Source: an uncultured Desulfobacteraceae bacterium (lineage in GTDB: Bacteria; Desulfobacterota; Desulfobacteria; Desulfobacterales; 4572-123). From it: a stretch of 64,000 nucleotides of DNA. The notes beneath the pieces were generated by a model. The model was given only the letters and a program-made list of their open reading frames with translations, did not search any database and had not been told where the DNA came from. The stretch covers positions 10,561-74,560 of the forward strand of contig CAYQNS010000002.1 of assembly GCA_964418755.1 (NCBI GenBank), given 5' to 3'. The position numbers and the translations under genes were made by a program. Shown here piece by piece: positions 1 through 64,000 of this stretch; positions within the stretch are counted from its first letter, which is position 1, and the number at the start of each line of letters is the position of its first letter.

Positions 1-58
<58 letters not shown>

Positions 59-62
<4 letters not shown>

Positions 63-1636
63 TTAAATGTCTCCTTAACAGGCTTTAACTGCATCAACTC
101 CAGAGCTCGCTGCAGGGCCATGGCTTTATTTACCGTCTCGATTCTTTCTTTCTCAGGTTCGGAATCCGCCACGATACCGGCTCCGGCGCGCACGGTGAGC
201 CGGCCCTCTTCAACACAGGCGGTGCGGATGGTAATGGCCAGGTCCATGTTCCCGTTAAAAGAAATATAGCCCACTGCACCCCCATAGGGCCCGCGCGGTC
301 CTTTTTCAAGTTTTGCAATAATTTCCATGGCTCTGACCTTGGGTGCGCCTGTCAGGGTTCCGGCCGGAAATGTCGCCCGCAGAAGATCCCAGACATCGTA
401 GTCGGATCGCAGATCACAGCAGATATTGGATACCAGGTGCATGACGTGTGAATACCTCTCCACCACCATCAGTTCGGTCACCTGAACAGTCCCGGTTTTT
501 GCCACGCGTCCCAGATCATTGCGCCCCAGATCCACCAGCATGAGGTGCTCGGCCCGCTCTTTCTCGTCGGCCAGCAGATCACTGGCCAGCGCACGGTCGG
601 CCTGTTCACTGTCGCCCCTGGGACGGGTCCCTGCAATGGGCCGCAGGACAGCCACATTGTTTTCAAGGCGCACCATGGTTTCCGGTGAGGAGCCCACCAG
701 GGCGGTTTCTTCCAGATGCATGAAATACATATAGGGAGAAGGGTTGATATAGCGCTGGGCCCGATAGAGCATCCATAAATCCGGCAGTTGATCGCAGACA
801 AATGCCTGGGAAACAACCGCCTGAATTACATCTCCTGCCCGTATATGCTCCTTTACCTGCTCCACTTGAGAACGAAAGGCAGGCGCCGTATCAATTCCGG
901 TCAATTTGTATTCAAATTCGGCATCGGTATCCGTTGTTTCGAGCAGGGGGCGATCTGCTTTTGCCAGCAGGGCACCTGCCCGCATGCGGGCGTTTTCATA
1001 TGTCTGTTCATCAGAAATTTGATCATCGGTAAACCCAATCACGACGGCCGTCAGGGTGTTTCGGATATTGTCGAAAATAATCAGCTCATCGGGAATAATA
1101 AATCGGGCCAGGGCTTTATCATCTGTTGATATGCCCGGCAGCGGCTCAAAAAAACCGACCATCTCATAGCTCAGGTAGCCCACCATACCGCCCCAGAAAC
1201 GCGGCAGTTCCGGCATGTCAGCCGGCTGGAATTTGTCCATCTGGCTTTTCAAAACCTTTAGCGGATCACCATTGTGGGGTACCTGCCTAAGGCTGTTTTT
1301 ATCCTCTATTTCTACCCGGTCGGCATACACCCGGATGTGGCAGTGCGCGGAAACACCCAGAAAGCTGTAACGGCCCCATCTTTCCCCGCCTTCGACACTT
1401 TCCAGCAAAAACACCGGATTTTGTCCGGTATAAAATTTTTTCAACAGGGCCACCGGTGTCAGGGTATCGGCAAGAATTTCAGTACATACCGGAATAACGT
1501 TAAATTTTTCAGCCAGCCGGCAAAATCGCTCCTTGACCGGAAATTGATTCAGCAGCATAATTGTTTTTTTCTCCTGTGTTGCTATTGCAACCCGTAGTTT
1601 TTCATAGATAGTTGCCTTAATAAGCAATTTATCCAT
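59..1636 (-). CDS. trpE: anthranilate synthase component I
   Basis: Chorismate-binding enzyme signatures are present (LLESVEGGERWGRYSF, GAPKVRAMEII, YGGAVGY). trpG lies downstream and a Trp-codon leader upstream. The ORF-track start at 1708 falls inside the attenuator terminator, so the real start is ATG 1636 (MDKLL) or ATG 1558 (MLLNQF, with AGGAG 12 nt upstream). Confidence 0.9.
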
Positions 1637-1667
1637 AAAAAAAGAGCCGTGGATATTTCCACGACTC
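1637..1667 (-). terminator. second terminator-like hairpin between leader and trpE
   Basis: The minus-strand RNA forms GAGUCGUGGA-aaua-UCCACGGCUC, a 10-bp stem with one G-U pair. It is followed by U7 that abuts ATG 1636. Confidence 0.55.
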
Positions 1668-1669
1668 TT

Positions 1670-1713
1670 AAAAAAATAAAAAAGGATCGCGGGCCTTGGG
1701 CGGCCCACGATCC
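1670..1713 (-). terminator. intrinsic terminator / attenuator hairpin 1 upstream of trpE
   Basis: The minus-strand RNA forms GGAUCGUGGGCC-gcccaa-GGCCCGCGAUCC, a 12-bp GC-rich stem with one G-U pair. It is followed directly by UUUUUUAUUUUUUU. Confidence 0.75.
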
Positions 1714-1742
1714 CAAAAAGTATTATTCTATTATTTTACAAA

Positions 1743-1841
1743 CTACACAAATACTTTGGCGCCGGCATGCCCGTCGGAGTTGGCCTGCCACCACCAGCGT
1801 TTTATATCTGAATTACAAATTATGTGCCTGTCTGTTTTCAT
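1743..1841 (-). CDS. trpL: putative trp operon leader peptide (32 aa, MKTDRHIICNSDIKRWWWQANSDGHAGAKVFV)
   Basis: Three consecutive TGG codons occupy 1796-1788. There is a weak AAGG 5 nt upstream of ATG 1841. The stop lies 29 nt before a strong intrinsic terminator that precedes trpE. Confidence 0.6.
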   Translation of the reverse strand: MKTDRHIICNSDIKRWWWQANSDGHAGAKVFV

Positions 1842-2150
1842 ATCTGCCTTTTTTATGAATGTTGCAGTAACGGTGACATTTATTAAAATCTCTGTCAAGT
1901 ATTTTTTTAACCGCACCGGCATCGTTTTTTGAATAATCACCTTGCAGCTTCACGGTTTTCTTTAGTATCTAAATTCTAAAATTCATATTTTTATGTCAGA
2001 AAATAAATCACAATGATTAAAATCCCAAATTTCAAAATAGAGAAAAATCAAAATACCTCCAAGCTATGTGTGGGCAAATAATTTGCTTTGGCTCTTCTTT
2101 GAGATTTAGATATTGGAATTTGTTTGTCTTTTGGTGCTTATAATTTGTAA

Positions 2151-2166
2151 TTTTCCGGCTTATCCG
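2151..2166. repeat. dispersed 16-mer ttttccggcttatccg (copy 1), inside a repeat-rich spacer
   Basis: An identical 16-mer occurs at 38284-38299, and both copies are preceded by tgtaattt. A CCGCC-tct-GGCGG hairpin and a second ccggctta follow locally. Confidence 0.6.
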
Positions 2167-2303
2167 CCTCTGGCGGGTTTATCCGGCTTAGGGTATTAGT
2201 ACTTGCGAAATATTCAAATTTCAAGTATTACTAATAGGCTATGAGTATTTTAGGGGATATCTATAAAACCAACGAGCCATAACCGAAACAACAGGAGTGT
2301 AGT

Positions 2304-3350
2304 ATGCATATTATTGACATGCGCTCAGACACCGTTACCCGGCCCACAGATGCCATGCGGCAGGCCATGGCATCGGCAGAAGTCGGTGACGATGTGTTTG
2401 GTGAAGATCCGACGGTAAACCGCCTGGAAGAGATGGCAGCGGAAATGACCGGCAAAGAGGCCGCTCTGTTCGTCACCAGCGGCACCATGGGCAACCTGGT
2501 CAGCCAGTTGGCTCATTGTGGCCGGGGGGATGAAATGATTTTGGGGGACCAGTCTCATATTTTTTATTACGAACAGGGCGGCAGCGCCGCGGTGGGGGGG
2601 ATTCATCCCCGGATCGTGCCCAACAAAGAGGATGGCACCATCGATCTCAAAGACCTTACGGATGCCATTCGTCAGGATAACATCCATTTCCCCAGCACCC
2701 GGCTCATTGTGCTTGAAAATACGCACAACCGCTGCTTTGGATCGCCCATTGACAGGCCATACATTCAGAGCGTTGCCAAAATCGCCCACAACAATGATTT
2801 GAAGCTGCATATTGACGGGGCCAGAATTTTCAATGCCGCGGCGGCCCTGCAAGCCACAGTCGGTGATCTTATCAGCGATGCGGATTCCATCAGCTTTTGC
2901 CTGAGCAAAGGACTGGCCGCTCCGGCCGGCTCCATGGTCTGCGGATCCGAAGGTTTTATCGCCCGGGCACGCCGTGCCCGAAAGCTGCTCGGGGGCGGCA
3001 TGCGGCAAACCGGAATACTGGCGGCTGCCGGAATCGTCTCCTTAACGGAAATGGTGGATCGACTGACCGAGGATCATGCCAATGCCCGGGCCTTTGCCCT
3101 GGGGCTGGCGACCATGGACGGAATCTTAATTGACGTGGACCGGGTCAAAACCAATCTTGTATTTTTTTCAGTCCAAAAAAAAGATCTGACAGCATCGGCA
3201 CTTGCAGAGAAACTGGACCTGGAAGGCGTTCGGGTATTGCCGATTCCAATGGATGGGGAGCGTATCCGGGCGGTGGTCCACTATGAGATCAGTGCCGGAA
3301 ATATTCGTCGCGCACTGGACATATTCAAAAGTGTACTCGATAGAGCGTAA
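2304..3350 (+). CDS. ltaE: low-specificity L-threonine aldolase (PLP enzyme)
   Basis: The 348-aa product starts IDMRSDTVTRPT...GDDVFGEDPTVNRLEE...TSGTMGN, which is typical of the threonine aldolase family. CAGGAG lies upstream of the ATG. Confidence 0.85.
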   Translation: MHIIDMRSDTVTRPTDAMRQAMASAEVGDDVFGEDPTVNRLEEMAAEMTGKEAALFVTSGTMGNLVSQLAHCGRGDEMILGDQSHIFYYEQGGSAAVGGIHPRIVPNKEDGTIDLKDLTDAIRQDNIHFPSTRLIVLENTHNRCFGSPIDRPYIQSVAKIAHNNDLKLHIDGARIFNAAAALQATVGDLISDADSISFCLSKGLAAPAGSMVCGSEGFIARARRARKLLGGGMRQTGILAAAGIVSLTEMVDRLTEDHANARAFALGLATMDGILIDVDRVKTNLVFFSVQKKDLTASALAEKLDLEGVRVLPIPMDGERIRAVVHYEISAGNIRRALDIFKSVLDRA

Positions 3351-3482
3351 ATAATTTGAAACTCAAAACCTCCGTGCCCTCCGTGCCTCTGTGGCTATCT
3401 TGTCTGTTTTATTTGCCACGGTGGGAACCTGCAACTTACAACCTGCAACCCCGAAAACCAACATTTCCAAGGATCAATGGGT

Positions 3483-3566
3483 ATGGCAAAAATACTTGTT
3501 ATTGATGACGATCACGTCACAAACAAGCTGATGAAGGAAATCATTTACGACACCATTAATGTTTGA
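3483..3566 (+). pseudogene. relic of a response-regulator receiver domain N-terminus (27 codons)
   Basis: It reads MAKILVIDDDHVTNKLMKEIIYDTINV*, matching the REC beta1-alpha1 pattern (ILVIDDD). It terminates where it overlaps the 3' end of the convergent purH-type gene. Confidence 0.35.
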
Positions 3567-4842
3567 AACTTCGCTGGCCCGTATAAACCATGGCAACACC
3601 GGCGTCGTTGCAGGCCTCGATGGACTGGTAATCATTGGTGGACCCCCCCGGTTGAATCACGCTGGAGATGCCTTCCCGGACACCCACATCCACCCCGTCC
3701 CGGAATGGGAAAAATGCATCACTGACCATTGCAGCATGGATCAAACCGCCTCTTTCCGCATCTACCCGGGCATCGATTTCTTTTGTTTGTTCCGGGTCCT
3801 GAAGTTCGTTATAGGCAATTTTGTGCTGCTCAAAACAATACCGGTCGGCCAGTTTGCGATAGGCTTTGTCACGCGCAATCTCAGCCACGCCGACACGGTC
3901 CTGTTCGCCGGTGCCGATGCCAACGGTGACCAGGTCCTTCACATAAATCACGGAGTTGGACGTGACCCCGGCCTCCACCATCCAGCCGAACAGCAGGTCC
4001 TGGTACTCTTTTTCAGTGGGTTGCCGGTCGATCTCGTAGGTCCGGCCCTTGTATTCGCATCGGGCCGGTTTTAAATCCTCTTTAAATCGGGCCGCAGGAA
4101 CAAAGGACCACTGGGCCACGATTCCGCCGTCGATGAGGCTTTTGAATTCCACACAGCGTTGGCCGACAAACTGCTGCAACCGGTGAATATTATCAATGCG
4201 GATCACCCGCAGGTTTTTCTTGCGGGCAAAAATATCCATGGCTCCCTCTTCGAAATCAGGCGCCACCACCACCTCGGCGTACTGGTTGGAAATGGCCGCA
4301 GCCGTGTCCCTGTCCACCGGCCGATTCAGGGCAATACAACCGCCAAAGGCCGCCACCCGATCGGCCATATTGGCCATGATATAGGCATCGCCCAGGGTAT
4401 CGGACTGGGCCACGCCGCAGGGATTGTTATGCTTGACGATCACTGCAGTGGGTTTATCTGTAAAATACCTGAGAATATTCAAGGAATTATCCGCATCCGT
4501 CAGATTAGTTTTACCCGGATGCTTTCCGGATTGCAGCAGTTCTATGTCCGAAGCCAGGTATTGGCCCGGCTGAATCATTCTGGTTTCTCCCAGCACCAGA
4601 TTGCCGTTGACCATTCGGTACAGGGCAGCCTCCTGTCCGGGATTTTCTCCGTACCGCAGCCCCTTGTTAACATTATCGATGGTCCAGACAACCTTTTCAT
4701 AGGCAAGGGTCTGGCGATTGTCGTTGTCAATAAAACTGATTTCCATCCGGGACGGAAAATGATCGTCCATGATGGTTTTGTACATTTTTTTCAGATCTTC
4801 AGCCATGTTTATATCTCTTTGTTTGGATTTTATGTTTTGCAT
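3556..4842 (-). CDS. purH: AICAR transformylase (stand-alone C-terminal PurH domain)
   Basis: The product is 428 aa (416 if it starts at MAEDLKK, 4806). It contains NLRYGENPGQ-type and KHNNPCG motifs of the AICARFT domain and has no MGS/IMPCH domain. Confidence 0.85.
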   Translation of the reverse strand: MQNIKSKQRDINMAEDLKKMYKTIMDDHFPSRMEISFIDNDNRQTLAYEKVVWTIDNVNKGLRYGENPGQEAALYRMVNGNLVLGETRMIQPGQYLASDIELLQSGKHPGKTNLTDADNSLNILRYFTDKPTAVIVKHNNPCGVAQSDTLGDAYIMANMADRVAAFGGCIALNRPVDRDTAAAISNQYAEVVVAPDFEEGAMDIFARKKNLRVIRIDNIHRLQQFVGQRCVEFKSLIDGGIVAQWSFVPAARFKEDLKPARCEYKGRTYEIDRQPTEKEYQDLLFGWMVEAGVTSNSVIYVKDLVTVGIGTGEQDRVGVAEIARDKAYRKLADRYCFEQHKIAYNELQDPEQTKEIDARVDAERGGLIHAAMVSDAFFPFRDGVDVGVREGISSVIQPGGSTNDYQSIEACNDAGVAMVYTGQRSFKH

Positions 4843-4877
4843 TGGTAAATGGTTATTTAGACGGAAGGCTGATTAGC

Positions 4878-5636
4878 CTAAACTCCTTCAGCCTTTCGAT
4901 AGCATTCCCTCACTGCGCCATATTTCTCAGCCATCAGAAAATCGGCAATGGTCCGGTCATAGGCCGCTGTATGCTCAAAGGCTTTGCGGGCCAGATGAAA
5001 CCGCAGATCAAGGGAAGTCATGCCATGATTGGCCTCCATATCGGTCAACACCCTGATGTAATCGGACGGATCCACCACCGATGCCACGCGGATGAAATTT
5101 TTGGCCGATGCCCGGATCATGCATGGTCCCCCTATGTCAATGTTTCCCCGGGCCTGTTCAACGGTTACCTCCGGTTTGGCAATGGTCTCTTTGAAAGGAT
5201 ACAGATTGACGACAACCATATCTATGGCCACGCTGCCTGTCCGTTTCAGATCCTGCTGGTGTGCGTTGTTGTAAGTTTCAGTCAGCAGTCCCAGATAGAT
5301 TCGAAAATCAAGCGTTTTGACCAGCCCGCCCTGGGTTTCCGGCTGGCCCGTATACTCCGACACCCTTGTCAGGCAGGTATCTGCTCTGACGCCCAGAATA
5401 TCCAGGAGCCTGGCAAAGGTTCCGCCGGTGGAAAAAAATTGTATATCCGGATTCAATTCTATCATCCGGGGAATAAACATATCCAGACCTTTTTTGTCCG
5501 AAACACTGACCAGAACATGCCCGACTTTCACCTTGTCATCGATTTTTTCTACTATGTTAATGCCCATAAGCGTTGCCGGCGGCATTGGTTTGATATGATG
5601 CCGCTGATTCCTCCTTTTTTTAAATGTTAATGACAA
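4878..5636 (-). CDS. purH: IMP cyclohydrolase (stand-alone N-terminal PurH / MGS-like domain)
   Basis: It contains VLVSVSDKKG...STGGT...RVSEYTGQPE...GGLVKTL...DMVVVNLYPF, the MGS-like IMPCH domain. The start is uncertain: TTG 5636, ATG 5588 or ATG 5567. Confidence 0.8.
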   Translation of the reverse strand: MSLTFKKRRNQRHHIKPMPPATLMGINIVEKIDDKVKVGHVLVSVSDKKGLDMFIPRMIELNPDIQFFSTGGTFARLLDILGVRADTCLTRVSEYTGQPETQGGLVKTLDFRIYLGLLTETYNNAHQQDLKRTGSVAIDMVVVNLYPFKETIAKPEVTVEQARGNIDIGGPCMIRASAKNFIRVASVVDPSDYIRVLTDMEANHGMTSLDLRFHLARKAFEHTAAYDRTIADFLMAEKYGAVRECYRKAEGV

Positions 5637-5677
5637 ACTCCAAAACCAGTAACCTTGAAATCACAAATTATTCGCAG

Positions 5678-5703
5678 GATGGGCAAAGCGAAGCGTGCCC
5701 ATC
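5678..5703. repeat. palindromic hairpin GATGGGCA-N10-TGCCCATC immediately 3' of the HD gene
   Basis: It has perfect 8-bp arms. It shares the GGGC...GCCC palindrome style of the elements at 17059 and 39031. It could act as a terminator or stabiliser for the HD gene. Confidence 0.5.
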
Positions 5704-5705
5704 TG

Positions 5706-6422
5706 TCAGCATTTCCCGGCATATTCGTCTAAAAAACGCTGAAAAAAAACGTTCATAAAATCGTGACGTCCGGCAGCCAGTCGACGTCCCTCTTCCGTCA
5801 GCATCCTGTCCCTGATTTTACTCAATTTCAGCTTGAATTCACGGTATCCTGTGTCTTCCCTTGAATAGGACAGGGTATCTTCCACCCGGACATCCGGGTT
5901 ATGCAGCCGGGCCCCCAGTTCGCCTGCAAAAAGATAGGCCCGGGCCACGCCCACTGCACCGATGGCGTCTATCTTGTCCGCATCAAAAAGAACTTTGGCT
6001 TCCAGAGTACATGGCTTCTCGTCACCCCGAAAACGATGAGATTGGATACAATGGATAATATTATTTTTCTGCTCATCGGTCAGCTCCAGGTCCTTTATCA
6101 GGGGGCGGGCCATCTGGGCGCCCAGGTGGGCATGGCAGATCGTCCCATTGGACGAATCCTGTTCACACCGACCGATATCATGCAGATAGGCGGCAATCCG
6201 GAGTACCTGCATATCGGCCCCCTCCCTGAGACCGATTCGCTCGCACAAGCGGACAACCCGAAGGGTATGGTCCCAGTCATGACTGCCGTGTGCATTCTCA
6301 AACAGGTTTTTAGAAATTTTTCGGATCCGTCCTGCCGGAGATTCAAGGCTCACGCTGCCCGGTTGCCATATGGTTTGAGAGTCCGGTTGCAATTTTTTTT
6401 TAGATGCTTCAAACAGCGTCAT
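5706..6422 (-). CDS. HD-domain metal-dependent phosphohydrolase
   Basis: It carries the HDWDHTLRV...AAYLHDIGR...DADKIDAIG pattern (H..HD..D). Confidence 0.8.
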   Translation of the reverse strand: MTLFEASKKKLQPDSQTIWQPGSVSLESPAGRIRKISKNLFENAHGSHDWDHTLRVVRLCERIGLREGADMQVLRIAAYLHDIGRCEQDSSNGTICHAHLGAQMARPLIKDLELTDEQKNNIIHCIQSHRFRGDEKPCTLEAKVLFDADKIDAIGAVGVARAYLFAGELGARLHNPDVRVEDTLSYSREDTGYREFKLKLSKIRDRMLTEEGRRLAAGRHDFMNVFFQRFLDEYAGKC

Positions 6423-6453
6423 TTTTTTACCTGCCGGGTTGCGGCCCTGTCAT

Positions 6454-9126
6454 TCAACGGTTTCCATTCGGCCGGAAGCTCTCCGTCCGGACAGGTATTG
6501 CCGGTCCGGCCAGTATGTCCACCCGCCCCGTTCCGGGCCGTAAAGAAAAATTTACCTGACGGCAACTAAACCGTGTGCAGATTTTTTGATAAATTTTAGC
6601 AATAAATGCTTTGAAAAGAACTGGATCGGATCTGTCCGGGGAGAGAATCACGCTTTTGTTCAAGAACTCGTAATCCTCGTACAGCCGATCGATGGCCGGT
6701 GCATCGGCCACAGGATCGGAAATAACCACCGCGGTATCTATTTTTATGGTTTCCGCTGTCCCATCAGGCCCGGGCTGTTCTTCCGGCAGGGCGGCCACCT
6801 CTTGACCGGCCGTTCTGGATTTAAATTCCTTGATCAGCTCAATGGGTACTACCCGGATAATCTCGGAAAGGGTTGTCTGCCCCATTTTCAGCAGGCCGTC
6901 ATCAATCATGGTCCGCATACCGGCATTGAGGGCCAGTCGCTTAATTTCATTTTCAATGGCCCCCCTGCTGAGGGCACGAGCAATTTCCCGGGTAATTTCC
7001 AGCAGTTCCGAAATCAGGGTACGCCCCCGGTATCCTGTAAAATTACAGGCCTTGCAGCCAATTCCCTTGTAAAATGTCAAATGCTCCGGGTAGGTGTCAA
7101 ACAGAATGCTCCATTCCTCCTTCACCGGCCGGTATTCCCTTGCACAGACATCACACACCCTTCTTACCAGCCGCTGGGCCAGAACCCCCATGAGACCGGA
7201 AGCAATCTGATTCTGCTCGATATTCAGATCCAGAAGCCGGGTAATGGAACTGACCGCATCATTCGTATGAATAGTACTCAACAGCAAATGTCCGGTCTGG
7301 GCCGCATCAAAGGCAATCCGGGCTGTTTCTTCATCGCGTATCTCACCGATGAAGATAACATCCGGATCAAGCCGCAAAAAAGAACGCAGGAGCCTGGCAA
7401 AAGTCAGGTTGATTTTGGGCTTTATCTGAGTCTGCATGATCCCCGGAAAGTTGTATTCAATGGGATCCTCGGCTGTGATAATTTTAATGCCCGGATTATA
7501 AACATACTGGAGTGCACCGTAAAGGGTGGATGATTTCCCGCTGCCGGTAGGGCCCGACACCAGTACCATCCCGGCCGCACTTTTAAGAAACCGCTTCACA
7601 GGGTCTATAATATGCTGTGAATGGTTCAGCTTATCCAGCCCGACCCTGGCCTTGCGGGAATCAAGAATACGAATAGTGACATTCTCGCCGACAATGGCCG
7701 GGCAGGTAGCCACTCTGAAATCAAGGTCAAAGCGCTGCCGGCTGGTTCTGTCCAGATAGTTGATTCGAAATACGCCGTCCTGGGGCAGCCGCCGTTCGGC
7801 AATATCCAGGTCGGACATGATTTTAATCCGCGAAATAATAGCGCCGATCACCTCCTGAACCTTTTTATCCAGCCATTCCGGTTGAGCGTTCTGCAAAACA
7901 CCGTCGAGACGATAGCGCAGTCTGGCACCGGAACGATCCTGTTCGATATGAATATCACTGGCGTTATTGATGATGCCGAACTTGATGATATAATCGACTA
8001 CCTGTTTGGCTTCCATATCGGAAACCCCGTACAGGTTGGTCTTGCCGTCTTTGATATCCTCCTGCTGCAGATCGATATCAACAAGATCAACATCTTCCTG
8101 CAGGGATTTTTTTTCATCGGCAACCCTGAAACTTTTTATGCTTTTTCCGTATAACGTCCTGAAAAGGTTATAAAAATTTTCTTCCGTAACCAGCACAAGG
8201 TCGACTTTGAAACGTGAAAACAACGGCAACAGGTCCTGGTTATCCAGTATGTCGGCAGGATTGGTGACGGCCAGTTTGATTCGTCGATCTTTAAGGCCCA
8301 GGGGCAGCATCAGATTTTTTTCTGCAAACTTCAAACCGACGGTTTTGATCAGTTCTTTTTTTGATTTTTCGCTGAACTGAAACCCGACAAATTTTTTAAA
8401 TGGAATATTATACTGGCGCGAAAGGGCCGCACAGAGCTGCTCATGGGAAACAAACCCCTTGTCGATCATGATTCGGCCCAAAGGGTCGGTGCTGTGAATC
8501 TGCTCCTGAGTGACTTCCTGGTACTGCCCCTCATCAATAACACCCTGTCTCAGAAGAATTTCCCCGATTTTCAACTGTTTGCGGTATTTTTTAAGTACCC
8601 GGCCGAGATCAATGGAGCTGATGAGACCCATATCGCAAACAATCTCGCCGATGGTCCTTTGAAAATTTTTACCGGTAAGGGTTTCCTTAAGTTCGGTATC
8701 GCTGATCATATTCAGCTTACGGGCCAGATCTCCCAGTTGAATACCGCCGCGTTCCTGTTCGATCAGGCTATCCAGATCATCCCTTGAAATAGACCCCAGC
8801 CGCACCAGTGCATTTCCCGTCTGTTCTGTTTTTCGCCGGGCAAGGCGTGCCTCGTCCATCTGTTTTTGATTGATCAGGCCTTTTTCAATGGCCAGAATTT
8901 CGATATCCTTGCGCAGGTCGGGGTGTCCCAGCAGCATCTGCAGGTCTTCAGGAGAAATCAGTTTTTTGCGGATCAGGGTTTCCCCCATGGGAAGTTTGGC
9001 CGCCTCGGCTTCCTTTTGCTGGATTTTCAGTGCAGCATCAATATCCTCTTTTTTTAAATAACCTTCTTTGACCAGCAGTTCGCCGATCAGCAGTGGCGCG
9101 GTCGTGCCGTAACTTTTTTTTATCAT
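6454..9126 (-). CDS. GspE/PilB/MshE-family secretion ATPase with expanded N-terminal repeat region and C-terminal extension
   Basis: It has a Walker A (GPTGSGKSST), an Asp box/Walker B (DPDVIFIGEIRD), a His box (LLLSTIHTNDA) and a tetracysteine (CDVC...CKAC). The 890-aa length compares with about 570 aa for typical family members. Confidence 0.85.
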   Translation of the reverse strand: MIKKSYGTTAPLLIGELLVKEGYLKKEDIDAALKIQQKEAEAAKLPMGETLIRKKLISPEDLQMLLGHPDLRKDIEILAIEKGLINQKQMDEARLARRKTEQTGNALVRLGSISRDDLDSLIEQERGGIQLGDLARKLNMISDTELKETLTGKNFQRTIGEIVCDMGLISSIDLGRVLKKYRKQLKIGEILLRQGVIDEGQYQEVTQEQIHSTDPLGRIMIDKGFVSHEQLCAALSRQYNIPFKKFVGFQFSEKSKKELIKTVGLKFAEKNLMLPLGLKDRRIKLAVTNPADILDNQDLLPLFSRFKVDLVLVTEENFYNLFRTLYGKSIKSFRVADEKKSLQEDVDLVDIDLQQEDIKDGKTNLYGVSDMEAKQVVDYIIKFGIINNASDIHIEQDRSGARLRYRLDGVLQNAQPEWLDKKVQEVIGAIISRIKIMSDLDIAERRLPQDGVFRINYLDRTSRQRFDLDFRVATCPAIVGENVTIRILDSRKARVGLDKLNHSQHIIDPVKRFLKSAAGMVLVSGPTGSGKSSTLYGALQYVYNPGIKIITAEDPIEYNFPGIMQTQIKPKINLTFARLLRSFLRLDPDVIFIGEIRDEETARIAFDAAQTGHLLLSTIHTNDAVSSITRLLDLNIEQNQIASGLMGVLAQRLVRRVCDVCAREYRPVKEEWSILFDTYPEHLTFYKGIGCKACNFTGYRGRTLISELLEITREIARALSRGAIENEIKRLALNAGMRTMIDDGLLKMGQTTLSEIIRVVPIELIKEFKSRTAGQEVAALPEEQPGPDGTAETIKIDTAVVISDPVADAPAIDRLYEDYEFLNKSVILSPDRSDPVLFKAFIAKIYQKICTRFSCRQVNFSLRPGTGRVDILAGPAIPVRTESFRPNGNR

Positions 9127-9433
9127 GGTTCCCCGTTTTTTCGCTGCTGCAACCCCGTTGTTTGTAATGATTGATTATAGAAAAATGATGACACTGCTGT
9201 CAAGCTTTGCCCGGAACCTTAAACGAAATCCGGATAGGCAGTATCCAGTCACAACAGTTTGCAGGGGACAGATTGCGGGTCCTGAATTTCCAATTTCAAA
9301 TATTTTTATTTGCACCTGTTTTCCAAGATATTGCGTATATTGAGTTTAATTTTTATGAATTATTAAGAAAAAATGATAATTTTCGGTTTTTTTCTTGACA
9401 CTTTTGTCAAAATACGCTTTTTATACCTATAAA

Positions 9434-9458
9434 GTGGATTAAAGTGGATAAAGGTGGA
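9434..9458 (+). promoter_or_regulatory. putative MraZ operator: three GTGGA direct repeats at 10-bp phasing
   Basis: The sequence is aaaGTGGAtt aaaGTGGAta aagGTGGAct, ending 2 nt before the mraZ ATG. The last repeat doubles as the SD. TTGTCA (9403-9408) and TATAAA (9428-9433) lie just upstream with a suboptimal 19-nt spacer. Confidence 0.6.
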
Positions 9459-9460
9459 CT

Positions 9461-9907
9461 ATGTTTCGGGGCAGTTCATATCATAAAATCGATATTAAAG
9501 GAAGGGTTATCATTCCTGCCCGGTTTCGGGATGCCATAAAAACCGAAAACCGTAAAGGCGTCATGGTTTCCACATTTGACGGCAGTCTGGTTGCGTATCC
9601 TTATGCCGAATGGCAAAATGTGGAAAACAAGATACTTTCCCTGGCCCGGACCAGCGATACCATGCGCCGTTTTAGAAGAGTGTTTATCGGAGGGGCCTTT
9701 GATTGCTCCTGCGATAAACAGGATCGCATTTTACTTCCGCCAAGCCTGAGAGAATATGCCGACTTGAAAAAAGAAATCGTGCTGGTCGGCGTATTGAAAA
9801 TATTTGAAATCTGGTCCCGAGAAAAATGGGATGCGGAGCGTGCGAATCTGGACGAAGATTTTAAAAATGAGGAGGTCAGAAACGAAATTGCACAGTTAGG
9901 ACTCTGA
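9461..9907 (+). CDS. mraZ: transcriptional regulator MraZ
   Basis: It starts MFRGSSYHKIDIKGRVIIPARFR and has a second DRILLP SpoVT-AbrB repeat. It is the first gene of the dcw cluster. Confidence 0.95.
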   Translation: MFRGSSYHKIDIKGRVIIPARFRDAIKTENRKGVMVSTFDGSLVAYPYAEWQNVENKILSLARTSDTMRRFRRVFIGGAFDCSCDKQDRILLPPSLREYADLKKEIVLVGVLKIFEIWSREKWDAERANLDEDFKNEEVRNEIAQLGL

Positions 9908-9911
9908 TTCT

Positions 9912-10850
9912 ATGTCTTATCATCACATTCCCGTCATGCTTGATGAAGTGCTCGGATATCTGGACTGTCGACCGGGAAAAATTTATGTCGATTGCACTCT
10001 CGGCGGCTGTGGGCATACCCTCGCCATATTGTCGCGAATCATGCCCGAAGGCCGGCTTATCGGTCTGGATCAGGACCTTGATGCGATTCAAAATGCCCGT
10101 GAGGTATTACGGCCGTTTAAAAATAGCGTCCGCCTTTTTCATGCAAATTTTATCCGGCTTCCCGAGCTTCTTGCACAATCAGATATCTTGGCCGTGGACG
10201 GTATTCTTCTCGACCTCGGGCTCTCACTTCATCAGCTTGAATCCAGCGGCCGGGGTTTCAGTTTTCTTAAAGATGAGCCCCTGGACATGCGAATGGACAT
10301 CCGTTCTTCAACCAGTGCCGGGGATCTGATCAACAGTATGCCGGAAAAAGAACTTGCCCGAATTCTCCGGCAATACGGAGAAGAGCGTATGTCACGAAAA
10401 ATCGCCCGCAAAATCATAGCCGTAAGACAACAGGCGCCGATCACCACCAGCAGACAACTGGCGGAACTGATATGCAGTGTCGTTCCGATCGGAGCAGGGG
10501 CAAAGCACCGGATTCATCCGGCCACACGTACGTTTATGGCGCTGAGAATTGCCGTCAACAAAGAACTTGAAAGGCTCGATGCATTTATGCAGGCTGCCGC
10601 AGATCTACTCACGCCCGGCGGACGTCTGTGCGTGTTGTCGTTTCATTCGCTGGAAGACAGGATTGTCAAACACAGTCTGAAGAATATGGAAAACGCATGC
10701 ATCTGTCCGCCGGATTTCCCCCAATGTGTCTGCAACAAGCAAAAGACAATGCGTGTGTTGACACGCCGGACTGTCCGCCCCACAGATGCGGAGATTCGAG
10801 AAAACCGGATGGCACGATCAACAAAATTGAGAGCTGCTGAAAAAATTTAA
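9912..10850 (+). CDS. rsmH: 16S rRNA (cytosine1402-N4)-methyltransferase
   Basis: It contains HIPVMLDEVL...DCTLGGCGH...DLGLS..QL and sits in the position after mraZ. Confidence 0.95.
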   Translation: MSYHHIPVMLDEVLGYLDCRPGKIYVDCTLGGCGHTLAILSRIMPEGRLIGLDQDLDAIQNAREVLRPFKNSVRLFHANFIRLPELLAQSDILAVDGILLDLGLSLHQLESSGRGFSFLKDEPLDMRMDIRSSTSAGDLINSMPEKELARILRQYGEERMSRKIARKIIAVRQQAPITTSRQLAELICSVVPIGAGAKHRIHPATRTFMALRIAVNKELERLDAFMQAAADLLTPGGRLCVLSFHSLEDRIVKHSLKNMENACICPPDFPQCVCNKQKTMRVLTRRTVRPTDAEIRENRMARSTKLRAAEKI

Positions 10851-10859
10851 AGGTTCCCG

Positions 10860-11156
10860 ATGGCGCCCAAAAAGCTAAAATCTTCCAAGCATCAGAGTTA
10901 TACATGGGTCTGGATCGTTTTCATGGCGCTGTTTATGGTCGAGCTTTATTCCTATACTTGGTGTCGGGTTCAGTGCACCCGGGTCGGCTATGAGATATCC
11001 AACGCTACTGCCGATCACAAGGAGGAACTGGCCATCCGAAATAACCTGAAAATCGAACTGGCTCGGCTGAAATCTCCGCAACGGATTGCCCGTATTGCCA
11101 GAGAACAATTGGGGCTGATTACCCCGAAACCGGAACAGACGATTATTATTCCATGA
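10860..11156 (+). CDS. ftsL: cell division protein FtsL
   Basis: The 98-aa product has a single TM helix followed by a coiled-coil segment. It occupies the conserved slot between rsmH and ftsI. Confidence 0.7.
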   Translation: MAPKKLKSSKHQSYTWVWIVFMALFMVELYSYTWCRVQCTRVGYEISNATADHKEELAIRNNLKIELARLKSPQRIARIAREQLGLITPKPEQTIIIP

Positions 11157-12889
11157 CTGCCGTCGAAAAAAAACATATCCGAGTACGCCTGATTCTGATC
11201 GGCATCGTTTTCACCATGCTTTTCGGGGCCATCGGCACCAAAGCCGCCTATCTGCAAATTTTCCGCACTTCCTGGCTATCCCGCAAAGCTGCCGACCAAT
11301 ACACACTGGACCTGGTGAGACACGGTCGCCGCGGAACCATATATGACGCAAACCATATTGAAATGGCGATCAGCATCGACACTACCTCGATTGCCGCTTA
11401 CCCTCGGATGATTCCAAATCCCGTCCAGACCGCCGCAGTCCTGGCCAAAGCACTTAATCTCAACCATGGGGCTGTAAAGCGCAAACTGGCATCCAAACGA
11501 TCTTTTGTCTGGATCAAACGACAGGTCACACCCAGGGAACGCAAGGCGGTATCGGCCCTGAAAATTACGGGAATCGATTTTATCCCGGCCTATGGCCGGT
11601 TTTATCCCAATCGCGGCCTGGCCGCATCGGTCCTGGGTTTTTCCGGAACCGAAGGGCGCGGGCTGGAAGGCCTTGAATATCGTTATGAAAATTATCTAAA
11701 AGGTCCGACCCACAAGGTAACGGTCCTGAAAGACGCCCTGGGACGCGGCTTTGATGCGGAAAAAGAGAGCCGTGTCAGTAACGGTGGTGACAACCTGGTC
11801 CTGACCATCGACCGGAATATTCAGTATATTGCGGAAAATGCACTGCAGGAAGCCGTTGCCCGTTTTTCCGCCCGTTCAGGCATGGCCATTGTCATGGTGC
11901 CCCGGAGTGGCGCCATCCTGGCCCTGGCGCAGTGTCCAAGGTTCAATCCCAATGCCTTTGCCGGCTATGATAAAGGGCTGTGGCGCAACCGGGCCATAAC
12001 CGATCCGTTTGAACCGGGCTCCACCATGAAGATATTCAGTGCCGCTGCCGCCATCGAATCCAGGACCTGCACCTCCAATACCATATTTTTCTGTGAAAAC
12101 GGTTCATTCAGAATTGGCAAACACACGGTCCATGATACCCATGCCCATGACTGGCTTTCTCTGCAGCAGATCGTAAAATATTCGAGCAATATCGGGGCCG
12201 TCAAGGTGGGCCGGAGCATCGGCCCGGAAGTTCTCTATAAAACGTTACGAGATTTCGGTTTCGGCCGCAAGACAGGCATTGACTGTCCCGGAGAAACAGC
12301 CGGGAGCCTGTCTTCATGGAAACAATGGTCAGGCATCGATGCCGGTGCCATTGCCTTTGGTCAGGGCCTGGCGGTATCGGCTGTACAGCTTGCGACCGCT
12401 GTTTCGGCTATTGCCAACGACGGCATACTGATGAAACCCTATATTGTCCAGGCCGTAACCGATCAAAACGGACGACTGGTTAAAAATATATCGCCCCGGG
12501 AAGTCCGGCGGGTTGTTTCGCCGGAAACGGCCCGTACGGTGAGAAGAATCCTGCAGACCGTCACCACCAGCGGCGGCACCGGCGTACAGGCCGCACTGGA
12601 TGGCTATACGGTTTGCGGCAAAACCGGTACCGCGCAAAAGGTCGACCGCACCGGGGCATATTCCAAGAGGAAATATGTTGCTTCCTTTGTCGGTTTTGCA
12701 CCGGCCCGAGCCCCCGAGCTGACCATTCTGGTAATTGTCGATGAACCGGAGAAACAACATTACGGCGGTATTGTGGCTGCCCCGGTATTCAAAAAAATTG
12801 CCGAAGAATCCCTGAACTACCTGAATATCCCGTTTCAGAAACCGGAAACGCCCCTAAGGGCCGCTCAAACAGGGGAGATGAGGGGATGA
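11153..12889 (+). CDS. ftsI: class B penicillin-binding protein / peptidoglycan D,D-transpeptidase FtsI
   Basis: It has an N-terminal TM helix and the SxxK (GSTMKIF), SxN (YSSNIG) and KTG (GKTGTA) motifs. Confidence 0.9.
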   Translation: MTAVEKKHIRVRLILIGIVFTMLFGAIGTKAAYLQIFRTSWLSRKAADQYTLDLVRHGRRGTIYDANHIEMAISIDTTSIAAYPRMIPNPVQTAAVLAKALNLNHGAVKRKLASKRSFVWIKRQVTPRERKAVSALKITGIDFIPAYGRFYPNRGLAASVLGFSGTEGRGLEGLEYRYENYLKGPTHKVTVLKDALGRGFDAEKESRVSNGGDNLVLTIDRNIQYIAENALQEAVARFSARSGMAIVMVPRSGAILALAQCPRFNPNAFAGYDKGLWRNRAITDPFEPGSTMKIFSAAAAIESRTCTSNTIFFCENGSFRIGKHTVHDTHAHDWLSLQQIVKYSSNIGAVKVGRSIGPEVLYKTLRDFGFGRKTGIDCPGETAGSLSSWKQWSGIDAGAIAFGQGLAVSAVQLATAVSAIANDGILMKPYIVQAVTDQNGRLVKNISPREVRRVVSPETARTVRRILQTVTTSGGTGVQAALDGYTVCGKTGTAQKVDRTGAYSKRKYVASFVGFAPARAPELTILVIVDEPEKQHYGGIVAAPVFKKIAEESLNYLNIPFQKPETPLRAAQTGEMRG

Positions 12890-14439
12890 AACTTTCAAAT
12901 CTGCTTAAAACCGCCCAGCCACTGATAGATGAAACGCCTATCTGTCACCCGGCCCTTTCCATCGCCCATGACCCGGATATCCGATCCATTCACTACCGGG
13001 CCCAAGAGGTCACTCCCGGTGGTCTGTTTGCAGCCGTACCCGGCCTTGCGGCCGACGGCCATAATTTTATCGACCATGCCCTGGCACGGGGCGCAGCGGC
13101 GATACTGACTCAAAAAACAATACCCCGTAACACCACCGCTGTCACCGTTTCCAACACACGCAAGGCCCTGGGCGGCATATCCAGCGCCTTTTTCGGCCGG
13201 CCGTCTGAACGCCTGTGTATCATCGGCATCACCGGCACCAACGGCAAAACCACCACCGCCTACCTGGTTGAAAGCATCCTTGCCGCAGCCGGGCACAAGG
13301 TGGGCCTTATCGGCACCATTGACTATCATTATGACGGCAGAATCTACCCTAATCCCGTCACCACTCCGGAATCTCTGGATATTCAGCGTATCCTGTCTGA
13401 AATGCTGGTATGCGGCGTAACGCATGTGGTTATGGAAATTTCATCCCATGCCATCGATCTTTTGCGTATCTGCGCCTGCTACCTGGATGTCGGCGTATTT
13501 ACGAACCTGAGCCAGGATCATCTGGATTACCATAGAAACATGGATGCCTACTGGCAGTGCAAAAAGAGGCTGTTTACCACATTTTTAAACCGGGGGCCAA
13601 AAAAAAACAGGGCCCGTGCAGTCATCAACATCGATAATGAAAAGGGACGGGACCTGCTGGGGATACTTGATATGCAGTGCATTGGAGCGGGCAGTCGAGA
13701 AGGTGCCGTAATCCGGCCGGCAGACATCTCCCACGCACTTGAAGGGGTTGACGGCAAAATCCATACTCCTGCCGGAACTTTGACATTCAGCTCCCCTCTG
13801 GTGGGCCGCCACAACCTGGAGAATATTCTATGTGCCGCCGGCGTGGGGATCGCTCTTGAAATGGGTCTTGAATCCATCCGGGAGGGGATCGAAAACTTGC
13901 CGTATGTACCCGGCCGTCTCGAACCGGTTGCCCGCGGCAATTGGAATCGATTTGTGTATGTGGACTATGCCCATACGCCGGATGCTCTGGAAAATGTAAT
14001 TCTTGCAATCAGGGCGGTCACTTCATGCCGTATTATCTGTATTTTCGGCTGCGGTGGTGACCGGGACCGTACAAAACGGCCCCAAATGGGTGAAATCGCA
14101 GGCCGGTTGTGTGATCTTTCCGTGATTACATCGGATAATCCCCGCACGGAAAACCCTATTGACATCATTGACGAGATTGTCGAGGGGATCCGTAAAACAG
14201 CTTCCGGAGTGTACCGGCCGGCCAATCTTCAAAACGGGTTTGTCAAAAAAGGATATATTGTTGAAGCGGATCGGAGCCGGGCCATTGATATCGGCATCCG
14301 GGCTTCACGTTCCGGGGATGTCGTGCTGATCGCAGGCAAGGGTCATGAAAACTACCAGGTGATCGGTAAACGAGCTATTGAGTTCGATGATAAACGGATG
14401 GCTGAAACAACGATCGGCAAATTTCGGTCGTTGAAATAG
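12886..14439 (+). CDS. murE: UDP-N-acetylmuramoyl-L-alanyl-D-glutamate--2,6-diaminopimelate ligase
   Basis: It has the Mur ligase P-loop GITGTNGKTTT and a DNPR motif (TSDNPRTE) typical of meso-DAP-adding MurE. Confidence 0.93.
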   Translation: MKLSNLLKTAQPLIDETPICHPALSIAHDPDIRSIHYRAQEVTPGGLFAAVPGLAADGHNFIDHALARGAAAILTQKTIPRNTTAVTVSNTRKALGGISSAFFGRPSERLCIIGITGTNGKTTTAYLVESILAAAGHKVGLIGTIDYHYDGRIYPNPVTTPESLDIQRILSEMLVCGVTHVVMEISSHAIDLLRICACYLDVGVFTNLSQDHLDYHRNMDAYWQCKKRLFTTFLNRGPKKNRARAVINIDNEKGRDLLGILDMQCIGAGSREGAVIRPADISHALEGVDGKIHTPAGTLTFSSPLVGRHNLENILCAAGVGIALEMGLESIREGIENLPYVPGRLEPVARGNWNRFVYVDYAHTPDALENVILAIRAVTSCRIICIFGCGGDRDRTKRPQMGEIAGRLCDLSVITSDNPRTENPIDIIDEIVEGIRKTASGVYRPANLQNGFVKKGYIVEADRSRAIDIGIRASRSGDVVLIAGKGHENYQVIGKRAIEFDDKRMAETTIGKFRSLK

Positions 14440-14460
14440 ACAGAATACCTTTTATGGCTG

Positions 14461-15921
14461 TTGAGCGACATAAAGGGGCAGGGTTACATAATAAAAATGG
14501 CAAAAAACACAAATCTCATCCCATGGTCTGTTCAGGATGTCCTCGATGCTACCGGAGGCATCCTGGTTTCCGGATCACGAAATCACAATTTCGGAGGCGT
14601 CGGTATTGACTCGCGCACGATCACGAGCGTGGACTTGTTTGTTGCCATAGAAGGGGATCGCCATGATGGACATTGTTTTGCCACTGATTTAATCGACTCG
14701 GGGGTTCACGGTCTGGTAGCCGCTCGGGATAAAATCGACACCCTGCCCTGCAGCCGGTGGCAAAAGCAGGGTGTTGTCTGTATTGCGGTGGATGATACGA
14801 CCCGTGCCCTGGGGGATATGGCCGCATTCAACCGGAAGCGGGCCCATGTTTCGGTGGTTGCCGTCACCGGGTCAAACGGGAAAACTTCCACCCGGGCCAT
14901 GATAACCGCCGTCATTGCCGGGCGCCATGCCACCCTGGTGCCGGAGGATAATTTTAATAATGAAATCGGATTGCCCCTCACCCTTTTACAACTGACCCCG
15001 GCACATCGATGGGCTGTTATGGAACTGGGCATGAATCATTTCGGAGAGATCCGGCGTCTGGCTGAAATCTGTTCGCCGGACATGGGCATTATCACCAATA
15101 TCGGGCCGGCCCATCTGGAGGGACTGGGTTCTATCGACGGCGTCATGCAGGCCAAGGCCGAGCTGCTTGAAAAAATCAAACCGGGGGGGATCATTATTTT
15201 AAATGCCGACGATCCCAGAACCCTGCAAATGGCCCCAAAACAGGTGCTTGAGGTACTTTTATTCGGAATGGGGGCAAATGCGGACATCAAGGGCAAAGCC
15301 ATGGGTGCACCAAACCGAAAAAATTCTTTTATACTTGCACTGCCGGCGGAAGAAATTCGTATTGACCTTCAGGTCCATGGTGATTTCATGATTGCCAACG
15401 CCCTGGCAGCTGCAGCCGTGGGGTATCAACTGGGATTTTCGGCCGACGAAATCAAAACCGGTCTGGAAAGTTTTCAGCCCGTGTCCGGACGCATGAATGT
15501 TATGCAGACATCCATGGGGCTGAATATTATCGATGATACCTACAATGCCAACCCGGGCTCAATGGCGGCCGCCATAAAGACCCTTATGGTATTGGCTGCC
15601 GGAAATCCTGCCATCATGGTTGCCGGGGATATGCTTGAACTCGGCGATCAAGCAACGTCGCTTCATTTTGAAATCGGGGGTAAAGCCGCCTGTGAAGGGA
15701 TTGGCCGCCTTTACAGTACCGGTTCTTTTTCACAGGTCATTGCCGACGGTGCCCTTGCACAAGGCATGGATGCAGGCAATATTTTTATCGGCAGCCAGGC
15801 GGAAATCATCAATGACCTCCAGCAATACCTGCGCCCGGACCACTGGGTACTGGTAAAAGGATCCCGGGGAATGGCCCTGGAAAGAACAGTCAGAGAAATC
15901 AGGAACTGGGCAAATAAATAA
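14461..15921 (+). CDS. murF: UDP-N-acetylmuramoyl-tripeptide--D-alanyl-D-alanine ligase
   Basis: It has the Mur ligase P-loop [10 protein letters not shown] and follows murE. The TTG start at 14461 may really be ATG 14497 (MAKNTNL). Confidence 0.9.
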
Positions 15922-17000
15922 TGGTTTATCATTTTCTATATCCGCTGCACACTATTTTTTCGGGCTTCAATGTATTCCGGTACATTACCTTCAGGACCAT
16001 CTGCGCCGGCCTTACCGCCCTGCTGATCTGTTTTTTTCTGGGTCCCTGGGTCATCCGAAAACTTTCGGCCCTGCAGGTGAGGCAATATATCCGGGATGAT
16101 GGACCGCAAACCCATCTGAAAAAGGCCGGCACGCCCACCATGGGCGGCATACTGATCATCTCTTCGGTGACTGTATCCGCACTGCTGTGGAGCGATCTGT
16201 CCAACTATTTTATCTGGATTGTTTTACTGGTCACCCTCGGCTTTAGCGGGGTGGGGTTTATTGATGATTACCTGATGCAGATAAAAAAGCAGAGCAAGGG
16301 CTTGAGTGCCCGCAACAAGCTGGCCCTGCAGATTGTTATCGCCCTTCTGGCCGGGGTTCTGGTTTATGTCAACCCGGGCTTTGATACCCGTGTCACGCTG
16401 CCGTTTTTTAAAAATATTTCACCGAATCTTGACTGGGGATATATTTTCTTTGCGGCCCTTGTGATCGTGGGGGCCTCCAACGCCGTCAACCTGACCGACG
16501 GACTGGACGGACTGGCCATCGGCCCGGTAATTGTGGCCGCCGGCACCTATATGATTTTTGCCTACATTGCCGGGCATGTAAAAATAGCCGGCTATCTCCA
16601 GGTCAGCTATATTGCCGGCGGCGGGGAAATAGCGGTTTTCTGCGGTGCTCTGGCCGGGGCTGGGATGGGATTTTTATGGTTCAATGCTTATCCGGCCCAG
16701 ATTTTCATGGGGGATGTGGGTTCACTGCCGCTGGGAGCTGCCCTGGGAACAGTTGCGGTTATCACCAAACAGGAGATCCTCCTTGTGCTGGTAGGGGGCC
16801 TGTTCGTGATCGAGGCCCTGTCGGTTATTTTTCAGGTAAGCTTTTTCAAGGCCACACATGGCCGCAGAATTTTTAAAATGGCGCCGCTGCACCATCATTT
16901 TGAATTAAAAGGCTGGCCCGAACCCAAAGTGATCGTCCGGTTCTGGATCATCGCCATTACCCTGGCGCTGATTTCCATGAGTACATTGAAACTCAGGTAG
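15921..17000 (+). CDS. mraY: phospho-N-acetylmuramoyl-pentapeptide transferase
   Basis: The 359-aa polytopic membrane protein carries [13 protein letters not shown] and HHHFE motifs. Confidence 0.95.
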
Positions 17001-17058
17001 GGGTTAAATGAAAATTATGAATTATAAATACGGACTGATGAATAAAGTAGCAGGTAGA

Positions 17059-17089
17059 ATCGTAGGGTGGGCTGTGCCCACCAATAGAC
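17059..17089. repeat. REP-like palindromic element atcgtagGGTGGGCtgtGCCCACCaatagac (copy 1)
   Basis: It has a 7-bp perfect palindrome core. A near-identical 32-nt copy lies at 39031-39062. It sits in the only large gap (136 nt) inside the dcw operon. Confidence 0.8.
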
Positions 17090-17136
17090 AAAATACCTTC
17101 AGCCTAAATAACCTTCAACCTTCAGTCTAATCGAAA

Positions 17137-18540
17137 ATGGAACTTTCAAATCAAAAAATACTGGTTGTGGGTCTTGGCAGATCCGGTTTTGCAACGGCCT
17201 GTTTTGCCGCCCGGCAGGGGGCCCGGGTTACGGTGACGGATATGGCACCGGAAGAAAACCTGGCTGAACCTGCTGCCAAGCTGCGCGAAATGGGTGTTTA
17301 CCTGGAACTGGGAGAACACAAACCCGTGTCTTTTGAAACGGCCGACCAGATCGTTATCAGCCCCGGGGTGCCCCATACCATTGCCCCGATCAAACGAGCA
17401 CTGGCCTGCGGTGTACCTGTCGCCGGTGAGCTGGAATTTGCCGCACGTTTTGTCAGGGAGCCGGTGATTGCCATTACCGGAACCAACGGCAAAACCACCA
17501 CCACCGAATTGACCGGCCGGATGCTTGAAAGTTCCGGTTTCCAGGTTTTTACAGGGGGTAATATTGGTACCCCCCTGATTGCTTATGCGGATAATGGTTC
17601 AAACGCTCAGAGAATTGTACTGGAAGTCAGCAGCTTTCAATTGGACACGATTTGCACTTTTCGTCCTCAAATTGCCGTACTGCTGAACATCCATCCGGAC
17701 CACCTGGACCGTTACCCTGATTTTTCCGCCTACGCCGGATCAAAGTTCAGAATTTTTGAAAACCAGAAAAAATCAGACCTTGCGATCTTAAACGGATTTG
17801 ATCCGCTGATCGAAAAAATGGCCCAGGACATCAAAGGCCAAAAAACGTTTTTTGCAAATAAAAACAAGAAACAGATGGGGGCTCAAATACAAAAGGACGG
17901 AATTTTCATAGATGTCCACTGGGGTATGCCCGGGGCTGCAGATACACCGCAGACTGCCGGGGTTGCCTCCGGAGGCGGAATTTTTCTGGAACTTGCCGGC
18001 ATAAACATCTCCGAACCGCACAATTTGGAAAATATTGCCGCAGCATCTCTGGCGGCACTGGCGGCCGGCGCAACTGAAAAGGGCATCCGATCGGCCCTGC
18101 GCGGATTTAAGGGGCTGAGCCATCGAATGGAACATATCGCCACAATCAATGATGTCCGTTTTATTAACGACTCCAAGGCCACCAATGTGGATGCCGTAGC
18201 CAGAGCTCTTGAATGCTTTAACGCTCCGGTAATATTGATTATGGGCGGCCGCAACAAAGACAGTGATTTTTCGGTGCTTCGTTCTCTGGTTCGCCGGCAT
18301 GTAAAATATCTGATTCTCATGGGGGAAAGCGGCCGGAAAATAGCTGCTGCCCTGGCGGAAGATGGCGGCCAGGCCCCTGCGTTTGCTGCGGATATGCAGG
18401 CGGCGGTGTCCATGGCCGGCCAAAGGGCGGTTTCCGGAGATGTTGTTCTGTTATCCCCGGCCTGCGCCAGTTTTGATATGTTCAGCAGTTACGTTCAGCG
18501 GGGTGAGGTGTTCACTGCCGCGGTTAAACAATTAAAATGA
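17137..18540 (+). CDS. murD: UDP-N-acetylmuramoylalanine--D-glutamate ligase
   Basis: It has an N-terminal Rossmann motif (VVGLGRSG) and the P-loop ITGTNGKTTT. Confidence 0.95.
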   Translation: MELSNQKILVVGLGRSGFATACFAARQGARVTVTDMAPEENLAEPAAKLREMGVYLELGEHKPVSFETADQIVISPGVPHTIAPIKRALACGVPVAGELEFAARFVREPVIAITGTNGKTTTTELTGRMLESSGFQVFTGGNIGTPLIAYADNGSNAQRIVLEVSSFQLDTICTFRPQIAVLLNIHPDHLDRYPDFSAYAGSKFRIFENQKKSDLAILNGFDPLIEKMAQDIKGQKTFFANKNKKQMGAQIQKDGIFIDVHWGMPGAADTPQTAGVASGGGIFLELAGINISEPHNLENIAAASLAALAAGATEKGIRSALRGFKGLSHRMEHIATINDVRFINDSKATNVDAVARALECFNAPVILIMGGRNKDSDFSVLRSLVRRHVKYLILMGESGRKIAAALAEDGGQAPAFAADMQAAVSMAGQRAVSGDVVLLSPACASFDMFSSYVQRGEVFTAAVKQLK

Positions 18541-19670
18541 AAAAAGAAACGGGAAAAACAACAAAACATTTCCAGACGGCGGTTTATGATCTCAAGCTGC
18601 TTTTTCCCGTACTTTTTCTGGTTGGCATCGGTATTGTAATGATCTACAGCTCAAGTTCGGCCCTGGCTTTGGAAAAATATAAAACCGATTATTATTTTCT
18701 GGTCAAGCAGGGAATCTTTTCAGTGCTGGGTATCGTAGTGCTGGTATTTTGCCGGCATTTTCCGTACCGGTTTTATCGCTCACTGGTATACCCGATTCTG
18801 ATTTTGGCCTGGCTTTTACTGCTGGCTGTCCTGATTACGGATCTGGGACATTCTGCGGGGGGAGCCCTGCGGTGGCTGAGGCTTGGCTTTTTCAGCTTCC
18901 AGCCGTCTGAACTGGCCCGTTTTGCCCTGATTATTTACCTGGCTTATTCCATGAGTAAAAAGGGGGGCCAGTTAAAAGAGTTTTCCGTAGGATTTTTGCC
19001 CCACGTGCTGATATTGGGTGTTTTTACGGCACTGATCATGCTGCAGCCTGATTTCGGTTCCGCGGTGATGCTGGCAACCATCACCTGGATCATGCTTTTT
19101 TTGGGAGGGGTCCGGCTTTGGCACCTAGGATCGACATTGGTGATACTGCTGCCCATAGGCTATTTTGTAATGATCAATGCTCACTACCGGTTTGTCAGGC
19201 TCATGAGCTTCATGGATCCCTGGCAGTATCCCACCGATGCCGGTTACCAGATTATTCACAGCCTGATGGCATTCGGTACCGGGGGGCTATGGGGTACCGG
19301 CATCGGCAAGGGGTATCAAAAACTTTTTTATCTTCCCGAGCCCCATACCGATTTTATTTTTTCAGTCATCGGTGAGGAGCTTGGCCTGATCGGTGTCATT
19401 GCAATCATGGGGCTTTATATACTTATTTTCTGGAGGGGGCTCACAATAGCCAGGAGCACATCCGATACTTTCGGCATGTTTGTGGCCGCCGGACTCACGA
19501 TTTCCATCGGACTGCAGGTCTGCGTGAACATGGGAGTCACCCTGGGGCTTTTGCCCACCAAAGGGCTGAGCCTGCCTTTTTTAAGTTACGGCGGTTCATC
19601 TTTGCTGCTCAACATGGCGGCAATGGGTATATTGATGAATATAGGAGCACATAGTGGCAAACGGGCCTGA
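18537..19670 (+). CDS. ftsW: SEDS-family peptidoglycan glycosyltransferase FtsW
   Basis: The 377-aa polytopic protein contains FQPSE, LPEPHTDFIF and PLPFLSYGGSS motifs. Confidence 0.9.
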   Translation: MKKETGKTTKHFQTAVYDLKLLFPVLFLVGIGIVMIYSSSSALALEKYKTDYYFLVKQGIFSVLGIVVLVFCRHFPYRFYRSLVYPILILAWLLLLAVLITDLGHSAGGALRWLRLGFFSFQPSELARFALIIYLAYSMSKKGGQLKEFSVGFLPHVLILGVFTALIMLQPDFGSAVMLATITWIMLFLGGVRLWHLGSTLVILLPIGYFVMINAHYRFVRLMSFMDPWQYPTDAGYQIIHSLMAFGTGGLWGTGIGKGYQKLFYLPEPHTDFIFSVIGEELGLIGVIAIMGLYILIFWRGLTIARSTSDTFGMFVAAGLTISIGLQVCVNMGVTLGLLPTKGLSLPFLSYGGSSLLLNMAAMGILMNIGAHSGKRA

Positions 19671-20817
19671 ATTAAAAAACGGAAAAACAATTGCAGGGGG
19701 AAATGGCCCGGCAACCGAACTTCGTCCGCAAGGCCCTTTGAAAATATTGATCGCCGGGGGCGGCACCGGGGGCCATCTATTTCCGGGAATTGCCATTGCT
19801 CAAGCCTTTGAGGTGAAAAACCCGTGCAACCGTATTGTGTTTGTGAGCATCGGCAATGCCCTGGAGCAGTCAATACTGTCTAAAAAGGGTTTTGAGCTCA
19901 AACAGATCCGCGTCGAAGGTTTTAAGCAGCGGGGAGTTTTCAACCAGGCAAAGGCCCTGTTGAAAATTCCTCCTGGAATTTTTCAATCGATACGAATTAT
20001 TAAAAAATTCCGACCCGACCTGGTCATCGGCGTGGGCAGCTATGCCGCCGGACCGGTGGCGGCAGCGGCATGGCTTCTGGGCATAAAAATCGTGCTGCAC
20101 GAACAAAATATTCTACCCGGGCTGACCAATCGAATGCTTGCCGGGATAGCCGACCGGATCTATGTATCATTTAAAAACCCGCCGGCATTTTTCAGCCCCG
20201 CCAAAACAAGGATCACCGGCAATCCCGTCCGGAGTGAGATTCTGCATTCGGCAGGTCGGGGACGTGAAAAAAAGCAGGCATTTACGGTTCTGATCATCGG
20301 TGGCAGCCAGGGGGCCCACAGCATCAACATGGCTATAGCGGATGCATTGCAGCATATACCGGACAGGGATCGGTTTTTCTTTATCCATCAGACCGGCGCC
20401 AAGGATCTTGACAAGGTCACGCAGGCCTATCGGAAAAACCGCATGCCCGGAAAAATCCGAGCCTTTTTCAGCGATATGGCGCAGCCGTACAGCCTTGCCG
20501 ATCTGATCGTCTGCCGGGCAGGGGCCACCACCGTGGCGGAGGTCACGGCTCTCGGAAAAGCGGTGATTTTTATTCCCTTTCCGTTTGCCGCCGATAATCA
20601 CCAGGTATTAAACGCGCGTATTTTGAGTGATGGCGGGGCCGCCGAAACAATACTGGAAAATGATCTTGACGGCCGGCTTCTGGCGCAGCGAATCCGGTAT
20701 TATGAAGAGCACCCGCGGCAACTTGCCGGTATGGCCGGACGGGCTGCAGACTGGGGGCATCCCGACGCGGCCGAGGATATTGTTACGGATTGTTACCGAT
20801 TACTTGATAGAGGCTGA
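19654..20817 (+). CDS. murG: undecaprenyldiphospho-muramoylpentapeptide beta-N-acetylglucosaminyltransferase
   Basis: It has the GGGTGGHLFPG loop. The GTG start at 19654 gives a 35-aa leader before the loop, so TTG about 19738 (LKILIAGGG) is an alternative start. Confidence 0.9.
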   Translation: MANGPELKNGKTIAGGNGPATELRPQGPLKILIAGGGTGGHLFPGIAIAQAFEVKNPCNRIVFVSIGNALEQSILSKKGFELKQIRVEGFKQRGVFNQAKALLKIPPGIFQSIRIIKKFRPDLVIGVGSYAAGPVAAAAWLLGIKIVLHEQNILPGLTNRMLAGIADRIYVSFKNPPAFFSPAKTRITGNPVRSEILHSAGRGREKKQAFTVLIIGGSQGAHSINMAIADALQHIPDRDRFFFIHQTGAKDLDKVTQAYRKNRMPGKIRAFFSDMAQPYSLADLIVCRAGATTVAEVTALGKAVIFIPFPFAADNHQVLNARILSDGGAAETILENDLDGRLLAQRIRYYEEHPRQLAGMAGRAADWGHPDAAEDIVTDCYRLLDRG

Positions 20818-20903
20818 ATTTCCAATTTCACCGTTCCGTGAACGGATACAATAAACCATGCCCTTTGGAGTTGGATGGACACAAAGCAAAGGCAGAAAAT
20901 ATA

Positions 20904-22280
20904 ATGTATCAAAAAAAATATCATATCCACTTTGTAGGAATCGGCGGCATCGGCATGAGCGGTATTGCCGAACTGCTTTTAAACCTGGGTTACCAGGTTT
21001 CCGGTTCCGATTTAAAGTCATCGGATATCACACGCAACCTGCAATCCCTGGGCGGTATTTTCTTTGAAGGACATACTGGAGAACAGATCGCCGGTGCCGA
21101 TGTGGTGGTTACATCGTCGGCCATCAATTCCGAAAATCCGGAAATCAAGGCAGCCCACAGGGCATCCACACCGGTCATCCCCCGGGCCGAAATGCTGGCC
21201 GAACTAATGCGCCTGAAATACAGCATTGCCATTGCCGGGGCCCACGGTAAGACCTCCACTACTTCCCTGGTCTCCGCAATCCTGGAACGTGGCGGCCTGG
21301 ATCCCACAGTAGTGATCGGCGGCAAATTAAAAAGCATCGGTTCCAATGCACTCCTGGGCAAGGGAGAATTTATCGTTGCCGAAGCCGATGAAAGTGACGG
21401 ATCCTTTTTAAGATACTCTCCCAGCATAGCCGTGGTCACCAACATCGATCGCGAACATCTCGATTTTTACAAAGACCTGGACGAAATCAAACAGGTCTTT
21501 CTGGATTTTCTATACAGGGTTCCTTTTTATGGAGTGGCCATCCTTTGCCTGGACAACGAGCCCATTCAATGTCTGATTCCACAAATAAAAAAGCGATTTA
21601 CAACCTACGGTATGACCAGCCAGGCTGATTTCCAGGCCAAGAATGTCATATTCGATGGGCTCAAGACCCGCTTTACCCTTTATCACCAGAGCGAGGTGCT
21701 GGGGGATATTACATTAAATCTGCCAGGTACCCATAACGTGTATAACGCACTGGCCGGAATTGCCGTCGGGATTGAACTGAATATTCCCTTTGGCGTCATA
21801 AAGGAGGCTTTAGAAACGGTTGAAGGGGTTCAGCGCCGTCTGGAAGTGAAGGGCCGGATTCGTGATATCGTAGTTGTAGACGACTATGGTCATCATCCCA
21901 CGGAAATTAAAACCACCCTGCAGGCAGTCAAAAAAAGCTGGCCTGACCGACGCAAAGTAGTGGTATTTCAGCCGCACCGCCACACCCGGACCCGTGCCCT
22001 GTTTGATGAGTTCAGTCGCTGTTTTTATCAATCCGATCTGCTCATGGTGCTTCCCATATATGCAGCCGGCGAAAAAGAGATTGCGGGGATTGACAGCCGC
22101 AGCCTGGTTGAAGCCATTCGCCGGCATGGTCATAAGCAGGTACTGTCTGCTGATAGCTTTGAAGAGGCCGTTGAAAAACTGTATCCGATTCTCAACAAGG
22201 GAGATATCCTTCTTACGCTGGGGGCCGGAGACGTATGGAAAGTCGGCACAACCATACTGGATAAAATGGGGAAACATTGA
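20904..22280 (+). CDS. murC: UDP-N-acetylmuramate--L-alanine ligase
   Basis: MYQKKYHIHFVGIGGIGMSGIAELL is the typical MurC N-terminus, and the P-loop is IAGAHGKTSTT. The ORF-track start at 20838 was trimmed. Confidence 0.9.
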   Translation: MYQKKYHIHFVGIGGIGMSGIAELLLNLGYQVSGSDLKSSDITRNLQSLGGIFFEGHTGEQIAGADVVVTSSAINSENPEIKAAHRASTPVIPRAEMLAELMRLKYSIAIAGAHGKTSTTSLVSAILERGGLDPTVVIGGKLKSIGSNALLGKGEFIVAEADESDGSFLRYSPSIAVVTNIDREHLDFYKDLDEIKQVFLDFLYRVPFYGVAILCLDNEPIQCLIPQIKKRFTTYGMTSQADFQAKNVIFDGLKTRFTLYHQSEVLGDITLNLPGTHNVYNALAGIAVGIELNIPFGVIKEALETVEGVQRRLEVKGRIRDIVVVDDYGHHPTEIKTTLQAVKKSWPDRRKVVVFQPHRHTRTRALFDEFSRCFYQSDLLMVLPIYAAGEKEIAGIDSRSLVEAIRRHGHKQVLSADSFEEAVEKLYPILNKGDILLTLGAGDVWKVGTTILDKMGKH

Positions 22281-23218
22281 ACACAGAGACTCGCGAGTGG
22301 CTTACAGACCGTTTCGGCGGCAGTATCCGATTTGATGAACCCATGTCAAGGCATACTTCATTAAAAGTCGGGGGACCGGCAGATATCCTGGCGCACCCTG
22401 TAAACCTTGAAGATCTGGTTGAACTGATCAACGGCTGCAGAAAAAGAAACCTTCCATTGCTGGTCATGGGAGGCGGAACCAACACACTGGTAAAAGATTC
22501 GGGCATTCGGGGCATGGTTGTTGTACTGTCAAAAGGTTTTGATAAAATCAAACAAAAGAGTCCGGCAAACGGGCAAACGGTTATTACCGCCATGGCGGGG
22601 GCCAGGCTCGGCAGTCTTTGTGCATTTGCCGCCAGACAGGGGCTCAAGGGTTTGAATTTTGCTACAGGTATTCCCGGAAGCGTAGGCGGTGCAATTCTTA
22701 TGAACGCCGGAACGGCGTCCGGATGTATGGGCGATATTTTAACATCGCTCACAATACTTACTTCCAGAGGTAAAAAAATGACCTTTGGTCGGGACCGGCT
22801 TCGGTTTGATTATCGGAATCTATCCGGAATCACAGGCAGTGACGAAAACCTGGAATCAGCCGTCATTCTGGAAGGCAGTTTCGGATTGCAGCCCTTTGAC
22901 ATACACGTATTGCAGAAAAAGGCCCGTGCGCTAATGCGCGAGCGCATGAAAAAACAGCCGGTTGGTTTACCCGGGGCCGGATGCTTTTTTAAAAATCCCC
23001 GGACGGGAAAATCCGCCGGGCGACTCATGGAAGAGGCAGGGTTGAAGGGCAAACGCATCGGCGGGGCGCAAGTTTCGACGGTTCATGCCAACTTTATCGT
23101 CAACCGGGACAATGCATGTGCCGCCGACATTCTGGCATTGATGGAAAATGCTCAACAAACCGTATTTAAAAAATGTAACGTCAGGCTGCAGCCAGAGGTG
23201 AAGATTGTTGGGATATAA
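22277..23218 (+). CDS. murB: UDP-N-acetylenolpyruvoylglucosamine reductase
   Basis: It has an FAD-binding PCMH-type N-terminus (TSLKVGGPAD..., GGGTNTLV) and a C-terminal MurB domain. Confidence 0.9.
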   Translation: MNTETREWLTDRFGGSIRFDEPMSRHTSLKVGGPADILAHPVNLEDLVELINGCRKRNLPLLVMGGGTNTLVKDSGIRGMVVVLSKGFDKIKQKSPANGQTVITAMAGARLGSLCAFAARQGLKGLNFATGIPGSVGGAILMNAGTASGCMGDILTSLTILTSRGKKMTFGRDRLRFDYRNLSGITGSDENLESAVILEGSFGLQPFDIHVLQKKARALMRERMKKQPVGLPGAGCFFKNPRTGKSAGRLMEEAGLKGKRIGGAQVSTVHANFIVNRDNACAADILALMENAQQTVFKKCNVRLQPEVKIVGI

Positions 23219-24059
23219 GAAAAAGCCGAAAAACTACTACAAAAAAAAGAGCCGGCCACAAAAATATATTCCGTTATGGAAACGATTGACGTCCGGCTTG
23301 AAGGTATGCAGTGGCCTGATAGTTCTGGCAGCCATAAGCTCCCTTTTTGTACTCGGCTATGATCTGCTGACCCAGTGTGAATATTTCAGCGCCCGGGAAA
23401 TCAAAATTCAGGGGATACACCGGCTGGCCCGGGAACAGATCTGCAGCCAGGCACGGGTCCGTCCGGGTGTCAATATTCTGCATGTCAATCTTGCATTGAC
23501 CCGCAAAAGGCTTATCGCCCATCCCTGGATTGATGATGCCGAAGTCCGCCGGGAGCTGCCGGATGCCATTGTCATCCGCGTAACAGAGCATATTCCACTG
23601 GCTCTGCTGGATCTGGGACAGAAATTCCTGATCGATACCAACGGAGAAATATTTAAAAAATACAGACTTTCGGACCCTGCGAATCTGCCGATTGTCAACG
23701 GGTTGTCCTATTCCGATCTTAATGTTGCCGGCGTTCCCCGCAGCCCGGCCTACAGTGCGGTCATAGATGTACTGAAGCTTGGGATGGACCGGAAAAGCGC
23801 CGTGCCGAATCATCTGATCAAAAAAATCCAGGTGGATCGGGAAATGGGGCTGACACTGCTGGCCTTTGACCAAACGACATTCATCAAACTAGGCTATGAC
23901 AACTACCCGGACAAGTATGTCCGGTTGAAAAATGTATTGAGCTACCTTCGCAGGCAGCCGAATTTACCGGATATTCGGCAGATCGATCTTAACAATATCG
24001 ATCGTATCATTGTGAATACCAATATTATAGGAACAAGCGCCGACCACAAGGAGGTCTAA
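23205..24059 (+). CDS. ftsQ: cell division protein FtsQ
   Basis: It has a basic N-terminus, a single TM helix and a POTRA-like segment (I.I.G...). It sits before ftsA. Confidence 0.8.
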   Translation: MLGYKKKPKNYYKKKSRPQKYIPLWKRLTSGLKVCSGLIVLAAISSLFVLGYDLLTQCEYFSAREIKIQGIHRLAREQICSQARVRPGVNILHVNLALTRKRLIAHPWIDDAEVRRELPDAIVIRVTEHIPLALLDLGQKFLIDTNGEIFKKYRLSDPANLPIVNGLSYSDLNVAGVPRSPAYSAVIDVLKLGMDRKSAVPNHLIKKIQVDREMGLTLLAFDQTTFIKLGYDNYPDKYVRLKNVLSYLRRQPNLPDIRQIDLNNIDRIIVNTNIIGTSADHKEV

Positions 24060-24060
24060 G

Positions 24061-25287
24061 TTGCAGGGAAATGAAAATATAATTGTCGGTCTGGATATCG
24101 GAACAACCAAAATATGTGCCGTTGTCGGAGAAATATCCGGCAAGGAGATAAACATCATTGGTATCGGCACCCACCCTTCCATAGGACTGCGTAAAGGAGT
24201 GGTGGTTAATATCGAATCCACAGTGGATTCAATTAAAAAGGCGGTTGAAGAGGCCGAGCTCATGGCCGGTTGTGAAATATCCTCTGTATATGCCGGGATT
24301 GCCGGCGGTCATATCACGGGTTTTAACAGCCATGGCATCGTTGCCATCAAGGGAACTGAAATTATACAAAACGATGTGGAACGGGTGATTGATGCTGCCC
24401 GGGCTGTGGCAATTCCCATGGACCGTGAAGTAATCCATGTGCTCCCTCAAGAATTTATCGTGGATGACCAGGTCGGTATTCAGAATCCGGTGGGCATGGC
24501 CGGTGTTCGTCTGGAAGCCAAAATTCACATTGTTACCGGAGCTGTTACATCGGCCCATAACATCGTTAAATGCGCCAACCGCAGTGGCCTGGATGTTTGC
24601 GATATTGTTCTGGAATCGCTGGCTTCCGGGGAGGCGGTCCTCACTGAAGAGGAGAAAGAACTGGGGGTGGCACTCCTTGATCTGGGGGGTGGCACATCGG
24701 ATCTGGCTATTTTTTCAGACAAAAATATCAAGCATACCTTTGTGCTGGCGCTGGGCGGGAATAACCTGACCAATGATATTGCCATCGGGTTGAGAGCACC
24801 GCTGGCCGAAGCCGAAAAAATAAAGAAAAAATACGGCACGGCCCTGACCCGCGATATCAACGGAGAAGAAACCATCGAGGTGCCGGGTATGGGCGGGCGC
24901 AAACCCCGAAAACTGCCCCGCCAGATCCTGGGGGAAATTCTGGAACCCCGAATGGAGGAAATATACACCCTTGTTCGGCGAGAAATCTATCGGGCCGGGA
25001 TGGAAGATCTCATTACGTCCGGAATGGTTCTGACCGGTGGAACGGCTCTGCTTGAAAATGCCGGCGAAGTTGCTGAATCCATATTTAACGTACCCACCCG
25101 CCTGGGCCGACCAAGGGGCATCCGCGGGCTGGTGGATGTTGTCAATAACCCCATGTATGCCACGGGTGTAGGGCTGGTTCTATATGGCGCACGCCATCAA
25201 GTACGAAAAAAATTCAGAATTCGGGACAAAAATATTTTTAACCGGGTGATGACCCGTATGAAAAAATGGTTCCGGGATGTAATTTAA
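24061..25287 (+). CDS. ftsA: cell division protein FtsA
   Basis: It has the actin-like ATPase N-terminus VGLDIGTTKICAVVGE and a C-terminal amphipathic helix (MKKWFRDVI). The start is TTG. Confidence 0.95.
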   Translation: MQGNENIIVGLDIGTTKICAVVGEISGKEINIIGIGTHPSIGLRKGVVVNIESTVDSIKKAVEEAELMAGCEISSVYAGIAGGHITGFNSHGIVAIKGTEIIQNDVERVIDAARAVAIPMDREVIHVLPQEFIVDDQVGIQNPVGMAGVRLEAKIHIVTGAVTSAHNIVKCANRSGLDVCDIVLESLASGEAVLTEEEKELGVALLDLGGGTSDLAIFSDKNIKHTFVLALGGNNLTNDIAIGLRAPLAEAEKIKKKYGTALTRDINGEETIEVPGMGGRKPRKLPRQILGEILEPRMEEIYTLVRREIYRAGMEDLITSGMVLTGGTALLENAGEVAESIFNVPTRLGRPRGIRGLVDVVNNPMYATGVGLVLYGARHQVRKKFRIRDKNIFNRVMTRMKKWFRDVI

Positions 25288-25344
25288 ATGAACAGGTGTT
25301 TAACCCAAAATTATATATATTAACAACCAGAGAAAGGGGGGGAA

Positions 25345-26544
25345 ATGTTTACCTATATCGAAAATGAAAAATCAGCAAAGATAAAAGTGATCGGTGTTGG
25401 CGGGGCCGGTGGTAACGCCATAAACAACATGATCGAATCCCAGTTGAAGGGGGTAAAGTTCATCGTGGCCAACACCGATGCCCAGAGCCTTGAAACCTCC
25501 GAGGCACCGGTGAAGATTCAGATGGGAGAACGGTTGACCGAAGGGCTCGGGGCCGGTGCCAATCCACAGGTCGGCCGGGATGCGGCCCTTGAAAACGCGG
25601 ATGCTATCCAAAGCGCCCTGGAAGACAGCCATATGGTATTTATAACCGCAGGTTTCGGCGGCGGCACCGGTACCGGGGCCGCACCGGTTATTGCTGAGAT
25701 TGCCAAGGAGATGGGTGCCCTGACCGTGGCGGTGGTGAGCCGGCCGTTTTCATTCGAGGGTAAAAAGCGTGCCCGCCAGGCCGACGAAGGGATCGACGCC
25801 CTGAAAGAGGTGGCGGATACGGTCATCACGATTCCCAACGACCGCCTCAGGGGACTGGCCTCTAAAAGTGCAAAAATGATCGATATGTTCAAAAAAGCCG
25901 ACGAAGTCCTGCTGCACTCGGTAAAAGGTATCACCGATCTGATCATGATGCCCGGGCTGGTGAATCTCGACTTTGCCGATGTCCGGACCACCATGTCCAG
26001 AGCCGGTATGGCCATCATGGGCATCGGCATTGCCAGCGGTGAAAACCGGGCCGTGGAAGCTGCCGAACGGGCCATTTCTCATCCTCTCCTGGAAGATATT
26101 TCCATCTCGGGGGCCAAGGGTGTCCTGATGAACATCAGTTGTACCAGTGATCTGACCATGGAAGAGATGACCGAAGCCTCCGACAGAATCTACAAAGAGG
26201 TCGGCGATGATGCCGAAATTATCTGGGGAACGGTGATCGATGACAGCCTGGGAGATGAAATGCGGGTCACCGTTATTGCCACCGGCATCGGCAACGGTAT
26301 CGGCAACGGTGCAGGCAATTTTGCCCGTCCTGTCAAAATAGAGAAATTTGCACCGAGGGGCAAAATAAGAGATCTTACCCCGGCTGAAATGCAGGCGGCG
26401 ACCCACCTTGACGAGCCGACTTTCCTGCGGGAACAGAAAGCCGTGGGTGAATCATCAGGCGCCACTTATCGGGGCTATAAGGGGATTATAATCGACAATA
26501 ATGACCTTGATGTACCGACTTTTTTGAGAAGGAAAGCCGACTGA
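25345..26544 (+). CDS. ftsZ: cell division GTPase FtsZ
   Basis: It has the tubulin signature GGGTGTGAAPVIA and the conserved C-terminal peptide DLDVPTFLRRKAD. Confidence 0.97.
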   Translation: MFTYIENEKSAKIKVIGVGGAGGNAINNMIESQLKGVKFIVANTDAQSLETSEAPVKIQMGERLTEGLGAGANPQVGRDAALENADAIQSALEDSHMVFITAGFGGGTGTGAAPVIAEIAKEMGALTVAVVSRPFSFEGKKRARQADEGIDALKEVADTVITIPNDRLRGLASKSAKMIDMFKKADEVLLHSVKGITDLIMMPGLVNLDFADVRTTMSRAGMAIMGIGIASGENRAVEAAERAISHPLLEDISISGAKGVLMNISCTSDLTMEEMTEASDRIYKEVGDDAEIIWGTVIDDSLGDEMRVTVIATGIGNGIGNGAGNFARPVKIEKFAPRGKIRDLTPAEMQAATHLDEPTFLREQKAVGESSGATYRGYKGIIIDNNDLDVPTFLRRKAD

Positions 26545-26657
26545 TTGCTGCCGTGGATTCCAAAAGCCGGATATTTTCCGTATTGGATTGCAATTGCCGC
26601 CGGCAACTATCAGACACCATTTTTTCATTTAATATCACCTGAATACAGGAGGAATAA

Positions 26658-26849
26658 ATGAACAAACCAATACAAAAACGTGTATTATCAGGTAACGACA
26701 GACGTCTGCAGATTGAAAGAAGGCAGTTTAGCTATACACTGCATATCCCGGAGAGAAGATCAAAGGGTGAACGCAGGGGCCGGATTGCAGCAAACCATAT
26801 CATTCATTTTATCACAGCGGATACGCCGGAAAGTGTTCTGGCTGCCTGA
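26658..26849 (+). CDS. hypothetical small Arg-rich protein (63 aa)
   Basis: A strong SD (AGGAGG) lies 6 nt before the ATG. The product has repeated (D/E)RR motifs (NDRR, IERR, PERR, GERR). I recognise no homologous family. Confidence 0.45.
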   Translation: MNKPIQKRVLSGNDRRLQIERRQFSYTLHIPERRSKGERRGRIAANHIIHFITADTPESVLAA

Positions 26850-26941
26850 AGCAGGCGCCATGCGGACACCACCGGAGAACCGGTGTCGCGGACATTTCCG
26901 GGCAGGCCGAGGTTGAATTCAAGAAAAGAAATTATTGTCGG

Positions 26942-28627
26942 GTGCTGATGAGCACAAAAAACAGCAGGGCAGACAAAAGATTTATCGAAAAAGAAACCGG
27001 AGCGATTCGCAAGCAGTGGCGCAACCGGATCAGCCTGGCCCTTATTTATCCGAATCGCTATTTTGTCGGCATGTCCAATCTGGGATTTCAGACCGTTTAC
27101 CGCCTGCTCAACAACATGGACACGGTGGTATGTGAGCGGGTATTTTTACCGGGGCCCGATGCCCGGCCGTCCCAGCCCATCGTTTCGGTCGAATCCGGGA
27201 GACTTGTTACCGATTTTGAAATTATCGCATTTTCGATCTCCTTTGAAAACGATTATTCCAACCTATTGTCCATTCTCGAGAAAACCGGCATCCCCCTCCT
27301 GGCCAGTCAGCGAGGAACCCCCCTTCCTATAGTCGTGGCCGGAGGGGTTGCCTGTTTTTTAAACCCCGAACCGGTTGCTCCGTTTATCGACTGTTTCCTG
27401 CTCGGAGAAGCCGAAGGCCTGCTTTCTGAATTTATTACCGGTTATGAAAAACATTGCCGCGGTGTGGATGCCCCCAGGGACAAGTGCCTTGAAAAACTGG
27501 CCCGCAGTGTTCCGGGCCTCTATGCCCCCTCTCTTTACCAGCCGTACTACAATGCCGACGGAACAACACGCGATCTTGAACCGGTGGCTGACGTTCCGGA
27601 AAAAATTCATCGAATTTATGTACCGGACCTGTCGACGATTTCGACCTGCAGTGCCGTCTTGACACCCGATACGACTTTTGCAGATACCTATTTGATCGAG
27701 GTCAGCCGTGGATGTCCCCACGGATGCCGTTTCTGCACTGCCGGGTTTGTATATCGCCCCCCGAGATTCAGGCCATTGGACCTGTTGGAAGAATGCATGG
27801 CCCAAGGCATTGCCGCCGCCGACAAAATCGGACTGGTAGGGGCCGCTGTTTCCGATCTTCCATGGATTCGGGAGCTGTGCAGGAGATATGCCGGTCAAAG
27901 CCGGGTCTCTTTCAGTTCTCTGCGGGCCGACGCCATGGCACCCGAACTTGTGGCGACACTTCGGCAAAGCGGGGTCAAGACCGCAACCATTGCACCCGAA
28001 GCAGGCTCCGAACGGTTGCGCAAAGTCATCAACAAGGGGATCACCGAAAAGGATATCCTTACTGCCGCCGAGGTCCTTGTTGCCGGCGGAATACCCAACA
28101 TCAAGCTTTATTTCATGATTGGTCTGCCCACCGAAACCATGGAAGATGTCCATGCCATCGTTACCCTGTGCAAACAGATCAAAAGCAGATTCCTGAAATC
28201 CAGCCGGGTTCGGAGACATATCGGGGAACTCACCCTGAGCCTGAACTGTTTTGTACCCAAGGCAGTTACACCCTTTCAATGGGCTTCCATGGATGATATC
28301 GGTGCTCTGAATAAAAAGATCAAGTTGATCAAAAACGGCCTGAGAAGGGTTGCCAATGTCCGGATCAATACCGATATACCGCGCCGGGCCTATATCAATG
28401 CTCTCCTGTCACGCGGAGATCGAAAGGTTGCCCGGATACTGCTGGCTGCCCACGGTTATCACGGCAATTGGCCCCAGACCTTCAAAGCATCTTCCCTTGA
28501 CGCCGATTTTTATGTCCGACGCCAACGCGCCGTAGATGAAGTTTTCCCCTGGGATTTCATTGACTGCGGCGTTAAAAAATCTTTTTTAAAAAAAGAATAT
28601 GTACGCGCGCTTCAGGATAAATCGTAA
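26942..28627 (+). CDS. radical SAM protein with N-terminal B12-binding-like domain (TIGR03960-like, function unknown)
   Basis: It has the CxxxCxxC motif (GCPHGCRFC). The N-terminal pattern LIYPNRYFVGMSNLGFQ..Y..LN....CERVF matches my recollection of that uncharacterised family. Confidence 0.8.
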   Translation: MLMSTKNSRADKRFIEKETGAIRKQWRNRISLALIYPNRYFVGMSNLGFQTVYRLLNNMDTVVCERVFLPGPDARPSQPIVSVESGRLVTDFEIIAFSISFENDYSNLLSILEKTGIPLLASQRGTPLPIVVAGGVACFLNPEPVAPFIDCFLLGEAEGLLSEFITGYEKHCRGVDAPRDKCLEKLARSVPGLYAPSLYQPYYNADGTTRDLEPVADVPEKIHRIYVPDLSTISTCSAVLTPDTTFADTYLIEVSRGCPHGCRFCTAGFVYRPPRFRPLDLLEECMAQGIAAADKIGLVGAAVSDLPWIRELCRRYAGQSRVSFSSLRADAMAPELVATLRQSGVKTATIAPEAGSERLRKVINKGITEKDILTAAEVLVAGGIPNIKLYFMIGLPTETMEDVHAIVTLCKQIKSRFLKSSRVRRHIGELTLSLNCFVPKAVTPFQWASMDDIGALNKKIKLIKNGLRRVANVRINTDIPRRAYINALLSRGDRKVARILLAAHGYHGNWPQTFKASSLDADFYVRRQRAVDEVFPWDFIDCGVKKSFLKKEYVRALQDKS

Positions 28628-28772
28628 TTGCCATGCCCCATGCGGCCATGCATTGCATGCGGGGTGTGTAATAGCAATTAACCAATTAAATTTAATAGTT
28701 ATTTGTTAAAAATTCAACCAAATTTTTTATAAAAATGCGTAAAACCCGGAGTAAAAAATACTTGAAAGATAA

Positions 28773-28797
28773 AAGATGGTATGTTAATTACCATCTT
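28773..28797. promoter_or_regulatory. perfect 9-bp inverted repeat AAGATGGTA-N7-TACCATCTT overlapping a candidate promoter of the cytochrome/rnf operon
   Basis: TTGAAA lies at 28762-28767, and 17 nt later TAATTA sits inside the repeat loop. The repeat is about 65 nt upstream of the cytochrome ATG. Confidence 0.3.
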
Positions 28798-28860
28798 TGT
28801 TTTATTGATGTCCATGCAGCTTTTTGTTAGATGTCCAAATTGTGAAAGGAATCCTGTAGC

Positions 28861-29289
28861 ATGACCTCAAAGAAGGAATTGAAGTTTGCCTACCGCCTTG
28901 CGATTGTTCTTATGATTTTAGGAATTTTCTGCTATGCGGCCTACTCACAGAAGATCCCGGATCCCCCCATGCGAATGATGTTTCAAAGCGCCGCCGGAAA
29001 GATTCTCTTTGACCACCAAAGCCATGATGTAAACTATGGCATCGCATGCATTGACTGCCATCATCACTTTGAAGAAGAGGAAACCGAGTTTCGGGCCTGT
29101 GGCGACTGTCATGTCCATCCCGATGCAAAACCACCGACTGCAGTCTGCCTGGAGTGCCACGAAGAGGACGAAGTCGATCCTGGGGAAGATGCTCTTGAAA
29201 GGGCGGACGCATTCCACGACCAGTGTATCGGCTGCCATGAAGAAAATGATATTGAGCCTGTCCAATGTTCGGGATGTCATGTCATGTAA
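28861..29289 (+). CDS. membrane-anchored/secreted multihaem cytochrome c (five CXXCH; cytochrome c3/c7-like)
   Basis: It has an N-terminal hydrophobic segment, then CIDCH, CGDCH, CLECH, CIGCH and CSGCH. F-D-H-x-x-H precedes the first haem motif, as in class III cytochromes. Confidence 0.85.
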   Translation: MTSKKELKFAYRLAIVLMILGIFCYAAYSQKIPDPPMRMMFQSAAGKILFDHQSHDVNYGIACIDCHHHFEEEETEFRACGDCHVHPDAKPPTAVCLECHEEDEVDPGEDALERADAFHDQCIGCHEENDIEPVQCSGCHVM

Positions 29290-29345
29290 AATCGAATTTT
29301 CCGGCCGACTCTTGTTTGTCACCATCCAAAATTAAGGTTAAGCTT

Positions 29346-30632
29346 ATGATAAAGAGAGCATTCCGGGGTTTAAAAGCCCCACAAATCGAGTATGAACTGC
29401 TGCATGACACACCGGTCGGGCCCAGAAGCATCTTGCCGTCGAAAACAGTTACGCTCCTGCTGCCGGGTAAATACGAACGGAAAGACAAATTGACCCTGTG
29501 CGCCGGGGATAGCATTAAAACCGGGCAAAAACTCAGTCCCTATGAAGATAGCGACGATTATGCAATATCGAGCGTAACCGGCACGATTGCCTCCGTGGCG
29601 CCTTATACCGGCGATTTCGGGCAGTCCTTCACGACGATCATCATTCAGGCCGCTGAAAAAGAAAAAACCGATGACGCCTTTTCCGCTGCATGCAGTGATT
29701 CGGTGCGAAACGCCGTCACGGATTTTTTGGCCTGCGTGCCGGGAAGACCGCCGCTGGATCTTCTGGCCCGTCCTGACAAGCCCATTCACACCCTTGTGAT
29801 ATGCGGTATGGACGCAGATTTGATGATCGCCACCAACCAGCATATTATCAAAACCCGGATCGACGCAGTGACCCGCGGAATAAAAATTCTAAAAAATGCC
29901 TATGGCATTGAGAAGGCCATTATCGCCCTTCCCAGAGACCTGGTTTCCGGGTTCGGGCATGTGGGCGCCCGGTTGATTGCCGTCGATGCCTGCTATCCGT
30001 CCGCCAATCACCGCATGATCATGTACAAGGCGCTAAAACAGGTAGTGCCGGCGGATAAAAACTGCGAAGACCTTGGTGTCTGTTTTATCAGCGCCGAGGC
30101 CGCGGCTTCCATTGGAAGTGCCTTTGAAAAGGGCAGAATACCGTTTACCAAAACCATTACCCTGATCAACAAAGACCGAAAAAAAATAATGATTTCAGCC
30201 CGGATCGGCACCCCGGTAAGGGACATCTTCAAGGCCTGCGATGTCACGGTCAACGAACGGGACCGCATCATTTTCGGCGGCCCCATGACCGGCACGGCCG
30301 TCTTTTCGGAAAACCATCCCGTCGGGCCGGATACCGATGCCATTATCGTGCAGGCCAATAAAGACGTTACGCTGGTTTCAGATTATCCATGTGTCAACTG
30401 CGGCGAATGCGTCCGTCTATGTCCGGCCAACATTCAAGTCAACATGCTGGTCCGGTTTCTCGAGGCCGGAGAGTATCAGACCGCCGCCGATGAGTATGAC
30501 CTCCACTCCTGCATTGAATGCGGACTTTGCAGCTTTGTGTGTGAATCAAAAATACCTGTTTTTCAATATATTCGACTGGCAAAATATGAGCTTGCCCGGG
30601 AGAAAGCAGCGGAGGCAATCGATGATGAATAA
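29346..30632 (+). CDS. rnfC: RnfC-like subunit (2x[4Fe-4S]; nucleotide-binding loop apparently degenerate)
   Basis: The start was trimmed to ATG 29346 (MIKRAF, AAGG upstream). It has an RnfC_N-like barrel, GGPMTG, CVNCGECVRLCP and CIECGLCSFVCE. It is followed by rnfDGEA. Confidence 0.8.
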   Translation: MIKRAFRGLKAPQIEYELLHDTPVGPRSILPSKTVTLLLPGKYERKDKLTLCAGDSIKTGQKLSPYEDSDDYAISSVTGTIASVAPYTGDFGQSFTTIIIQAAEKEKTDDAFSAACSDSVRNAVTDFLACVPGRPPLDLLARPDKPIHTLVICGMDADLMIATNQHIIKTRIDAVTRGIKILKNAYGIEKAIIALPRDLVSGFGHVGARLIAVDACYPSANHRMIMYKALKQVVPADKNCEDLGVCFISAEAAASIGSAFEKGRIPFTKTITLINKDRKKIMISARIGTPVRDIFKACDVTVNERDRIIFGGPMTGTAVFSENHPVGPDTDAIIVQANKDVTLVSDYPCVNCGECVRLCPANIQVNMLVRFLEAGEYQTAADEYDLHSCIECGLCSFVCESKIPVFQYIRLAKYELAREKAAEAIDDE

Positions 30633-31581
30633 CAAAAAGTTCATAGTATCCCATGCGCCTTTTTATCACAATGGAAGCAAAATCTCCTCTACCGGCTATA
30701 ATATCATGGGGGCGACCCTGCCTGCCGTACTGATGGGCATTTACATATACGGGGTGCCTGCCCTGGGCGTGGTGGCGCTCTCCATATCTTCGGCCATGCT
30801 CTGGGAACTGCTCATGAACAAAGTGATGAAGCTTCCGGTAACCATCGGTGACGGGAATGCAGCTCTCATCGGTATGCTTTTTGCCATGCTGGTTCCGGCC
30901 ACCCTTCCCTGGTGGGCGGTCGTCACCGGAACTTTTACGGCCATTGTCATCGGTCAACAAATCTACGGCGGCATCGGCGGTAATCCGTTTAATCCGGTGA
31001 TCGTGGCCCTTACCATCCTCATGGTCTCCTGGAAGGATATCTTTGATTTTGACACTGCCCTGCTCAACTATGATTTTAATTTTGTAACCCTTTATCCTCT
31101 GGCAGCCCTGAAGCATTTTGGTTTGTCGTCAGTGGAAAGCTTTACACCCGGCGCACTTTTGCTGGGGCAGCAAACCGGCGGTATCGGTTCAACCTTCGGG
31201 CTGGGGCTTATCCTGGGCGGCATCTACCTTATTATAAGAGGGTATATCCGCTGGGAAATATCCCTTTCTTTTCTGGGAGGCGTCCTGATCACCGCATGGC
31301 TCTTCCAGTTGTCTGATCCGGCTGTTTATGCGGGGCCTGTTTTTCACCTTTTGACCGGTTATACCCTTATCGGGGCTTTTTTCCTGGCCACTGAAAATTC
31401 TTCCTCGCCGGTTAATTTCATCCCGATGCTGATTTACGGTGCCGGGGGTGGTATCATGGCGGTACTTATTCGTAATATCGGGGTTTATGTTGACGGCGTT
31501 CTTTTGGCTATTCTTCTTATGAACCTGGTTAATCCCATGCTGGATAAAATCAGACCCAAAGCACTTGGAAAGGTAGTGTAA
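30622..31581 (+). CDS. rnfD: RnfD/NqrB-family membrane subunit
   Basis: ATG 30622 has GGAGG 6 nt upstream and overlaps the rnfC stop. The N-terminus (VSHAPFYH) and the polytopic profile are typical of RnfD. Confidence 0.88.
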   Translation: MMNNKKFIVSHAPFYHNGSKISSTGYNIMGATLPAVLMGIYIYGVPALGVVALSISSAMLWELLMNKVMKLPVTIGDGNAALIGMLFAMLVPATLPWWAVVTGTFTAIVIGQQIYGGIGGNPFNPVIVALTILMVSWKDIFDFDTALLNYDFNFVTLYPLAALKHFGLSSVESFTPGALLLGQQTGGIGSTFGLGLILGGIYLIIRGYIRWEISLSFLGGVLITAWLFQLSDPAVYAGPVFHLLTGYTLIGAFFLATENSSSPVNFIPMLIYGAGGGIMAVLIRNIGVYVDGVLLAILLMNLVNPMLDKIRPKALGKVV

Positions 31582-31582
31582 A

Positions 31583-32173
31583 ATGCGCGAAATGATAAAA
31601 ATGGTAGTTGTTCTTACCATTCTGAGCTCTCTTTCAGGGGGCCTTCTGGCGGCGGTACGCAATGGCACCAAAGACAGGATTGAAAATCAGCAGCTTCAGA
31701 TGGTTAAGGGGCCCGCCATTCGTGCAATCCTGGAAGGCTGTACAAATGATCCCGTGGCCGATCGTTTTAAACTCAAGGACGACGCCACGGAAAGAAGCTT
31801 TTTTATCGGTATTTTTAACGGCAAACATGAAACCATAGCTTTTGAAGCCAGCGGCAAAGGGTATGGCGGCGATGTCGGTCTGATGGTGGCCGTCAATCTC
31901 ACAAACGACAAACTGGTGGGCGTCGGCGTTACCACCCACAGTGAAACGCCGGGACTCGGTGCCAAAGCAAAAACCGACCCTGCTTTTTCAAAACAGTTTA
32001 AGGGAGCTTCGATCCTGGAGCCTTTCAAGGTGACCAATGACGGTGGAGTAATCAATGCCCTCAGCGGTGCAACAATCACATCTAGAGCCGTTTGTGCGGC
32101 CGCCACTGAGGCAGGTCGAATTTACCAGCGGCTTAAACCCCAAATCAGCGATAAATTAAAGAGCTTACCCTAA
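31583..32173 (+). CDS. rnfG: RnfG/NqrC-family FMN-binding subunit
   Basis: It has an N-terminal TM helix, ETPGLGAK, and the flavinylation motif LSGATITS. Confidence 0.9.
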   Translation: MREMIKMVVVLTILSSLSGGLLAAVRNGTKDRIENQQLQMVKGPAIRAILEGCTNDPVADRFKLKDDATERSFFIGIFNGKHETIAFEASGKGYGGDVGLMVAVNLTNDKLVGVGVTTHSETPGLGAKAKTDPAFSKQFKGASILEPFKVTNDGGVINALSGATITSRAVCAAATEAGRIYQRLKPQISDKLKSLP

Positions 32174-32186
32174 CAGGGAGATCAAA

Positions 32187-32780
32187 ATGGCCAAATCGAT
32201 TGTTCAGGAATTTACCAAGGGGCTGTGGAATGAAATACCGCCGTTCAGGCTGGTACTTGGTCTCTGCCCTGTTCTGGGTGTTACAACGACAATGGAAAAC
32301 GGGCTCGGTATGGGGATTGCGACCACATTTGTCCTGTTATGCTCCAATGTTCTGGTTTCGGCCCTGCGCAGCGTTATTCCCGCCAAGGTAAGGATTGCCT
32401 GCTTCATCATCATTATCGCCACCTTTGTGACGGTGGTCGAACTTCTCATGCAGGCCTTTGCGTACTCACTGTTTCTCAAGCTGGGTATGTTTATCCCGCT
32501 GATCGTTGTCAACTGTATCGTGCTGGGGCGGGCCGAGGCATTTGCCTTCAAAAACAACATGGTTCTGTCCATGGCCGACGGTCTGGGCATCGGCATCGGA
32601 TTTACCCTCAGTCTGGGCGCCCTGGGAGCCGTTCGCGAGATTCTCGGTACAGGCACATTTTTTGGTAATGCACTGTTCGGCGCATCTTTCCATCCGTTTG
32701 TCTTTATGGTCCAGGCACCGGGCGCCTTTGTATGCCTGGGCCTGATGCTCTGTTTCATGAACATGGTCGGGAATAAATAG
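32187..32780 (+). CDS. rnfE: RnfE/NqrD-family membrane subunit
   Basis: It contains the LGLCPVLGVTT and PLIVVNCIVLGRAEAFA motifs. Confidence 0.9.
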   Translation: MAKSIVQEFTKGLWNEIPPFRLVLGLCPVLGVTTTMENGLGMGIATTFVLLCSNVLVSALRSVIPAKVRIACFIIIIATFVTVVELLMQAFAYSLFLKLGMFIPLIVVNCIVLGRAEAFAFKNNMVLSMADGLGIGIGFTLSLGALGAVREILGTGTFFGNALFGASFHPFVFMVQAPGAFVCLGLMLCFMNMVGNK

Positions 32781-32796
32781 ATTTAGGAGAAAGTAA

Positions 32797-33372
32797 ATGG
32801 GCGACTACATTGTCCTTATCATCAGCTGCATTTTTGTAAATAATATCCTGCTGGCCCAGTTTTTAGGAAACTGCCCTTTTTTTGGTACCTCCAAAAAGAT
32901 GGAAACCGCGGTGGGCATGGCCATGGCCGTCATATTCGTTCTGGTTATGGCCGGAGCCATTACTTGGATGGCCGAAACCTTTATTCTGCAAAAGTTCGGC
33001 CTGGAATTTTTACGCACCATCGTATTTATCCTGGTCATCGCGGCTCTGGTGCAATTCGTGGAGATGTTTTTGAAAAAAAGTATTCCGGCCCTGTACGCCG
33101 GACTGGGTATCTTTCTACCGCTGATCACCACCAACTGTGCCGTCATGGGGGCCTGTCTGATCAACATCAAGGAAGAGTACACCTTTGTCCAGACTTTGGT
33201 TGCGTCTTTCAGCTACGCGTCCGGTTTCGGCCTGGCACTGATTCTTTTTGCCGGTCTGCGGGAACGGATACTGCTTGCAAGGGTACCCAAACCGCTTCAG
33301 GATACCTCTATTGCGCTTATTACCGCAGGTATTATTTCTCTTTCCTTTTTTGCCTTCAGGGGAATGGTGTAG
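32797..33372 (+). CDS. rnfA: RnfA/NqrE-family membrane subunit
   Basis: It contains the LGNCPFFG and LPLITTNCAVMG motifs and is 191 aa. Confidence 0.9.
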   Translation: MGDYIVLIISCIFVNNILLAQFLGNCPFFGTSKKMETAVGMAMAVIFVLVMAGAITWMAETFILQKFGLEFLRTIVFILVIAALVQFVEMFLKKSIPALYAGLGIFLPLITTNCAVMGACLINIKEEYTFVQTLVASFSYASGFGLALILFAGLRERILLARVPKPLQDTSIALITAGIISLSFFAFRGMV

Positions 33373-33383
33373 GAAAATTACAG

Positions 33384-33941
33384 ATGGCCGAACATGTATG
33401 CCCGGTATGGGTTGGATATCTTCTGGCCAGCCCTTTGAGAAAAATATTCCAGAATCCTGACAAAATACTTTCCGCCTACGTAAAAGAAGGTATGAAGGTT
33501 CTGGATATTGGTTGTGCAATGGGTTTTTTCAGTCTTCCCATGGCCCGGATGGTAGGTTCCGGCGGCAAGGTAATCTGTGTGGACATCCAACCTAACATGC
33601 TTTCATCTTTAAAAAAAAGAGCTGAAAAAGCCAAAATGGCGCAAAGGATTGAAATGCGCCTTGCCAATCGTGATTCCTTTTGCATTGATGATTTGAAAGG
33701 CAAAATCGATTTTATTATAACCTCCGCGGTTGCCCATGAACTGCCTGACCCTTTACTTTTTTTTTCTGAAACATGGGAAGTCTTGACGGAAAAGGGGACA
33801 TTTTTACTGACGGAACCGTCCGGTCATGTTTCCAAAAAAAAGTTCAAAGCAACGATTTCAACGGCCGAAGCCCAGGGGTTTAAAGTCATGAAGAGGCCCC
33901 GGATAAAGCGCAGTCACAGTGTTTTACTGGGAAAGGCTTGA
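33384..33941 (+). CDS. class I SAM-dependent methyltransferase
   Basis: It has motif I, VLDIGCAMGFF. The N-terminus is H-x-CP-x-W...L..PLRK. Only the part from ATG 33384 of the 32964..33941 ORF is taken, because the upstream part overlaps rnfA out of frame. Confidence 0.8.
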   Translation: MAEHVCPVWVGYLLASPLRKIFQNPDKILSAYVKEGMKVLDIGCAMGFFSLPMARMVGSGGKVICVDIQPNMLSSLKKRAEKAKMAQRIEMRLANRDSFCIDDLKGKIDFIITSAVAHELPDPLLFFSETWEVLTEKGTFLLTEPSGHVSKKKFKATISTAEAQGFKVMKRPRIKRSHSVLLGKA

Positions 33942-33965
33942 TTCAACACTTCCTGCCGCCATTTG

Positions 33966-34601
33966 CTAAATCTCTATTATCCTGCCGACACCGCCTTGAA
34001 TGTATTTATCCGGATAAAGTTTTTTGATTTTATCACTAAACCGGGTGCAGTGGGTAGGACAGATCCAATCAATTTTTTTGATCAGATTAAACGTTTGAAA
34101 GCCATGCAGCCCGCCGATAATAGCAGAAACATCACCAAATTGTTCGGCGACGGTAAAAATCTGGTCAACACCGGGGTGTGAGCATCCTGCAATGACAATA
34201 ATTCCGTCCTTTTGTTTTACCATAAGGGACTGTTCGATCCCCGCCAATGTACCGGTTGACCAGATGTTTTCATGAATCATGCGACTTTTCTCGATCCGTA
34301 TCACTTTAGTGTTTTGATCAGGATTTTTAAATCCTGCAGGCGCATAAACCGGCACGTTGTTTATTGCCAGGAATTGGGGAAGTCCTCCCGTGTGATCCCA
34401 GTGATGATGGGATATAAAAATCTCATCGACCGCCATGGGGTCGATATTCAGTTGCTTGATATTATAAAGAAGCAAACTCCCCTTTGCCCCGGTATCAAAA
34501 AGTATTGTTTTTCCGAATACTTCAGCCAGACAGGCAAAGCCCCAGTCGGGTTTTAAATTTTTATTCCATGTTGTATTGTCATATAGAATTGTAATTTTCA
34601 T
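33966..34601 (-). CDS. MBL-fold metallohydrolase (COG1237-like)
   Basis: It reads MKITILYDN...GFACL...ILFDTG...ISHHHWDHTGGL. Confidence 0.8.
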   Translation of the reverse strand: MKITILYDNTTWNKNLKPDWGFACLAEVFGKTILFDTGAKGSLLLYNIKQLNIDPMAVDEIFISHHHWDHTGGLPQFLAINNVPVYAPAGFKNPDQNTKVIRIEKSRMIHENIWSTGTLAGIEQSLMVKQKDGIIVIAGCSHPGVDQIFTVAEQFGDVSAIIGGLHGFQTFNLIKKIDWICPTHCTRFSDKIKKLYPDKYIQGGVGRIIEI

Positions 34602-34705
34602 TTTTTCCTATCTTTTGTTAAAATCCATTATCTAAAAATCAATCAAAATTCACGATGTCTGAATTGATAATTTTTTTAATTTTGGTATCGCTTAAATCAA
34701 ATCTA

Positions 34706-35200
34706 TCAAATCCTGAAGTTGTTGGTTACAAATTTCTGCTTGTAGGATTCGTGCCAGCCGGCAGGTACCGGGAAATCGGCATATAACTGTGAACGATCCG
34801 CCTCAAGAAACCGTCGGGTCTGATGCATAAAATCGGCAGCACACATAATTTTCCCATGTGTTTTCGATTTCAGCCCATCCAGCCAGGAAACCCCGGCCCT
34901 GCACCGCAACAGATGATGATCTATAATGCAGCAAGGTACTTTGTCGGCCAAGGCCGTTGCGCGCGTGTATGCATCATCGATTTCGTGATTCGGAAGCTGA
35001 CGATATATGGGCGTATGAGACAATCCGTGCGGCATGGTTTCCGAGAAGCTTATCCGGTCATGCGATTGACCGTTACAAGGATTAAATGGTTTTTCAAGGG
35101 CTGCAAACAGCTTGCGGCATCGATCCTCGATATGGACAACACAGCAAAGTCCTCTCACACCAAGGGATTCGGTTCCAAGAATTTCGATTCGCATGGACAT
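34706..35200 (-). CDS. hypothetical protein; N-terminus resembles COG2248-type MBL-superfamily hydrolases but is short and lacks a clean HxHxDH
   Basis: MSMRIEILGTESLGVRGL resembles that family's start, and IIDHHLLR sits where SHYHYDH would be. The product is about 164 aa against my recollection of about 300 aa for the family. The start was trimmed to avoid overlapping the SGNH gene. Confidence 0.4.
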   Translation of the reverse strand: MSMRIEILGTESLGVRGLCCVVHIEDRCRKLFAALEKPFNPCNGQSHDRISFSETMPHGLSHTPIYRQLPNHEIDDAYTRATALADKVPCCIIDHHLLRCRAGVSWLDGLKSKTHGKIMCAADFMHQTRRFLEADRSQLYADFPVPAGWHESYKQKFVTNNFRI

Positions 35201-35250
35201 GCCATTCGCTCTTTTTGCTATTTTAAAAACTATTGCCGAAAAATTTACTT

Positions 35251-35808
35251 TCAGCGGCCCAGAGCCTGGACCACCCATGGCAGAATGTGTGCGGTGATGG
35301 CGGCATAGCCGGCTGCTGTGGGATGAATCCCGTCGAACTGAACACCGCCGGTTTCTTCCAGTGCCGGTCCGTTAAAAGATGGAATCAACACCAGATCAAG
35401 AGCCTGTGCCACGGCTGGATAAATCGCGGCAAATGCTGTTTCGATTTCCGCATCGCCCATGGAAGGCAACACCATGCCCGCTAATGCCACGGGGACGGCC
35501 CCGGCCGTGAGCCGCTGCACTATGGTGGAAATCATATGACGGATCTGCTCCGGCATGGCTCCCATAAGGATATCATTAAGGCCGATTTCCAGTATGACAA
35601 GGTCGGGGGTGAAATCCGGCACCCGGTGCATTCGGGCCATCAAATTCCGGCAGGTGTCCCCGCTGCACCCCGCGTTGATCACGTTGCAGCCAAACCCTTT
35701 TTTGTTTAAAAGGGCCTCCAGCCTCACCGGATAACTGTCCCGGGGCCCAACGCCAAACCCTTCCGTAAGGCTGTCTCCTAAGGCCACGATGTGGGTATTC
35801 GAACTCAT
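35251..35808 (-). CDS. SGNH/GDSL-family hydrolase (arylesterase/TesA-like)
   Basis: It has block I IVALGDSLTEG, block III GLNDI, and a C-terminal D..H (FDGIHPT). Confidence 0.85.
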   Translation of the reverse strand: MSSNTHIVALGDSLTEGFGVGPRDSYPVRLEALLNKKGFGCNVINAGCSGDTCRNLMARMHRVPDFTPDLVILEIGLNDILMGAMPEQIRHMISTIVQRLTAGAVPVALAGMVLPSMGDAEIETAFAAIYPAVAQALDLVLIPSFNGPALEETGGVQFDGIHPTAAGYAAITAHILPWVVQALGR

Positions 35809-36249
35809 ACTCTGCTTCCCTGTATGACATTGATGAGGGCGTAGGCCCCCTGTTATTTCTGCGATCTTTTACGGTAAGATTTTTTTCATCTTGAATATAA
35901 AAACAAAGCTATGCTATCAGAAAAGGATTGCGATTTCCATCGCAAATAAAAGATCTGTCAAATGTCAAATTGAGAACAAAATCATAACCCGGTCGGATTC
36001 AATGCTTTATTTTTATGACATACTGCCTGATTAGGGGCGCCTGTTGCCTGTTTGAAAACAGCGGTCCGGGGATTTGCTGCCGTGATTTTTAAAACGGTTG
36101 ACAATGCCGTCCAACTATCATTAATAGAATTATTTTTTTGTTGTCGGCAGAGCGTGCTGACAGGTCTTGCCGTTTAATTCAAATTTTTTACAAGTTCATC
36201 AATTTTAATTCAGGGGAAAAGTTCTCCAGGAGCAGAAAGGAGTTGTCTT

Positions 36250-36585
36250 TTGATAAAAATAGAAACCAGCATGGGTGAGATCATTTTGGAACTGTATGAA
36301 GCCGACAACGGGCTCAAGAATGCGGCGTACTCCGTGGCCATGGCCCGTACTAGAGACCCTCACAGTGTCACGGCCCAGTTTTTCATCAACGTGAAGAACA
36401 ATACTTTTCTGGACCATACCGCCAAAACCGACAAAGGGTGGGGGTACACGGTTTTTGGAAAGGTGGCCAGGGGACATGGTGTGGTCAATAAAATCAAGGC
36501 AGTATCAACCGGTAAAAAAGGTGGCTTTGACGATGTGCCCGTAGCGCCAGTGACCCTTATCAAGGCCGAGATCGTGGAATCGTAA
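36250..36585 (+). CDS. ppiB: cyclophilin-type peptidyl-prolyl isomerase with about 50-aa in-frame internal deletion (probably inactive)
   Basis: It has a TTG start with AGGAG upstream. The N-terminal [17 protein letters not shown] joins directly to [26 protein letters not shown]. The FHRVI..GFMIQGGG core seen in E. coli PpiB is missing. Confidence 0.75.
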   Translation: [111 protein letters not shown]

Positions 36586-36730
36586 GTCTGGCTTTTGCGT
36601 TGATTGCCGGATAACCACCGGTTTCGCTGCCTCTTGGTGAGTATGTAAAAAGGCATGGAACTGTTTGCTTCAATGAAAATAAGGGGCAGTCATCTGTCCC
36701 GGACAAGAAATTTTAAAAAGAGGTTTTACA

Positions 36731-38212
36731 ATGGCCAGAAGAAATTTAAAAGCAAATTTTTCAACACGATCGGGGTTCGGTATCAATGCGTTTACAGACA
36801 ACGAACTGGAGGCGATTCATTTTGCATCCCTTGAAGTGCTTCAAAGGACAGGAGTCAAGATTGAATCCGAAAAAGCGCTGGAAATTTTCCACGGGGCCGG
36901 GGCAAGTGTCGAGCAACACGACGGTTATGGTATTGTCAAAATCCCGAATTATATTGTCGAGGACTGTATCCGCCGGGCTCCCAGAATCGGATGCTATTAC
37001 GGCAGACGTCCTGAAGACGATTATATTACCGATGGGGCCCGGGTCGGTTTTTCGGCAGGGTTCGGCGAACATGTCAAAATCATCGACCTGGATACAAAAA
37101 AGGTCAGGTCAACGGTAAAAAAGGATCTGGCAGCCATTACGCGGATTCAGGATTATCTGGATGTCATTACAATCGTAGAACGGGCCGCCTGTTCAGGCGA
37201 TCAGCCACCGGCGACCCAGACGCTGCATAATTACGAAGCCATGGTCCAAAATTCCAGCAAGCACTGTTTTTTAGGATTCGGATGCGGCAAAAATGCCGAA
37301 AAAATTATCGAGATGGCAAAAATTGCCTCCGGCGGGGAGGATAAATTCAAAAACCGCCCCATTGTGACCGGCTTTGTCTGCCCGACCAGTCCGCTGACAA
37401 TTATTCGGGACGGTTGTGAAACCATCATGACATGTGCCGAAAACGGCGTCGGTATTGCCGTGATTTCCATGTCCATTTCCGGGGCATCTTCGGCCGCAAC
37501 CCTGGGCAGTGTCGTGGTGCAGCATAATGCCGAAGTCTTAAGCGGCATCGTACTGGCCCAGCTCACGGCCAAGGGGACCCCATGCACCTACTGCGGATGC
37601 AGTACCATCATGGATATGCGAACGGGCCTGTCTCCCGTGGGGGTCCCGGAAATGGGGCTGCTCAGCGTGGCATGGGCAAAGCTGGCCCAGTACTACCAGC
37701 TTCCCAGCCTGGTGGGCGGCTGCGGCTCGGACAGCAAGCTCCCGGACGCCCAGCAGGCTTATGATTTCAGTCTGACCGCCATGCCCGCGGCCCTGGCCGG
37801 TGCCAACATCATCTACGGTATCGGTGCCATCGAGTCGATTCTCACCTTTGACTATGCCGCCATGATCATGGGGGCTGAACAGGCGGAAAGGATTATGCGG
37901 GTTGTCGGCGGGATTGACGTCAGCGATGAGGCCATGGCCCTGGATTTAATCCATGAAATCGGCCCCGGCGGTCAATTTCTCACCCATGAACATACCTACC
38001 GACACATGAGAGAGATGTCCCAGTCAAAGCTGTTTGACCGAAGGACCCGTGATGCATGGATGGATGCCACAGGCGGCATGGATATTGCGCAGCGCGCTTA
38101 TAAAGAAGCCGGGCGAATCATAAACGAGCATACACCGGCGCCCCTGCCCGAGGGCGCGGCAACAGCCATGCGGGCGATCATTAAAGAGTATGAAGCGGAG
38201 CTCGGGTTATAA
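36731..38212 (+). CDS. MttB-superfamily (trimethylamine methyltransferase family) protein, non-pyrrolysine type
   Basis: The 493-aa ORF is uninterrupted. The N-terminus (F.D.ELE.IH..SLEVL...GV) and the overall length are typical of COG5598. AAGAGG lies upstream. Confidence 0.85.
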   Translation: MARRNLKANFSTRSGFGINAFTDNELEAIHFASLEVLQRTGVKIESEKALEIFHGAGASVEQHDGYGIVKIPNYIVEDCIRRAPRIGCYYGRRPEDDYITDGARVGFSAGFGEHVKIIDLDTKKVRSTVKKDLAAITRIQDYLDVITIVERAACSGDQPPATQTLHNYEAMVQNSSKHCFLGFGCGKNAEKIIEMAKIASGGEDKFKNRPIVTGFVCPTSPLTIIRDGCETIMTCAENGVGIAVISMSISGASSAATLGSVVVQHNAEVLSGIVLAQLTAKGTPCTYCGCSTIMDMRTGLSPVGVPEMGLLSVAWAKLAQYYQLPSLVGGCGSDSKLPDAQQAYDFSLTAMPAALAGANIIYGIGAIESILTFDYAAMIMGAEQAERIMRVVGGIDVSDEAMALDLIHEIGPGGQFLTHEHTYRHMREMSQSKLFDRRTRDAWMDATGGMDIAQRAYKEAGRIINEHTPAPLPEGAATAMRAIIKEYEAELGL

Positions 38213-38283
38213 ACCGGCTGAAAAATTCGGTACAACCTCAAGCCGTATGGGTATTTTTTTTCATTCCTTTCTGTAATTTATTA

Positions 38284-38299
38284 TTTTCCGGCTTATCCG
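38284..38299. repeat. dispersed 16-mer ttttccggcttatccg (copy 2)
   Basis: It is identical to 2151-2166 and lies 15 nt upstream of the LysE-family gene start. Confidence 0.6.
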
Positions 38300-38314
38300 G
38301 GTGGATATATTTTA

Positions 38315-38950
38315 ATGACAGCACTTTTCACTATTTTTTTTACATCTTTTATAGTTGCCTTTTCAGGTGCCATGATGCCCGGACCGCTGCTTACCGTAAC
38401 GATCAGTGAAAGCTCCCGGCGCGGTGCCGTTGCCGGACCCCTGCTCATCGTCGGGCATGCCATCCTGGAACTGGTTCTTGTAATTGCGCTGTTGTTCGGG
38501 CTTGCCCCTTTTCTTTTGAAAAAATATGTGTTCGTTATCATTGCTCTGGCGGGGGCGGTCGTGCTATTTTGGATGGCTTTTTCAATGTTGCGGGCACTGC
38601 CGGGCTTGAGCCTTCAGGTCAGCGGTGAAGAAACAGGAAAAAACAATCTGCTGATCACCGGCATACTGATGAGCCTTGTCAACCCCTACTGGATCATCTG
38701 GTGGGTGTCCATCGGTCTGGCGTATATCATGCATAGCCTGCGTTTCGGCAAATGGGGAGTCTTTTTTTTCTTTACCGGTCATATTCTGGCTGATTTTATC
38801 TGGTATGCACTCATTTCAATAGCCGTGTGGAAGGGGAAATCTTTTTTGAATGATCGTACCTATCGGTATCTTATGGCGGGGTGCGCTGTTCTTTTGTTTT
38901 TTTTCTCAGGTTTTTTCGCATATTCAGGATTCATGAAGCTTGCTGCTTGA
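38315..38950 (+). CDS. LysE/RhtB-family amino-acid exporter
   Basis: The 211-aa product has about 6 TM helices and the typical N-terminus F...F.....PGP....I. Confidence 0.85.
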   Translation: MTALFTIFFTSFIVAFSGAMMPGPLLTVTISESSRRGAVAGPLLIVGHAILELVLVIALLFGLAPFLLKKYVFVIIALAGAVVLFWMAFSMLRALPGLSLQVSGEETGKNNLLITGILMSLVNPYWIIWWVSIGLAYIMHSLRFGKWGVFFFFTGHILADFIWYALISIAVWKGKSFLNDRTYRYLMAGCAVLLFFFSGFFAYSGFMKLAA

Positions 38951-39030
38951 AGTTTGGTACTTGAAACTTGAAATTAGATAACACATTTGCATGCTTCTGT
39001 TTTTCAGGTTAAAGGTTACAGGTTTAATCC

Positions 39031-39062
39031 ATCGTAGGGTGGGCTGTGCCCACCAAATAGAC
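39031..39062. repeat. REP-like palindromic element atcgtagGGTGGGCtgtGCCCACCaaatagac (copy 2)
   Basis: It matches 17059-17089 apart from one extra A. It is flanked by short word-doubling repeats (acttgaaacttgaa; aggttaaaggttacaggtt). Confidence 0.8.
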
Positions 39063-39168
39063 TGCAAGATACATAGTCAAAAAAGTGTAATCACGAATGA
39101 ACAGTTCCGCCGGGCTGTACTGGAAATGTTGTTTTAATCTTGTATGATTCTAATTTAAGGAGAAAAAA

Positions 39169-39813
39169 TTGAGCGATGAACAACTGAAATGGCTGTGGGA
39201 AAAATCCGGACAAAGATGCGTGAAAAATATGAAAAAACGTGGTTTCGACGCTTATTTTACCCCGGATACGAAGAGCGCCCGCACCAGGGCTCTGGACATT
39301 GCCGCCGACTGCGAAACATTTGGTTTCGGCGGGTCATCTACGACCCGGGCTCTGGGAATCGTGGAGGCGCTTAAAAAATCCGGCAAAACCCTGTACGACC
39401 ACTGGGTGCCCGGTCTCACCAAGGCGGAAGAGATGGAAATAAGACTGGCCCAGGGGCGCTGTGACTGTTTTTTCTGCAGTGCCAATGCTGTGGCTGAAAC
39501 CGGTGAAATCGTGAATGTGGACGGTATCGGCAACCGCAGTGCCGCCATGACTTTCGGACCCGGAAAGGTGATCATCATAGCGGGCATGAACAAGGTTGTG
39601 CCGGACCTTGACTCGGCCTTTGCGCGCATTCGTGAAAAAGCCGCACCTATGCGGGCCAGGAGCCTTGAAACGCAGACGCCCTGTGCTGAAACCGGAATAT
39701 GCAGCGACTGCCTGTCTCCGCATCGCATCTGCAATATCACCACGATACTGCATTACAAACCCATGCTGACCAGGGTGGCGGTCATCCTGGTGAACCAGGC
39801 CATGGGGTTTTAA
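39169..39813 (+). CDS. LUD-domain (LutC/YkgG-like, DUF162) protein
   Basis: It has a TTG start with AAGGAG 6 nt upstream. The 214-aa product shows the pattern ...GFGGSST...CDCFFCSANAVAETGEIVN.DG.GNR, typical of lactate-utilisation LUD domains. Confidence 0.7.
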   Translation: MSDEQLKWLWEKSGQRCVKNMKKRGFDAYFTPDTKSARTRALDIAADCETFGFGGSSTTRALGIVEALKKSGKTLYDHWVPGLTKAEEMEIRLAQGRCDCFFCSANAVAETGEIVNVDGIGNRSAAMTFGPGKVIIIAGMNKVVPDLDSAFARIREKAAPMRARSLETQTPCAETGICSDCLSPHRICNITTILHYKPMLTRVAVILVNQAMGF

Positions 39814-39850
39814 TTTTTTATGGGGCTACAATACTGTTTGCGAGGTCATC

Positions 39851-41410
39851 TTGTTTAACAGACAAAAAATATTTCCGGCCCTGGCAAGCGGACTGCTGCT
39901 TACCGGGGCCTTTCCTGATTGGGGATTTTCATATCTGGCCTGGATCGCACTGGTTCCGCTGCTGATAAGCCTTAGAGACCTGTCTCCGGGCAACGCGTTC
40001 AGGGCCGGCTTTCTGACCGGGATGGTCCATTACCTGACGCTGATGTACTGGCTGGCCTATACCATCAGTACTTACGGCAAGATGCCCTGGTATCTGTGCG
40101 GCCTCATACTGTTTCTTTTTGCCGCCTACCTGGCCTGCTATTTCGCCCTTTTTTCAATGCTCCTGATCCGGGTGAGCCGGGGCAGCCGGGTGGGCCTGCT
40201 CACGGCACCGCTCCTGTGGGTTGCTCTGGAATATGTCAGGTCCTTCCTTTTTTCCGGTTTTCCATGGGAACTTTTAGGATATACCCAGTTTGATGTGTTG
40301 CCTCTGATTCAATTTTCGGATATAACCGGTGTCTATGGGGTGTCTTTTTTAATCGTGCTGTCCAATGTAGTGATCTGCCGGATGATTTTATGCCATACCG
40401 GCAAGACATGGCAGGATGCGACAGCCGACAAATATGCAACTGCCGTACAATTATTAACGGTGTGCCTTATCGTCGGTGCCCTGTGGGGATACGGTATCTG
40501 GCGTATTCGCGTTGTTGATCAATCCATGGCCCGGGCGCCATCCGCCCGGATTGCCGTTGTCCAGGGCAATATCGATCAGGCCCTGAAATGGGATCGGGCG
40601 TTTCAAACGGCAACCACCCGAAAATACGTGCGCCTTTCGCTTGAGTCACGTGAAAAAAATCCGGAATTGGTCGTCTGGCCGGAGACGGCCACGCCGTTTT
40701 ATTTTCTGTATCATACGCGGCTGACAAAAATGGTGAACGAGGGGGTTCGCAGGACGGGCTGTGATTTTCTAATCGGCAGCCCTTCTTTTTCCAGGCAGGG
40801 AGACAAAAACGAATATTATAACTCGGCCTATTTGGTTCATCCCGACGGTACGCCGGGCCACAGGTACGACAAGGTCCACCTGGTGCCCTTCGGCGAATAT
40901 GTACCGCTAAAAAAATGGCTGCCGTTTGCCGGAAAAATGGTGGCACATGTCGGTGACTTCAAACCGGGGTCCCGGGGTGTTACCCTCAACTGGCGGAATT
41001 ATCGACTGGGCGTACAGATCTGCTATGAAATAATTTTCCCGAATCTGTCCAGAATCGCGGTTAAAAATGGGGCCAACCTGCTGTTTAATTTAACCAACGA
41101 TGCATGGTACGGCCGCACCGGCGCACCGTATCAGCATTTTTCCATGGCGGTACTGCGGGCCGTTGAAAACCGGCGGTCGGTGGTGAGGGCAGCCAATACC
41201 GGAATCAGTGGATTTATTGATCCGGTCGGCCGTATCACGGCAAGTACAACTCTTTTTGAAAATGCGGTGGTGACGCAAAAAGTGTTTTTTGGCAGGGATA
41301 TCAGCTTTTACACCAGCTGGGGCGACCTGTTTGCGCAGCTTTGCCTGGGGGGAATACTTTTTATCATCGCCTGGCAACTGGCATATCGGTTCAGGGAAAT
41401 CAAACGGTAA
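39851..41410 (+). CDS. lnt: apolipoprotein N-acyltransferase
   Basis: It has multiple N-terminal TM helices followed by a CN-hydrolase domain (VVWPE..., ICYE, NDAWYG). Confidence 0.9.
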   Translation: MFNRQKIFPALASGLLLTGAFPDWGFSYLAWIALVPLLISLRDLSPGNAFRAGFLTGMVHYLTLMYWLAYTISTYGKMPWYLCGLILFLFAAYLACYFALFSMLLIRVSRGSRVGLLTAPLLWVALEYVRSFLFSGFPWELLGYTQFDVLPLIQFSDITGVYGVSFLIVLSNVVICRMILCHTGKTWQDATADKYATAVQLLTVCLIVGALWGYGIWRIRVVDQSMARAPSARIAVVQGNIDQALKWDRAFQTATTRKYVRLSLESREKNPELVVWPETATPFYFLYHTRLTKMVNEGVRRTGCDFLIGSPSFSRQGDKNEYYNSAYLVHPDGTPGHRYDKVHLVPFGEYVPLKKWLPFAGKMVAHVGDFKPGSRGVTLNWRNYRLGVQICYEIIFPNLSRIAVKNGANLLFNLTNDAWYGRTGAPYQHFSMAVLRAVENRRSVVRAANTGISGFIDPVGRITASTTLFENAVVTQKVFFGRDISFYTSWGDLFAQLCLGGILFIIAWQLAYRFREIKR

Positions 41411-41456
41411 ACCCGTTTCGATCTTAAAAAATTTTAAAAATATCAGGAGGCATAAC

Positions 41457-42558
41457 ATGTCCATCGAACTTAAACAATCCATCAAGGACAGCAAAACAAA
41501 ACTGGCCCAGTTACTGGAGTATCTTTGACCTGACCGGCAAGGAAAAAAGAATCCAGGAAATAGAAGCGGTCATCGCCCGCCCGGGGTTTTGGGACCATCC
41601 CGAAAAGACCAGAAACATCCTGCGGGAACGAACGTTTCTGACCGGCAGGGTGGACGGCTTTCAGGCCCTTGAAAAAGACCTGGAAGACAGTGAACTGCTG
41701 TTTGAAATGGCTTTAGAGGAGTCGGACGCCCAGACCATCGAGGAGGTCGGGCAACAGATGAAATCCATAAGGACCCGAATTCAAAAATACCGGCTTGATA
41801 TGATGCTCGACGGTAAGAATGATAAAAATAATGCCATCATTTCCATCAATGCCGGAGCCGGCGGTACCGAAGCCCAGGACTGGTCTGAAATTCTTTTCCG
41901 GATGTATGCCCGCTGGGTTGAGCGAAAGGGGTACACGTCCGATATCATTGATTTTCAACCCGGCGACGAGGCCGGCATCAAGAGTGTTACCTTTACGGCT
42001 GCGGGTGAATATGCTTATGGATACCTGCAAACCGAGCAGGGAGTCCACAGATTGGTTCGGATCTCCCCGTTTAATGCCAACGGCAAGCGTCACACCTCCT
42101 TTGCTTCGGTATTCGTGTATCCGGAACTGGATGATGAGATTGTTATCGATATCGATGACAAGGACCTGCGCATCGATGTTTTCAGGGCCAGCGGCGCCGG
42201 AGGCCAGCATGTTAACAAGACCAGTTCTGCAGTGAGGATCACCCATCAACCCAGCGGGATTGTTGTGCAGTGCCAGCAGGAAAAATCCCAGCACCGCAAC
42301 AAGGAGATGGCCATGAAGGTTTTAAAATCAAGGCTGTATGACAGTGAAAAACAAAAGCAGGAAGAAAAACTGCAGAAAATTCATGACGCCAAGGATGATA
42401 TCGCCTGGGGCAGTCAGATCCGTTCCTATATTTTACACCCCTATCAGATGGTAAAGGACCACCGCCTGAAGATGGATGTCGGCAATGTAAACGAGGTGCT
42501 GGACGGGGGCCTGGATCCTTTTATCGAAGGGGCGCTGCTGGCTAAAAAGTTGACCTAA
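41457..42558 (+). CDS. prfB: peptide chain release factor 2 (requires programmed +1 frameshift at 41523-41529)
   Basis: Frame 0 (MSIELKQSIKDSKTKLAQLLEYL) ends at CTT TGA C. The +1 frame continues as DLTGKEKRI... through SPF and GGQHVN motifs. AGGAGG lies upstream of ATG 41457. Confidence 0.92.
41517..41529 (+). other. RF2 autoregulatory +1 frameshift site GGAG-TAT-CTT-TGA-C
   Basis: It has an internal SD-like GGAG 3 nt before the slippery CTT and an in-frame TGA followed by C. This is nearly identical to the E. coli AGGGGG TAT CTT TGA C site. Confidence 0.9.
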
Positions 42559-43003
42559 AATTAAGCAAGCAAAAAAGCAAGCTATTTCCCCCTGCAAAAA
42601 ATAGCCCCCGGTAGGTAAAAAACTATATGCCCCCCGAATTTTCACAAAATTACAATCTCATCGATAGATAAAGCATTGCTTTTTCACACACGATCCACAA
42701 AACAATAGTGTGGCAATTATAAGCAATTATCATGCCGGACGTTGGAATCAATAAAAAATCTGTCTAAAATACCAATACATTAAAAAAAATAAAGGGCATT
42801 TTAAAAACTTAGTGATACTATTTCATAAACAATGGATAAATTATTTCACAATTATTACTCCGTGGTGGATAGCGGTTACAGGAGCCAATATTTACAAAAC
42901 AGACAAAAACACCGTCATTGCGGCAATCCATCCGCAACATCAGAACAAGAGACCCTGAATATTTCCCGAGGCGCACATGGTATTGGAGATCGGCCCGGTT
43001 GCA

Positions 43004-43120
43004 GCAATTCTAATTATGGCTTTAAGCCGATGCTCATGATGCGTAACGTATTGAAATTACGTTAGCTGGAATTGTCAATTCCCATGTTTGAGCCCCATGC
43101 TGCTTCATAATTAGAATTGC
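43004..43120. mobile_element. MITE-like 117-bp element with perfect 15-bp terminal inverted repeats, flanked by a 12-bp direct repeat
   Basis: The terminal inverted repeats are gcaattctaattatg (43004-43018) and cataattagaattgc (43106-43120). The direct repeat cggcccggttgc occurs at 42991-43002 and 43121-43132. Internal hairpins are present. Confidence 0.45.
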
Positions 43121-43275
43121 CGGCCCGGTTGCTTTATGCTTGACAAATATTTCTGATTTATTAACCTATAGAGTTTATTTTACCGGAATCGGGGACATGC
43201 GTGTTGCTTGGGGCAATTGACAGCCTGTGTTTAGACATAATTTCCGAATGATTTTTTTTTAAATAGAGAGGGAAC

Positions 43276-44856
43276 ATGAAAGTCTTGGTAAGTGATAATC
43301 TCGGTGAAATCGGGATTGAGATGTTTCAGAAAGCACAGGGAATCGAAGTTGATGTCAAAACCAGTTTATCTCCTGAAGAACTTAAAAGCATCATCTGTGA
43401 GTATCATGCACTGGTGATTCGAAGTGCTACCCGGGTGACCAGCGAACTGCTGGCGGCAGCCAAAAACCTGAAAGTTGTCGGCCGGGCCGGAATCGGTCTC
43501 GATAACGTGGATATTTCCGAGGCATCCAAACGGGGTATTATTGTCATGAATACGCCGGGCGGCAATGTGGTGACGACGGCAGAACACGCGATTTCCATGA
43601 TGCTGGCGCTGTCCCGCAACATTCCCATGGGAACCTCATCCTTGAGAGAGGGACGCTGGATCAAGAAACAGCTTCAGGGGCGGGAAATATACAATAAATG
43701 CCTGGGAATCATCGGTTTCGGAAAAATCGGTTCCATCGTGGCTGACCGGGCCCGCGGTCTCAAGATGCAGGTTGTTGTCCATGATCCTTTTGTTACCCCC
43801 GCACAAATCGAAAAGGCCGGATTCAAAAGCGTTCCGTTTGAAGAACTGCTCAACCGGTCGGATTATATCACGATTCATGTGCCCAAACTGAAAAACACCA
43901 TTGGATTTATTAATAAACAGAGTTTTGATCAGATGAAAGACGGCGTCATGCTTATCAACTGCGCCCGGGGCGGTATTATCGATGAAAAAGATCTGTATGA
44001 TGCTATGAAATCGGGAAAGGTTGCCGGGGCCGCTCTGGATGTCTTTGAGACGGAACCTCCAGGTGATTCGCCACTGTTTGAGTTTGACCGATTCATCTGT
44101 ACTCCGCACCTCGGGGCCTCAACCAGGGAGGCCCAGACCAATGTCGCGGTCGCCGTGGCAAAACAGATTATCGACTATCTGCAGCAAGGAACCATACACA
44201 ACGCCGTTAACGTACCGTCGATTACCGGCGATCTGCTTGAAAAACTTGGCCCCTGGCTCTCCATCGGGGATAAACTCGGTTCTCTCCAGGCCCAATTGAT
44301 CAACGGTCCGGCCAAAGAAGTGGTGATTGAATACGCCGGAGATTTCAAAGATCTTGACATGGCTCCGGTTTCAACGGCTATTTTAAAAGGGCTGCTGACG
44401 CCTATTCTTAAAGATGATGTTAATTTTGTCAACGCGCACATCCAGGCCAAGGAGCGGGGGATAACGGTCACCGAAACGAGAACGGCTGAAGCGTACAGGT
44501 ATATCAACCTGATTACAGTCCGGGTAATCACCACTGAAATGAAAAATTCCGTATCCGGAACGATCTTCGGGAAAGATGATCCCCGAATCGTGGGCATAAA
44601 CACATTTCGCCTGGAAATGGTGCCCGACGGTCATCTGGCACTGATATACAATATCGATAAACCCGGTTCCATCGGTCAAATCGGCACCACTCTTGGCGAA
44701 CACAAAATTAATATCGGCCAGATGCAGGTAGGGCAGGAAGAAGAGGGGGACCGCAATATTATTTTTATAACTACGGATACGCCTATTCCCGCGCAGGTGT
44801 TTGAAGAGCTGCGCAACCTGAGTCTTGTAAAAACAGTCATTCCGCTTGAATTTTAG
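43276..44856 (+). CDS. serA: D-3-phosphoglycerate dehydrogenase (long form with ACT domain)
   Basis: The 526-aa product has the NAD-binding motif GIIGFGKIGS, the catalytic R/E/H pattern and a C-terminal ACT-like region. Confidence 0.93.
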   Translation: MKVLVSDNLGEIGIEMFQKAQGIEVDVKTSLSPEELKSIICEYHALVIRSATRVTSELLAAAKNLKVVGRAGIGLDNVDISEASKRGIIVMNTPGGNVVTTAEHAISMMLALSRNIPMGTSSLREGRWIKKQLQGREIYNKCLGIIGFGKIGSIVADRARGLKMQVVVHDPFVTPAQIEKAGFKSVPFEELLNRSDYITIHVPKLKNTIGFINKQSFDQMKDGVMLINCARGGIIDEKDLYDAMKSGKVAGAALDVFETEPPGDSPLFEFDRFICTPHLGASTREAQTNVAVAVAKQIIDYLQQGTIHNAVNVPSITGDLLEKLGPWLSIGDKLGSLQAQLINGPAKEVVIEYAGDFKDLDMAPVSTAILKGLLTPILKDDVNFVNAHIQAKERGITVTETRTAEAYRYINLITVRVITTEMKNSVSGTIFGKDDPRIVGINTFRLEMVPDGHLALIYNIDKPGSIGQIGTTLGEHKINIGQMQVGQEEEGDRNIIFITTDTPIPAQVFEELRNLSLVKTVIPLEF

Positions 44857-44950
44857 CACCGGATAACCAACGGGCATTATTGACGGAATGCATTGCGTTA
44901 CCTGATTTTATAAATTGCCGGCTTGTAATTTAAACAGGAGACCTTTTATT

Positions 44951-45340
44951 ATGGAAGAAACAAAAGATTTTATCCTAAAAGAACAGCAAAAGAGTGAGGG
45001 ACAAGATGGGGCCGCGGAATCGGCGGATACGCCTGAGGGTGCCCCGACGGATCAGGAAACAGGCGGTACTGAAGGTTTTGACGAGGATTCTCAATTACCG
45101 GCGATTAATTTTGCCACTTTTATTTTTTCCCTGAACTCATCGGCCCTGGTACAGCTCGGAATAATGGATGACCCGAGCAGCGGCAAGAAGGTTAAAAATC
45201 TGTCGATAGCAAAACAAACCATCGATATCCTTGGAATGCTGGATGAAAAAACCAGGGGGAATCTGACTCGGGAAGAAGAGGATATGCTCAAACACATCCT
45301 CTATGATCTTCGAATCCTGTATGTAAAGGAAAGGAAATAA
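44951..45340 (+). CDS. DUF1844-domain protein
   Basis: It has an acidic N-terminus, then INFATFIFSL...ALVQLG...NL..AK..IDIL.ML..KT.GNL, which is typical of DUF1844. The start was trimmed to ATG 44951. Confidence 0.65.
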   Translation: MEETKDFILKEQQKSEGQDGAAESADTPEGAPTDQETGGTEGFDEDSQLPAINFATFIFSLNSSALVQLGIMDDPSSGKKVKNLSIAKQTIDILGMLDEKTRGNLTREEEDMLKHILYDLRILYVKERK

Positions 45341-45347
45341 CACCCGA

Positions 45348-46226
45348 GTGGTGACTGTGGAAACAAAACAGATTCCGTCCTTAAAACTTCCGGCACCGGC
45401 CAAAATAAATCTATTTTTGGCTGTAACGGGTAAAAGGCCGGATGGCTACCATGACTTGATCAGCCTTATGTGCACTGTCGGACTTCATGATACGCTTTCA
45501 CTTTCACTGGAACTGGGTGGAAACCGGATTCGGATTGTATGCAGCCATCCGGATGTTCCGGAAAATAAAACCAACCTGGCATGGCGGGCTGCCGATCTTT
45601 TTATGACAAACTTCAAGCGGCGGGACACGGTAACCATTACGATTGAAAAACGCATTCCCGTGGCCGCCGGACTGGGCGGCGGCAGCAGTGATGCCGCCGC
45701 AGTGCTGCTGGGGTTGAACCGCTTATATCAAACTCCTTTTTCGACAAAAAAATTAATGTCAATGGGACTTACCATTGGAGCGGACGTGCCTTTTTTTATA
45801 TATGGGAAACCATCTGTTGCCGGAGGTATCGGCGAGAAACTGGAACCCTGCACCGGACTTTGCCCCTACCCTGTTTTGCTGGTTTGCCCGAGAATCAATG
45901 TTTCAACCAGGGCGATTTATAAAAAACTGAATTTAGGATTGACAAAATGTGAAATAAAAATTAATAATTTCTTTTTTGGGGATCGGAATTTTGATGTACC
46001 ACACCATCTGTGCAATGATTTGGAAACGGTATCGGTGCCAAAATATCCAATTGTCCGAAAGGCCAAACAGTCTCTTTTAAGCAAGGGTGCCATGGGCGCT
46101 TTGATGTCAGGCAGCGGACCGGCTGTGTTTGGTCTGTTTTCCGATGCAGCCGCTGCGCACAGTGCCCGGCAATCTCTTGCAGATAATGAAGACTGGCTGG
46201 TTTATCTTACAAAGTTAATTGTTTAG
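45348..46226 (+). CDS. ispE: 4-diphosphocytidyl-2-C-methyl-D-erythritol kinase
   Basis: It contains APAKINLFLAV and the GHMP kinase motif PVAAGLGGGSSDAAA. Confidence 0.9.
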   Translation: MVTVETKQIPSLKLPAPAKINLFLAVTGKRPDGYHDLISLMCTVGLHDTLSLSLELGGNRIRIVCSHPDVPENKTNLAWRAADLFMTNFKRRDTVTITIEKRIPVAAGLGGGSSDAAAVLLGLNRLYQTPFSTKKLMSMGLTIGADVPFFIYGKPSVAGGIGEKLEPCTGLCPYPVLLVCPRINVSTRAIYKKLNLGLTKCEIKINNFFFGDRNFDVPHHLCNDLETVSVPKYPIVRKAKQSLLSKGAMGALMSGSGPAVFGLFSDAAAAHSARQSLADNEDWLVYLTKLIV

Positions 46227-46278
46227 GGGTAAGTATTTTCAACAAATGATATAAAAGGCAGCAATAAAAAAATATTAT

Positions 46279-46353
46279 TGGGGCGTCGTCAAGCGGTAAG
46301 ACACAGGACTTTGGTTCCTGCATTCGGAGGTTCGAATCCTCCCGCCCCAGCCA
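46279..46353 (+). tRNA. tRNA-Gln (anticodon UUG)
   Basis: A hand-folded cloverleaf gives: acceptor TGGGGCG/CGCCCCA, anticodon stem CAGGA/TCCTG with loop CTTTGGT, T-arm GGAGG-TTCGAAT-CCTCC, and an encoded CCA. Confidence 0.9.
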
Positions 46354-46383
46354 ATAATTTTAAAGTCCGCAACAGGTAGGATA

Positions 46384-47322
46384 ATGGTTGATTTTGCAAT
46401 ATTTACGGGGAATTCAAACCCTGTTCTGGCTAAAAAAATTTGTGACTATCTTGACATGCCTTTGGGCGGGGCAAAGGTCAAAACCTTCAGTGATGGTGAG
46501 ATTCAGATTGAAATTGATGAAAATGTAAGATCAAAGGATGTCTTTGTTATGCAGTCCACCTGTCGTCCGGTGAATGACAACCTGGTGGAACTACTGCTGA
46601 TGATTGATGCGTTCAAACGGTCCTCTGCCCGCAGGATAACCGCTGTTTTGCCCTACTACGGATATGCGCGACAAGACAAGAAGGTGGCGCCCAGGGTACC
46701 GATCAGCGCTAAACTGGTGGCTGATCTTATTACGACGGCCGGAGCCCACAGGGTGATTACAATGGACCTGCACGCCGGACAGATTCAGGGTTTTTTCAAT
46801 ATCCCGGTGGACAATCTTTTTGCAGCAGCGGTTCTCCTTGATTTTATACGGAATAATTTTTGCAATCATATCGTAATCGTCTCACCCGATGCCGGCGGCG
46901 TCGAAAGAGCCCGGGCCTTTGCAAAACGTCTCGGGGCTGATCTGGCGATTATTGATAAACGGCGTCCGGCTCCCAACCAGGCCAAGGCAATGGCTTTAAT
47001 CGGCAATGTTAAGGACAAAGTGGCAATCATTATGGATGACATGGTTGATACGGCAGGCACTTTGACCCAGGCTGCCGACGCCATTATGGCAGATGGCGCC
47101 ATGGAGGTGCATGCCTGCTGTTCCCATCCTGTGCTTTCGGGCCCGGCCATAGACAGAATTATTGATTCACCGCTGAAAAGCCTGATGGTTACCGACACCG
47201 TTCCGTTGAGCGGCAAGGCCTCGGTATGTGATAAAATAATCGTATTGAGTATTGCTAAACTGGTGGGAGAAGCCATTGTTCGAAGCTATAAAGGAGATTC
47301 GGTAACGTCTCTTTTTGTATAA
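46384..47322 (+). CDS. prs: ribose-phosphate pyrophosphokinase
   Basis: It has the PRPP-binding motif ([12 protein letters not shown]) and the YARQD motif. Confidence 0.95.
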
Positions 47323-47359
47323 TACGAAATAAAAAAAGTTTTTTAAGGAGGAAATATTT

Positions 47360-48010
47360 TTGGAGTTAATTAAATTTAAAGCAAATATCCGAACACAGAC
47401 CGGAAACGGCCCCGGCCGGGTCCTGCGCAGAGACGGCAAAATGCCGGCCGTGCTTTACGGCCCGAATACCGAGCCCGTCTTACTGTCAGTCGACATAAAA
47501 GAACTGAAGCAGATCCTGCGTGAAAGCAAAGGTGCCCAGGTGATTCTGGAACTGGTTATTCAAGATAAAGAGACATCAAGTAGAACCGCTATACTCAAGG
47601 AACTGCAGACCCATCCTGTTTCGCAAAATTATCTGCATGCCGATTTTTATGAAATTGCCATGGACCGCAAGATCAAAGTCAACGTTCCGGTTGTGGCCAC
47701 CGGCAAATCCGTGGGCGTTGAAATGGGCGGTATGCTGCAGGTTATCCGAAGGGAACTGGAAGTCATGTGTCTGCCGCTTCATATTCCGGAAGCCATTGAA
47801 ATCGATATTACGGATCTGGATATCGGTGATTCCGTTCATGTGGATGAGATCCCTCTGGAAGGGGATGTCGAAATTCCAACCGATGTTAATTTTACTGTAT
47901 TGACAATCCTGAGCCCGGCCAAAGAACCGGAGGTCGAGGAAGATGAAGAGGAAGAAGTCGAAGAGGGCGCTGAAGAGGAAGAGGCTTCAACGGCTGATGC
48001 CGAAAAATAA
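47360..48010 (+). CDS. rplY: 50S ribosomal protein L25 / general stress protein Ctc (long form, acidic tail)
   Basis: It has a TTG start with AGGAGG upstream and reads R...G....R..G..PAV.YG. It sits in the conserved prs-rplY-pth arrangement. Confidence 0.9.
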   Translation: MELIKFKANIRTQTGNGPGRVLRRDGKMPAVLYGPNTEPVLLSVDIKELKQILRESKGAQVILELVIQDKETSSRTAILKELQTHPVSQNYLHADFYEIAMDRKIKVNVPVVATGKSVGVEMGGMLQVIRRELEVMCLPLHIPEAIEIDITDLDIGDSVHVDEIPLEGDVEIPTDVNFTVLTILSPAKEPEVEEDEEEEVEEGAEEEEASTADAEK

Positions 48011-48128
48011 TCCTTTTCTACCGTATTTGACCACAGGCACTTGATTTATGGGGCAGTGTTTTGGCATAGGAACCATGCGACGGCTTTTTTCCTCAAGAGG
48101 CAATGATTTCTGCAAAAATGAAGGACAA

Positions 48129-48722
48129 ATGCTCGGCGACAGGCTCCGCCTTGTTGCGGGCCTTGGTAATCCAGGAATCGAATACCAAAACACCCGCCAT
48201 AACGTCGGTTTCATGGCCGCTGAAAAGATAGCCGCTGCATACGCGATTGACTTTGATACCAAAAAATTCGGGGCTCTTTGGGGAACCGGGGTGATTGAAG
48301 GCATTCGTGTTGTGCTGTTCAAACCACAGATGTATATGAACCGCAGCGGTCTGCCGATTTTCAGGGCAGCCGAACATTTCAAAATATCAAGCAGGGATAT
48401 ATTGGTTGTTCATGATGATATAGACCTTGCTTTCGGAAGAATAAAAATAAAACAGAAAGGAGGAACAGGGGGACATAAGGGTATTCGTTCGTTAATAGAT
48501 GCTTTTGGCGGGGGAGAATTTACCAGACTTCGCATCGGCATCGGGCGTGACTGCGGACAATCCGGGGATGCAAGTGTAACGGATCACGTTCTGGGCAGTT
48601 TCAGCGAGGATGAAATTAGATACCTGGACCCGATCCTGAAAAAAACCCTGGAGGCCGTTGTTACGATCCTCTCCGAAGGAATACTGGAGGGAATGAATCG
48701 TTTCAACAAGAGGAAGGTATGA
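48129..48722 (+). CDS. pth: peptidyl-tRNA hydrolase
   Basis: MLGDRLRLVAGLGNPG..Y..TRHNVGF is the canonical N-terminus, and GAAGGA lies upstream of ATG 48129. The ORF-track start at 48048 was trimmed. Confidence 0.9.
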   Translation: MLGDRLRLVAGLGNPGIEYQNTRHNVGFMAAEKIAAAYAIDFDTKKFGALWGTGVIEGIRVVLFKPQMYMNRSGLPIFRAAEHFKISSRDILVVHDDIDLAFGRIKIKQKGGTGGHKGIRSLIDAFGGGEFTRLRIGIGRDCGQSGDASVTDHVLGSFSEDEIRYLDPILKKTLEAVVTILSEGILEGMNRFNKRKV

Positions 48723-48741
48723 TTTTACGTTAATCAATTAG

Positions 48742-50763
48742 ATGGAGGAAAGAATGGAAGCTGTATTAAATAATCTACCGTTGTATTGTGCGATGGTTGG
48801 TGTTGTGGGCGTAATTTTTGCCATAATACTCGCCGTTTCTGTCAAAAGTGCACCGGCCGGCGATGAAAAAATGCAGGAGATTGCCGGAGCTATTAAGGAA
48901 GGCGCCATTGCCTATCTGAACCGTCAGATGAAAAGCATGGGAATTGCCGGTGTTATTATATTTATTATTATTTTTGCCACGTTAGGTGCCACGACCGCCA
49001 TTGGTTTTCTGATTGGCGCAGTGGCGTCCTTTATAGCCGGCTACATTGGAATGCGGGTGTCCGTAATTGCCAATGTCAGGACGGCGGAAGCAGCCAAAAA
49101 GGGAATGGCTGCGGGCCTTGCAATGGCTTTCAAGGGCGGATCGGTCACCGGTATGATCGTTGCCGGTCTGGCACTGTCTTCAGTTGCCGGCTATTATGCG
49201 TTTACTCATGATGTGATAGCCCTTGTAGCCTTAGGGTTTGGCGGAAGCCTGATCTCCATATTTGCCAGGCTTGGCGGCGGTATCTTCACCAAGGGCGCCG
49301 ATGTGGGCGCTGACCTGGTGGGCAAGGTCGAGGCAGGAATCCCCGAGGATGATCCGCGCAACCCGGCTACCATTGCCGATAATGTCGGCGACAACGTGGG
49401 GGACTGCGCCGGAATGGCGGCCGACCTTTTCGAGACCTATGCAGTTACGGCTGTGGCTGCCATGCTCATCGGTCACCTGCTTTTCCCCGAGATTCCCATG
49501 GCAGTCGAATTTCCGCTGATGCTGGGCGCCATCTCCATTATCGCCTCCATTATTGCCGTATTTTTCGTACGGCTCGGCAAGAGCGAATATATCATGGGCG
49601 CCCTCTACAAGGGGATGTTCGGTGCCGCTATCATCGCGGGCGTTGCCTTTTATTATGCCTGCACCCGGTTCATGGGTGACCTGGGTGATATCAGTGCGAT
49701 GAATATCTATTACTGCACGCTGATCGGTCTGGTGCTGACCGTTGTAATTGTTATTATTACTGAATTTTACACGGGGATCTACAGCCCGGTAAAGAGCATC
49801 GCAGAAGCCTCCACCACCGGACACGGCACCAACATCATCGCCGGTCTGGCCGTTTCCATGCAGGCTACTGCAGCCCCGGTTCTGGCCATCTGCCTGGCCA
49901 TCTTTATGTCCTATAATTTTGCCGGCATCTATGGTCTTGCCATGGCCGCCATGTCCATGCTTTCCATGACCGGTATGGTGATTGCTATTGACGCCTACGG
50001 CCCCATCACCGACAATGCCGGCGGCATCGCCGAGATGGCCGGGATGGATGAGAGTGTCCGTGCCGTGACCGATCCTCTGGATGCGGTAGGCAACACCACC
50101 AAGGCCGTTACCAAGGGATACGCCATTGGATCAGCCGCTTTGGCCGCCCTGGTTCTTTTTGCCGCTTATGTGCAGGAATTCACAATCCACGGCGCCGAAG
50201 AGGGTATCAAATTCGATCTGGCCGATGTCAACGTTCTTATCGGTCTGTTTATCGGCGGACTGCTGCCCTACCTGTTTGCCTCCATTGCCATGAAGGCCGT
50301 TGGAAATGCAGGCGGCGCGGTTGTTGAAGAAGTGCGTCGTCAGTTCCGTGAAATCCCCGGAATCATGGAAGGAACCGCAAAACCCGATTACGGTGCATGT
50401 GTGGATATTGTCACCAAATTCGCCCTCAAGGAGATGCTGATGCCGGCACTGCTGCCTATTATTGCGCCTCTTCTGGTTGGTTTCCTGCTCGGCAAAGTCG
50501 CCCTGGGCGGTCTGTTGATCGGCTCCATTGTTACCGGCGTGTTTCTCGCGCTGTCCATGACCACCGGCGGCGCTGCCTGGGATAATGCGAAAAAATATAT
50601 TGAAGACGGTCACCTGGGTGGTAAAGGCAGCGAAGCTCACAAAGCTGCAGTTACCGGCGACACAGTCGGCGATCCTTATAAGGATACCGCAGGTCCGGCC
50701 ATTAACCCGATGATCAAAATTCTGAATGTTGTTGCACTGCTCATGGTTCCCTTTCTGCTGTAA
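48742..50763 (+). CDS. hppA: membrane-integral proton-translocating pyrophosphatase (K+-independent signature)
   Basis: The 673-aa polytopic protein has [19 protein letters not shown] and DNVGDNVGD motifs. It carries [10 protein letters not shown] (Lys/Thr variant). Confidence 0.95.
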
Positions 50764-50810
50764 AAAGGTACCTGCAGCAATCAGAATATGATTGCACTGT
50801 AAAAATAAAA

Positions 50811-50843
50811 AGGATTGGTGCTTTTTTGCACCAATCCTTTTTT
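50811..50843 (+). terminator. intrinsic terminator after hppA
   Basis: AGGATTGGTGC-tttttt-GCACCAATCCT forms a perfect 11-bp stem followed by TTTTT. Confidence 0.85.
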
Positions 50844-50924
50844 ATTGATTGTTATCGGCAGGTGTGGTATTATTCAGTACTCAATCGAAATCACTTCACA
50901 TATTTTTTTTACTATTGCCGTGAA

Positions 50925-51500
50925 ATGGGCCTCGAAATAACGGATAAAACAACAGGAGATAAATTGGAAACTCCAAAACCACAATCCCGGGAGTTTAAAG
51001 TCGGTGACCTGGCGGTTTATCCCGCCCATGGCGTAGGACGGATTGAATCTATCGAAAGCCGGATGGTAAACGGTGAGACTCATGACTTCTATATTATGAA
51101 AATTCTGGAAAACGGCATGGTGATCATGATTCCAACCTCCAATGTGGAATCTGTAGGATTGCGGAACGTAATCAAAAAAAAGGATATCCCAAAAATTTTT
51201 GCCGTCATTCAGGACAATCGTGACAATTTGATTGACAAGCAAACCTGGAACCGCCGTTACCGAGAATACATGGAAAAAATCAAAACCGGATCGCTTTACG
51301 AGGTGGCAGAGGTTTTCAGGGATCTTTATCTTTTGAAATACACAAAGGATCTGTCTTTTGGAGAACGCAAGCTGTTTGATACAGCCCAGATTCTGCTGGT
51401 AAAAGAACTTTCCACTGCCCGCGATGCAGATGAAAAATCAATTCTTGAAGAAATAATCGCACTATTTCCTGCTCCTCCAGAGGATGAAGAATCCGCCTGA
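50925..51500 (+). CDS. carD: CarD/CdnL-family RNA-polymerase-binding regulator
   Basis: FKVGDLAVYPAHGVGRIESIE matches the CarD_CdnL_TRCF domain. The start is uncertain because there is no clear SD, and the ORF-track start at 50826 overlaps the hppA terminator. Confidence 0.8.
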   Translation: MGLEITDKTTGDKLETPKPQSREFKVGDLAVYPAHGVGRIESIESRMVNGETHDFYIMKILENGMVIMIPTSNVESVGLRNVIKKKDIPKIFAVIQDNRDNLIDKQTWNRRYREYMEKIKTGSLYEVAEVFRDLYLLKYTKDLSFGERKLFDTAQILLVKELSTARDADEKSILEEIIALFPAPPEDEESA

Positions 51501-51509
51501 TCAGCAAAC

Positions 51510-52493
51510 ATGTCCGCAAAAAATGTTTTTACGATTATAGCAGATAAATTGGATTCAGGCGAGCGTCTTGATGTCACTGTAGCGCATCATGTTACGGATT
51601 GCTCCCGTTCACAAAGTGCCCGAGTGATCAAGATGGGAAATATAACGGTTCACGGTTTATCCAGAAAACCGGGCTACCGTGTGCTGGACGGCGATATCAT
51701 CCATATCTGTTTTCCACCTCCTTCTAAAATTTCCTGTGAACCGGAAGATATCCCCATCGAAATCCTGTATGAAGATGATCAGCTTATTGTGGTCAACAAG
51801 CAGCCGGGGATCGTTGTTCATCCGGCTCCGGGACATTATTCGGGAACGCTGGTGAACGGACTGCTGAATTATTGCCCTTTTCTGGAAGGCATCGGCGGGG
51901 AAATGCGGCCGGGGATCGTTCATCGGCTGGACAAGGATACATCCGGAGCTCTGGTTATAGCCAAAAATGACAAGGCCCATCAAAATCTTTCCGCACAATT
52001 CAAATCCCGGCAGGTGAAAAAAACCTATCTTGCACTGGTCCACGGTGAAATAAAAGATGAATCCGGAAAAATCGTGCTTTCCATCGGCCGCCACCCGGTT
52101 GACCGAAAGCGGATGTCTACCCATAGCCGTCACGCAAGGGAGGCCCGGACATTGTGGAAAGTGCGGGAGCGGTTCCCGGGTCTAACGCTCCTTGGAGTTG
52201 ATCTGAAGACCGGTCGGACCCACCAGATAAGGGTGCATTGCGCCGCCATGGGGCACTGTGTGGTCGGGGATGCGGTTTACTGCAGCCGCAGGAAAAATAA
52301 ATATGCGGGTATAAGCGGAACCGGGGAGACGTTGAAAAGTATTCAAAGTGTTTCACGGCAGATGCTTCACGCCCGACACCTGGGTTTTAACCACCCCGTC
52401 TCCAATCAATGGATGCATTTTGAAGCACCTGTTGCTCAGGATATGGCAAGGCTGCTGGCAGCATTGCGATCGGTCACCTCACACCTTTTTTGA
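51510..52493 (+). CDS. rluD: RluA-family 23S rRNA pseudouridine synthase (RluD-like)
   Basis: It has an N-terminal S4 domain and the catalytic motif HRLDKDTSG. Confidence 0.9.
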   Translation: MSAKNVFTIIADKLDSGERLDVTVAHHVTDCSRSQSARVIKMGNITVHGLSRKPGYRVLDGDIIHICFPPPSKISCEPEDIPIEILYEDDQLIVVNKQPGIVVHPAPGHYSGTLVNGLLNYCPFLEGIGGEMRPGIVHRLDKDTSGALVIAKNDKAHQNLSAQFKSRQVKKTYLALVHGEIKDESGKIVLSIGRHPVDRKRMSTHSRHAREARTLWKVRERFPGLTLLGVDLKTGRTHQIRVHCAAMGHCVVGDAVYCSRRKNKYAGISGTGETLKSIQSVSRQMLHARHLGFNHPVSNQWMHFEAPVAQDMARLLAALRSVTSHLF

Positions 52494-52548
52494 CATAGGC
52501 CGATTCCCGGCTTATTTTTCCGGCAGCACCCAAGCATAAGATTTTCAT
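52492..52548 (-). pseudogene. 19-codon N-terminal relic of a paralogue of the saccharopine-dehydrogenase-like gene at 59380..60549
   Basis: 52500-52548 matches 60501-60549 at 45 of 49 nt. It encodes MKILCLGAAGKISRES, the same as the full gene. Similarity continues weakly for 3 more codons and then stops at the rluD stop codon. Confidence 0.7.
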
Positions 52549-52593
52549 AAAATTTATCATCCTATGTATTACAAAATTTATCGCTAAATTTTA

Positions 52594-52622
52594 TTGACAT
52601 CAAACCGCGGATAGTCTAAATA
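52594..52622 (+). promoter_or_regulatory. near-consensus sigma70-type promoter TTGACA-N17-TAAATA
   Basis: TTGACA lies at 52594-52599 and TAAATA at 52617-52622, with exactly 17 nt between them. It points toward the 21-codon ORF. Confidence 0.45.
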
Positions 52623-52767
52623 CGCGTCTTTAAAAATAGTTTGGCTGCATAGAAAAAATCGGTGAAATTGAAGAAAAAATATTTTGATCCGGCGGGAAAA
52701 CGATACCCGTTAAAGGCAAAATCGTTGTCTACCGCCGGAGATTTAAAAAAAATGGAGGTAAATTAAT

Positions 52768-52833
52768 ATGAGACTTATTGATATTCTGGTTGACGCATTG
52801 GTCGACACTCTGAACAGCATTTTCAAGGCATGA
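52768..52833 (+). CDS. candidate micro-ORF (21 aa, MRLIDILVDALVDTLNSIFKA)
   Basis: GGAGGT lies 8 nt upstream of the ATG. It has its own promoter about 145 nt upstream and a stem CCGGCGG...CCGCCGG in the leader. It is followed by hairpins. The peptide looks like an amphipathic helix. Confidence 0.35.
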   Translation: MRLIDILVDALVDTLNSIFKA

Positions 52834-52858
52834 CCCGAAGCTGTTTCGGCTTGAAGAA

Positions 52859-52891
52859 GGAATCGGCGGGCAAAGCAAGCCTGCCGATTCC
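52859..52891 (-). terminator. strong hairpin between the convergent micro-ORF and the ABC ATPase gene (likely operon terminator)
   Basis: GGAATCGGCgGGC-aaagcaa-GCCtGCCGATTCC forms a 13-bp stem with one mismatch. On the minus strand it is followed by UUCUUC. Confidence 0.55.
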
Positions 52892-52927
52892 ATCCCATAA
52901 GGTTGGCCGCCTATCTCAATTTTATTT

Positions 52928-54022
52928 TTACTTTTTCTTTTTTTTTAGCGCGTGTACGGTGCGCGGCACGGTAATTTTGACTTCATCGTTTTTTCTGAAC
53001 TGCTGTGAACCGGCTGGATTGTACTGGTCCACGACCATTTCCTTATCTCCGAATTTGACCGTATATTTTGCAAGATTGCCCGCGTACATACGGCTGAGTA
53101 TCATGCCGTGAAACGTATTGGTACGCTGAGTACCTTTTGATGGTGAAAGAGATACGGTTTCAGGCCGGATCACGAGCACCACGGCATCCCCCTTTTCAAG
53201 CGGTTCCCGGCCGCGGTCCAGTTTGATATCACCATACTCGGTAGTCACGTGACAGGTGTTTTCCTCCATCGATGCTACCCGGCCTTCCAGGAAATTAACA
53301 TACCCAACGAACCCGGCAATAAATTCATTGGCCGGCTGATCGTAAATATCTATGGGAGACCCGATCTGTTGAATGACACCGTCACTGAGTACCAGGATGC
53401 GATCAGAAATACTCATGGCTTCATACTGGTCGTGGGTCACAAATATGGTGGTGACGCCGATTCTCTCCTGAATATTGCGGATTTCTTCACGCATAACCAC
53501 TCGCAGATTGGCATCCAGATTGGATAACGGCTCGTCAAGCAAAAGAACTTTAGGTTCTAATGCCAGTGCCCTGGCAAGAGCGACCCGTTGCTGCTGGCCG
53601 CCGCTGATCCGGTCGATGGTGCGTTCGCCAAAGCCTTCCATGAAAACCAGGGAAAGGAGTTCCTCCACACGGGTATCGATTTTTTTCTTGGGCCATTTTT
53701 GAAGCTTAAGACCAAATCCGATATTTTTTGCCACGGTCATATGGGGAAAAAGCGCATAACTTTGAAAAACCATTTTTGTATCCCGCATGTTCGGCGGCAA
53801 TCCGCTGATATCTTCGCCGTCTAAAATCACGCCTCCGGAAGTCAGTTCGGTAAAACCGCCGATAATTCTTAGCAGCGTTGTCTTTCCGCATCCGCTTGGA
53901 CCTACAAATGTCAGCAATTCGCCTTTTTTTACCTCTGCTGAAATACCCTTGAGTACTTCCACATCACCAAAATTTTTATAAATATCCTCCAGTGCCAACA
54001 TCGGTTTTTCCTGCGAATTCAT
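52928..54022 (-). CDS. ABC transporter ATP-binding protein (PotA/FbpC-type with C-terminal TOBE-like domain)
   Basis: It has a Walker A (GPSGCGKTT), the signature ISGGQQQRVALARAL and a Walker B (LLLDEPLS). It ends in a Lys run. Confidence 0.9.
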   Translation of the reverse strand: MNSQEKPMLALEDIYKNFGDVEVLKGISAEVKKGELLTFVGPSGCGKTTLLRIIGGFTELTSGGVILDGEDISGLPPNMRDTKMVFQSYALFPHMTVAKNIGFGLKLQKWPKKKIDTRVEELLSLVFMEGFGERTIDRISGGQQQRVALARALALEPKVLLLDEPLSNLDANLRVVMREEIRNIQERIGVTTIFVTHDQYEAMSISDRILVLSDGVIQQIGSPIDIYDQPANEFIAGFVGYVNFLEGRVASMEENTCHVTTEYGDIKLDRGREPLEKGDAVVLVIRPETVSLSPSKGTQRTNTFHGMILSRMYAGNLAKYTVKFGDKEMVVDQYNPAGSQQFRKNDEVKITVPRTVHALKKKKK

Positions 54023-54025
54023 TTA

Positions 54026-55714
54026 TTATGCTCCTTGCTTTTTAGTAACATCGAGTCCGGTTTTTTTGGCAATCAGTTTCAGGATAGCCATGCAAAGCCC
54101 CACGATGAAAATCATTTTGACCGTTGTTGCCGATGCCAGTCCCAGTTCGCCAAGCTGGGCCGTCAGATAAATATATACCGAGGCCAGATCAAATCCGGGG
54201 GTGACCAGAAAAATGACCGAACTTAGAGACATCATGGTCGTCATGAAAGTATAGAGAAAACCCGCTACAAAGGCGGAAAACATGATGGGCAGTATGATCT
54301 TGAAAAATATGGTTAAAAAATCGGCACCCAGATCAGCGGAGGCCTCTTCAATTTCAATGCTGATCTGGTGCAGTTTGCTGATGCCTGCCTCAACACCCAC
54401 GGCTACAAATCGAAACACACAATTTAGAATAATAATCCAAATGGTCCCGGTCAAGAGAAATGGGGAGCGGTTGAATGCTATGATATAGCCAACTCCGATA
54501 ACCGTACCGGGAAGGGCAAAGCCGGAAAGGGCTATCATCTCCATGATATGCCTGCCGGGAAACTTTCCGCGCATAATCACATAAGCCAGCAGTGTCCCGA
54601 CAATTGCGCCGAACAAACCGGAAACCAGAGAAATCTTGATACTGTTCCAGATTGCCTCATTGGCCTGAGTATTCAAAATATGTTCTATTACAAACGTATT
54701 GTCCACTCCTATAATCTTTACAAAAGCTCCCAGCAAAATAACCCCGAAGCTTAAAAGAATCATCACGCCGACAGTAAAAGTAATTATCATAAAGGGAATT
54801 TTGATTCCAAGGATCATCTCTTTATATTCAACAGCGGTAGGTTTCCCGACAATCGTGGTGTACCCTCTTCCCTTTAGCACATAGTTATGGAGAATAAAGA
54901 TAATCACACAGGGCGTAATCAGGATAACGGAAAGTACACTCGCCATATTGAAGTCACCTTCACCTGTGATCATAAGATAAGTGTCCGGTGCCAGAAAAGG
55001 AGTCCTGCCACCCAGTATTGCGGGATTGCCAAATTCAGCAATTGCCATCACAAATACAAGCAGGGCAGCTTTCAGGAGGCCTGGAGCTGCCAGAGGAATG
55101 GTTATCGACCGGATAATTCTGTATTCAGAAGCCCCCATGTCACTGGCTGTCTCTTCCAGGCTGGGGTTTAATGAATTCAGAACGTTTTCAATCATCATGA
55201 AGGACAGGGGAAGGAAAGCCAGACACTGGGCCGCAATAACCCCGGTCCAGCTATAAATGTTAAAATTAAGATTAAACAGATTGTTAATTAATCCGTTTCT
55301 GCCAAACAGAGTGATCAGTGAAATGGCAAAAATATAAGGCGGGGCCGCCAAAGGCAGGAGTGCAATGATTTTAAGCGGTTTTCTAATCCACAAAGGCCCC
55401 CGTGTGGTCATATAGGCAAAACAGAAGCCAACGACCAGCAAAATTACCATAACGCTGGTTCCCAGAATTAGAGTGTTAAGTAGAGACCAGTAGTAAAAAT
55501 TATAACTGAAAAACTCTACATAATACTCTAATGTAAAACCATTTTCGCCCCAAAAACTTTTAACCAGGACCATCGCAATCGGATAGAGGAGGAAGATGGC
55601 AAGAAGGGTAAAAAGAGCACCGGCAAAAATATTGATCAGTCTTTTGCTGAAAAATACTCTGAGTTTATACAAAAAACTTCTATGATAAATACTTTCCACT
55701 ACCGCTTCCGCCAT
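54026..55714 (-). CDS. ABC transporter permease, fused double-domain (FbpB/ThiP-type)
   Basis: The 562-aa product has about 12 TM helices arranged as two tandem permease modules. Confidence 0.88.
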   Translation of the reverse strand: MAEAVVESIYHRSFLYKLRVFFSKRLINIFAGALFTLLAIFLLYPIAMVLVKSFWGENGFTLEYYVEFFSYNFYYWSLLNTLILGTSVMVILLVVGFCFAYMTTRGPLWIRKPLKIIALLPLAAPPYIFAISLITLFGRNGLINNLFNLNFNIYSWTGVIAAQCLAFLPLSFMMIENVLNSLNPSLEETASDMGASEYRIIRSITIPLAAPGLLKAALLVFVMAIAEFGNPAILGGRTPFLAPDTYLMITGEGDFNMASVLSVILITPCVIIFILHNYVLKGRGYTTIVGKPTAVEYKEMILGIKIPFMIITFTVGVMILLSFGVILLGAFVKIIGVDNTFVIEHILNTQANEAIWNSIKISLVSGLFGAIVGTLLAYVIMRGKFPGRHIMEMIALSGFALPGTVIGVGYIIAFNRSPFLLTGTIWIIILNCVFRFVAVGVEAGISKLHQISIEIEEASADLGADFLTIFFKIILPIMFSAFVAGFLYTFMTTMMSLSSVIFLVTPGFDLASVYIYLTAQLGELGLASATTVKMIFIVGLCMAILKLIAKKTGLDVTKKQGA

Positions 55715-55753
55715 CAGTCATTCCTCCTGTCTCCAGTTAATAGTTGACAGTTT

Positions 55754-56821
55754 TTATTGTTTTTTTGCCGCTTCTGCTGCCTTTTTTTCTTTTTCGTCAC
55801 CGACTTTCTTAGCTTTTGGGGTTTCTTTCATCATAAACTTGCTTTTCCATGTCTTGATGATTTTTGCCCGGTTTTTAACCGCCCATTTATGGTCAAGATC
55901 AATGTAGGTTGGCTTTGCAGCACCGTAAAGAGCACTTGCGATGCCCGGGCGTGGGGGAAAGTATCCAAACGATGCCAGAAATTCGCTGAATTCCCTGGTA
56001 CCAAAATAATCCATGACTTTTTTACACAGTTCAAGCTTTTTGGTGTCCTTTAAAATGACCGTATAGTTACCCTCGTATCCGATACCCTCTGCAGGGATTA
56101 CCCATTGGAGGGGATAGCCATCATTAATCCTCTTAAGCACGTTTTCGTCCGCTGTGATTCCCAAGAGGTATTCGCCTCTCCCCACCAGGTCGGTCGGAGC
56201 ATTCCCACTCTTGGTATAAAAGGCCATGTTCTCATCAAGAGCTTTTAGGTACTCCCACCCTTCATCCCAACCGTAAAGCTGGAGAAACGAATAATTGAGC
56301 ATAAAAGCCGTACCGGAAGTCCTGGGTGAAGGGGCGACAATCTGTCCTTTCCACTTGGGGTCCAAAAGGTCCTTCCAGGACATGGGCATGCCATATCCTT
56401 TTTCGGCCAGTTTCTTTTTGTTGCCTACCAGAACAAATGAGAAGGTTCCGAGGGCGTACCAGCAGCCATCAGGATCTTTGAACACCGGATCTATATCTGC
56501 CCATGAAGGCGCCATAAAGCATTCGTAAAATCCCTTTTTTTTTCCCTCGATAGCCTGGGCCGCACCATACGAAATAACCATGTCGGCATTGAAGTTTGGC
56601 GCTTCAGTCTTAACTCTGGCCCAACATTCACCCCAGGAAAGGGTGATGTGCTTGACTTCTATCCCGAGCTTCTCTTCCACCTGCTTAGCGATGCCCTCAT
56701 TCACCTCCCTGGAATATCCCATGTAGGCGCTGATCGAGTCCTTGGCCTGGAGGCCACTAGAAGCAAAACCGAATGTTAAAACCAAGGCCAGTGCTGTAAT
56801 AATTAGACATTTACTTTTCAT
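55754..56821 (-). CDS. ABC transporter periplasmic substrate-binding protein (Fe3+/polyamine/thiamine-type family 1 SBP) with Lys-rich C-terminal tail
   Basis: The start was trimmed to ATG 56821, which has GGAGGTG 5 nt upstream. It has a signal peptide (MKSKCLIITALALVLTFGFASSGLQA) and an SBP fold pattern. Confidence 0.85.
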   Translation of the reverse strand: MKSKCLIITALALVLTFGFASSGLQAKDSISAYMGYSREVNEGIAKQVEEKLGIEVKHITLSWGECWARVKTEAPNFNADMVISYGAAQAIEGKKKGFYECFMAPSWADIDPVFKDPDGCWYALGTFSFVLVGNKKKLAEKGYGMPMSWKDLLDPKWKGQIVAPSPRTSGTAFMLNYSFLQLYGWDEGWEYLKALDENMAFYTKSGNAPTDLVGRGEYLLGITADENVLKRINDGYPLQWVIPAEGIGYEGNYTVILKDTKKLELCKKVMDYFGTREFSEFLASFGYFPPRPGIASALYGAAKPTYIDLDHKWAVKNRAKIIKTWKSKFMMKETPKAKKVGDEKEKKAAEAAKKQ

Positions 56822-58126
56822 CGTACACCTCCGCGTTTTAAGGTCTTTGAATGGATAAGTAACCATGACCCAAATAGCCATGCCTTCGTATGAAAAAGTT
56901 CACCTGAAAAGTACCTTTTCACCTCCTTTCCTTAAAAAATGTATGCCTACGGTTAATCTTAAGAATTCCTCGATGCTCTGCATCGGGGTTGAAAAGATAA
57001 AAATTCATCTTGATACATCGCAGCCCTGCTGCGGGGTAGTTCATTTTTTTACGAAATAAGCAGACACATAATTTTTATATCAAATGACGCTTAAAAAATC
57101 CGGTGGGAAACTTAGAACCAAATTCGATTCATGGATAAATGCCTATTAATATCTTAAAGGGCTTTATTTACAAACAGTTACAATAGCTTTATAAAATAGC
57201 AAGATTAATTCTAATAAATTTTAACACTTTAAAGTGAGTTTTTAAAGCGCCATACGTCATATAAATATATATAAGTTGGTGTTGAATGCCGAACGTTATA
57301 AACTTCGGATGGTAACCATCTTAATTTGATTTTATTATAATTTTTGATGGTAATTTTTATATTGCTAAGACGTTTAAAAGCAAAGCTAAAATTGATGTTA
57401 AATGATTTAATAAAAAAATGTCAACTATAAGTCAAATTAATAATAATTATAATTCTGATAACAATAAGTTATTATTGGGTGACTACAGACCTCGTGAAAA
57501 ATGGCCTTTTAAAGCATGATTTTTTTGGGCACTCACCTTTTTTAAGCGGCGACCGGCCAACTTCAATATGTAGCATTTTCCCGATCGGAATATAGCTTAA
57601 CGCATTCAGCTTTTTACAAAGCTGTTCCTGCGTTTTTCGACGACTCGGTTGCTGCAGTGGTTCCAATCAGACAACTACCCTATCTACTTCAGATTTGATC
57701 CATCTTTGTTGAAGACTTCTTTTGCTTTTGAATTTTTTTATAAGCGAAAACAGACCAATTATGCAAATAATGTCAATTAAATCACAAAGTCATGTTGCAA
57801 AAAGAAAAAACGACTTTTTTCCTACCTGCATGTAAAAATACAGTCTTGATATTTTTTAAATAATTGAAAAAACAATGTTTTTGTTTAGTGCCAAGGGGCT
57901 ATATCAGGGATTCTGAAATCTGTCCTCATTGATAAGAGGATAAATCTTTTACCTGTAGATTTAGACCAAGTCATCAGCAGGCAATATGCCTGAATATGCT
58001 TGGGAATACCGCATTAGGTTCAAATAAAAATAATTAGGGACTTGTTTTTCTAAACATCAATTTTCCGCTAAAAATGAAAATTATTAGAAATAACAAACTA
58101 TTAATTATATTATGAAAAAAACGATG

Positions 58127-59179
58127 TCAAGCAATAATATCGCTATACAGGGAGTATCTCCCATATTTTTTAACCGCCTCAATCATGGCCAGGAAATTTT
58201 CGGATTTTACACCGGAATGTATGCTGTTGCTGGAAGAAAGAATATGACCACCCCCTGGAGATGCCGACTTTATGCACATTCTCACCGCTTTGATCACCTG
58301 TTCGGGAGTACCGTTGGTCAAAAGATCCCCGCAATCGATATTGCCGATGATACAGACCCTGTTCCCATACATTTTCTTGATTTTTTGAATGTCCATCCCT
58401 GCAATAGGATCAATTGGATTGATTCCGTCAATCCCTGTTGCGATGATCATATCCAAAATCTTCATGAGATTGCCATCGCTATGCTTTATGCAAAAGGCCC
58501 CCATTTCATGGACAAGGGTTACCATTTTTTTCAACCCCGGAAGAACGAATTTTCTAAAATGTTTTGGGGAAATCATCGGGCCTTGATTATATGCGTAATC
58601 ATCCCCTAACATCACTATCTCAGCCCCGGCTTTAATGGCTTTTTTAACAACTTCCATTTCATAACTGAAGGCCATTTCTGTGATTTCATGCGCAAATTTC
58701 GGATTTTCTATATAATCGAGGAAAAGATTTTCTGTTCCTCTGAGATACCGCGGGTTACTCATGACGTCACGGTTTTCCCATATAATTGCCTTTTCCCCTT
58801 TGAATCTTTGAACGAGATCAGGGAAAGGACCAAGAACATCAGGGTCTTCTGGGTCTGGAGGAGTATATGATTTTAGATCCTTTTCGGAGTCGATGATCCC
58901 TTCGATGGGATATGCGATGGCTTCCCCGGTGTACACACGGGTTACCCCCCATTTATCTTGGAATTTATAGCCCGGTTGAACATCTCTCTGGTGACCCGAC
59001 AATGTATGCTCATATCCCAAACTGACGGCATCCATTCCGATTTTATCTAAAAAATCAAAGTATGAGCATCCCGGATGGATAGCATCAATTACTTTTGAAT
59101 CGATAGACCATTCCAGCATTGGAACTCGATCGGGTTCTTTTCTTTCTAAAGCGGCAAAAATACGTTGTCGCGAATTCAT
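58127..59179 (-). CDS. uroporphyrinogen-decarboxylase (URO-D/MtaA/CmuA) family protein
   Basis: ATG 59179 has AAGGAGG 5 nt upstream. It reads R.....L.R.EPDRVPM...GDDYA...ISP..F..F..P and is about 350 aa. Confidence 0.85.
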   Translation of the reverse strand: MNSRQRIFAALERKEPDRVPMLEWSIDSKVIDAIHPGCSYFDFLDKIGMDAVSLGYEHTLSGHQRDVQPGYKFQDKWGVTRVYTGEAIAYPIEGIIDSEKDLKSYTPPDPEDPDVLGPFPDLVQRFKGEKAIIWENRDVMSNPRYLRGTENLFLDYIENPKFAHEITEMAFSYEMEVVKKAIKAGAEIVMLGDDYAYNQGPMISPKHFRKFVLPGLKKMVTLVHEMGAFCIKHSDGNLMKILDMIIATGIDGINPIDPIAGMDIQKIKKMYGNRVCIIGNIDCGDLLTNGTPEQVIKAVRMCIKSASPGGGHILSSSNSIHSGVKSENFLAMIEAVKKYGRYSLYSDIIA

Positions 59180-59379
59180 GTCAGCCTCCTTTAACCTTAA
59201 TTCCATTTTTTTGAAAAATCACCTTTTTTTATTGACGATGCATTATCATCACGGTGAAATCGAGAAGAACCGGGCCGGGCTGTCTGCCCTGGGAGTGTTA
59301 AAAAACATTCAGATGAGCAGTAATGGGTTATTCCATCCCGGCATAAACTCAACACGATTATTAATAGAAAGTTCAGGCC

Positions 59380-60549
59380 TCATGAGAAGGGAATCTCCTC
59401 GACTTTTTCATGTACTATGATACCTCGTCTGGAAAGCTCGGTGAATACCGCTGATGGTTCAAAAGCCAGTTCAGGGGCGATCACACCGGACCCGTGAACT
59501 CGGCCACTGTCGATCATCTGGGCACCGATACTCATGGGGATGCCCACACAGCGTGTATAGGCACGCAGCTTTTCCCATCCTTTGACCGAGCCGTCCGAGG
59601 CTGGATGAGTGTGAGTGAGGAGATGTCGGTATCTTTTCCCCTCCCGGCTGCCGGTGACCTCAACGTGCAGCGCATATCCGTAAAGATCGGTGGTTTGCCC
59701 CTCTTGGGACTGCAGAAGATAGTCTGCAACGGCATCCAGTATTCCTACCTGTACGCCGTCTACTTCGATTCTGTCGTTACGCATGAAACCCCAGTCATAA
59801 AGAGTGCGAATAAGCGCCATGTTTTCAAGCGGCCAGGTACCGCGTACTTCGATCAGTTGTATCTGTTTGTCAGCCAGCGATTTTGGAAGGGTCATGGTTT
59901 CAGCATGGGGAATGATGTACTGGACATGGGTTCCAAAAGGCGGCGGCAGTTCGATTTCCATAGGGCGGGCAAAGGGCGGTACCTGGATAAATTTCCCATT
60001 TTCATAAACCACGCGGGAGGGCAGATCAGGATCGTACTCCATGCGTGTGGTTTCGGCAATTGCCGGTGAAAAAGCCACCGGTCGGAATGCACCGTGGCTG
60101 ATACGGATTGTGTCCACCGTCTCCAACTGGTCGGCAGCATGCCTGGTCATCATATTCGTAATCCCGGGGGTCATCCCCATGCCCGGAATACAGATTTTCC
60201 CGTTGTCTGAAAATTCTCGATCAAATTCCCATTCGGCACCACAGCCGTTGAGGTTGATACCATGTACACCGGCTTCGGCGATGCAGGCGGTTGAGCGGTC
60301 GTTGAGAGAAATGGTGGTGCCGTCCATAGCCAAATCATAGCCTTTGATAGTGGCCACCGCTGACTGACGATCATTGACATCGATTTTTACAAAATCCACC
60401 CGGGGGTCGTCAAGCCACTTTACCACCTCCAGCCCTGCATTTTCATTATAGTCGGCGATAGTAATTTTTTCAAAATCCGAATACTCCACGAGATCATAAA
60501 CCGATTCCCGGCTTATTTTACCGGCGGCACCCAAACACAAGATTTTCAT
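59380..60549 (-). CDS. saccharopine dehydrogenase-like NAD(P)-binding oxidoreductase
   Basis: It has an N-terminal Rossmann motif (MKILCLGAAGKISR) and is 389 aa. The two-domain layout is typical of the Sacchrp_dh family. Confidence 0.8.
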   Translation of the reverse strand: MKILCLGAAGKISRESVYDLVEYSDFEKITIADYNENAGLEVVKWLDDPRVDFVKIDVNDRQSAVATIKGYDLAMDGTTISLNDRSTACIAEAGVHGINLNGCGAEWEFDREFSDNGKICIPGMGMTPGITNMMTRHAADQLETVDTIRISHGAFRPVAFSPAIAETTRMEYDPDLPSRVVYENGKFIQVPPFARPMEIELPPPFGTHVQYIIPHAETMTLPKSLADKQIQLIEVRGTWPLENMALIRTLYDWGFMRNDRIEVDGVQVGILDAVADYLLQSQEGQTTDLYGYALHVEVTGSREGKRYRHLLTHTHPASDGSVKGWEKLRAYTRCVGIPMSIGAQMIDSGRVHGSGVIAPELAFEPSAVFTELSRRGIIVHEKVEEIPFS

Positions 60550-60581
60550 TTGGCCTTCCTTTCAATCCGAGGTATAATTAT

Positions 60582-60593
60582 ATGTATATACAT
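60582..60593. promoter_or_regulatory. candidate GntR/HutC operator: perfect palindrome ATGTATATACAT
   Basis: It lies 33 nt upstream of the start of the saccharopine-dehydrogenase-like gene. It shares the 9-mer TGTATATAC with the site at 60761-60769. Confidence 0.4.
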
Positions 60594-60757
60594 GAATGAT
60601 GTGTAGCAACCCTAAATTGTCATGTCAATAAATAATTTTTAAACGATATGTTTATACCACCCATTTGACTATAATTATTTGAATAACTAGCAAATATTAA
60701 AATTTAATAAATTCTAATAAAATATTAACGAGCACACTTGTCAAATAAAGTGGTTGA

Positions 60758-60784
60758 CTTTGTATATACCGTTACTATACAAAG
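60758..60784. promoter_or_regulatory. inverted repeat CTTTGTATA-N9-TATACAAAG overlapping the putative gntR promoter
   Basis: TTGACT (60754-60759) and TATACA (60776-60781) are separated by 16 nt. The repeat arms overlap both the -35 and -10 hexamers and contain TGTATATAC. Confidence 0.4.
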
Positions 60785-60878
60785 AGTAGAGTTGTCCTAT
60801 TAGGATCGGAAAAGACAAAGTTTATCTATGAACCGGACAAATTTAGAAAAAACAGGCAGTGCGAAAGGAGTAAATGGA

Positions 60879-61634
60879 ATGGGCTTGAATTATCGCAGAA
60901 AAATTCCTAAATATTTACAGATCCATCAGTACTTGCGCAACATGATCGACCGTGGGGAAATTAAACGCGGCGATAAGCTCCCCATCGAGACCGAGCTGTC
61001 CAGTATGTTCGCGGTCAACCGCATGACGGTGCGTAAAGCGATGAATTTATTGGTAGCCGACAAAATGGTAATCCGCCAACCGGGCAAAGGGACTTTCCTG
61101 ATCTCCGAAAAATCTAATAATTTAATCTATAACCTGAAAAATATCACCAGTTTTGTTGATGACATGAAAAGCTCCGGATTTAATCCTACATATCAAACGA
61201 TTGATGTGAAAGTGGTTCAGGCGGACGACGAAGTAAGCAAATTGCTAAAATTGAAAAATGACCAACGAACCATTTACTCTTTACGGGTGTTGCATGCCAA
61301 TGATGAACCGGTACTTATCGAGAAAAGCTATCTTCCCTATTTAAAATTCAAAGATATCCTGGATATGGATTTTAATACTACCCTTTATCAAATTCTCACG
61401 GAAAAGTTTGATATCACGCTGGATTATGCTACCCAGTGTTTGACGGCGGAGCTATCCGGAGAGGAAGATACCGGAATGTTCAAACTGGCCCAGCCCATCC
61501 CCTGTATGAAGATGGAATCCGTACTGTACGATTCGGGCAACTCTCCGGTGGAGGCCCTTTTCGCCTGCTATCGTGGTAGTAAGTACAAATTCAGATTCAA
61601 GGCAGGGCGCTATATTCGTCATTCGATCCTGTAG
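60879..61634 (+). CDS. GntR-family transcriptional regulator, HutC subfamily (wHTH + UTRA)
   Basis: ATG 60879 has AAAGGAG 8 nt upstream. It reads Y.QI...L...I..G....GDKLP.E.ELS..F.V.R.TVRKA...L and has a UTRA-like C-terminal half. Confidence 0.85.
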   Translation: MGLNYRRKIPKYLQIHQYLRNMIDRGEIKRGDKLPIETELSSMFAVNRMTVRKAMNLLVADKMVIRQPGKGTFLISEKSNNLIYNLKNITSFVDDMKSSGFNPTYQTIDVKVVQADDEVSKLLKLKNDQRTIYSLRVLHANDEPVLIEKSYLPYLKFKDILDMDFNTTLYQILTEKFDITLDYATQCLTAELSGEEDTGMFKLAQPIPCMKMESVLYDSGNSPVEALFACYRGSKYKFRFKAGRYIRHSIL

Positions 61635-61948
61635 CCCGACTATCCTGGCAGTTAAAAATCATTTTTGCCTAACTCAGGATGTCGAAATTGTATATAATTG
61701 TTTTAATACACCAAATTCTCAATTTAAAGAATTCCATATCTCTGAAACCGTATGCTTGCCCTTTGAACATTTTGATTTTATTGTCTGTCCCTCTAAATAT
61801 CCTATTGAATAGGATAATCGTAGTAGTTGAGAATATCGAGAATATGTTCATGAATGGTTGTGGACTGAGGGTTATTTTTGACGTGATGCAAAAAATCTGG
61901 TAGAAACCGGACGCATGAAAAATATGATTCTTTATTGCAGGGGGCAGG

Positions 61949-63031
61949 ATGCTGAAAGGACACGGCGGTGATATTTATGAACTGGCCCGGGAGTTAAACT
62001 GCCGGACAGACACAATTATAGACATGAGCAGTAATGTCAATCCACTGGGTCCCATGCCGGAGATGATGGATTTTCTCCGGGACCGGATTGGAGACATCAC
62101 CCGGCTGCCGGAGGTGAATGCCAAAGGGATTATCAACCTGTTTGCCGGGGCACTGGGCGTTGATCCTGAACTTGTGATGACGGCCAACGGCAGCACCTGG
62201 TTTATCCATACGATTCCATTGGCCCTGAAAACAAGACGGGCATTGATTATCGGCCCGACCTATTCGGATTATGCTGCCGGATGCCGGATGCACAATGTTG
62301 AGCACAGATTCTGGTTCAGCCGGACAGATAACGATTTTCAGCCAGTGATACAGGAGATTGACAAAGCCCTGCGGGGCTTTGACACCGTATTTATATGCAA
62401 CCCCAACAACCCCGCTGGCGCGCTGATACCCCATGGCGATATCCTTGATCTGTGCATACGTCATCCTGGGGTGGTGTTTGTTGTGGACGAGGCCTATTTG
62501 CCCTTTGTCGCCGGCGGTGCCGAATCCAGCGTAGCCGGGTGCGGTCTTCTAAATGTGGTTGTGTTGAATTCAATGTCGAAAATATTTCGAATTCCCGGGC
62601 TCAGGATCGGTTTTATGGTCTCATCCGCCCCGGTGATTCAAAAAATGGCCCGATATGCATTGCCGTGGTGTGTAAGCATTCTGGCCCATGCGGCTGTTGC
62701 CTGGGTGCTGACCAATCCTGCAACAACGGATGAATTTGTTGAAAAAACAGTGCGATTTGTCACGGCCCAGAGAACCGTTGTAGCAGAAGGCCTTGAACCC
62801 GTGGCAGATCTGACGGTATTTCCCGGCAGTGCGAATTTTATACTGGTGCGGCTTCCAGAAGGGATTTCTGCAGAAACGGTTTGCGCTGCCCTGGCGGCAG
62901 ACAGAATACTGATTCGAAACTGCGCCAATTTTAAAGGCCTTTCCAACCGGTTTGTCCGGATTTCGCTGAAAACAGAGGATGTCAACCGAAAACTGATCCG
63001 AAAATTGTCGGATATCTGTAATAATATCTAA
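61949..63031 (+). CDS. cobD: L-threonine-O-3-phosphate decarboxylase-type aminotransferase (CobD/CobC family)
   Basis: It has an HGGDIY N-terminus, SSNVNPLGP, and the PLP-Lys context NSMSKIFRIPGLRIG. Distinguishing it from HisC-type enzymes needs a search. Confidence 0.7.
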   Translation: MLKGHGGDIYELARELNCRTDTIIDMSSNVNPLGPMPEMMDFLRDRIGDITRLPEVNAKGIINLFAGALGVDPELVMTANGSTWFIHTIPLALKTRRALIIGPTYSDYAAGCRMHNVEHRFWFSRTDNDFQPVIQEIDKALRGFDTVFICNPNNPAGALIPHGDILDLCIRHPGVVFVVDEAYLPFVAGGAESSVAGCGLLNVVVLNSMSKIFRIPGLRIGFMVSSAPVIQKMARYALPWCVSILAHAAVAWVLTNPATTDEFVEKTVRFVTAQRTVVAEGLEPVADLTVFPGSANFILVRLPEGISAETVCAALAADRILIRNCANFKGLSNRFVRISLKTEDVNRKLIRKLSDICNNI

Positions 63032-63295
63032 AGAATGAAGTTTCATGATTTGCTGTATTTTCCTTGACAAATATAATCGATAAATTATATCTTATTTTTT
63101 CAAAATCGAATGCCATAATTCAATGGTTCCATTGTTTTTGTTTCTCTGATTTTCAAAAGTTTCTGAAAATATTGATAGCAGAATTATCACAATATATTTC
63201 ATATGTGCCGTTTTTTTAATCTTTGTTCCTACTGCTGTATAATTTTACTTATCACGTGATCATCAATGCCAACATCTAAAAAAGGAGGACGTTTT

Positions 63296-64000
63296 ATGAA
63301 AAAGTTTGGTGTATTATTCGTTTCGATAGTTGTTGTGTCTGTGTTTTTGGCCGGGCCGGTCATGGCCAAAGACAAAGTAGTTATTTATACTTCTCTGGAA
63401 AATGAAGAAGTGGTGGAATACATTGCGCAGGCTAAAGTGGAGTTGCCGGATCTCGATATTCAGGCGATTCGACTTTCCACCGGAGAACTGGGCGCCAGAA
63501 TGCTGGCTGAAAAAAACAACCCCCAGGCGGATTGTGTCTGGGGCTGGGCCGTCACCAACATGGAGGAATTCGTCCCCAAAAATATGATAAAACCATACAA
63601 ACCGACAGGATGGGACAAGATTCCGGCTCATTTTAAAGACCCCAATGGATACTGGACCGCCATCGATTTATATGCAGCAGCCTTTGTGATCAATACAAAG
63701 GTAATGGAGAAGAAAAACCTCCCTATGCCCAAGGGATGGAACGATCTGCTGAATCCAGCCTATAAAGATATGCTGATCATGCCCAACCCTGCCAGTTCCG
63801 GTACCGGATTCCTGCAGGTCGCCAGTCTGCTGGAGATGCTGGATCCGGATTACAAAACCAAACCGATTGAAGACAACAAAGCCTGGGATTTTTTAAAGAA
63901 ACTCGATAAAAATATGGGCCAGTACATCAAAAGCGGTTCCAAACCGGCCAAGCTGACGGCAGCTGGTGAATACGCCATCGGCTGTTCCTTTGCCTTTGTA
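63296..64000 (+). CDS. ABC transporter substrate-binding protein (Fe3+/2-aminoethylphosphonate-type family), 3' end beyond window
   Basis: It is not in the ORF track because no stop lies within the window. AAAGGAGGA lies 6 nt upstream of ATG 63296. It has a signal peptide (MKKFGVLFVSIVVVSVFLAGPVMA), then KVVIYTS...STGEL..R...E...P.ADV.W. Confidence 0.8.
   Translation, partial: MKKFGVLFVSIVVVSVFLAGPVMAKDKVVIYTSLENEEVVEYIAQAKVELPDLDIQAIRLSTGELGARMLAEKNNPQADCVWGWAVTNMEEFVPKNMIKPYKPTGWDKIPAHFKDPNGYWTAIDLYAAAFVINTKVMEKKNLPMPKGWNDLLNPAYKDMLIMPNPASSGTGFLQVASLLEMLDPDYKTKPIEDNKAWDFLKKLDKNMGQYIKSGSKPAKLTAAGEYAIGCSFAFV

Follow-up and report, generated by a model that had tools for sequence, protein, structure and literature searches.

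The locus raises the question of whether a five-haem cytochrome c gene, rnfCDGEA and a methyltransferase gene in the place of rnfB encode a distinct RnfB-less Rnf complex or a known one that has lost a subunit. The window, as used here, is the whole analysed stretch of 64,000 nucleotides from an uncultured Desulfobacteraceae bacterium.

Gene content of the locus

The features of the cluster, in window coordinates, are as follows.

28861-29289, + strand: five-haem c3-family cytochrome c, 142 aa (Pfam Cytochrom_CIII, 9.5e-11)
29346-30632, + strand: Rnf2-type rnfC, 428 aa, after a 56-nt gap
30622-31581, + strand: rnfD, 319 aa, overlapping rnfC by 11 nt; alternative start at 30586
31583-32173, + strand: rnfG, 196 aa, after a 1-nt gap
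32187-32780, + strand: rnfE, 197 aa, after a 13-nt gap
32797-33372, + strand: rnfA, 191 aa, after a 16-nt gap
33373-33383, + strand: deletion scar, former site of a large rnfB of ~2.1 kb, placed by a homology break and by remnants in sister lineages
33384-33941, + strand: class I SAM-dependent methyltransferase, 185 aa (Methyltransf_31, 2.8e-19), 11 nt after rnfA
33966-34601, - strand: metallo-beta-lactamase-fold gene, convergent with the methyltransferase gene

The sequence-only reading had described an atypical cytochrome-linked Rnf cluster, and this is borne out, with a Cytochrom_CIII gene heading rnfCDGEA. Its coordinates are confirmed for the cytochrome, with five CXXCH motifs and a hydrophobic N-terminus, for the tight rnfC-D-G-E-A order, and for the methyltransferase gene followed by a convergent gene. 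The rnfA-methyltransferase junction recurs in six or more independently assembled contigs, which come from six samples, and is also present in a deposited MAG (consecutive accessions MBW2591793-99), so that an assembly artefact is excluded.

The reported lack of rnfB and apbE in the window was confirmed by three approaches. A six-frame scan of the window for CxxCxxCxxxC returns the two RnfC motifs, one in a 66-aa ORF and nothing else; four large-RnfB proteins used as tblastn queries find no match in the window; and Pfam annotation detects neither PF04060/RnfB nor ApbE in the whole 64 kb or in the 9 kb past its downstream edge. Likewise, no rnfB at 85-90% identity was found in the protein and metagenome collections searched. 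Since apbE is missing from all annotated Rnf2 loci, its absence is normal for the Rnf2 type.

Assignment to Rnf2 and cofactor sites

Judged by its sequence, the cluster belongs to the Rnf2 or Desulfobacula toluolica Tol2 type of membrane redox complex in Desulfobacteraceae, a family of marine sulfate reducers; this type has already been described (PMC5109826; PMC11887813, supplement; for the Tol2-type complex, Woehlbrand et al. 2016, Proteomics 16:973, as cited in PMC5109826). It is assigned to this type because its RnfC without FMN/NADH motifs and its c3-family cytochrome match the published hallmarks, namely an RnfC without the FMN/NADH site and a c3-family cytochrome gene (PMC5109826; PMC11887813, supplement). 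The proposal of an undescribed variant system thus gives way to a published type. RnfC homologues occur in Desulfobacterales and Desulfonema, and syntenic DNA is 82-88% identical to clusters with a large rnfB. The nearest relatives, which have 82-86% RnfC identity and share the ftsQAZ-radical SAM synteny upstream, are standard Rnf2 clusters. Gene order (cyt-rnfC-D-G-E-A), the leading acidic c3-family cytochrome gene, the missing 51K FMN/NADH domain of RnfC and the lack of apbE are all common to the type. The window differs in that the defining RnfB, which normally has ~700 aa and is fused to an NfnB/GltD-like FAD/NAD(P)H flavoprotein module, is absent, and in that a methyltransferase gene adjoins rnfA.

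The ~16 kDa cytochrome carries its CXXCH motifs at residues 63, 80, 96, 122 and 136. Its N-terminus is a hydrophobic anchor or signal, and the mature part is acidic, with a pI of about 4.5. A TmcA-like match falls below the NCBIfam cut-off, and the small acidic Rnf2 cytochrome Dmul_C27670 is comparable (PMC5109826). Five CXXCH motifs are kept in the cytochromes of 9 of 10 Rnf2 clusters. RnfC scores under the cut-offs of both TIGR01945 (181.6 bits, cut-off 245.95) and Complex1_51K (27 bits, cut-off 31.2). In the alignment with 7zc6_C, GMGGATFP becomes ACVPGRPP with a 4-residue deletion, and NAAECEPYLTCD becomes CGMDADLMIATN. Throughout the Rnf2 clade, the window included, RnfC has lost the FMN loop and has other residues in place of the ECEP motif. 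The window RnfC thus lacks the FMN/NADH site. Both [4Fe-4S] motifs are retained (C349-C359 and C389-C399).

The canonical covalent FMN sites in A. woodii are RnfD Thr156 and RnfG Thr185. RnfD of the window (PF03116, 6e-84; TIGR01946, 218 bits, above cut-off) has Tyr at the former position, which is Tyr or Phe in 10/10 Rnf2 RnfD sequences. RnfG, the predicted periplasmic FMN-binding subunit, keeps an intact and conserved SGAT flavinylation motif at residue 161 and exceeds the cut-off of NF045876 RnfG_DVU2794 (258 bits against 205). RnfE (TIGR01948, 244.7 bits) and RnfA (TIGR01943, 247.6 bits) are likewise above their cut-offs, and their conserved cysteine pairs, RnfE Cys27/Cys110 and RnfA Cys26/Cys114, would by analogy be the ligands of an intramembrane [2Fe-2S] cluster. 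All cofactor ligands are conserved across the rnfB-less lineages. We note that the most informative atypical features of the cluster, the loss of the RnfC FMN/NADH site and of the RnfD flavinylation threonine, had been missed in the sequence-only reading.

Comparison with other systems places these features in context. Canonical RnfCDGEAB complexes (A. woodii 9eri, C. tetanomorphum 7zc6, A. vinelandii 8ahx) have a homologous RnfD, G, E, A core, the RnfG flavinylation motif, the RnfA/E cysteine pairs and the C-terminal 2x[4Fe-4S] domain of RnfC, whereas the window has no NADH/FMN site in RnfC, Tyr for T156 in RnfD, no polyferredoxin RnfB, and an additional periplasmic multihaem cytochrome. Desulfovibrio vulgaris DVU2791-2798, which comprises the DhcA cytochrome, rnfCDGEAB and apbE, also has a cytochrome c gene before rnfC, and the window RnfG passes the DVU2794-type model; its small RnfB and apbE are, however, absent here, and its cytochrome has ten haems rather than five. 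The Desulfovibrio-type cluster has been placed in the canonical Rnf1 type (PMC11887813). The Methanosarcina acetivorans Rnf/MmcA system shares an rnf-linked multihaem cytochrome c and the concept of electron delivery to a cytochrome on the outer side of the membrane, but the archaeal cluster retains rnfB, and the window proteins score far under the cut-offs of Methanosarcina-specific NCBIfam models. Na+-NQR (NqrABCDEF) has the same core order, and the subunit at the RnfC position has lost its nucleotide site here as in NqrA. With NqrF in place of RnfB, it is also a precedent for exchange of the cytoplasmic input module that serves the A/E (NqrD/E) pair. It differs in that RnfC has Fe-S clusters while NqrA has none, and in that no NqrF-like gene is present here; Nqr models give the window proteins only 47-167 bits (cut-offs 235-450), far below the Rnf models.

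Loss of rnfB and the methyltransferase gene

Relatives at 82-85% RnfC identity carry a large rnfB encoding ~700 aa directly after rnfA. The gene lies 3' of rnfA in L003, L004, L006, L008, L012, L020, L022, L024 and L025, and follows rnfA in 74 of the 78 informative metagenomic large-rnfB loci; 4/78 have no rnf genes nearby. Homology between the window and rnfB-containing relatives stops at 33373-33379. Sister lineages preserve decayed fragments: L009/L018 retain nt 1465-1687 with two stop codons, and L108 retains residues 494-701, the whole 3' third, with frameshifts. The L108 remnant lies between GGAAA(A)TT direct repeats, of which a single copy is left in the window. The window groups with L108 and L009 in a clade that has 100% bootstrap support, and rnfB has been lost from L106 through another, different deletion. 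These comparisons show that the large rnfB was deleted recently in the lineage of the window. The rnfB of the relatives at 82-85% RnfC identity and the fragments in sister lineages speak against an rnfB-less operon clade in which the lack of rnfB is part of the design. Repeated loss fits with redundancy or dispensability of RnfB.

By the same comparisons, the ancestor of the subclade had the order rnfA-rnfB-methyltransferase. A first deletion took the rnfA-rnfB spacer and the ~490 first rnfB codons, after which the dead 3' part decayed and was trimmed lineage by lineage. In the lineage of the window, the remnant was excised fully between the GGAAA(A)TT repeats, bringing the methyltransferase gene to 11 nt past rnfA.

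The methyltransferase had been taken for an accessory in the rnfB slot, and a functional accessory or substitute at the RnfB position would make this a distinct rnfB-less Rnf variant. The short gap, the shared strand and the lack of a terminator-like site between the two genes favor such a role, and the methyltransferase gene is probably now co-transcribed with rnfA. Moreover, the window, L106/L107 and L108 all retain this adjacency, and purifying selection acts on the methyltransferase gene, whose dN/dS is about 0.19. In L108, however, it lies 52 nt after the remnant's own stop codon and was therefore already next door before the deletion; this proximity is older than the loss of rnfB and does not depend on it. 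The spacing from rnfA varies by lineage (11, 183 and about 680 nt). Homologues number about 2,000 and come from several phyla, with no known rnf link, and the protein has no specific NCBIfam assignment and, in its profile matches, no redox-cofactor motifs. L108 largely refutes the accessory role, which we regard as extremely improbable; the methyltransferase is a passenger, the native downstream neighbor of rnfB.

Function of the remaining module

Evidence that the core is still in use comes from purifying selection after the deletion together with the conservation of all cofactor ligands. Between L108 and L009, the cytochrome gene and rnfCDGEA show a dN/dS of 0.107 (82 nonsynonymous and 209 synonymous differences). 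Values for single genes are 0.10-0.16 for the cytochrome, 0.07-0.09 for rnfE and 0.02-0.05 for rnfA. The post-deletion range of 0.03-0.19 is indistinguishable from that of rnfB-containing pairs. The view that loss of RnfB inactivated the complex and left the other genes to become pseudogenes can point to the deletion itself and to a population contig, L014, in which a 14-nt frameshifting deletion in rnfC removes the Fe-S domain; some cells, at least, may therefore be able to do without the module. Against it stand the six ORFs, which are intact in four or more species-level lineages, the dN/dS values, and the contrast with the true pseudogene: the rnfB remnant acquired stops, frameshifts and about twice the divergence over the same period (86.5% identity plus an indel between L108 and L009, against 93.4% for the genes). 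A decaying relic is thus very unlikely.

The reading that we consider likely is an Rnf2-type cyt-rnfCDGEA with rnfB deleted, whose core still works and whose RnfB-type module is most probably provided in trans. The six gene products would still form a membrane module in which the periplasmic five-haem cytochrome c exchanges electrons with the RnfG FMN; further centers would be the RnfA/E [2Fe-2S] cluster and an RnfD/RnfC arm ending in two [4Fe-4S] clusters. Retention of the RnfA/E ligands suggests that a cytoplasmic partner is needed, and an RnfB-type input module from elsewhere in the genome may dock there, supplied by a second large rnfB or by the small rnfB that a canonical Rnf cluster in the same genome would carry. 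Supply in trans is the conditional part of this reading, because no rnfB was detected in the window, in the 9 kb beyond or in the collections at 85-90% identity. It has precedent in the 4 of 78 large-rnfB loci that stand apart from rnf genes, and in the coexistence of Rnf1 and Rnf2 in some Desulfobacteraceae (PMC5109826; PMC11887813, supplement). Counting against it, the lineage of the window may simply be an exception.

Alternatively, cytochrome c-RnfCDGEA alone could conduct electrons across the membrane, linking the periplasmic cytochrome c pool to an Fe-S partner in the cytoplasm that docks on the two [4Fe-4S] clusters of RnfC, and would lack any input module for NAD(P)H or ferredoxin; in a further RnfB-less option, a non-RnfB protein would dock on RnfA/E, as NqrF does in Nqr. 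Selection on all six genes with conserved ligands, the failure to find a close rnfB in the searched collections and the two different rnfB deletions in related lineages are consistent with such a core, and an Rnf2 RnfC without an NADH site needs another partner in any case. On the other hand, the RnfA/E cysteine pairs imply a [2Fe-2S] center, and to our knowledge every Rnf or Nqr structure solved so far has this center supplied by RnfB or NqrF, a subunit on the cytoplasmic side. An RnfD without the covalent-FMN threonine makes a G-to-D-to-C path doubtful. We therefore consider an RnfB-independent core rather unlikely, and retain the working core with RnfB supplied in trans.

As a derivative of a known system the locus is of modest interest, and the analysis serves mainly as a correction: what looked like an "undescribed variant" belongs to a published type, and a deletion accounts for the position of the "accessory" methyltransferase, a mere by-product. 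Desulfobacteraceae dominate carbon oxidation in marine sediments, and Rnf2 is reported to be a core, constitutively abundant complex of the family. Closely related lineages that have lost the NAD(P)H-binding RnfB while the rest remains under selection amount to a natural dissection experiment. If a trans copy of rnfB exists, the finding is one of operon rearrangement only; if whole genomes are devoid of any RnfB, the cytochrome/RnfC branch must function alone. Were the RnfB-less reading true, the electron route of Rnf2 would, together with the loss of the RnfD threonine, be unlike that of every solved Rnf or Nqr complex.

The cluster and the Rnf2 type

The sequence-only reading described a five-haem cytochrome c gene followed by rnfCDGEA and a methyltransferase gene, and each element of this layout is borne out by ORF listing, translation, and Pfam and NCBIfam profiles.

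Genes of the cluster (window coordinates)
28861-29289, +, cytochrome c, 142 aa; hydrophobic N-terminus, CXXCH at residues 63, 80, 96, 122 and 136
29346-30632, +, rnfC; begins after a 56-nt gap
30622-31581, +, rnfD; passes the TIGR Rnf model
31583-32173, +, rnfG; passes the Desulfovibrio-type model NF045876 (258 bits, cut-off 205)
32187-32780, +, rnfE; passes the TIGR Rnf model
32797-33372, +, rnfA; passes the TIGR Rnf model
33384-33941, +, class I SAM methyltransferase, 185 aa; 11 nt past rnfA
Next gene, convergent, metallo-beta-lactamase fold

The reported local absence of rnfB and apbE is also confirmed. Neither RnfB (PF04060) nor ApbE appears in the annotation of the whole window or of the 9 kb past its downstream end, and tblastn, a motif scan and full Pfam annotation rule out a move of rnfB to another place within the window. 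The ferredoxin-type cluster motif, sought in all frames of the window, occurs outside RnfC only once, in a 66-aa ORF. An assembly artefact is excluded by the recurrence of the rnfA-methyltransferase junction in at least six independent contigs.

The cluster lies directly downstream of the dcw cell-division genes (mur/fts genes, ftsQ, ftsA, ftsZ) and a radical SAM gene (window 9912-26544). This synteny persists in relatives as distant as locus L006 (57% RnfC identity), an unusual degree of positional stability for a respiratory operon. Promoter and terminator scans gave no signal above shuffled expectation. The 233-nt AT-rich stretch between the radical SAM and cytochrome genes contains a hairpin with a perfect 10-bp stem (AAAGATGGTA...TACCATCTTT, 28772-28798), which could either terminate the upstream gene or act as an operator for the rnf operon. 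Elsewhere, the window carries a full-length MttB-family methyltransferase gene (36731-38212, +), which is of the non-pyrrolysine type since it has no internal stop, and a URO-D/MtaA-like gene (58127-59206, -) beside ABC transporters with solute-binding proteins. Together, they could be genes for demethylation of quaternary amines such as glycine betaine.

Homologues of the RnfC-like protein number more than 2,400; they are mostly from Desulfobacterales, and NCBI labels them only as "4Fe-4S dicluster domain-containing protein". Wherever the contig of a related cluster runs past rnfA, and likewise in Desulfonema magnum, the next gene encodes a 687-701-aa protein in which residues 7-199 are RnfB and residues ~180-690 form an FAD-NAD(P)H module of the NfnB/GltD type that holds two more Fe-S clusters. 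This is exactly the arrangement in the literature on the "D. toluolica Tol2-type" Rnf, for which the D. multivorans genome paper (PMC5109826), citing Woehlbrand et al. 2016, gives an RnfB of ~700 aa that contains NAD-binding sites, an RnfC without either 51K or soluble-ligand-binding domains, and an acidic 15-kDa cytochrome whose gene is part of the cluster. A 2025 study named the type Rnf2 and assigned it to the Desulfobacteraceae core genome (PMC11887813 and supplement). The system type is thus already described, having been characterised computationally and proteomically. The initial interpretation stands as far as an atypical, locally rnfB-less cluster is concerned, but not in its claim of an undescribed system. 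Nor is the missing apbE a special feature, as had been supposed: none of the Rnf2 loci annotated in this analysis carries apbE close by, which makes its absence ordinary for Rnf2.

Loss of rnfB

The window shares 82-88% DNA identity and the dcw-ftsQAZ-radical SAM-cytochrome-rnfCDGEA synteny with its relatives, and this homology ends at most 7 nt away from the stop codon of rnfA. The related loci, denoted by L numbers, differ in what comes next.

Sequence following rnfA in related loci
L004, L020 (RnfC 82%), L008 (85%): intact large rnfB, encoding the NfnB/GltD-fused protein
L009, L018: 223-nt fragment, nt 1465-1687 of the 2085-nt rnfB, 78% identical, with two in-frame stops
L108: left junction as in L009/L018, then the whole 3' third of rnfB (residues 494-701)
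L106, L107: old rnfA-rnfB intergenic region, no rnfB ORF, then the methyltransferase gene (77%)

L009 and L018 come from two independent assemblies that are 99.9% identical, and both show the remnant. The L108 remnant contains frameshifts, ends at the native stop and has GGAAATT direct repeats on both sides; the window junction reads TAGGAAAATT|ACAGATG, the sequence expected from excision of the remnant between these repeats. In a neighbor-joining tree of the cytochrome-to-rnfA region, the window, L108 and L009 group with 100% bootstrap, while the placement of L106 receives 18-49. The L106 deletion has different end points and is therefore probably a loss independent of that in the window, L108 and L009. 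Judged from these alignments, the missing rnfB is a lineage-specific deletion. Its lack had been taken as the trait of a distinct variant, a view contradicted by the intact genes and remnants in relatives. Branch dN/dS on the 74-codon remnant is too noisy for dating the loss.

Past the methyltransferase gene, L106 and L107 carry the window's downstream genes (GDSL lipase, PPIase, LysE, LUD, Lnt, PrfB). An inversion was suspected, since the RluD-CarD-HppA-Pth-L25 block that follows rnfB in L006 lies ~14 kb downstream in the window, in the opposite orientation. None is needed at the junction, because L106 and L108 identify the methyltransferase block as the native neighbour for this subclade.

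The proposal that the methyltransferase is an accessory occupying the rnfB slot fails on L108, in which an 81% homologue begins 52 nt past the stop of the remnant. By this comparison, the gene was the downstream neighbour of rnfB before the deletion, its tight spacing from rnfA in the window is the final product of rnfB erosion, and it is a passenger. Its family counts about 2,000 members from several phyla and carries no redox motif.

We note that a DDE transposase gene adjoins the methyltransferase gene in L109 (1444-2778, minus strand), and that the independent contigs L009, L018 and L108 end within 0.3-0.5 kb of the remnant or the methyltransferase gene. Together, these observations suggest a repeated mobile element at the edge of the locus, one that may have driven the rearrangements.

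Cofactor sites and selection in the remaining core

The sequence-only reading overlooked that the RnfC is abnormal. It scores below the curated cut-offs (TIGR01945, 181.6 vs 245.95 bits; Complex1_51K likewise), and in alignment with the solved C. tetanomorphum RnfC it has ACVPGRPP, with four residues deleted, in place of the glycine-rich FMN loop GMGGATFP, and CGMDADLMIATN in place of NAAECEPYLTCD. The C-terminal 2x[4Fe-4S] domain is intact. The FMN-site change is common to all 10 related clusters examined, the SGAT flavinylation motif of RnfG is conserved among them, and nine of the 10 encode a cytochrome with five CXXCH motifs. RnfD, likewise overlooked, also departs from the canonical protein. 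Thr156 of A. woodii RnfD bears a covalent FMN (cryo-EM; PMC11889175); the Rnf2-type proteins have Tyr at this position in nine of 10 cases (in the window 'VTLYPLAALK', ~31075-31105) and Phe in one (window, L003, L004, L006, L008, L009, L022-L025). The Rnf2 papers (PMC5109826, PMC11887813) call the other subunits 'very similar' and leave the Thr replacement unmentioned. This clade-wide change, which may not have been reported before, is another hint that Rnf2 may route electrons differently from canonical Rnf.

The rnfB-less lineages keep all presumed ligands: the five haem sites, eight RnfC cluster cysteines, RnfG SGAT, RnfE C27/C110 and RnfA C26/C114. In the rnfB-containing L008, rnfE (9377-9919) is called as 180 aa with no Pfam match on record; compared with the 197-aa RnfE of the window it has an in-frame gap of ~51 nt, either a real indel or an assembly error.

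Pairwise Nei-Gojobori dN/dS for the cytochrome gene and rnfCDGEA is 0.02-0.19 in all pairs, equal in rnfB-less and rnfB-containing pairs, and RnfA and RnfE are the most constrained (0.02-0.09). L108 and L009 share the deletion, so their divergence is necessarily later; over the six concatenated genes, dN/dS is 0.107 (82 nonsynonymous and 209 synonymous differences). The remnant is 86.5% identical between them and has gained stops and frameshifts, against 93.4% for the six genes. The only sign of decay in the core is a 14-nt rnfC deletion (AGGCCAATAAAGAC; window 30352-30365) in L014 (JGI 3300025586, Ga0207996_1000166, ~6983), a 59-kb population contig otherwise near-identical to the window. The resulting frameshift falls immediately ahead of the 2x[4Fe-4S] domain, and the deletion represents either a genuine loss-of-function allele or an error of assembly. 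The low dN/dS after the deletion and the conserved ligands show that the core is maintained by selection. Purifying selection on the RnfB-less Rnf2 core extends to at least four species-level lineages, and a literature search returned no report of such a selection-kept core.

The cytoplasmic partner

Gene content, cofactor-site conservation, deletion history and selective constraint are documented at the sequence level; the electron route would be as follows. The periplasmic five-haem cytochrome c would sit beside flavinylated RnfG, the complex would retain the RnfA/E [2Fe-2S] centre, and the RnfD/RnfC arm would end in two [4Fe-4S] clusters without a nucleotide site. In standard Rnf2, the subunit lost here would pass electrons from NAD(P)H, and perhaps ferredoxin, to RnfA/E.

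That the core now works without any RnfB appears unlikely. In its favour, protein and metagenome collections, searched at large rather than through the window organism's genome, hold no close large RnfB except those adjoining rnfA. A JGI metagenome scan returned no match above 76% identity, a weak negative because the scan was not confined to samples holding the window's organism. The named-genome representatives do not include the window's species (best hit 86%). The cluster P0122, the only candidate for a relocated rnfB (89% identical to the L008 RnfB), was rejected; its members with sufficient context (L004, L012) occupy the normal position after rnfA.

Supply in trans has precedents. Of the 78 informative metagenomic loci with a large rnfB, four lack neighbouring rnf genes, and the co-residence of Rnf1, the canonical type, and Rnf2 in some Desulfobacteraceae (PMC5109826; PMC11887813 supplement) supports such supply as a second precedent. 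Four large (NfnB-fused) rnfB genes stand alone on the JGI metagenome contigs L034, L036, L037 and L040, with no rnf genes within 3 kb and with DUF4139/DUF4140, PLP enzyme and TauE genes as neighbours, so the gene for the large RnfB is not always found beside the Rnf2 core. Every solved Rnf and Nqr complex known to us has a cytoplasmic subunit that serves the RnfA/E-type centre. Given this and the constraint on RnfA/E, an RnfB-type module is most likely supplied in trans.

What the first reader, a model, noticed from the sequence alone, without database searches (positions are those of the whole stretch)
29346..31581. RnfC lacks the Gly-rich nucleotide/flavin loop and RnfD appears to lack the FMN-accepting threonine
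Seen in the sequence: as I recall, canonical RnfC carries G-x-G-G-A-G-F-P followed by I-N-G-A-E-C-E-P-Y. This protein reads ...DFLACVPGRPPLDLL... and ...LVICGMDADLMIATNQ... at those positions. Both ferredoxin-type motifs (CVNCGECVRLCP, CIECGLCSFVCE) are intact. In RnfD the segment that normally reads (S/T)-G-A-T-P-L...LK reads ...NFVTLYPLAALK..., which puts Tyr at the position of the covalently flavinylated Thr. RnfG keeps its SGATITS flavinylation motif. The alignments were done by eye from remembered consensus sequences and may be mis-registered. If they are correct, the NADH site and one of the two covalent FMNs are missing, which fits a rewired electron path.
Basis: partly seen in the sequence, partly recalled or inferred. 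Interest (0 to 1): 0.65.

Follow-up and report, generated by a model that had tools for sequence, protein, structure and literature searches.

The report
Cytochrome-linked Rnf lacking two flavin sites
This is a known but biochemically untested variant of the Rnf membrane redox complex of sulfate-reducing Desulfobacterales, whose RnfC has no NADH/FMN site, whose RnfD has a tyrosine where FMN is normally attached, and which carries its own small periplasmic cytochrome c.

Summary
Formal alignments to solved Rnf structures place 'CVPGRPP' and 'CGMDADLM' of the window RnfC where canonical RnfC has GxGGAxFP and NAAECEPY. They place Tyr158 of RnfD exactly on the FMN-bearing Thr153 of C. tetanomorphum RnfD. 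Both 4Fe-4S motifs of RnfC, the SGAT flavinylation site of RnfG and the Cys pairs of RnfA and RnfE are intact.

The losses are not a local accident. They are fixed in all 120 closest homologues, in about 100 representative clusters at 50% identity, and in 78 related loci, including MAGs labelled Spirochaetota and Pseudomonadota. The genes are under purifying selection (dN/dS 0.02-0.17).

The type always has a 4-5-haem cytochrome c3-like gene upstream. It usually has a ~700-aa RnfB fused to a GltD/NfnB-like NAD(P)H-FAD module. That gene is missing from the window, and a close relative keeps only a decayed remnant of it.

The RnfC half of the finding is already published as the 'Desulfobacula toluolica Tol2-type Rnf' (Wöhlbrand 2013, cited in Dörries 2016). 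I found no report of the RnfD Thr-to-Tyr change.

The most likely function is electron exchange between cytoplasmic carriers and the periplasmic cytochrome c pool through the RnfG FMN. This is inferred and has not been tested.

The parts
28861..29289 (+). Small acidic pentahaem cytochrome c (142 aa, about 16 kDa, pI 4.8). It has an N-terminal hydrophobic anchor or signal, belongs to the cytochrome c3 family, and is the first gene of the operon.
   Evidence: Five CxxCH motifs at aa 63, 80, 96, 122 and 136, and 11 His. Pfam Cytochrom_CIII 42.4 bits. Weak hit to NCBIfam TmcA. A homologue is found upstream of rnfC in 79 of 80 related loci, with 5 haems in 61 and 4 in 18, and also in L082-L084. pI and mass.
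29346..30632 (+). RnfC-like subunit. It has the RnfC fold and two [4Fe-4S] motifs but no FMN/NAD(H) site.
   Evidence: AlphaFold2 model with mean pLDDT 84.8. Best Foldseek hits are RnfC chains (TM 0.75-0.81), followed by NqrA (0.62-0.66).
29733..29753 (+). 'CVPGRPP' occupies the place of the GxGGAxFP flavin/nucleotide loop. Pro132 and Gly133 are invariant within the clade.
29802..29825 (+). 'CGMDADLM' occupies the place of 'NAAECEPY'. The clade consensus is xGxDxDLLxxTNQ and Asp158 is invariant.
30390..30545 (+). Two ferredoxin-type Cx2Cx2Cx3C motifs (CVNCGECVRLC and CIECGLCSFVC). All eight Cys are invariant in the clade.
30622..31581 (+). RnfD (319 aa). Its start overlaps the end of rnfC by 11 nt. 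It meets the family HMM cut-offs but lacks the covalent-FMN site.
   Evidence: Pfam NQR2_RnfD_RnfE 281 bits. TIGR01946 216.9 bits against a 207.05 cut-off. Alignments.
31093..31095 (+). TAT codon for Tyr158 of RnfD, at the position of the FMN-bearing Thr (Thr153 in C. tetanomorphum).
   Evidence: The position is Tyr in 72 and Phe in 3 of 75 clade sequences (the window and 74 loci), and Tyr in L082-L084.
31583..32173 (+). RnfG, a periplasmic FMN-binding subunit. The SGAT flavinylation motif at nt 32063-32074 (Thr164) is intact.
   Evidence: NCBIfam RnfG_DVU2794 258.2 bits against a 205 cut-off. Pfam FMN_bind. Alignment to 8ahx_G..
32187..32780 (+). RnfE. The conserved Cys27 and Cys110 are present.
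32797..33372 (+). RnfA. The conserved Cys26 and Cys114 are present. It is the most constrained gene of the operon (dN/dS about 0.02).
33373..33393 (.). Synteny break point. In most relatives a ~700-aa RnfB-GltD-like gene sits here. In the window an unrelated SAM methyltransferase (33394-33941) follows.
   Evidence: blastn synteny with L002-L005 ends at 33373-33379. There is no RnfB-like sequence in the 64 kb. Independent contigs of three runs span the junction without differences. L002 carries a stop-interrupted remnant of the fusion gene.

Best explanation
The locus encodes a member of the cytochrome-associated 'Tol2-type' Rnf complex of Desulfobacterales, with gene order cytochrome c, rnfC, rnfD, rnfG, rnfE, rnfA.

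Shown by sequence:
- RnfC keeps the RnfC fold and two [4Fe-4S] sites but has no NuoF-type FMN/NAD(H) pocket.
- RnfD has Tyr in place of the FMN-Thr, and its flavin pocket is remodelled.
- The FMN site of RnfG and the Cys ligands of the RnfA/RnfE iron-sulfur centre are intact.
- A membrane-anchored pentahaem cytochrome c is co-encoded.
- These features are inherited together across a large clade and are under purifying selection.

Inferred:
- The complex no longer runs the canonical U-shaped path that ends at NAD+ on RnfC.
- The periplasmic FMN of RnfG instead exchanges electrons with the co-encoded cytochrome c.
- The machine therefore links cytoplasmic carriers to the periplasmic cytochrome c pool of the sulfate reducer. 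In most relatives those carriers are NAD(P)H and/or ferredoxin, entering through an RnfB fused to a GltD/NfnB-like FAD module and the RnfA/E centre.
- RnfC has become an FeS-only subunit, an intermediate state between RnfC and the cofactor-free NqrA. Its redox partner is unknown.
- The adjacent rnfB fusion gene has been lost in the lineage of the window. Either a copy exists elsewhere in the genome, or the RnfC clusters are the only cytoplasmic port.
- Whether electron transfer is still coupled to Na+/H+ translocation is open.
For: - Motif losses are in register against three solved Rnf structures and E. coli Rsx.
- The aligned Thr is residue 153 of 7zc6_D, and PMC9588780 states that this residue carries FMN.
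- Further pocket changes occur in the clade: G237Y, N90L and E185S/A. The roles of these residues are taken from PMC9588780.
- The losses are clade-wide: 120 of 120 closest homologues, about 100 of 108 full-length representatives at 50% identity, 75 of 75 clade RnfD sequences (the window and 74 loci), and three distant loci.
- The module cytc-rnfCDGEA is constant: 79 of 80 loci and three distant contigs.
- An RnfB with Fer4_20 and Pyr_redox_2 domains is adjacent in 41 of 51 informative loci.
- Purifying selection acts on all genes.
- The RnfG and RnfA/E sites are retained.
- Literature: the Tol2-type Rnf has a large NAD-binding RnfB and an RnfC lacking the NADH-oxidoreductase and SLBB domains. 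Its cluster includes a small acidic cytochrome. Five of its six subunits were detected in D. multivorans under all conditions tested (PMC5109826).
Against: - No biochemical data exist for any member of this type.
- If RnfC were off-path, its eight invariant Cys would be unexpected.
- rnfB is absent from the window, so the proposed cytoplasmic input through RnfA/E has no visible donor here.
- In D. alaskensis, whose membership of this type I could not establish, the upstream cytochrome gene was dispensable under most conditions while rnf was needed (PMC4215793).
- A non-covalently bound flavin in RnfD, or a swing of the RnfG flavin into the RnfD pocket, cannot be excluded from sequence (compare PMC10979944).
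Confidence: 0.45

Rival explanations
1. Conservative relocation. The overall reaction is still ferredoxin:NAD(P)+ oxidoreduction along the usual U-shaped path. The GltD/NfnB-like FAD module tethered to RnfB docks next to RnfC, takes electrons from the RnfC [4Fe-4S] clusters and replaces the lost FMN/NAD site. The cytochrome is an accessory or side outlet. In the window genome the long RnfB would be encoded elsewhere.
For: - The RnfC Cys ligands are invariant, which argues that RnfC is still on the path.
- The RnfB-GltD fusion co-occurs with the flavin-less RnfC in 41 of 51 loci and in distant phyla.
- In the C. tetanomorphum structure, RnfB and RnfC are firmly associated and the NAD cleft is partly formed by RnfB (PMC9588780).
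Against: - The path from the RnfG FMN to RnfC normally needs the RnfD FMN, which has no attachment site here.
- It does not explain the strictly co-inherited cytochrome c.
- Six loci with adequate flanks, the window, and D. phosphitoxidans as described in PMC4046663 have no adjacent rnfB.
- The rnfB fusion is a decayed remnant in L002 while rnfCDGEA stays under selection.
Confidence: 0.25
2. Three-port or bifurcating machine. The NfnB-like FAD of the long RnfB splits or joins electrons among NAD(P)H, a low-potential carrier (ferredoxin, possibly through the RnfC clusters) and the higher-potential periplasmic cytochrome c.
For: - The fused module has the Fer4_20 and Pyr_redox_2 architecture of GltD/NfnB-type proteins.
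- There are two cytoplasmic FeS arms plus one periplasmic haem arm.
- Some loci add NuoE/NuoF/FdhA-like genes or a second fusion paralogue.
Against: - The idea rests only on domain content. GltD-like modules are not all bifurcating.
- The window itself lacks the module.
Confidence: 0.12
3. Relic. After loss of rnfB the operon in this lineage is non-functional, or RnfC and RnfD are only structural.
For: - rnfB is absent from the window, and only a remnant is left in the 86%-identical relative.
- RnfC is the least constrained gene of the operon, with dN/dS 0.14-0.17.
Against: - All six ORFs are intact and tightly packed.
- dN/dS is 0.02-0.17 for every gene against four relatives.
- The cofactor losses long predate the rnfB loss, because they are fixed in relatives that keep rnfB.
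Confidence: 0.05
4. Alignment artefact. The flavin and NADH sites are present but shifted.
For: Sequence identity to solved RnfC chains is low (20-23%).
Against: - Three independent methods give the same register.
- Flanking blocks are well aligned, for example 'PDKxI..(I/V)V' just before the ECEP position.
- No such motif occurs anywhere in the proteins.
- Curated HMM scores are below threshold.
Confidence: 0.02

Closest known systems
Desulfobacula toluolica Tol2-type Rnf (Rnf2 of Desulfococcus multivorans and D. autotrophicum HRM2), from Wöhlbrand et al. 2013 as summarised in Dörries et al. 2016 (PMC5109826)
   Same: - The host is a member of Desulfobacterales.
- RnfC lacks the NADH-ubiquinone-oxidoreductase (Complex1_51K) and SLBB domains.
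- A small acidic cytochrome c lies in the cluster (16 kDa, pI 4.8 here; 15 kDa, pI 5.3 there).
- The gene order is rnfCDGEA.
   Different: - The ~700-aa NAD-binding RnfB that defines the type is missing from the window, although it is present in 82%-identical relatives.
- The loss of the flavinylation Thr in RnfD is not mentioned in the accessible description.
The 'type four' cluster of Desulfotignum phosphitoxidans: cytochrome c plus rnfCDGEA without rnfB (PMC4046663)
   Same: The six-gene layout is the same: a putative cytochrome c followed by rnfCDGEA, with no adjacent rnfB.
   Different: Only gene order was described there. Cofactor sites were not analysed, and I did not examine that sequence.
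Canonical Rnf (A. woodii, C. tetanomorphum, A. vinelandii; PDB 9eri, 7zc6, 8ahx)
   Same: - The subunit set C, D, G, E and A is the same.
- The RnfC fold matches (TM 0.75-0.81).
- The two RnfC [4Fe-4S] sites, the RnfG FMN-Thr and the RnfA/E Cys pairs are kept.
   Different: - There is no FMN/NAD site in RnfC.
- There is no FMN-Thr in RnfD, and neighbouring pocket residues are changed.
- A cytochrome c is added.
- RnfB is fused to an NAD(P)H-FAD module in relatives, or absent as in the window.
Na+-NQR (V. cholerae; NqrA is the RnfC homologue without cofactors)
   Same: - The RnfC-family subunit has lost its flavin/NAD site.
- In relatives the pyridine-nucleotide site sits on the input-side subunit, which is analogous to NqrF.
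   Different: - NqrA has also lost both FeS clusters, whereas here they are kept.
- NqrB keeps its FMN-Thr, whereas here it is lost.
- There is no NqrF and no evidence for a quinone site.
- The profile match to NqrA is weak (32.9 bits against 157 bits for RnfC).
Methanosarcina acetivorans Rnf with the multihaem cytochrome MmcA
   Same: A multihaem cytochrome c gene comes first in an rnfCDGEA(B) operon, and NAD+ is not the acceptor.
   Different: In M. acetivorans the known cofactor sites of RnfB, RnfC, RnfD and RnfG are reported to be conserved (bioRxiv 10.1101/2022.07.20.500911). The cytochrome there is not a c3-type protein.
Two-subunit Nqr/Rnf-like complexes (Méheust 2021; PMC10979944)
   Same: The NqrB/RnfD-like subunit lacks the flavinylation Thr, while the RnfG-like partner keeps it. 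Outward electron transfer from NAD(P)H to extracytosolic acceptors has been proposed for these complexes.
   Different: Those complexes have only two subunits, with an NAD-binding domain (PF00175) fused to the RnfD-like protein. Here the full C, D, G, E, A set is present.

Membership tests
Canonical Rnf (ferredoxin:NAD+ oxidoreductase) | RnfC reaches the curated family thresholds (TIGR01945; Pfam Complex1_51K) | tested here: not met
   181.6 against 245.95 bits, and 27.1 against 31.2 bits.
Canonical Rnf (ferredoxin:NAD+ oxidoreductase) | RnfC has the GxGGAxFP loop and the ECEP motif of the NuoF-type FMN/NAD(H) site | tested here: not met
   They are replaced by CVPGRPP and CGMDADLM. No such motif occurs anywhere in the protein.
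Canonical Rnf (ferredoxin:NAD+ oxidoreductase) | RnfC has two Cx2Cx2Cx3C [4Fe-4S] motifs | tested here: met
   aa 349-360 and 389-400. The Cys are invariant in the clade.
Canonical Rnf (ferredoxin:NAD+ oxidoreductase) | RnfD has Thr in an (S/T)GAT motif for ApbE-dependent covalent FMN | tested here: not met
   Tyr158 aligns to Thr153 of 7zc6_D. There is no [ST]G[AS][ST] motif in the protein.
Canonical Rnf (ferredoxin:NAD+ oxidoreductase) | RnfD, RnfG, RnfE and RnfA reach the family HMM thresholds | tested here: met
   TIGR01946 216.9 (cut-off 207.05); RnfG 119 (cut-off 102), and 258 for the DVU2794 model; TIGR01948 244.7 (cut-off 213.4); TIGR01943 247.6 (cut-off 229.3).
Canonical Rnf (ferredoxin:NAD+ oxidoreductase) | RnfG has the flavinylated Thr (SGAT) | tested here: met
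   SGAT at aa 161-164 aligns to GATIT of 8ahx_G.
Canonical Rnf (ferredoxin:NAD+ oxidoreductase) | RnfA and RnfE each have the conserved Cys pair for the intramembrane iron-sulfur centre | tested here: met
   RnfA C26 and C114, and RnfE C27 and C110, align with the E. coli RsxA and RsxE Cys.
Canonical Rnf (ferredoxin:NAD+ oxidoreductase) | rnfB is encoded with the operon | tested here: not met
   tblastn finds no RnfB-like sequence in the 64 kb. The junction is confirmed in three independent assemblies.
Canonical Rnf (ferredoxin:NAD+ oxidoreductase) | Ferredoxin:NAD+ oxidoreductase activity coupled to ion translocation | not testable with these tools
   This needs biochemistry.
Tol2-type Rnf (Wöhlbrand 2013; Dörries 2016) | [quoted passage not shown] | tested here: met
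   Complex1_51K is below threshold and there is no PF10531 hit. Canonical RnfCs do carry PF10531.
Tol2-type Rnf (Wöhlbrand 2013; Dörries 2016) | Large (~700 aa) RnfB with NAD-binding sites | tested here: not met
   It is absent from the window. It is present next to the operon in 41 of 51 informative related loci and in L082-L084. L002 has a remnant.
Tol2-type Rnf (Wöhlbrand 2013; Dörries 2016) | Small acidic cytochrome c encoded in the cluster | tested here: met
   142 aa, 16 kDa, pI 4.8, five CxxCH motifs.
Tol2-type Rnf (Wöhlbrand 2013; Dörries 2016) | Orthology with the D. toluolica or D. multivorans Rnf2 proteins themselves | not tested
The assignment rests on shared features and on Desulfobacterales relatives such as Desulfonema magnum P0059.
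Na+-NQR | NqrA-like subunit devoid of FeS clusters, with NqrF as the NADH-FAD-2Fe2S input | tested here: not met
   The FeS motifs are kept. The NqrA models score far below their cut-offs (82.5 against 450). No NqrF-like gene is present in the operon.
Desulfovibrio DhcA-Rnf (D. vulgaris DVU2791-2798, D. alaskensis Dde_0580-0587) | Same subfamily of subunits and the same cofactor losses | tested here: inconclusive
   RnfG meets NCBIfam RnfG_DVU2794 (258 against a 205 cut-off). No Desulfovibrio RnfC or RnfD sequence could be retrieved.

The most novel reading that the evidence does not exclude
The Tol2-type Rnf is a distinct respiratory machine and not a ferredoxin:NAD+ pump. It would be an Rnf core that has lost both flavins of the RnfD-RnfC branch and uses the periplasmic RnfG flavin to feed a dedicated multihaem cytochrome. 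An NfnB-like FAD on RnfB would possibly bifurcate between ferredoxin and the cytochrome pool. In the lineage of the window, which lacks rnfB, the flavin-less RnfC clusters would be the sole cytoplasmic port. That arrangement would make a ferredoxin:cytochrome c oxidoreductase across the membrane.
Probability: 0.15. Interest if true: 0.8.

Novelty: new member of a known kind. Interest (0 to 1): 0.45.

Why it matters
- Genome-based models of marine and hypersaline sulfate reducers, and of the syntrophic partners of methane and alkane oxidisers, routinely book 'Rnf' as a ferredoxin:NAD+ sodium pump (for example PMC10553843).
- The type found here is present in at least 536 species-level genomes. 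Its RnfC cannot bind NAD(H) and its RnfD cannot be flavinylated at the canonical site.
- Its reaction, redox partners and energy coupling are therefore probably different, and energy budgets built on the canonical reaction may be wrong.
- It is also a natural intermediate on the RnfC-to-NqrA road, because the flavin is lost while the FeS clusters are kept.
- It amounts to a natural 'T-to-Y' experiment on the RnfD/NqrB flavin site. That is useful for testing current models in which the RnfD FMN gates ion translocation.

Tried and rejected
- I tried to decide whether the genetically studied Desulfovibrio Rnf (DVU2792, Dde_0581) shares these losses. Three protein searches and two cluster look-ups returned Desulfobacterales, Desulfarculaceae, Spirochaetota, Poribacteria and unnamed proteins, but no named Desulfovibrio sequence. 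The question is left open.
- I looked for rnfB or a remnant of the RnfB-GltD gene in the window using E. coli RsxB and the L004 fusion as queries. Only chance hits came back.
- I considered a misassembly at the rnfA/methyltransferase junction. It was rejected because contigs from three runs span the junction.
- I considered an alternative flavinylation residue, the Thr two positions before Tyr158. It was rejected because it is not conserved in the clade.
- I considered Pfam Complex1_51K as evidence for a retained site. The hit covers only profile positions 23-148, is below threshold, and leaves out the N-terminal 22 profile positions.
- The promoter and terminator scan of the operon gave nothing above shuffled expectation.
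- The run search (kind 'any') returned no RNA runs for this sequence, so expression could not be checked.
- Pereira et al. 2011 and Wöhlbrand et al. 2013 were not readable in the library. Their content is cited only through papers that summarise them.
Full report
**1. What is at the coordinates**

Window 28861-33372 holds six tightly packed genes on the + strand, with gaps of -11 to +56 nt. They are:
- a 142-aa cytochrome c;
- RnfC (29346-30632);
- RnfD (real start about 30622, end 31581);
- RnfG (31583-32173);
- RnfE (32187-32780);
- RnfA (32797-33372).

Upstream lie the dcw cluster ending in ftsZ and a radical-SAM gene. Downstream lies an unrelated SAM methyltransferase. The finding's interval covers RnfC and RnfD.

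**2. Check of the observation: RnfC**

- phmmer against PDB chains aligns the window RnfC over aa 52-422 to the RnfC chains of C. tetanomorphum (7zc6_C) and A. vinelandii (8ahx_C). The A. woodii chain (9eri_C) aligns over aa 136-419.
- In the C. tetanomorphum alignment '[15 protein letters not shown]…[22 protein letters not shown]' lies over 'FLACVPGR-PP--LDLL…PDKPIHTLVICGMDADLMIATN'.
- MAFFT with E. coli RsxC gives the same columns.
- Neither G.GG[AGS].F nor E[CS]EP occurs anywhere in the protein.
- The curated models agree. TIGR01945 scores 181.6 bits (cut-off 245.95). Complex1_51K scores 27.1 bits (cut-off 31.2), and only over profile positions 23-148. No SLBB domain is detected.
- Both Cx2Cx2Cx3C motifs are intact.
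- An AlphaFold2 model built on 40 relatives is confident (mean pLDDT 84.8). It is closest to the solved RnfC chains (TM 0.75-0.81) and then to NqrA (0.62-0.66).

The fold is therefore RnfC, but the flavin/nucleotide loop is gone.

**3. Check of the observation: RnfD and RnfG**

- The window 'FNFVTLYPLAALK' aligns with 'TDTVTTATPLALLK' (A. woodii), 'DGVTTATPLAILK' (C. tetanomorphum) and 'GISQATPLDTFK' (E. coli).
- The Thr over the window Tyr158 is residue 153 of 7zc6_D. Vitt et al. identify this residue as the one bonded to the FMN phosphate (PMC9588780).
- RnfD contains no other [ST]G[AS][ST] motif. The Thr at -2 is not conserved in relatives.
- Further residues that the same paper places at the RnfD flavin or the adjacent Na+ site are also changed in the clade:
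  - Gly237, which contacts the isoalloxazine ring, is Tyr in 74 of 75 sequences and Phe in 1.
  - Asn90 is Leu in 71 of 75.
  - Glu185 is Ser, Ala or Thr.
  - Asp248 is Glu in 67 of 75 and Asp in 8.
- The best Nqr hit of the window RnfD was a PDB NqrB chain that reads 'GYSGAYAL'. To my knowledge the wild type has the FMN-Thr (T236) at that Tyr.
- RnfG keeps SGAT (Thr164), in register with A. vinelandii RnfG.
- RnfA (C26, C114) and RnfE (C27, C110) keep the conserved cysteine pairs.

**4. The losses are a family trait**

- All 120 closest homologues (52-100% identity) lack both RnfC motifs.
- Within the clade the region is conserved in a new form: 'PGxPP' with Pro132 and Gly133 invariant, and 'xGxDxDLLxxTNQ' with Asp158 invariant.
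- A filter-free search of 1.84 billion representatives gave 231 clusters at E ≤ 1e-30. Of the 108 full-length proteins among the best 150, about 100 lack both motifs and 105 of the 108 keep two FeS motifs. Canonical RnfCs with GxGGAxF and ECEP first appear at about 146 bits.
- A scan of one genome per species found at least 536 loci. The best 80 are labelled Desulfobacterales or Desulfobacteraceae, or more broadly delta-proteobacterial, Thermodesulfobacteriota or, once, Pseudomonadota.
- Among 75 clade RnfD sequences (the window and 74 of those loci) the flavinylation position is Tyr in 72 and Phe in 3.
- Three distant members, with RnfC about 30% identical and including MAGs labelled Spirochaetota and Pseudomonadota, also read 'YPL' or 'YPM'.
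- Against four relatives (82-86% nucleotide identity) every gene is under purifying selection. dN/dS values are RnfA 0.02, RnfE 0.07-0.10, RnfD 0.09-0.12, RnfG about 0.12, cytochrome 0.09-0.12 and RnfC 0.14-0.17.

**5.

(a) Cytochrome c:
- A c3-family cytochrome gene precedes rnfC in 79 of 80 loci and in all three distant contigs.
- In the window it has five CxxCH motifs, an N-terminal hydrophobic anchor, a mass of 16 kDa and a pI of 4.8.

(b) The long RnfB:
- In 41 of 51 loci with informative flanks, a ~700-aa protein lies next to the operon.
- It is an RnfB N-terminus (TM helix, PF04060 FeS, ferredoxin domain) fused to Fer4_20 and Pyr_redox_2. This is the GltD/NfnB-type NAD(P)H-FAD architecture.
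- Four loci have a short RnfB and six have none.

(c) The window has no rnfB at all in 64 kb:
- Synteny with L002-L005 stops within 7 nt of the rnfA stop codon.
- L004 and L005 (82% identity) have the fusion gene at that place.
- L002 (86% identity) has only its last ~80 codons, interrupted by stop codons.
- Contigs from three different salt-lake runs cross the rnfA/methyltransferase junction without a difference.
- The adjacent rnfB fusion was therefore lost recently in this lineage, while rnfCDGEA and the cytochrome stayed under selection.

**6. What the literature already says**

- Dörries et al. 2016 (PMC5109826) summarise Wöhlbrand et al. 2013 as follows.
  - It has an RnfB of about 700 aa that contains NAD+-binding sites.
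  - Its mode of action 'awaits experimental verification'.
- D. multivorans and D. autotrophicum have both an A. woodii-type Rnf1 and this Rnf2. The rnf2 cluster includes a 15-kDa acidic cytochrome. Five Rnf2 subunits were found in membrane proteomes under all conditions tested.
- Poehlein et al. 2013 (PMC4046663) describe 'cytochrome c + rnfCDGEA' without rnfB in D. phosphitoxidans.
- The RnfC half of the finding, and the gene layout, are therefore known.
- In the searchable library I found no statement that RnfD of this type lacks the flavinylation threonine.
- A 2025 Rnf/Nqr review makes no mention of sulfate reducers or Desulfovibrio.
- A precedent for an RnfD-like protein without the Thr exists only in the two-subunit 'Nqr/Rnf-like' complexes (PMC10979944).
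- For M. acetivorans, the other cytochrome-linked Rnf, the known cofactor sites are reported as conserved.

**7. How it most likely works**

The canonical path is (PMC9588780):

Fd → RnfB → Fe-S(RnfA/E) → FMN(RnfG) → FMN(RnfD) → riboflavin → 2×[4Fe-4S](RnfC) → FMN(RnfC) → NAD+

- Here the last flavin and the FMN of RnfD have no binding determinants. The periplasmic RnfG flavin and a co-encoded periplasmic multihaem cytochrome are conserved.
- The most economical reading is that the RnfG FMN exchanges electrons with the cytochrome. This would link the cytoplasm, through RnfA/E and in most relatives an NAD(P)H-binding RnfB, to the periplasmic cytochrome c network of the sulfate reducer.
- That part is inference. 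I give it a probability of about 0.45.
- It does not explain why the RnfC clusters are invariant.
- The main rival (0.25) keeps the U-shaped path. It lets the GltD-like module tethered to RnfB replace the lost RnfC flavin as the NAD(P) site. It must then bridge the gap left by the RnfD FMN and account for the cytochrome.
- A three-port or bifurcating design (0.12) and a relic (0.05) are less likely.
- Whether ion translocation survives the remodelling of the RnfD flavin/Na+ region cannot be judged from sequence. E. coli RsxD also differs at Asn90 and Glu185.

**8. Link to Desulfovibrio: unresolved**

- The window RnfG meets NCBI's 'RnfG_DVU2794' exception model (258 bits, cut-off 205). This suggests that the D. 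vulgaris complex is of the same lineage.
- In D. alaskensis an attempt to show Fd:NAD+-coupled ion-gradient formation in vesicles was reported as unsuccessful (PMC4841214).
- I could not retrieve a Desulfovibrio RnfC or RnfD to check the sites, so no claim is made.

**9. Verdict**

- The locus is a further member of an already described, widespread and biochemically uncharacterised Rnf type. Here it lacks the adjacent long rnfB gene.
- The clade-wide replacement of the RnfD flavin threonine, together with Gly237, appears to be an unreported detail. It sharpens the case that this 'Rnf' does not run the textbook reaction.
- Interest is moderate (0.45). The novelty class is new member of a known kind.

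Noticed in passing
L002:12034-12388: Right after rnfA, the 86%-identical relative carries a remnant of the C-terminal part of the RnfB-GltD fusion gene. It reads ANDKGHIMQLEYLK…DMLITAIEQGP, has in-frame stops, and the N-terminal ~500 codons are missing. This catches the gene loss in progress.
   Followed up: yes
window 41457-42558: prfB (release factor 2) has the classical programmed +1 frameshift site CTT TGA C at 41523. The N-terminal 22 codons are in one frame and the PCRF/RF-1 domains are in the next.
   Followed up: partly
window 36731-38212, 58127-59206 and 33394-33941: There is an MttB-family (trimethylamine or glycine-betaine type) methyltransferase, a URO-D/MtaA-like methyltransferase, and a small SAM methyltransferase with a weak hit to 'corrinoid protein-associated methyltransferase'. 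Reads matching the window come mostly from salt-lake metagenomes, so methylated-amine or osmolyte metabolism is plausible.
   Followed up: no
window 48742-52493; L084:14377-17284: H+-pyrophosphatase, CarD and a pseudouridine synthase lie 15 kb downstream of the operon in the window. The same three genes directly flank the RnfB-GltD gene in the distant locus L084. This may be a trace of an ancestral neighbourhood that was rearranged at the rnfA break point.
   Followed up: no
L082:12113-16320; L083:12021-17188: Distant members extend the module. A Spirochaetota MAG has two tandem RnfB-GltD paralogues followed by NuoE-like genes. Another MAG has RnfB-GltD followed by genes resembling FdhA/NuoG, NuoE and NuoF.
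   Followed up: no
window 25345-28627 and related loci: The arrangement ftsZ, radical-SAM (Radical_SAM_N2) gene, cytochrome c, rnfCDGEA is conserved in many Desulfobacterales loci. The Rnf operon therefore sits at the end of the cell-division (dcw) cluster.
   Followed up: partly
window 28772-28798: A perfect 10-bp-arm inverted repeat (AAAGATGGTA…TACCATCTTT) lies in the AT-rich 233-bp spacer upstream of the cytochrome gene. It could be the terminator of the radical-SAM gene or an operator.
   Followed up: no
database annotation of homologues: NCBI's pipeline names most of these RnfC-like proteins '4Fe-4S dicluster domain-containing protein', because they fail the RnfC model cut-off. JGI calls them 'ferredoxin:NAD+ oxidoreductase subunit C'. 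Both names hide the distinct type.
   Followed up: partly

Follow-up and report, generated by a model that had tools for sequence, protein, structure and literature searches.

A 55-nt stretch directly downstream of an RluD-like pseudouridine synthase gene (hereafter rluD) repeats the beginning of a saccharopine-dehydrogenase-like gene that stands intact 8 kb away. Judging from the pattern of its substitutions, this gene-start fragment, or stump, is very likely the non-functional remainder of a distinct, once-functional allele. All coordinates refer to the window, i.e., the whole 64,000-nt stretch of DNA that was analyzed, and the features are as follows.

51510..52493, plus strand: RluA-family (RluD-like) pseudouridine synthase gene, with PF00849 and an S4 domain
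52474..52548, minus strand: 24-codon open frame formed by the stump, reading MKILCLGAAGKISRESAYVKKGVR and then a stop codon
52494..52548, minus strand: the stump, in which a saccharopine-dehydrogenase-like gene is represented from codon 1 to the first base of codon 19
52542..52548, no strand: right-hand junction, TTTTCAT, compatible with the gene start as well as with native intergenic sequence
52549..52767, plus strand: native intergenic region upstream of the small ORF, in which a TTGACA box at 52594-52599 is conserved
52768..52833, plus strand: small ORF of 21 codons, MRLIDILVDALVDTLNSIFKA, with GGAGG before it
52928..56881, minus strand: ABC transporter operon (ATPase, fused permease, binding protein), identified by Pfam domains and native to its position
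56777..63053, no strand: variable block, an indel relative to the congeneric genomes G001 and G004
59380..60549, minus strand: intact saccharopine-dehydrogenase-like gene, 389 aa, with PF03435 (E = 6.8e-13) and PF16653 (E = 1.5e-15)
60495..60549, minus strand: 5′ end of the intact gene, matching the stump at 49 of 55 bases

The stump and the 5′ end of the intact gene align without a gap at 89% identity and a spacing of 8001 nt; their longest identical run is 19 nt. They constitute the longest of the 11 families of direct repeats in the window (family D3). A preliminary description of this DNA had reported a core repeat, 52500-52548 and 60501-60549, matching at 45 of 49 bases, with all four mismatches silent (TTA/TTG, TGC/TGT, GCT/GCC, and GGA/GGT), and both statements were borne out when the two stretches were re-read. 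Two further differences lie in codon 17, which is GCC (Ala) in the stump and GTT (Val) in the intact gene. On the minus strand the stump translates as MKILCLGAAGKISRESAYVKKGVR followed by a stop codon, the last 20 bases of this frame running antisense through the end of rluD, and the intact gene begins with MKILCLGAAGKISRESVYDL. When positions 52440-52780 were searched against the whole 4.6-Mb genome, only the region itself and the 5′ end of the intact gene were returned (E = 1.3e-13), so the match is not due to chance. Beyond the 55 nt, nothing significant was found either 5′ of the ATG or past codon 19. A further resemblance on the 5′ side, the word tgtattaca, had been taken earlier as persisting similarity and is at chance level: the best word match in the 300 nt preceding the two ATGs spans 11 nt and is on the opposite strand (E = 0.017), and the word also lies in sequence that is conserved, as GGTATTACA, in G001 and G004, which have no stump.

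The stump is a pseudogene fragment, homologous to a gene that bears PF03435 and PF16653, from which the complete frame and the domains are gone; a full-length frame with both domains, as in a functional second copy, is absent, and just the 55 nt are present. Like the N-terminal NAD(P)-binding segment of saccharopine dehydrogenase (PF03435, which the intact protein matches from residue 3 onward), it encodes the first 18 residues, including an LGAAGK turn that we take to be a glycine-rich, Rossmann-type motif. Unlike that segment, it covers only 18 of ~120 domain residues and alone cannot fold or bind cofactor.

The source allele of the stump

The intact protein fell below the cut-off of every NCBIfam model, and its next-best match in the genome has 27% amino-acid identity, with no other close copy. 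Since the genome keeps no such copy, the source of the stump is either lost or foreign. Orthologues of the intact gene were found in the congener G002 and on two further contigs, L047 (metagenome) and one from X8; in these, homology extends from base 3 of the start codon (60547) to 59300, about 80 nt past the dehydrogenase-like stop codon; the first two bases of the ATG differ in these G002-type loci. The G002-type gene is flanked by the end of a multicopy element and by an ffh/rimM/trmD region; the dehydrogenase-like gene does move within the genus. As to the element itself, a diverged copy occurs in G002 contig C128, where its neighbors are a LysM/SLT gene on one side and a DUF4442 gene on the other; no transposase is near that copy. 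Separately, one 462-nt contig (X4 record 24) differs from the intact 5′ end at four places.

The three sequences were compared pairwise. Stump and intact gene differ at 6 of 55 bases, stump and G002-type orthologue at 6 of 53, and intact gene and G002-type orthologue at 8 of 53. The stump is thus identical to the G002-type gene at 47 of 53 bases, and the encoded peptide is the same through residue 18, including a shared Ala-17. By Nei-Gojobori counting, the stump differs from the intact gene by five synonymous changes and one non-synonymous change, the latter sitting in the intact gene, and from the G002-type gene by six synonymous changes and none that are non-synonymous. In all, the stump shows no change at ~39 non-synonymous sites and five to six at ~12 synonymous sites. 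The probability that all four core differences would be silent is 0.0024-0.006 when the changes are placed at random and 0.015-0.023 on the assumption of a drifting stump and a partner that remained coding; for all six differences from the G002-type gene it is 0.0018-0.0035, these tests being based on 6-10 substitutions and one outgroup lineage.

The preliminary description had proposed that the stump came from a paralogue or xenologue that evolved separately under purifying selection. This proposal gained support from the equidistance of the stump, its Ala-17, and its silent-only pattern, and formal tests of the substitution pattern, which that description had named as a possible refutation, gave P = 0.002-0.04 depending on the null model. 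Because the stump is equidistant from both genes, encodes the G002-type peptide, and has no amino-acid change of its own, it very probably derives from a third allele under purifying selection. By the same comparisons, it appears not to be a recent copy of the intact gene nearby. A 28-letter pattern common to the stump, the intact gene, and G002 was scanned over the genome and metagenome collections and recovered just the G002 contig and L047, with one G002-type locus each; a full-length allele of the stump type was not found there.

Junctions of the stump and routes of origin

The RluD-like product scored 281.8 bits against TIGR00005 (cut-off 192.7) and fell under the cut-off of the RluD equivalog model. 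The stop codon of its gene ends one base before the stump, and microhomology at this left junction is at most 2 nt. At the right junction, six of seven bases agree (TTTTCAT vs. TTTTTAT in G001 and G004), and the alignment of G001 and G004 to the query begins there, at query base 49 (52542). The non-native stretch, 52494-52541 (48 nt), is gene sequence throughout, with no other foreign base left. In its place, G001 and G004 carry a spacer unrelated to it, about 40-55 nt in length; the alignment gives ~40 nt for G004 and ~54 nt for G001. Whether this spacer could be an old, decayed stump was also considered; by eye, about 16 of 45 positions agree, which we took as chance. In G003, rluD is shared up to 52491 and is then followed by an OEP/HlyD/AcrB efflux operon. 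Four congeners were searched, and the stump is absent from the three in which its place is assembled. Given the spacer in G001 and G004 and the operon in G003, the stump is a lineage-specific addition at a rearranging site, and the spot just past rluD seems to have been rearranged repeatedly in the genus. Both junctions of the stump are illegitimate. Two joints in X8, 52947->59138 (side 22) and 52297->52566 (side 42), belong to other organisms or to repeats. A 707-nt X8 contig connects an rluD-like gene of ~85.5% identity with the intergenic region.

The anatomy of the stump, its absence from congeners, and its pattern of differences are what we observed, and from them we infer an order and number of events. 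The path that we tentatively prefer combines a non-functional allele fragment with two steps, a larger insertion and a later deletion. The source would be a third allele evolving as a working gene, either a former second copy in the lineage or the gene of a congener. First, the second copy would have been inserted in its entirety just past rluD as part of a larger piece, and this copy, redundant with the resident one, would then have been deleted down to 55 nt. Several points count against this path. It needs at least two events for its two novel junctions, and the position of one junction exactly at the ATG is a coincidence under it. A foreign source also makes the 8-kb closeness to the resident gene coincidental (~16 kb of 4.6 Mb), and a paralogous one needs long coexistence of two copies, at a synonymous distance of ~0.6. 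Finally, a full-length second copy beside rluD, which the preliminary description had suggested seeking in related genomes, was found in none of the four congeners searched, G002 being unassembled at that place.

In some respects the stump is like other bacterial gene remnants left by deletion: it is truncated, lacks a complete domain or a promoter, runs into an early stop codon, and sits at a rearrangement-prone intergenic site. It differs from the usual remnant in being only 55 nt long, in having novel junctions at both ends, and in beginning exactly at a start codon. It is also not derived from the resident copy, its differences bearing the signature of a separately selected allele.

An alternative to the two-step path, possible but in our view doubtful, is that single-stranded DNA from a diverged functional allele annealed at microhomologies and was installed as a short patch in one step, the donor being either foreign, from a congener, or a copy that has since disappeared. 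Such an event would resemble SPDIR (Harms et al., 2016, via bioRxiv 10.1101/2023.11.22.568220), in which, according to the preprint, a short ectopic stretch comes to stand in place of a native one of similar length; extended microhomology at one junction and a donor that may be intragenomic or foreign are further likenesses. At 48-55 nt, the stump falls within the 3 to about 100 bp given in that preprint (bioRxiv 10.1101/2023.11.22.568220, citing Harms et al., 2016), and the native spacer that was replaced has a similar length in both G004 and G001. Moreover, the patch would contain gene sequence and no extra bases, both junctions would come from one event, and the 6/7 microhomology at the right junction would be explained, whereas the left junction is nearly devoid of it. 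Since 6 of the 55 bases must have distinguished the donor from the resident gene, it must be foreign or lost; none identical to the patch was found in scans of the genome and metagenome collections with the pattern, the best candidates being 89% identical, and a random foreign fragment would land within 8 kb of its own homologue with a chance of ~0.4%. The crossover sites themselves are putative. Unlike SPDIR, which is documented in laboratory Acinetobacter baylyi, the stump has been seen solely in its fixed form, in metagenome populations from the wild. In the portion of the preprint available, reports from other organisms are called scarce, and the measured rate, from A. baylyi only, is very low at ~1e-13 per cell and locus (bioRxiv 10.1101/2023.11.22.568220).

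The simplest history would be that the stump is an old, drifted copy of the neighboring gene and that a second functional copy never existed. All later differences would then be synonymous changes on the resident side and, in the stump, a handful of fortuitous changes of silent type. This history accounts for the 8-kb closeness, and the outgroup does place three of the six differing bases (the third base of codon 4 and both codon 17 bases) on the resident branch; the stump itself needs only one to three changes. We nevertheless consider it unlikely. With four changes in the resident gene at ~17 free sites, ~12 would be expected in a neutral stump, most of them amino-acid-changing, but ~2 were seen and none was of that type. 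The stump branch has too few changes for a neutral sequence (P = 0.036 for the stump vs. the intact gene only, and 0.011 on a star tree), and silence of at least five of the six differences has P = 0.02-0.04, or 0.002-0.004 for six of six against the G002-type gene. In addition, the stump is at least as distant from the resident gene as from that of another species.

Possible function, the DNA between the repeats, and significance

The stump presumably does nothing in the cell: it lacks its own promoter, its ribosome-binding site is weak, and its reading frame ends after 24 codons. Upstream of the frame there is only a weak GGATGA, within a native region that is conserved in the stump-less G001 and G004, and neither of these has an ATG where that of the stump stands. 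The intergenic region is ~77% identical in G001 and G004 over its first 163 nt. The small ORF has a counterpart there, MKLVDFVVGALVDTLNSLFK, with many third-position differences. No Rfam match was obtained in 52300-53000 (E up to 1) or in 50000-64000 (gathering scores), and a tRNA search found none. A single promoter-like site was reported in 52300-53000, at 52490-52518 (TTGACA-17-TATTTT); created by the junction between rluD and the stump, it is no more than chance predicts (1.2 ± 1.2).

It is very unlikely that the 55 nt were kept for a function, be it as a terminator hairpin for rluD, a promoter element for the small ORF, a 24-residue peptide, or an antisense RNA. The stump does show few changes of its own, and right after the rluD stop codon the plus strand could form an 8-bp hairpin (52495-52515) followed by TTTTT; this fold is no better than that of shuffled sequences (z = -0.73), and a consensus terminator scan of 52300-53000 reported no site. 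Plus-strand RNA would be complementary to the start of the intact mRNA over 55 nt, with a duplex energy of -92 kcal/mol vs. -28 ± 4 for shuffles, but this value follows from the homology between stump and intact gene, which alone predicts it. The weak ribosome-binding site and the absence of the stump from the three congeners assembled at this place also speak against a function. None of the 11 runs on record as RNA contains the stump stretch. A role for stump RNA in the rluD 3′ UTR as a putative trans-antisense to the dehydrogenase-like mRNA, coupling it to rluD read-through, is even harder to credit; if it were true, the low rate of change in the stump would reflect selection for pairing.

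The preliminary description had also suggested that the two repeats bracket a lower-GC segment and mark the scar of an insertion or replacement, or a substrate for excision. In this reading, which we hold to be scarcely tenable, they would be the ends of an incoming ABC/URO-D segment (Campbell-type) that is able to excise. Like att- or Campbell-type flanking repeats, the two copies are direct and 8 kb apart, with one inside the 5′ end of a gene, and DNA of lower GC with repeat debris does lie between them, at 56.8-59.2 kb. Over half of the bracketed DNA (52542-56776, the intergenic region and the ABC operon) is, however, collinear at 76% beside rluD in G001 and G004, both of which lack both repeats. 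The operon is accordingly native, and its genes have an ordinary GC3 (0.48-0.52 vs. 0.55 ± 0.05). The true indel relative to these genomes ends at 56777 and 63053, away from the repeats, and is replaced there by ~1.35 kb with a HAD hydrolase gene. This block contains 1.25 kb of low-GC, non-coding DNA (GC of 0.315 at 56882-58126) with repeat debris only and no long ORF, a gene for an MtaA/CmuA-like URO-D protein, the intact dehydrogenase-like gene, and genes for a GntR/HutC-type regulator and a CobD/HisC-like aminotransferase. Between the repeats lie five large ORFs, which encode ABC components, the URO-D-like protein, and the dehydrogenase-like protein; none has a recombinase domain. Unlike the ends of an integrated element, the copies are 89% identical, with differences older than any plausible single integration. 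Excision looks unlikely as well, a pair with an identical run of at most 19 nt being a poor substrate, and no joint from 52548 to 60550 was present among the contigs listed for four runs over 51500-61500; contigs drop rare variants, and this result bears on frequent excision only.

A chimeric join in the metagenome-assembled genome is practically excluded: the assembly does comprise 448 contigs with 5.2% estimated contamination, and 55 nt is a common assembler word length, but among the matches listed, contigs from three of four other runs span the rluD stop codon, the stump, and the intergenic region, crossing both junctions with 0, 0, and 1 differences (X2 record 2, X3 record 10, and X4 record 17), and six differences with no identical run above 19 nt make merging of the two copies in a word graph impossible.

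As a feature the stump is of an ordinary kind, yet for its size it is unusually informative. Without evident effect on the cell, it matters as a record. For annotation it offers a caution, since direct repeats 8 kb apart resemble the boundaries of an island, and synteny identifies the DNA between these two as largely native. Were the one-step reading true, the stump would be a natural, fixed case of short-patch illegitimate recombination. Its 55 bases suffice to indicate that the lineage at some time encountered a second allele, in working order, of this rare dehydrogenase-like gene.

A gene-start fragment beside the rluD-like gene

The plus strand upstream of the fragment carries genes for an H+-pyrophosphatase, a CarD-family protein and an RluA-family (RluD-like) pseudouridine synthase. 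The rluD-like gene ends at 52493 and, from the next base, a 55-nt stump of a saccharopine-dehydrogenase-like gene lies on the minus strand, followed on its right by an intergenic region of ~220 nt that contains a TTGACA box. The features beyond are:

52768-52833, plus strand: small ORF of 21 codons with a GGAGG site; peptide MRLIDILVDALVDTLNSIFKA
52928-56881, minus strand: ABC transporter operon
56882-58126: non-coding DNA, 1.25 kb, 31.5% GC, between the binding-protein gene and the URO-D-like gene
Between the non-coding stretch and the intact dehydrogenase-like gene: MtaA/CmuA-like URO-D gene
59380-60549, minus strand: intact saccharopine-dehydrogenase-like gene, 389 aa
Beyond the intact gene, plus strand: GntR/HutC-type regulator gene
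61919-63007, plus strand: CobD/HisC-like aminotransferase gene

The small ORF lies ~170 nt downstream of the TTGACA box (upstream region, 52549-52767), is convergent to the ABC operon and was conserved in two congener genomes, G001 and G004, as MKLVDFVVGALVDTLNSLFK, the codons differing at many third positions. On its 3′ side, at ~52859-52891, a strong hairpin was found (z -3.1), and the ORF region gave no Rfam match. Elsewhere in the window, a 26-nt sequence with a palindromic core occurs as an exact direct repeat (17059-17084 and 39031-39056, 22 kb apart) and could be a REP-like element.

The stump is a real feature, and the core observation of the preliminary description, a 49-nt repeat differing at four bases, all of them silent, was confirmed. 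The gap-free repeat was found to comprise 55 nt (52494-52548 versus 60495-60549; 49/55 identical; spacing 8001 nt) and was the longest among the 11 direct-repeat families of the whole window. On the minus strand, the stump translates as MKILCLGAAGKISRESAYVKKGVR followed by a stop codon, and the N-terminus of the intact protein is MKILCLGAAGKISRESVYDL. The remaining two of the six differences fall in codon 17, which is GCC (Ala) in the stump and GTT (Val) in the intact gene. When the 4.6-Mb assembly was searched with 52440-52780, the only matches were the query itself and the 5′ end of the intact gene (E 1.3e-13). Comparison of the 300 nt upstream of both ATGs and of the ~190 nt past codon 19 yielded only 7-11-nt word matches, the best (E 0.017) on the opposite strand, so the homology is confined to the 55 nt; the 5′ resemblance once seen in tgtattaca is at chance level.

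The genome (G000) is a metagenome assembly of 448 contigs, 95.8% complete with 5.2% contamination. The stretch 52250-52850 was present in 11 public runs (10 labelled salt lake, one marine), and the junction was checked using contigs from four runs other than the possible source run. In three of these four (contig sets X2, X3 and X4), a listed contig ran from the end of rluD across the stump into the intergenic region:

X2 record 2, 52300-52804: 0 differences
X3 record 10, 52283-53030: 0 differences
X4 record 17, 52323-52743: 1 difference

The longest identical run between the stump and the intact copy is 19 nt, too short for the two to have been merged by a word-graph assembler; together with the spanning contigs, this rules out an assembly artefact. 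Two further records, X4 record 24 (60095-60556, over the 5′ end of the intact gene; 4 differences) and record 26 of another run's set, X8 (51891-52607; a rluD-like gene at ~85.5% identity joined to the intergenic region, with ~255 bases between), could reveal bases of the stump type or an alternative form of the locus.

Gene order and composition in the congeners

G001 and G004 were collinear with the window at 76% identity from a point inside the CarD gene that precedes rluD (51153 in G001, 51113 in G004) to 56776, and again at 83% from ~63050. Homology to both was lost past the rluD stop codon and returned at 52542, the place of the stump being taken by an unrelated spacer of ~54 nt in G001 and ~40 nt in G004 (counted from the alignment). 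The rluD gene of a third congener, G003, was 85% identical up to 52491 and was followed by genes for an outer-membrane factor, a membrane-fusion protein and an AcrB-type pump. The fourth, G002, is fragmentary at the locus: its rluD contig ends at 52002, and the ABC operon orthologue is absent from the assembly. The collinearity of G001 and G004 indicates that the ABC operon and the intergenic region are native next to rluD, which contradicts the earlier reading of the repeats as the scar of an insertion. The comparison further shows that the stump is an addition specific to the window's lineage and that the spot just past rluD has undergone repeated rearrangement.

What truly sets the window apart from G001 and G004 is 56777-63053, in place of which they possess ~1.35 kb with a HAD hydrolase gene. 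Nor does the DNA bracketed by the repeats correspond to the lower-GC segment of the preliminary description: GC3 was 0.48-0.52 in the ABC genes versus 0.551 ± 0.048 for the window's 35 ORFs of ≥300 aa, and composition was clearly low only in the URO-D-like gene (GC3 0.431) and the non-coding stretch. The latter (56882-58126) contains dispersed-repeat pieces: 56953-57046 matched at least seven G002 contigs (the best four at 85-93%), 57408-57473 matched contig C63 of G000 as well as G001, G003 and G004, and 57484-57535 matched several G002 contigs. The stretch resembles debris of mobile elements on the left-hand border of the variable block. The ~125 nt between the GntR and aminotransferase genes (61712-61834), found in five copies in G004 and one in G001, all at 82%, are not a tRNA, have no Rfam match and are probably the end or remnant of a mobile element. 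The aminotransferase gene had an 83% match in G004 at ~1.386 Mb of contig C2, the rluD locus being at 0.468 Mb, so the variable block is composed of parts located elsewhere in the congeners.

Divergence of the 55 nt

Relatives of the intact protein at E ≤ 1e-40 were found in 3 of 41 genomes, namely G000 itself, G002 (89% amino acid identity) and G003 (33%); G000 holds no second close copy, its next best match being 27% identical. Metagenome contig L047 and an X8 contig also carry the G002-type gene. Compared along their full length, the resident and G002-type copies were 87.1% identical (dS 0.50, dN 0.058), in agreement with the 87-89% found for rluD, the second binding-protein gene and the aminotransferase gene. 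Within the first 55 nt, the stump differed from the resident at 6 positions and from the G002-type gene at 6/53, and the latter two differed from each other at 8/53, making the stump a third and shortest branch (~2 changes versus 4 and 4). Up to residue 18, Ala-17 included, it encodes the same peptide as the G002-type gene. Nei-Gojobori counts for codons 2-18 gave five synonymous changes and one non-synonymous change against the resident, and six and none against the G002-type gene.

Silent changes make up 32 of the 144 single-base changes possible in the first 16 codons and, with random placement, four silent differences out of four had P 0.0024-0.006. Under a fairer null, with the stump drifting freely and its partner staying coding, P was 0.015-0.023 for the four core differences, 0.022-0.036 for at least 5/6 silent against the resident, and 0.0018-0.0035 for 6/6 against the G002-type gene. 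Nor does the low number of changes on the stump branch fit neutral sequence (P 0.011 with a star tree; 0.036 when only the resident is compared). Since these tests are not independent and draw on 6-10 substitutions and one outgroup lineage, they lend moderate support, consistent in direction, to the stump having been part of a working gene for most of the time since it branched off. The third branch, the excess of silent differences and the scarcity of changes thus support the preliminary view that the source was a separately selected copy. Its time as dead DNA is bounded at ~0.08 substitutions per site (no changes at ~39 non-synonymous sites). When both large collections were scanned for exact patterns, the only match was the start of the G002-type gene; no unrelated conserved element containing the 49 nt was found.

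Arrival and possible role of the fragment

Both stump junctions are novel. At the right one, gene homology (to 52548) overlaps native homology (from 52542) as TTTTCAT versus TTTTTAT, a 6-of-7 microhomology; at the left one, microhomology is ≤2 nt. The non-native stretch, 52494-52541, is gene sequence throughout. Our tentative reading, held with a little less than even confidence, is that a larger piece with a whole second copy would have been inserted past rluD and later deleted down to 55 nt. This is the usual origin of gene remnants, the site is also rearranged in G003, and a local paralogue would explain a fragment only 8 kb from its homologue; against it, a whole copy past rluD was found in no relative, G002 being fragmentary there. 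We consider it rather unlikely that the stump arose in one step, as in short-patch illegitimate recombination (SPDIR), described in a preprint as annealing of single strands from inside or outside the genome at microhomologies, with substitutions of 3 to ~100 bp (bioRxiv 10.1101/2023.11.22.568220). The size fits the range stated there, the spacer was exchanged like for like and a single event suffices; however, the donor must have been a diverged allele, and a foreign donor landing within 8 kb of the resident homologue would be a coincidence (~0.4% by our own arithmetic). The simpler idea of a drifted copy of the present neighbouring gene is improbable, being disfavoured by the substitution tests.

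Were the repeats to recombine, the ABC operon would be lost together with the URO-D-like gene and the intact gene's body. In E. coli, RecA-dependent exchange requires ~20-30 identical bases to be efficient. Such excision is expected to be rare because the copies are 89% identical with no identical run above 19 nt; judged from their sequence, the repeats are an unlikely excision substrate, although contigs cannot show rare events.

Nothing indicates a role for the stump. Its 24-codon frame has only a weak GGATGA upstream, and the region before this frame is native and common to stump-less genomes, which have no ATG there. On the plus strand past the rluD stop codon, an 8-bp hairpin precedes TTTTT; its fold was no better than that of shuffles (z -0.73), and a consensus scan for terminators gave 0 sites. 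Predicted pairing of the rluD 3′ UTR RNA with the 55 nt at the start of the dehydrogenase-like coding region was strong (-92 kcal/mol versus -28 ± 4 for shuffles) because the stump is homologous to that gene start. It is highly improbable that the stump, as rluD 3′ UTR RNA, would act as an antisense regulator of the dehydrogenase-like gene. None of the 11 runs with 52250-52850 was labelled RNA. The join of rluD and stump also makes TTGACA-17-TATTTT (52490-52518, plus strand, 10/12 to consensus) directed toward the small ORF; this single site is at shuffle level (1.2 ± 1.2).

A further coincidence is seen in the G002-type lineage: resident-gene homology starts there at the third base of the start codon (60547 in the window), where the gene abuts the end of a multicopy element (L047 1-125; start of G002 contig C273; X8 record 30). 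This element had 10 matches in G002, several at contig ends, and 0 in G000, G001, G003 and G004. The G002-type start codon is ACG, and TTG at codon 6 is the first in-frame alternative; this copy may have lost its activity or may be expressed from the element. On its other side, the gene borders the ffh/rimM/trmD region (downstream genes ThiI-like, RlmN, Ffh, RimM and TrmD), which lies on contig C74 in G000, without a dehydrogenase-like gene. The gene has therefore moved within the genus, and its start has been a breakpoint twice.

Taken as a whole, the stump preserves, as a small fossil, an allele that was lost or foreign; it belongs to a known kind, either a gene remnant or a short ectopic patch, and is possibly a natural example of short-patch illegitimate recombination.
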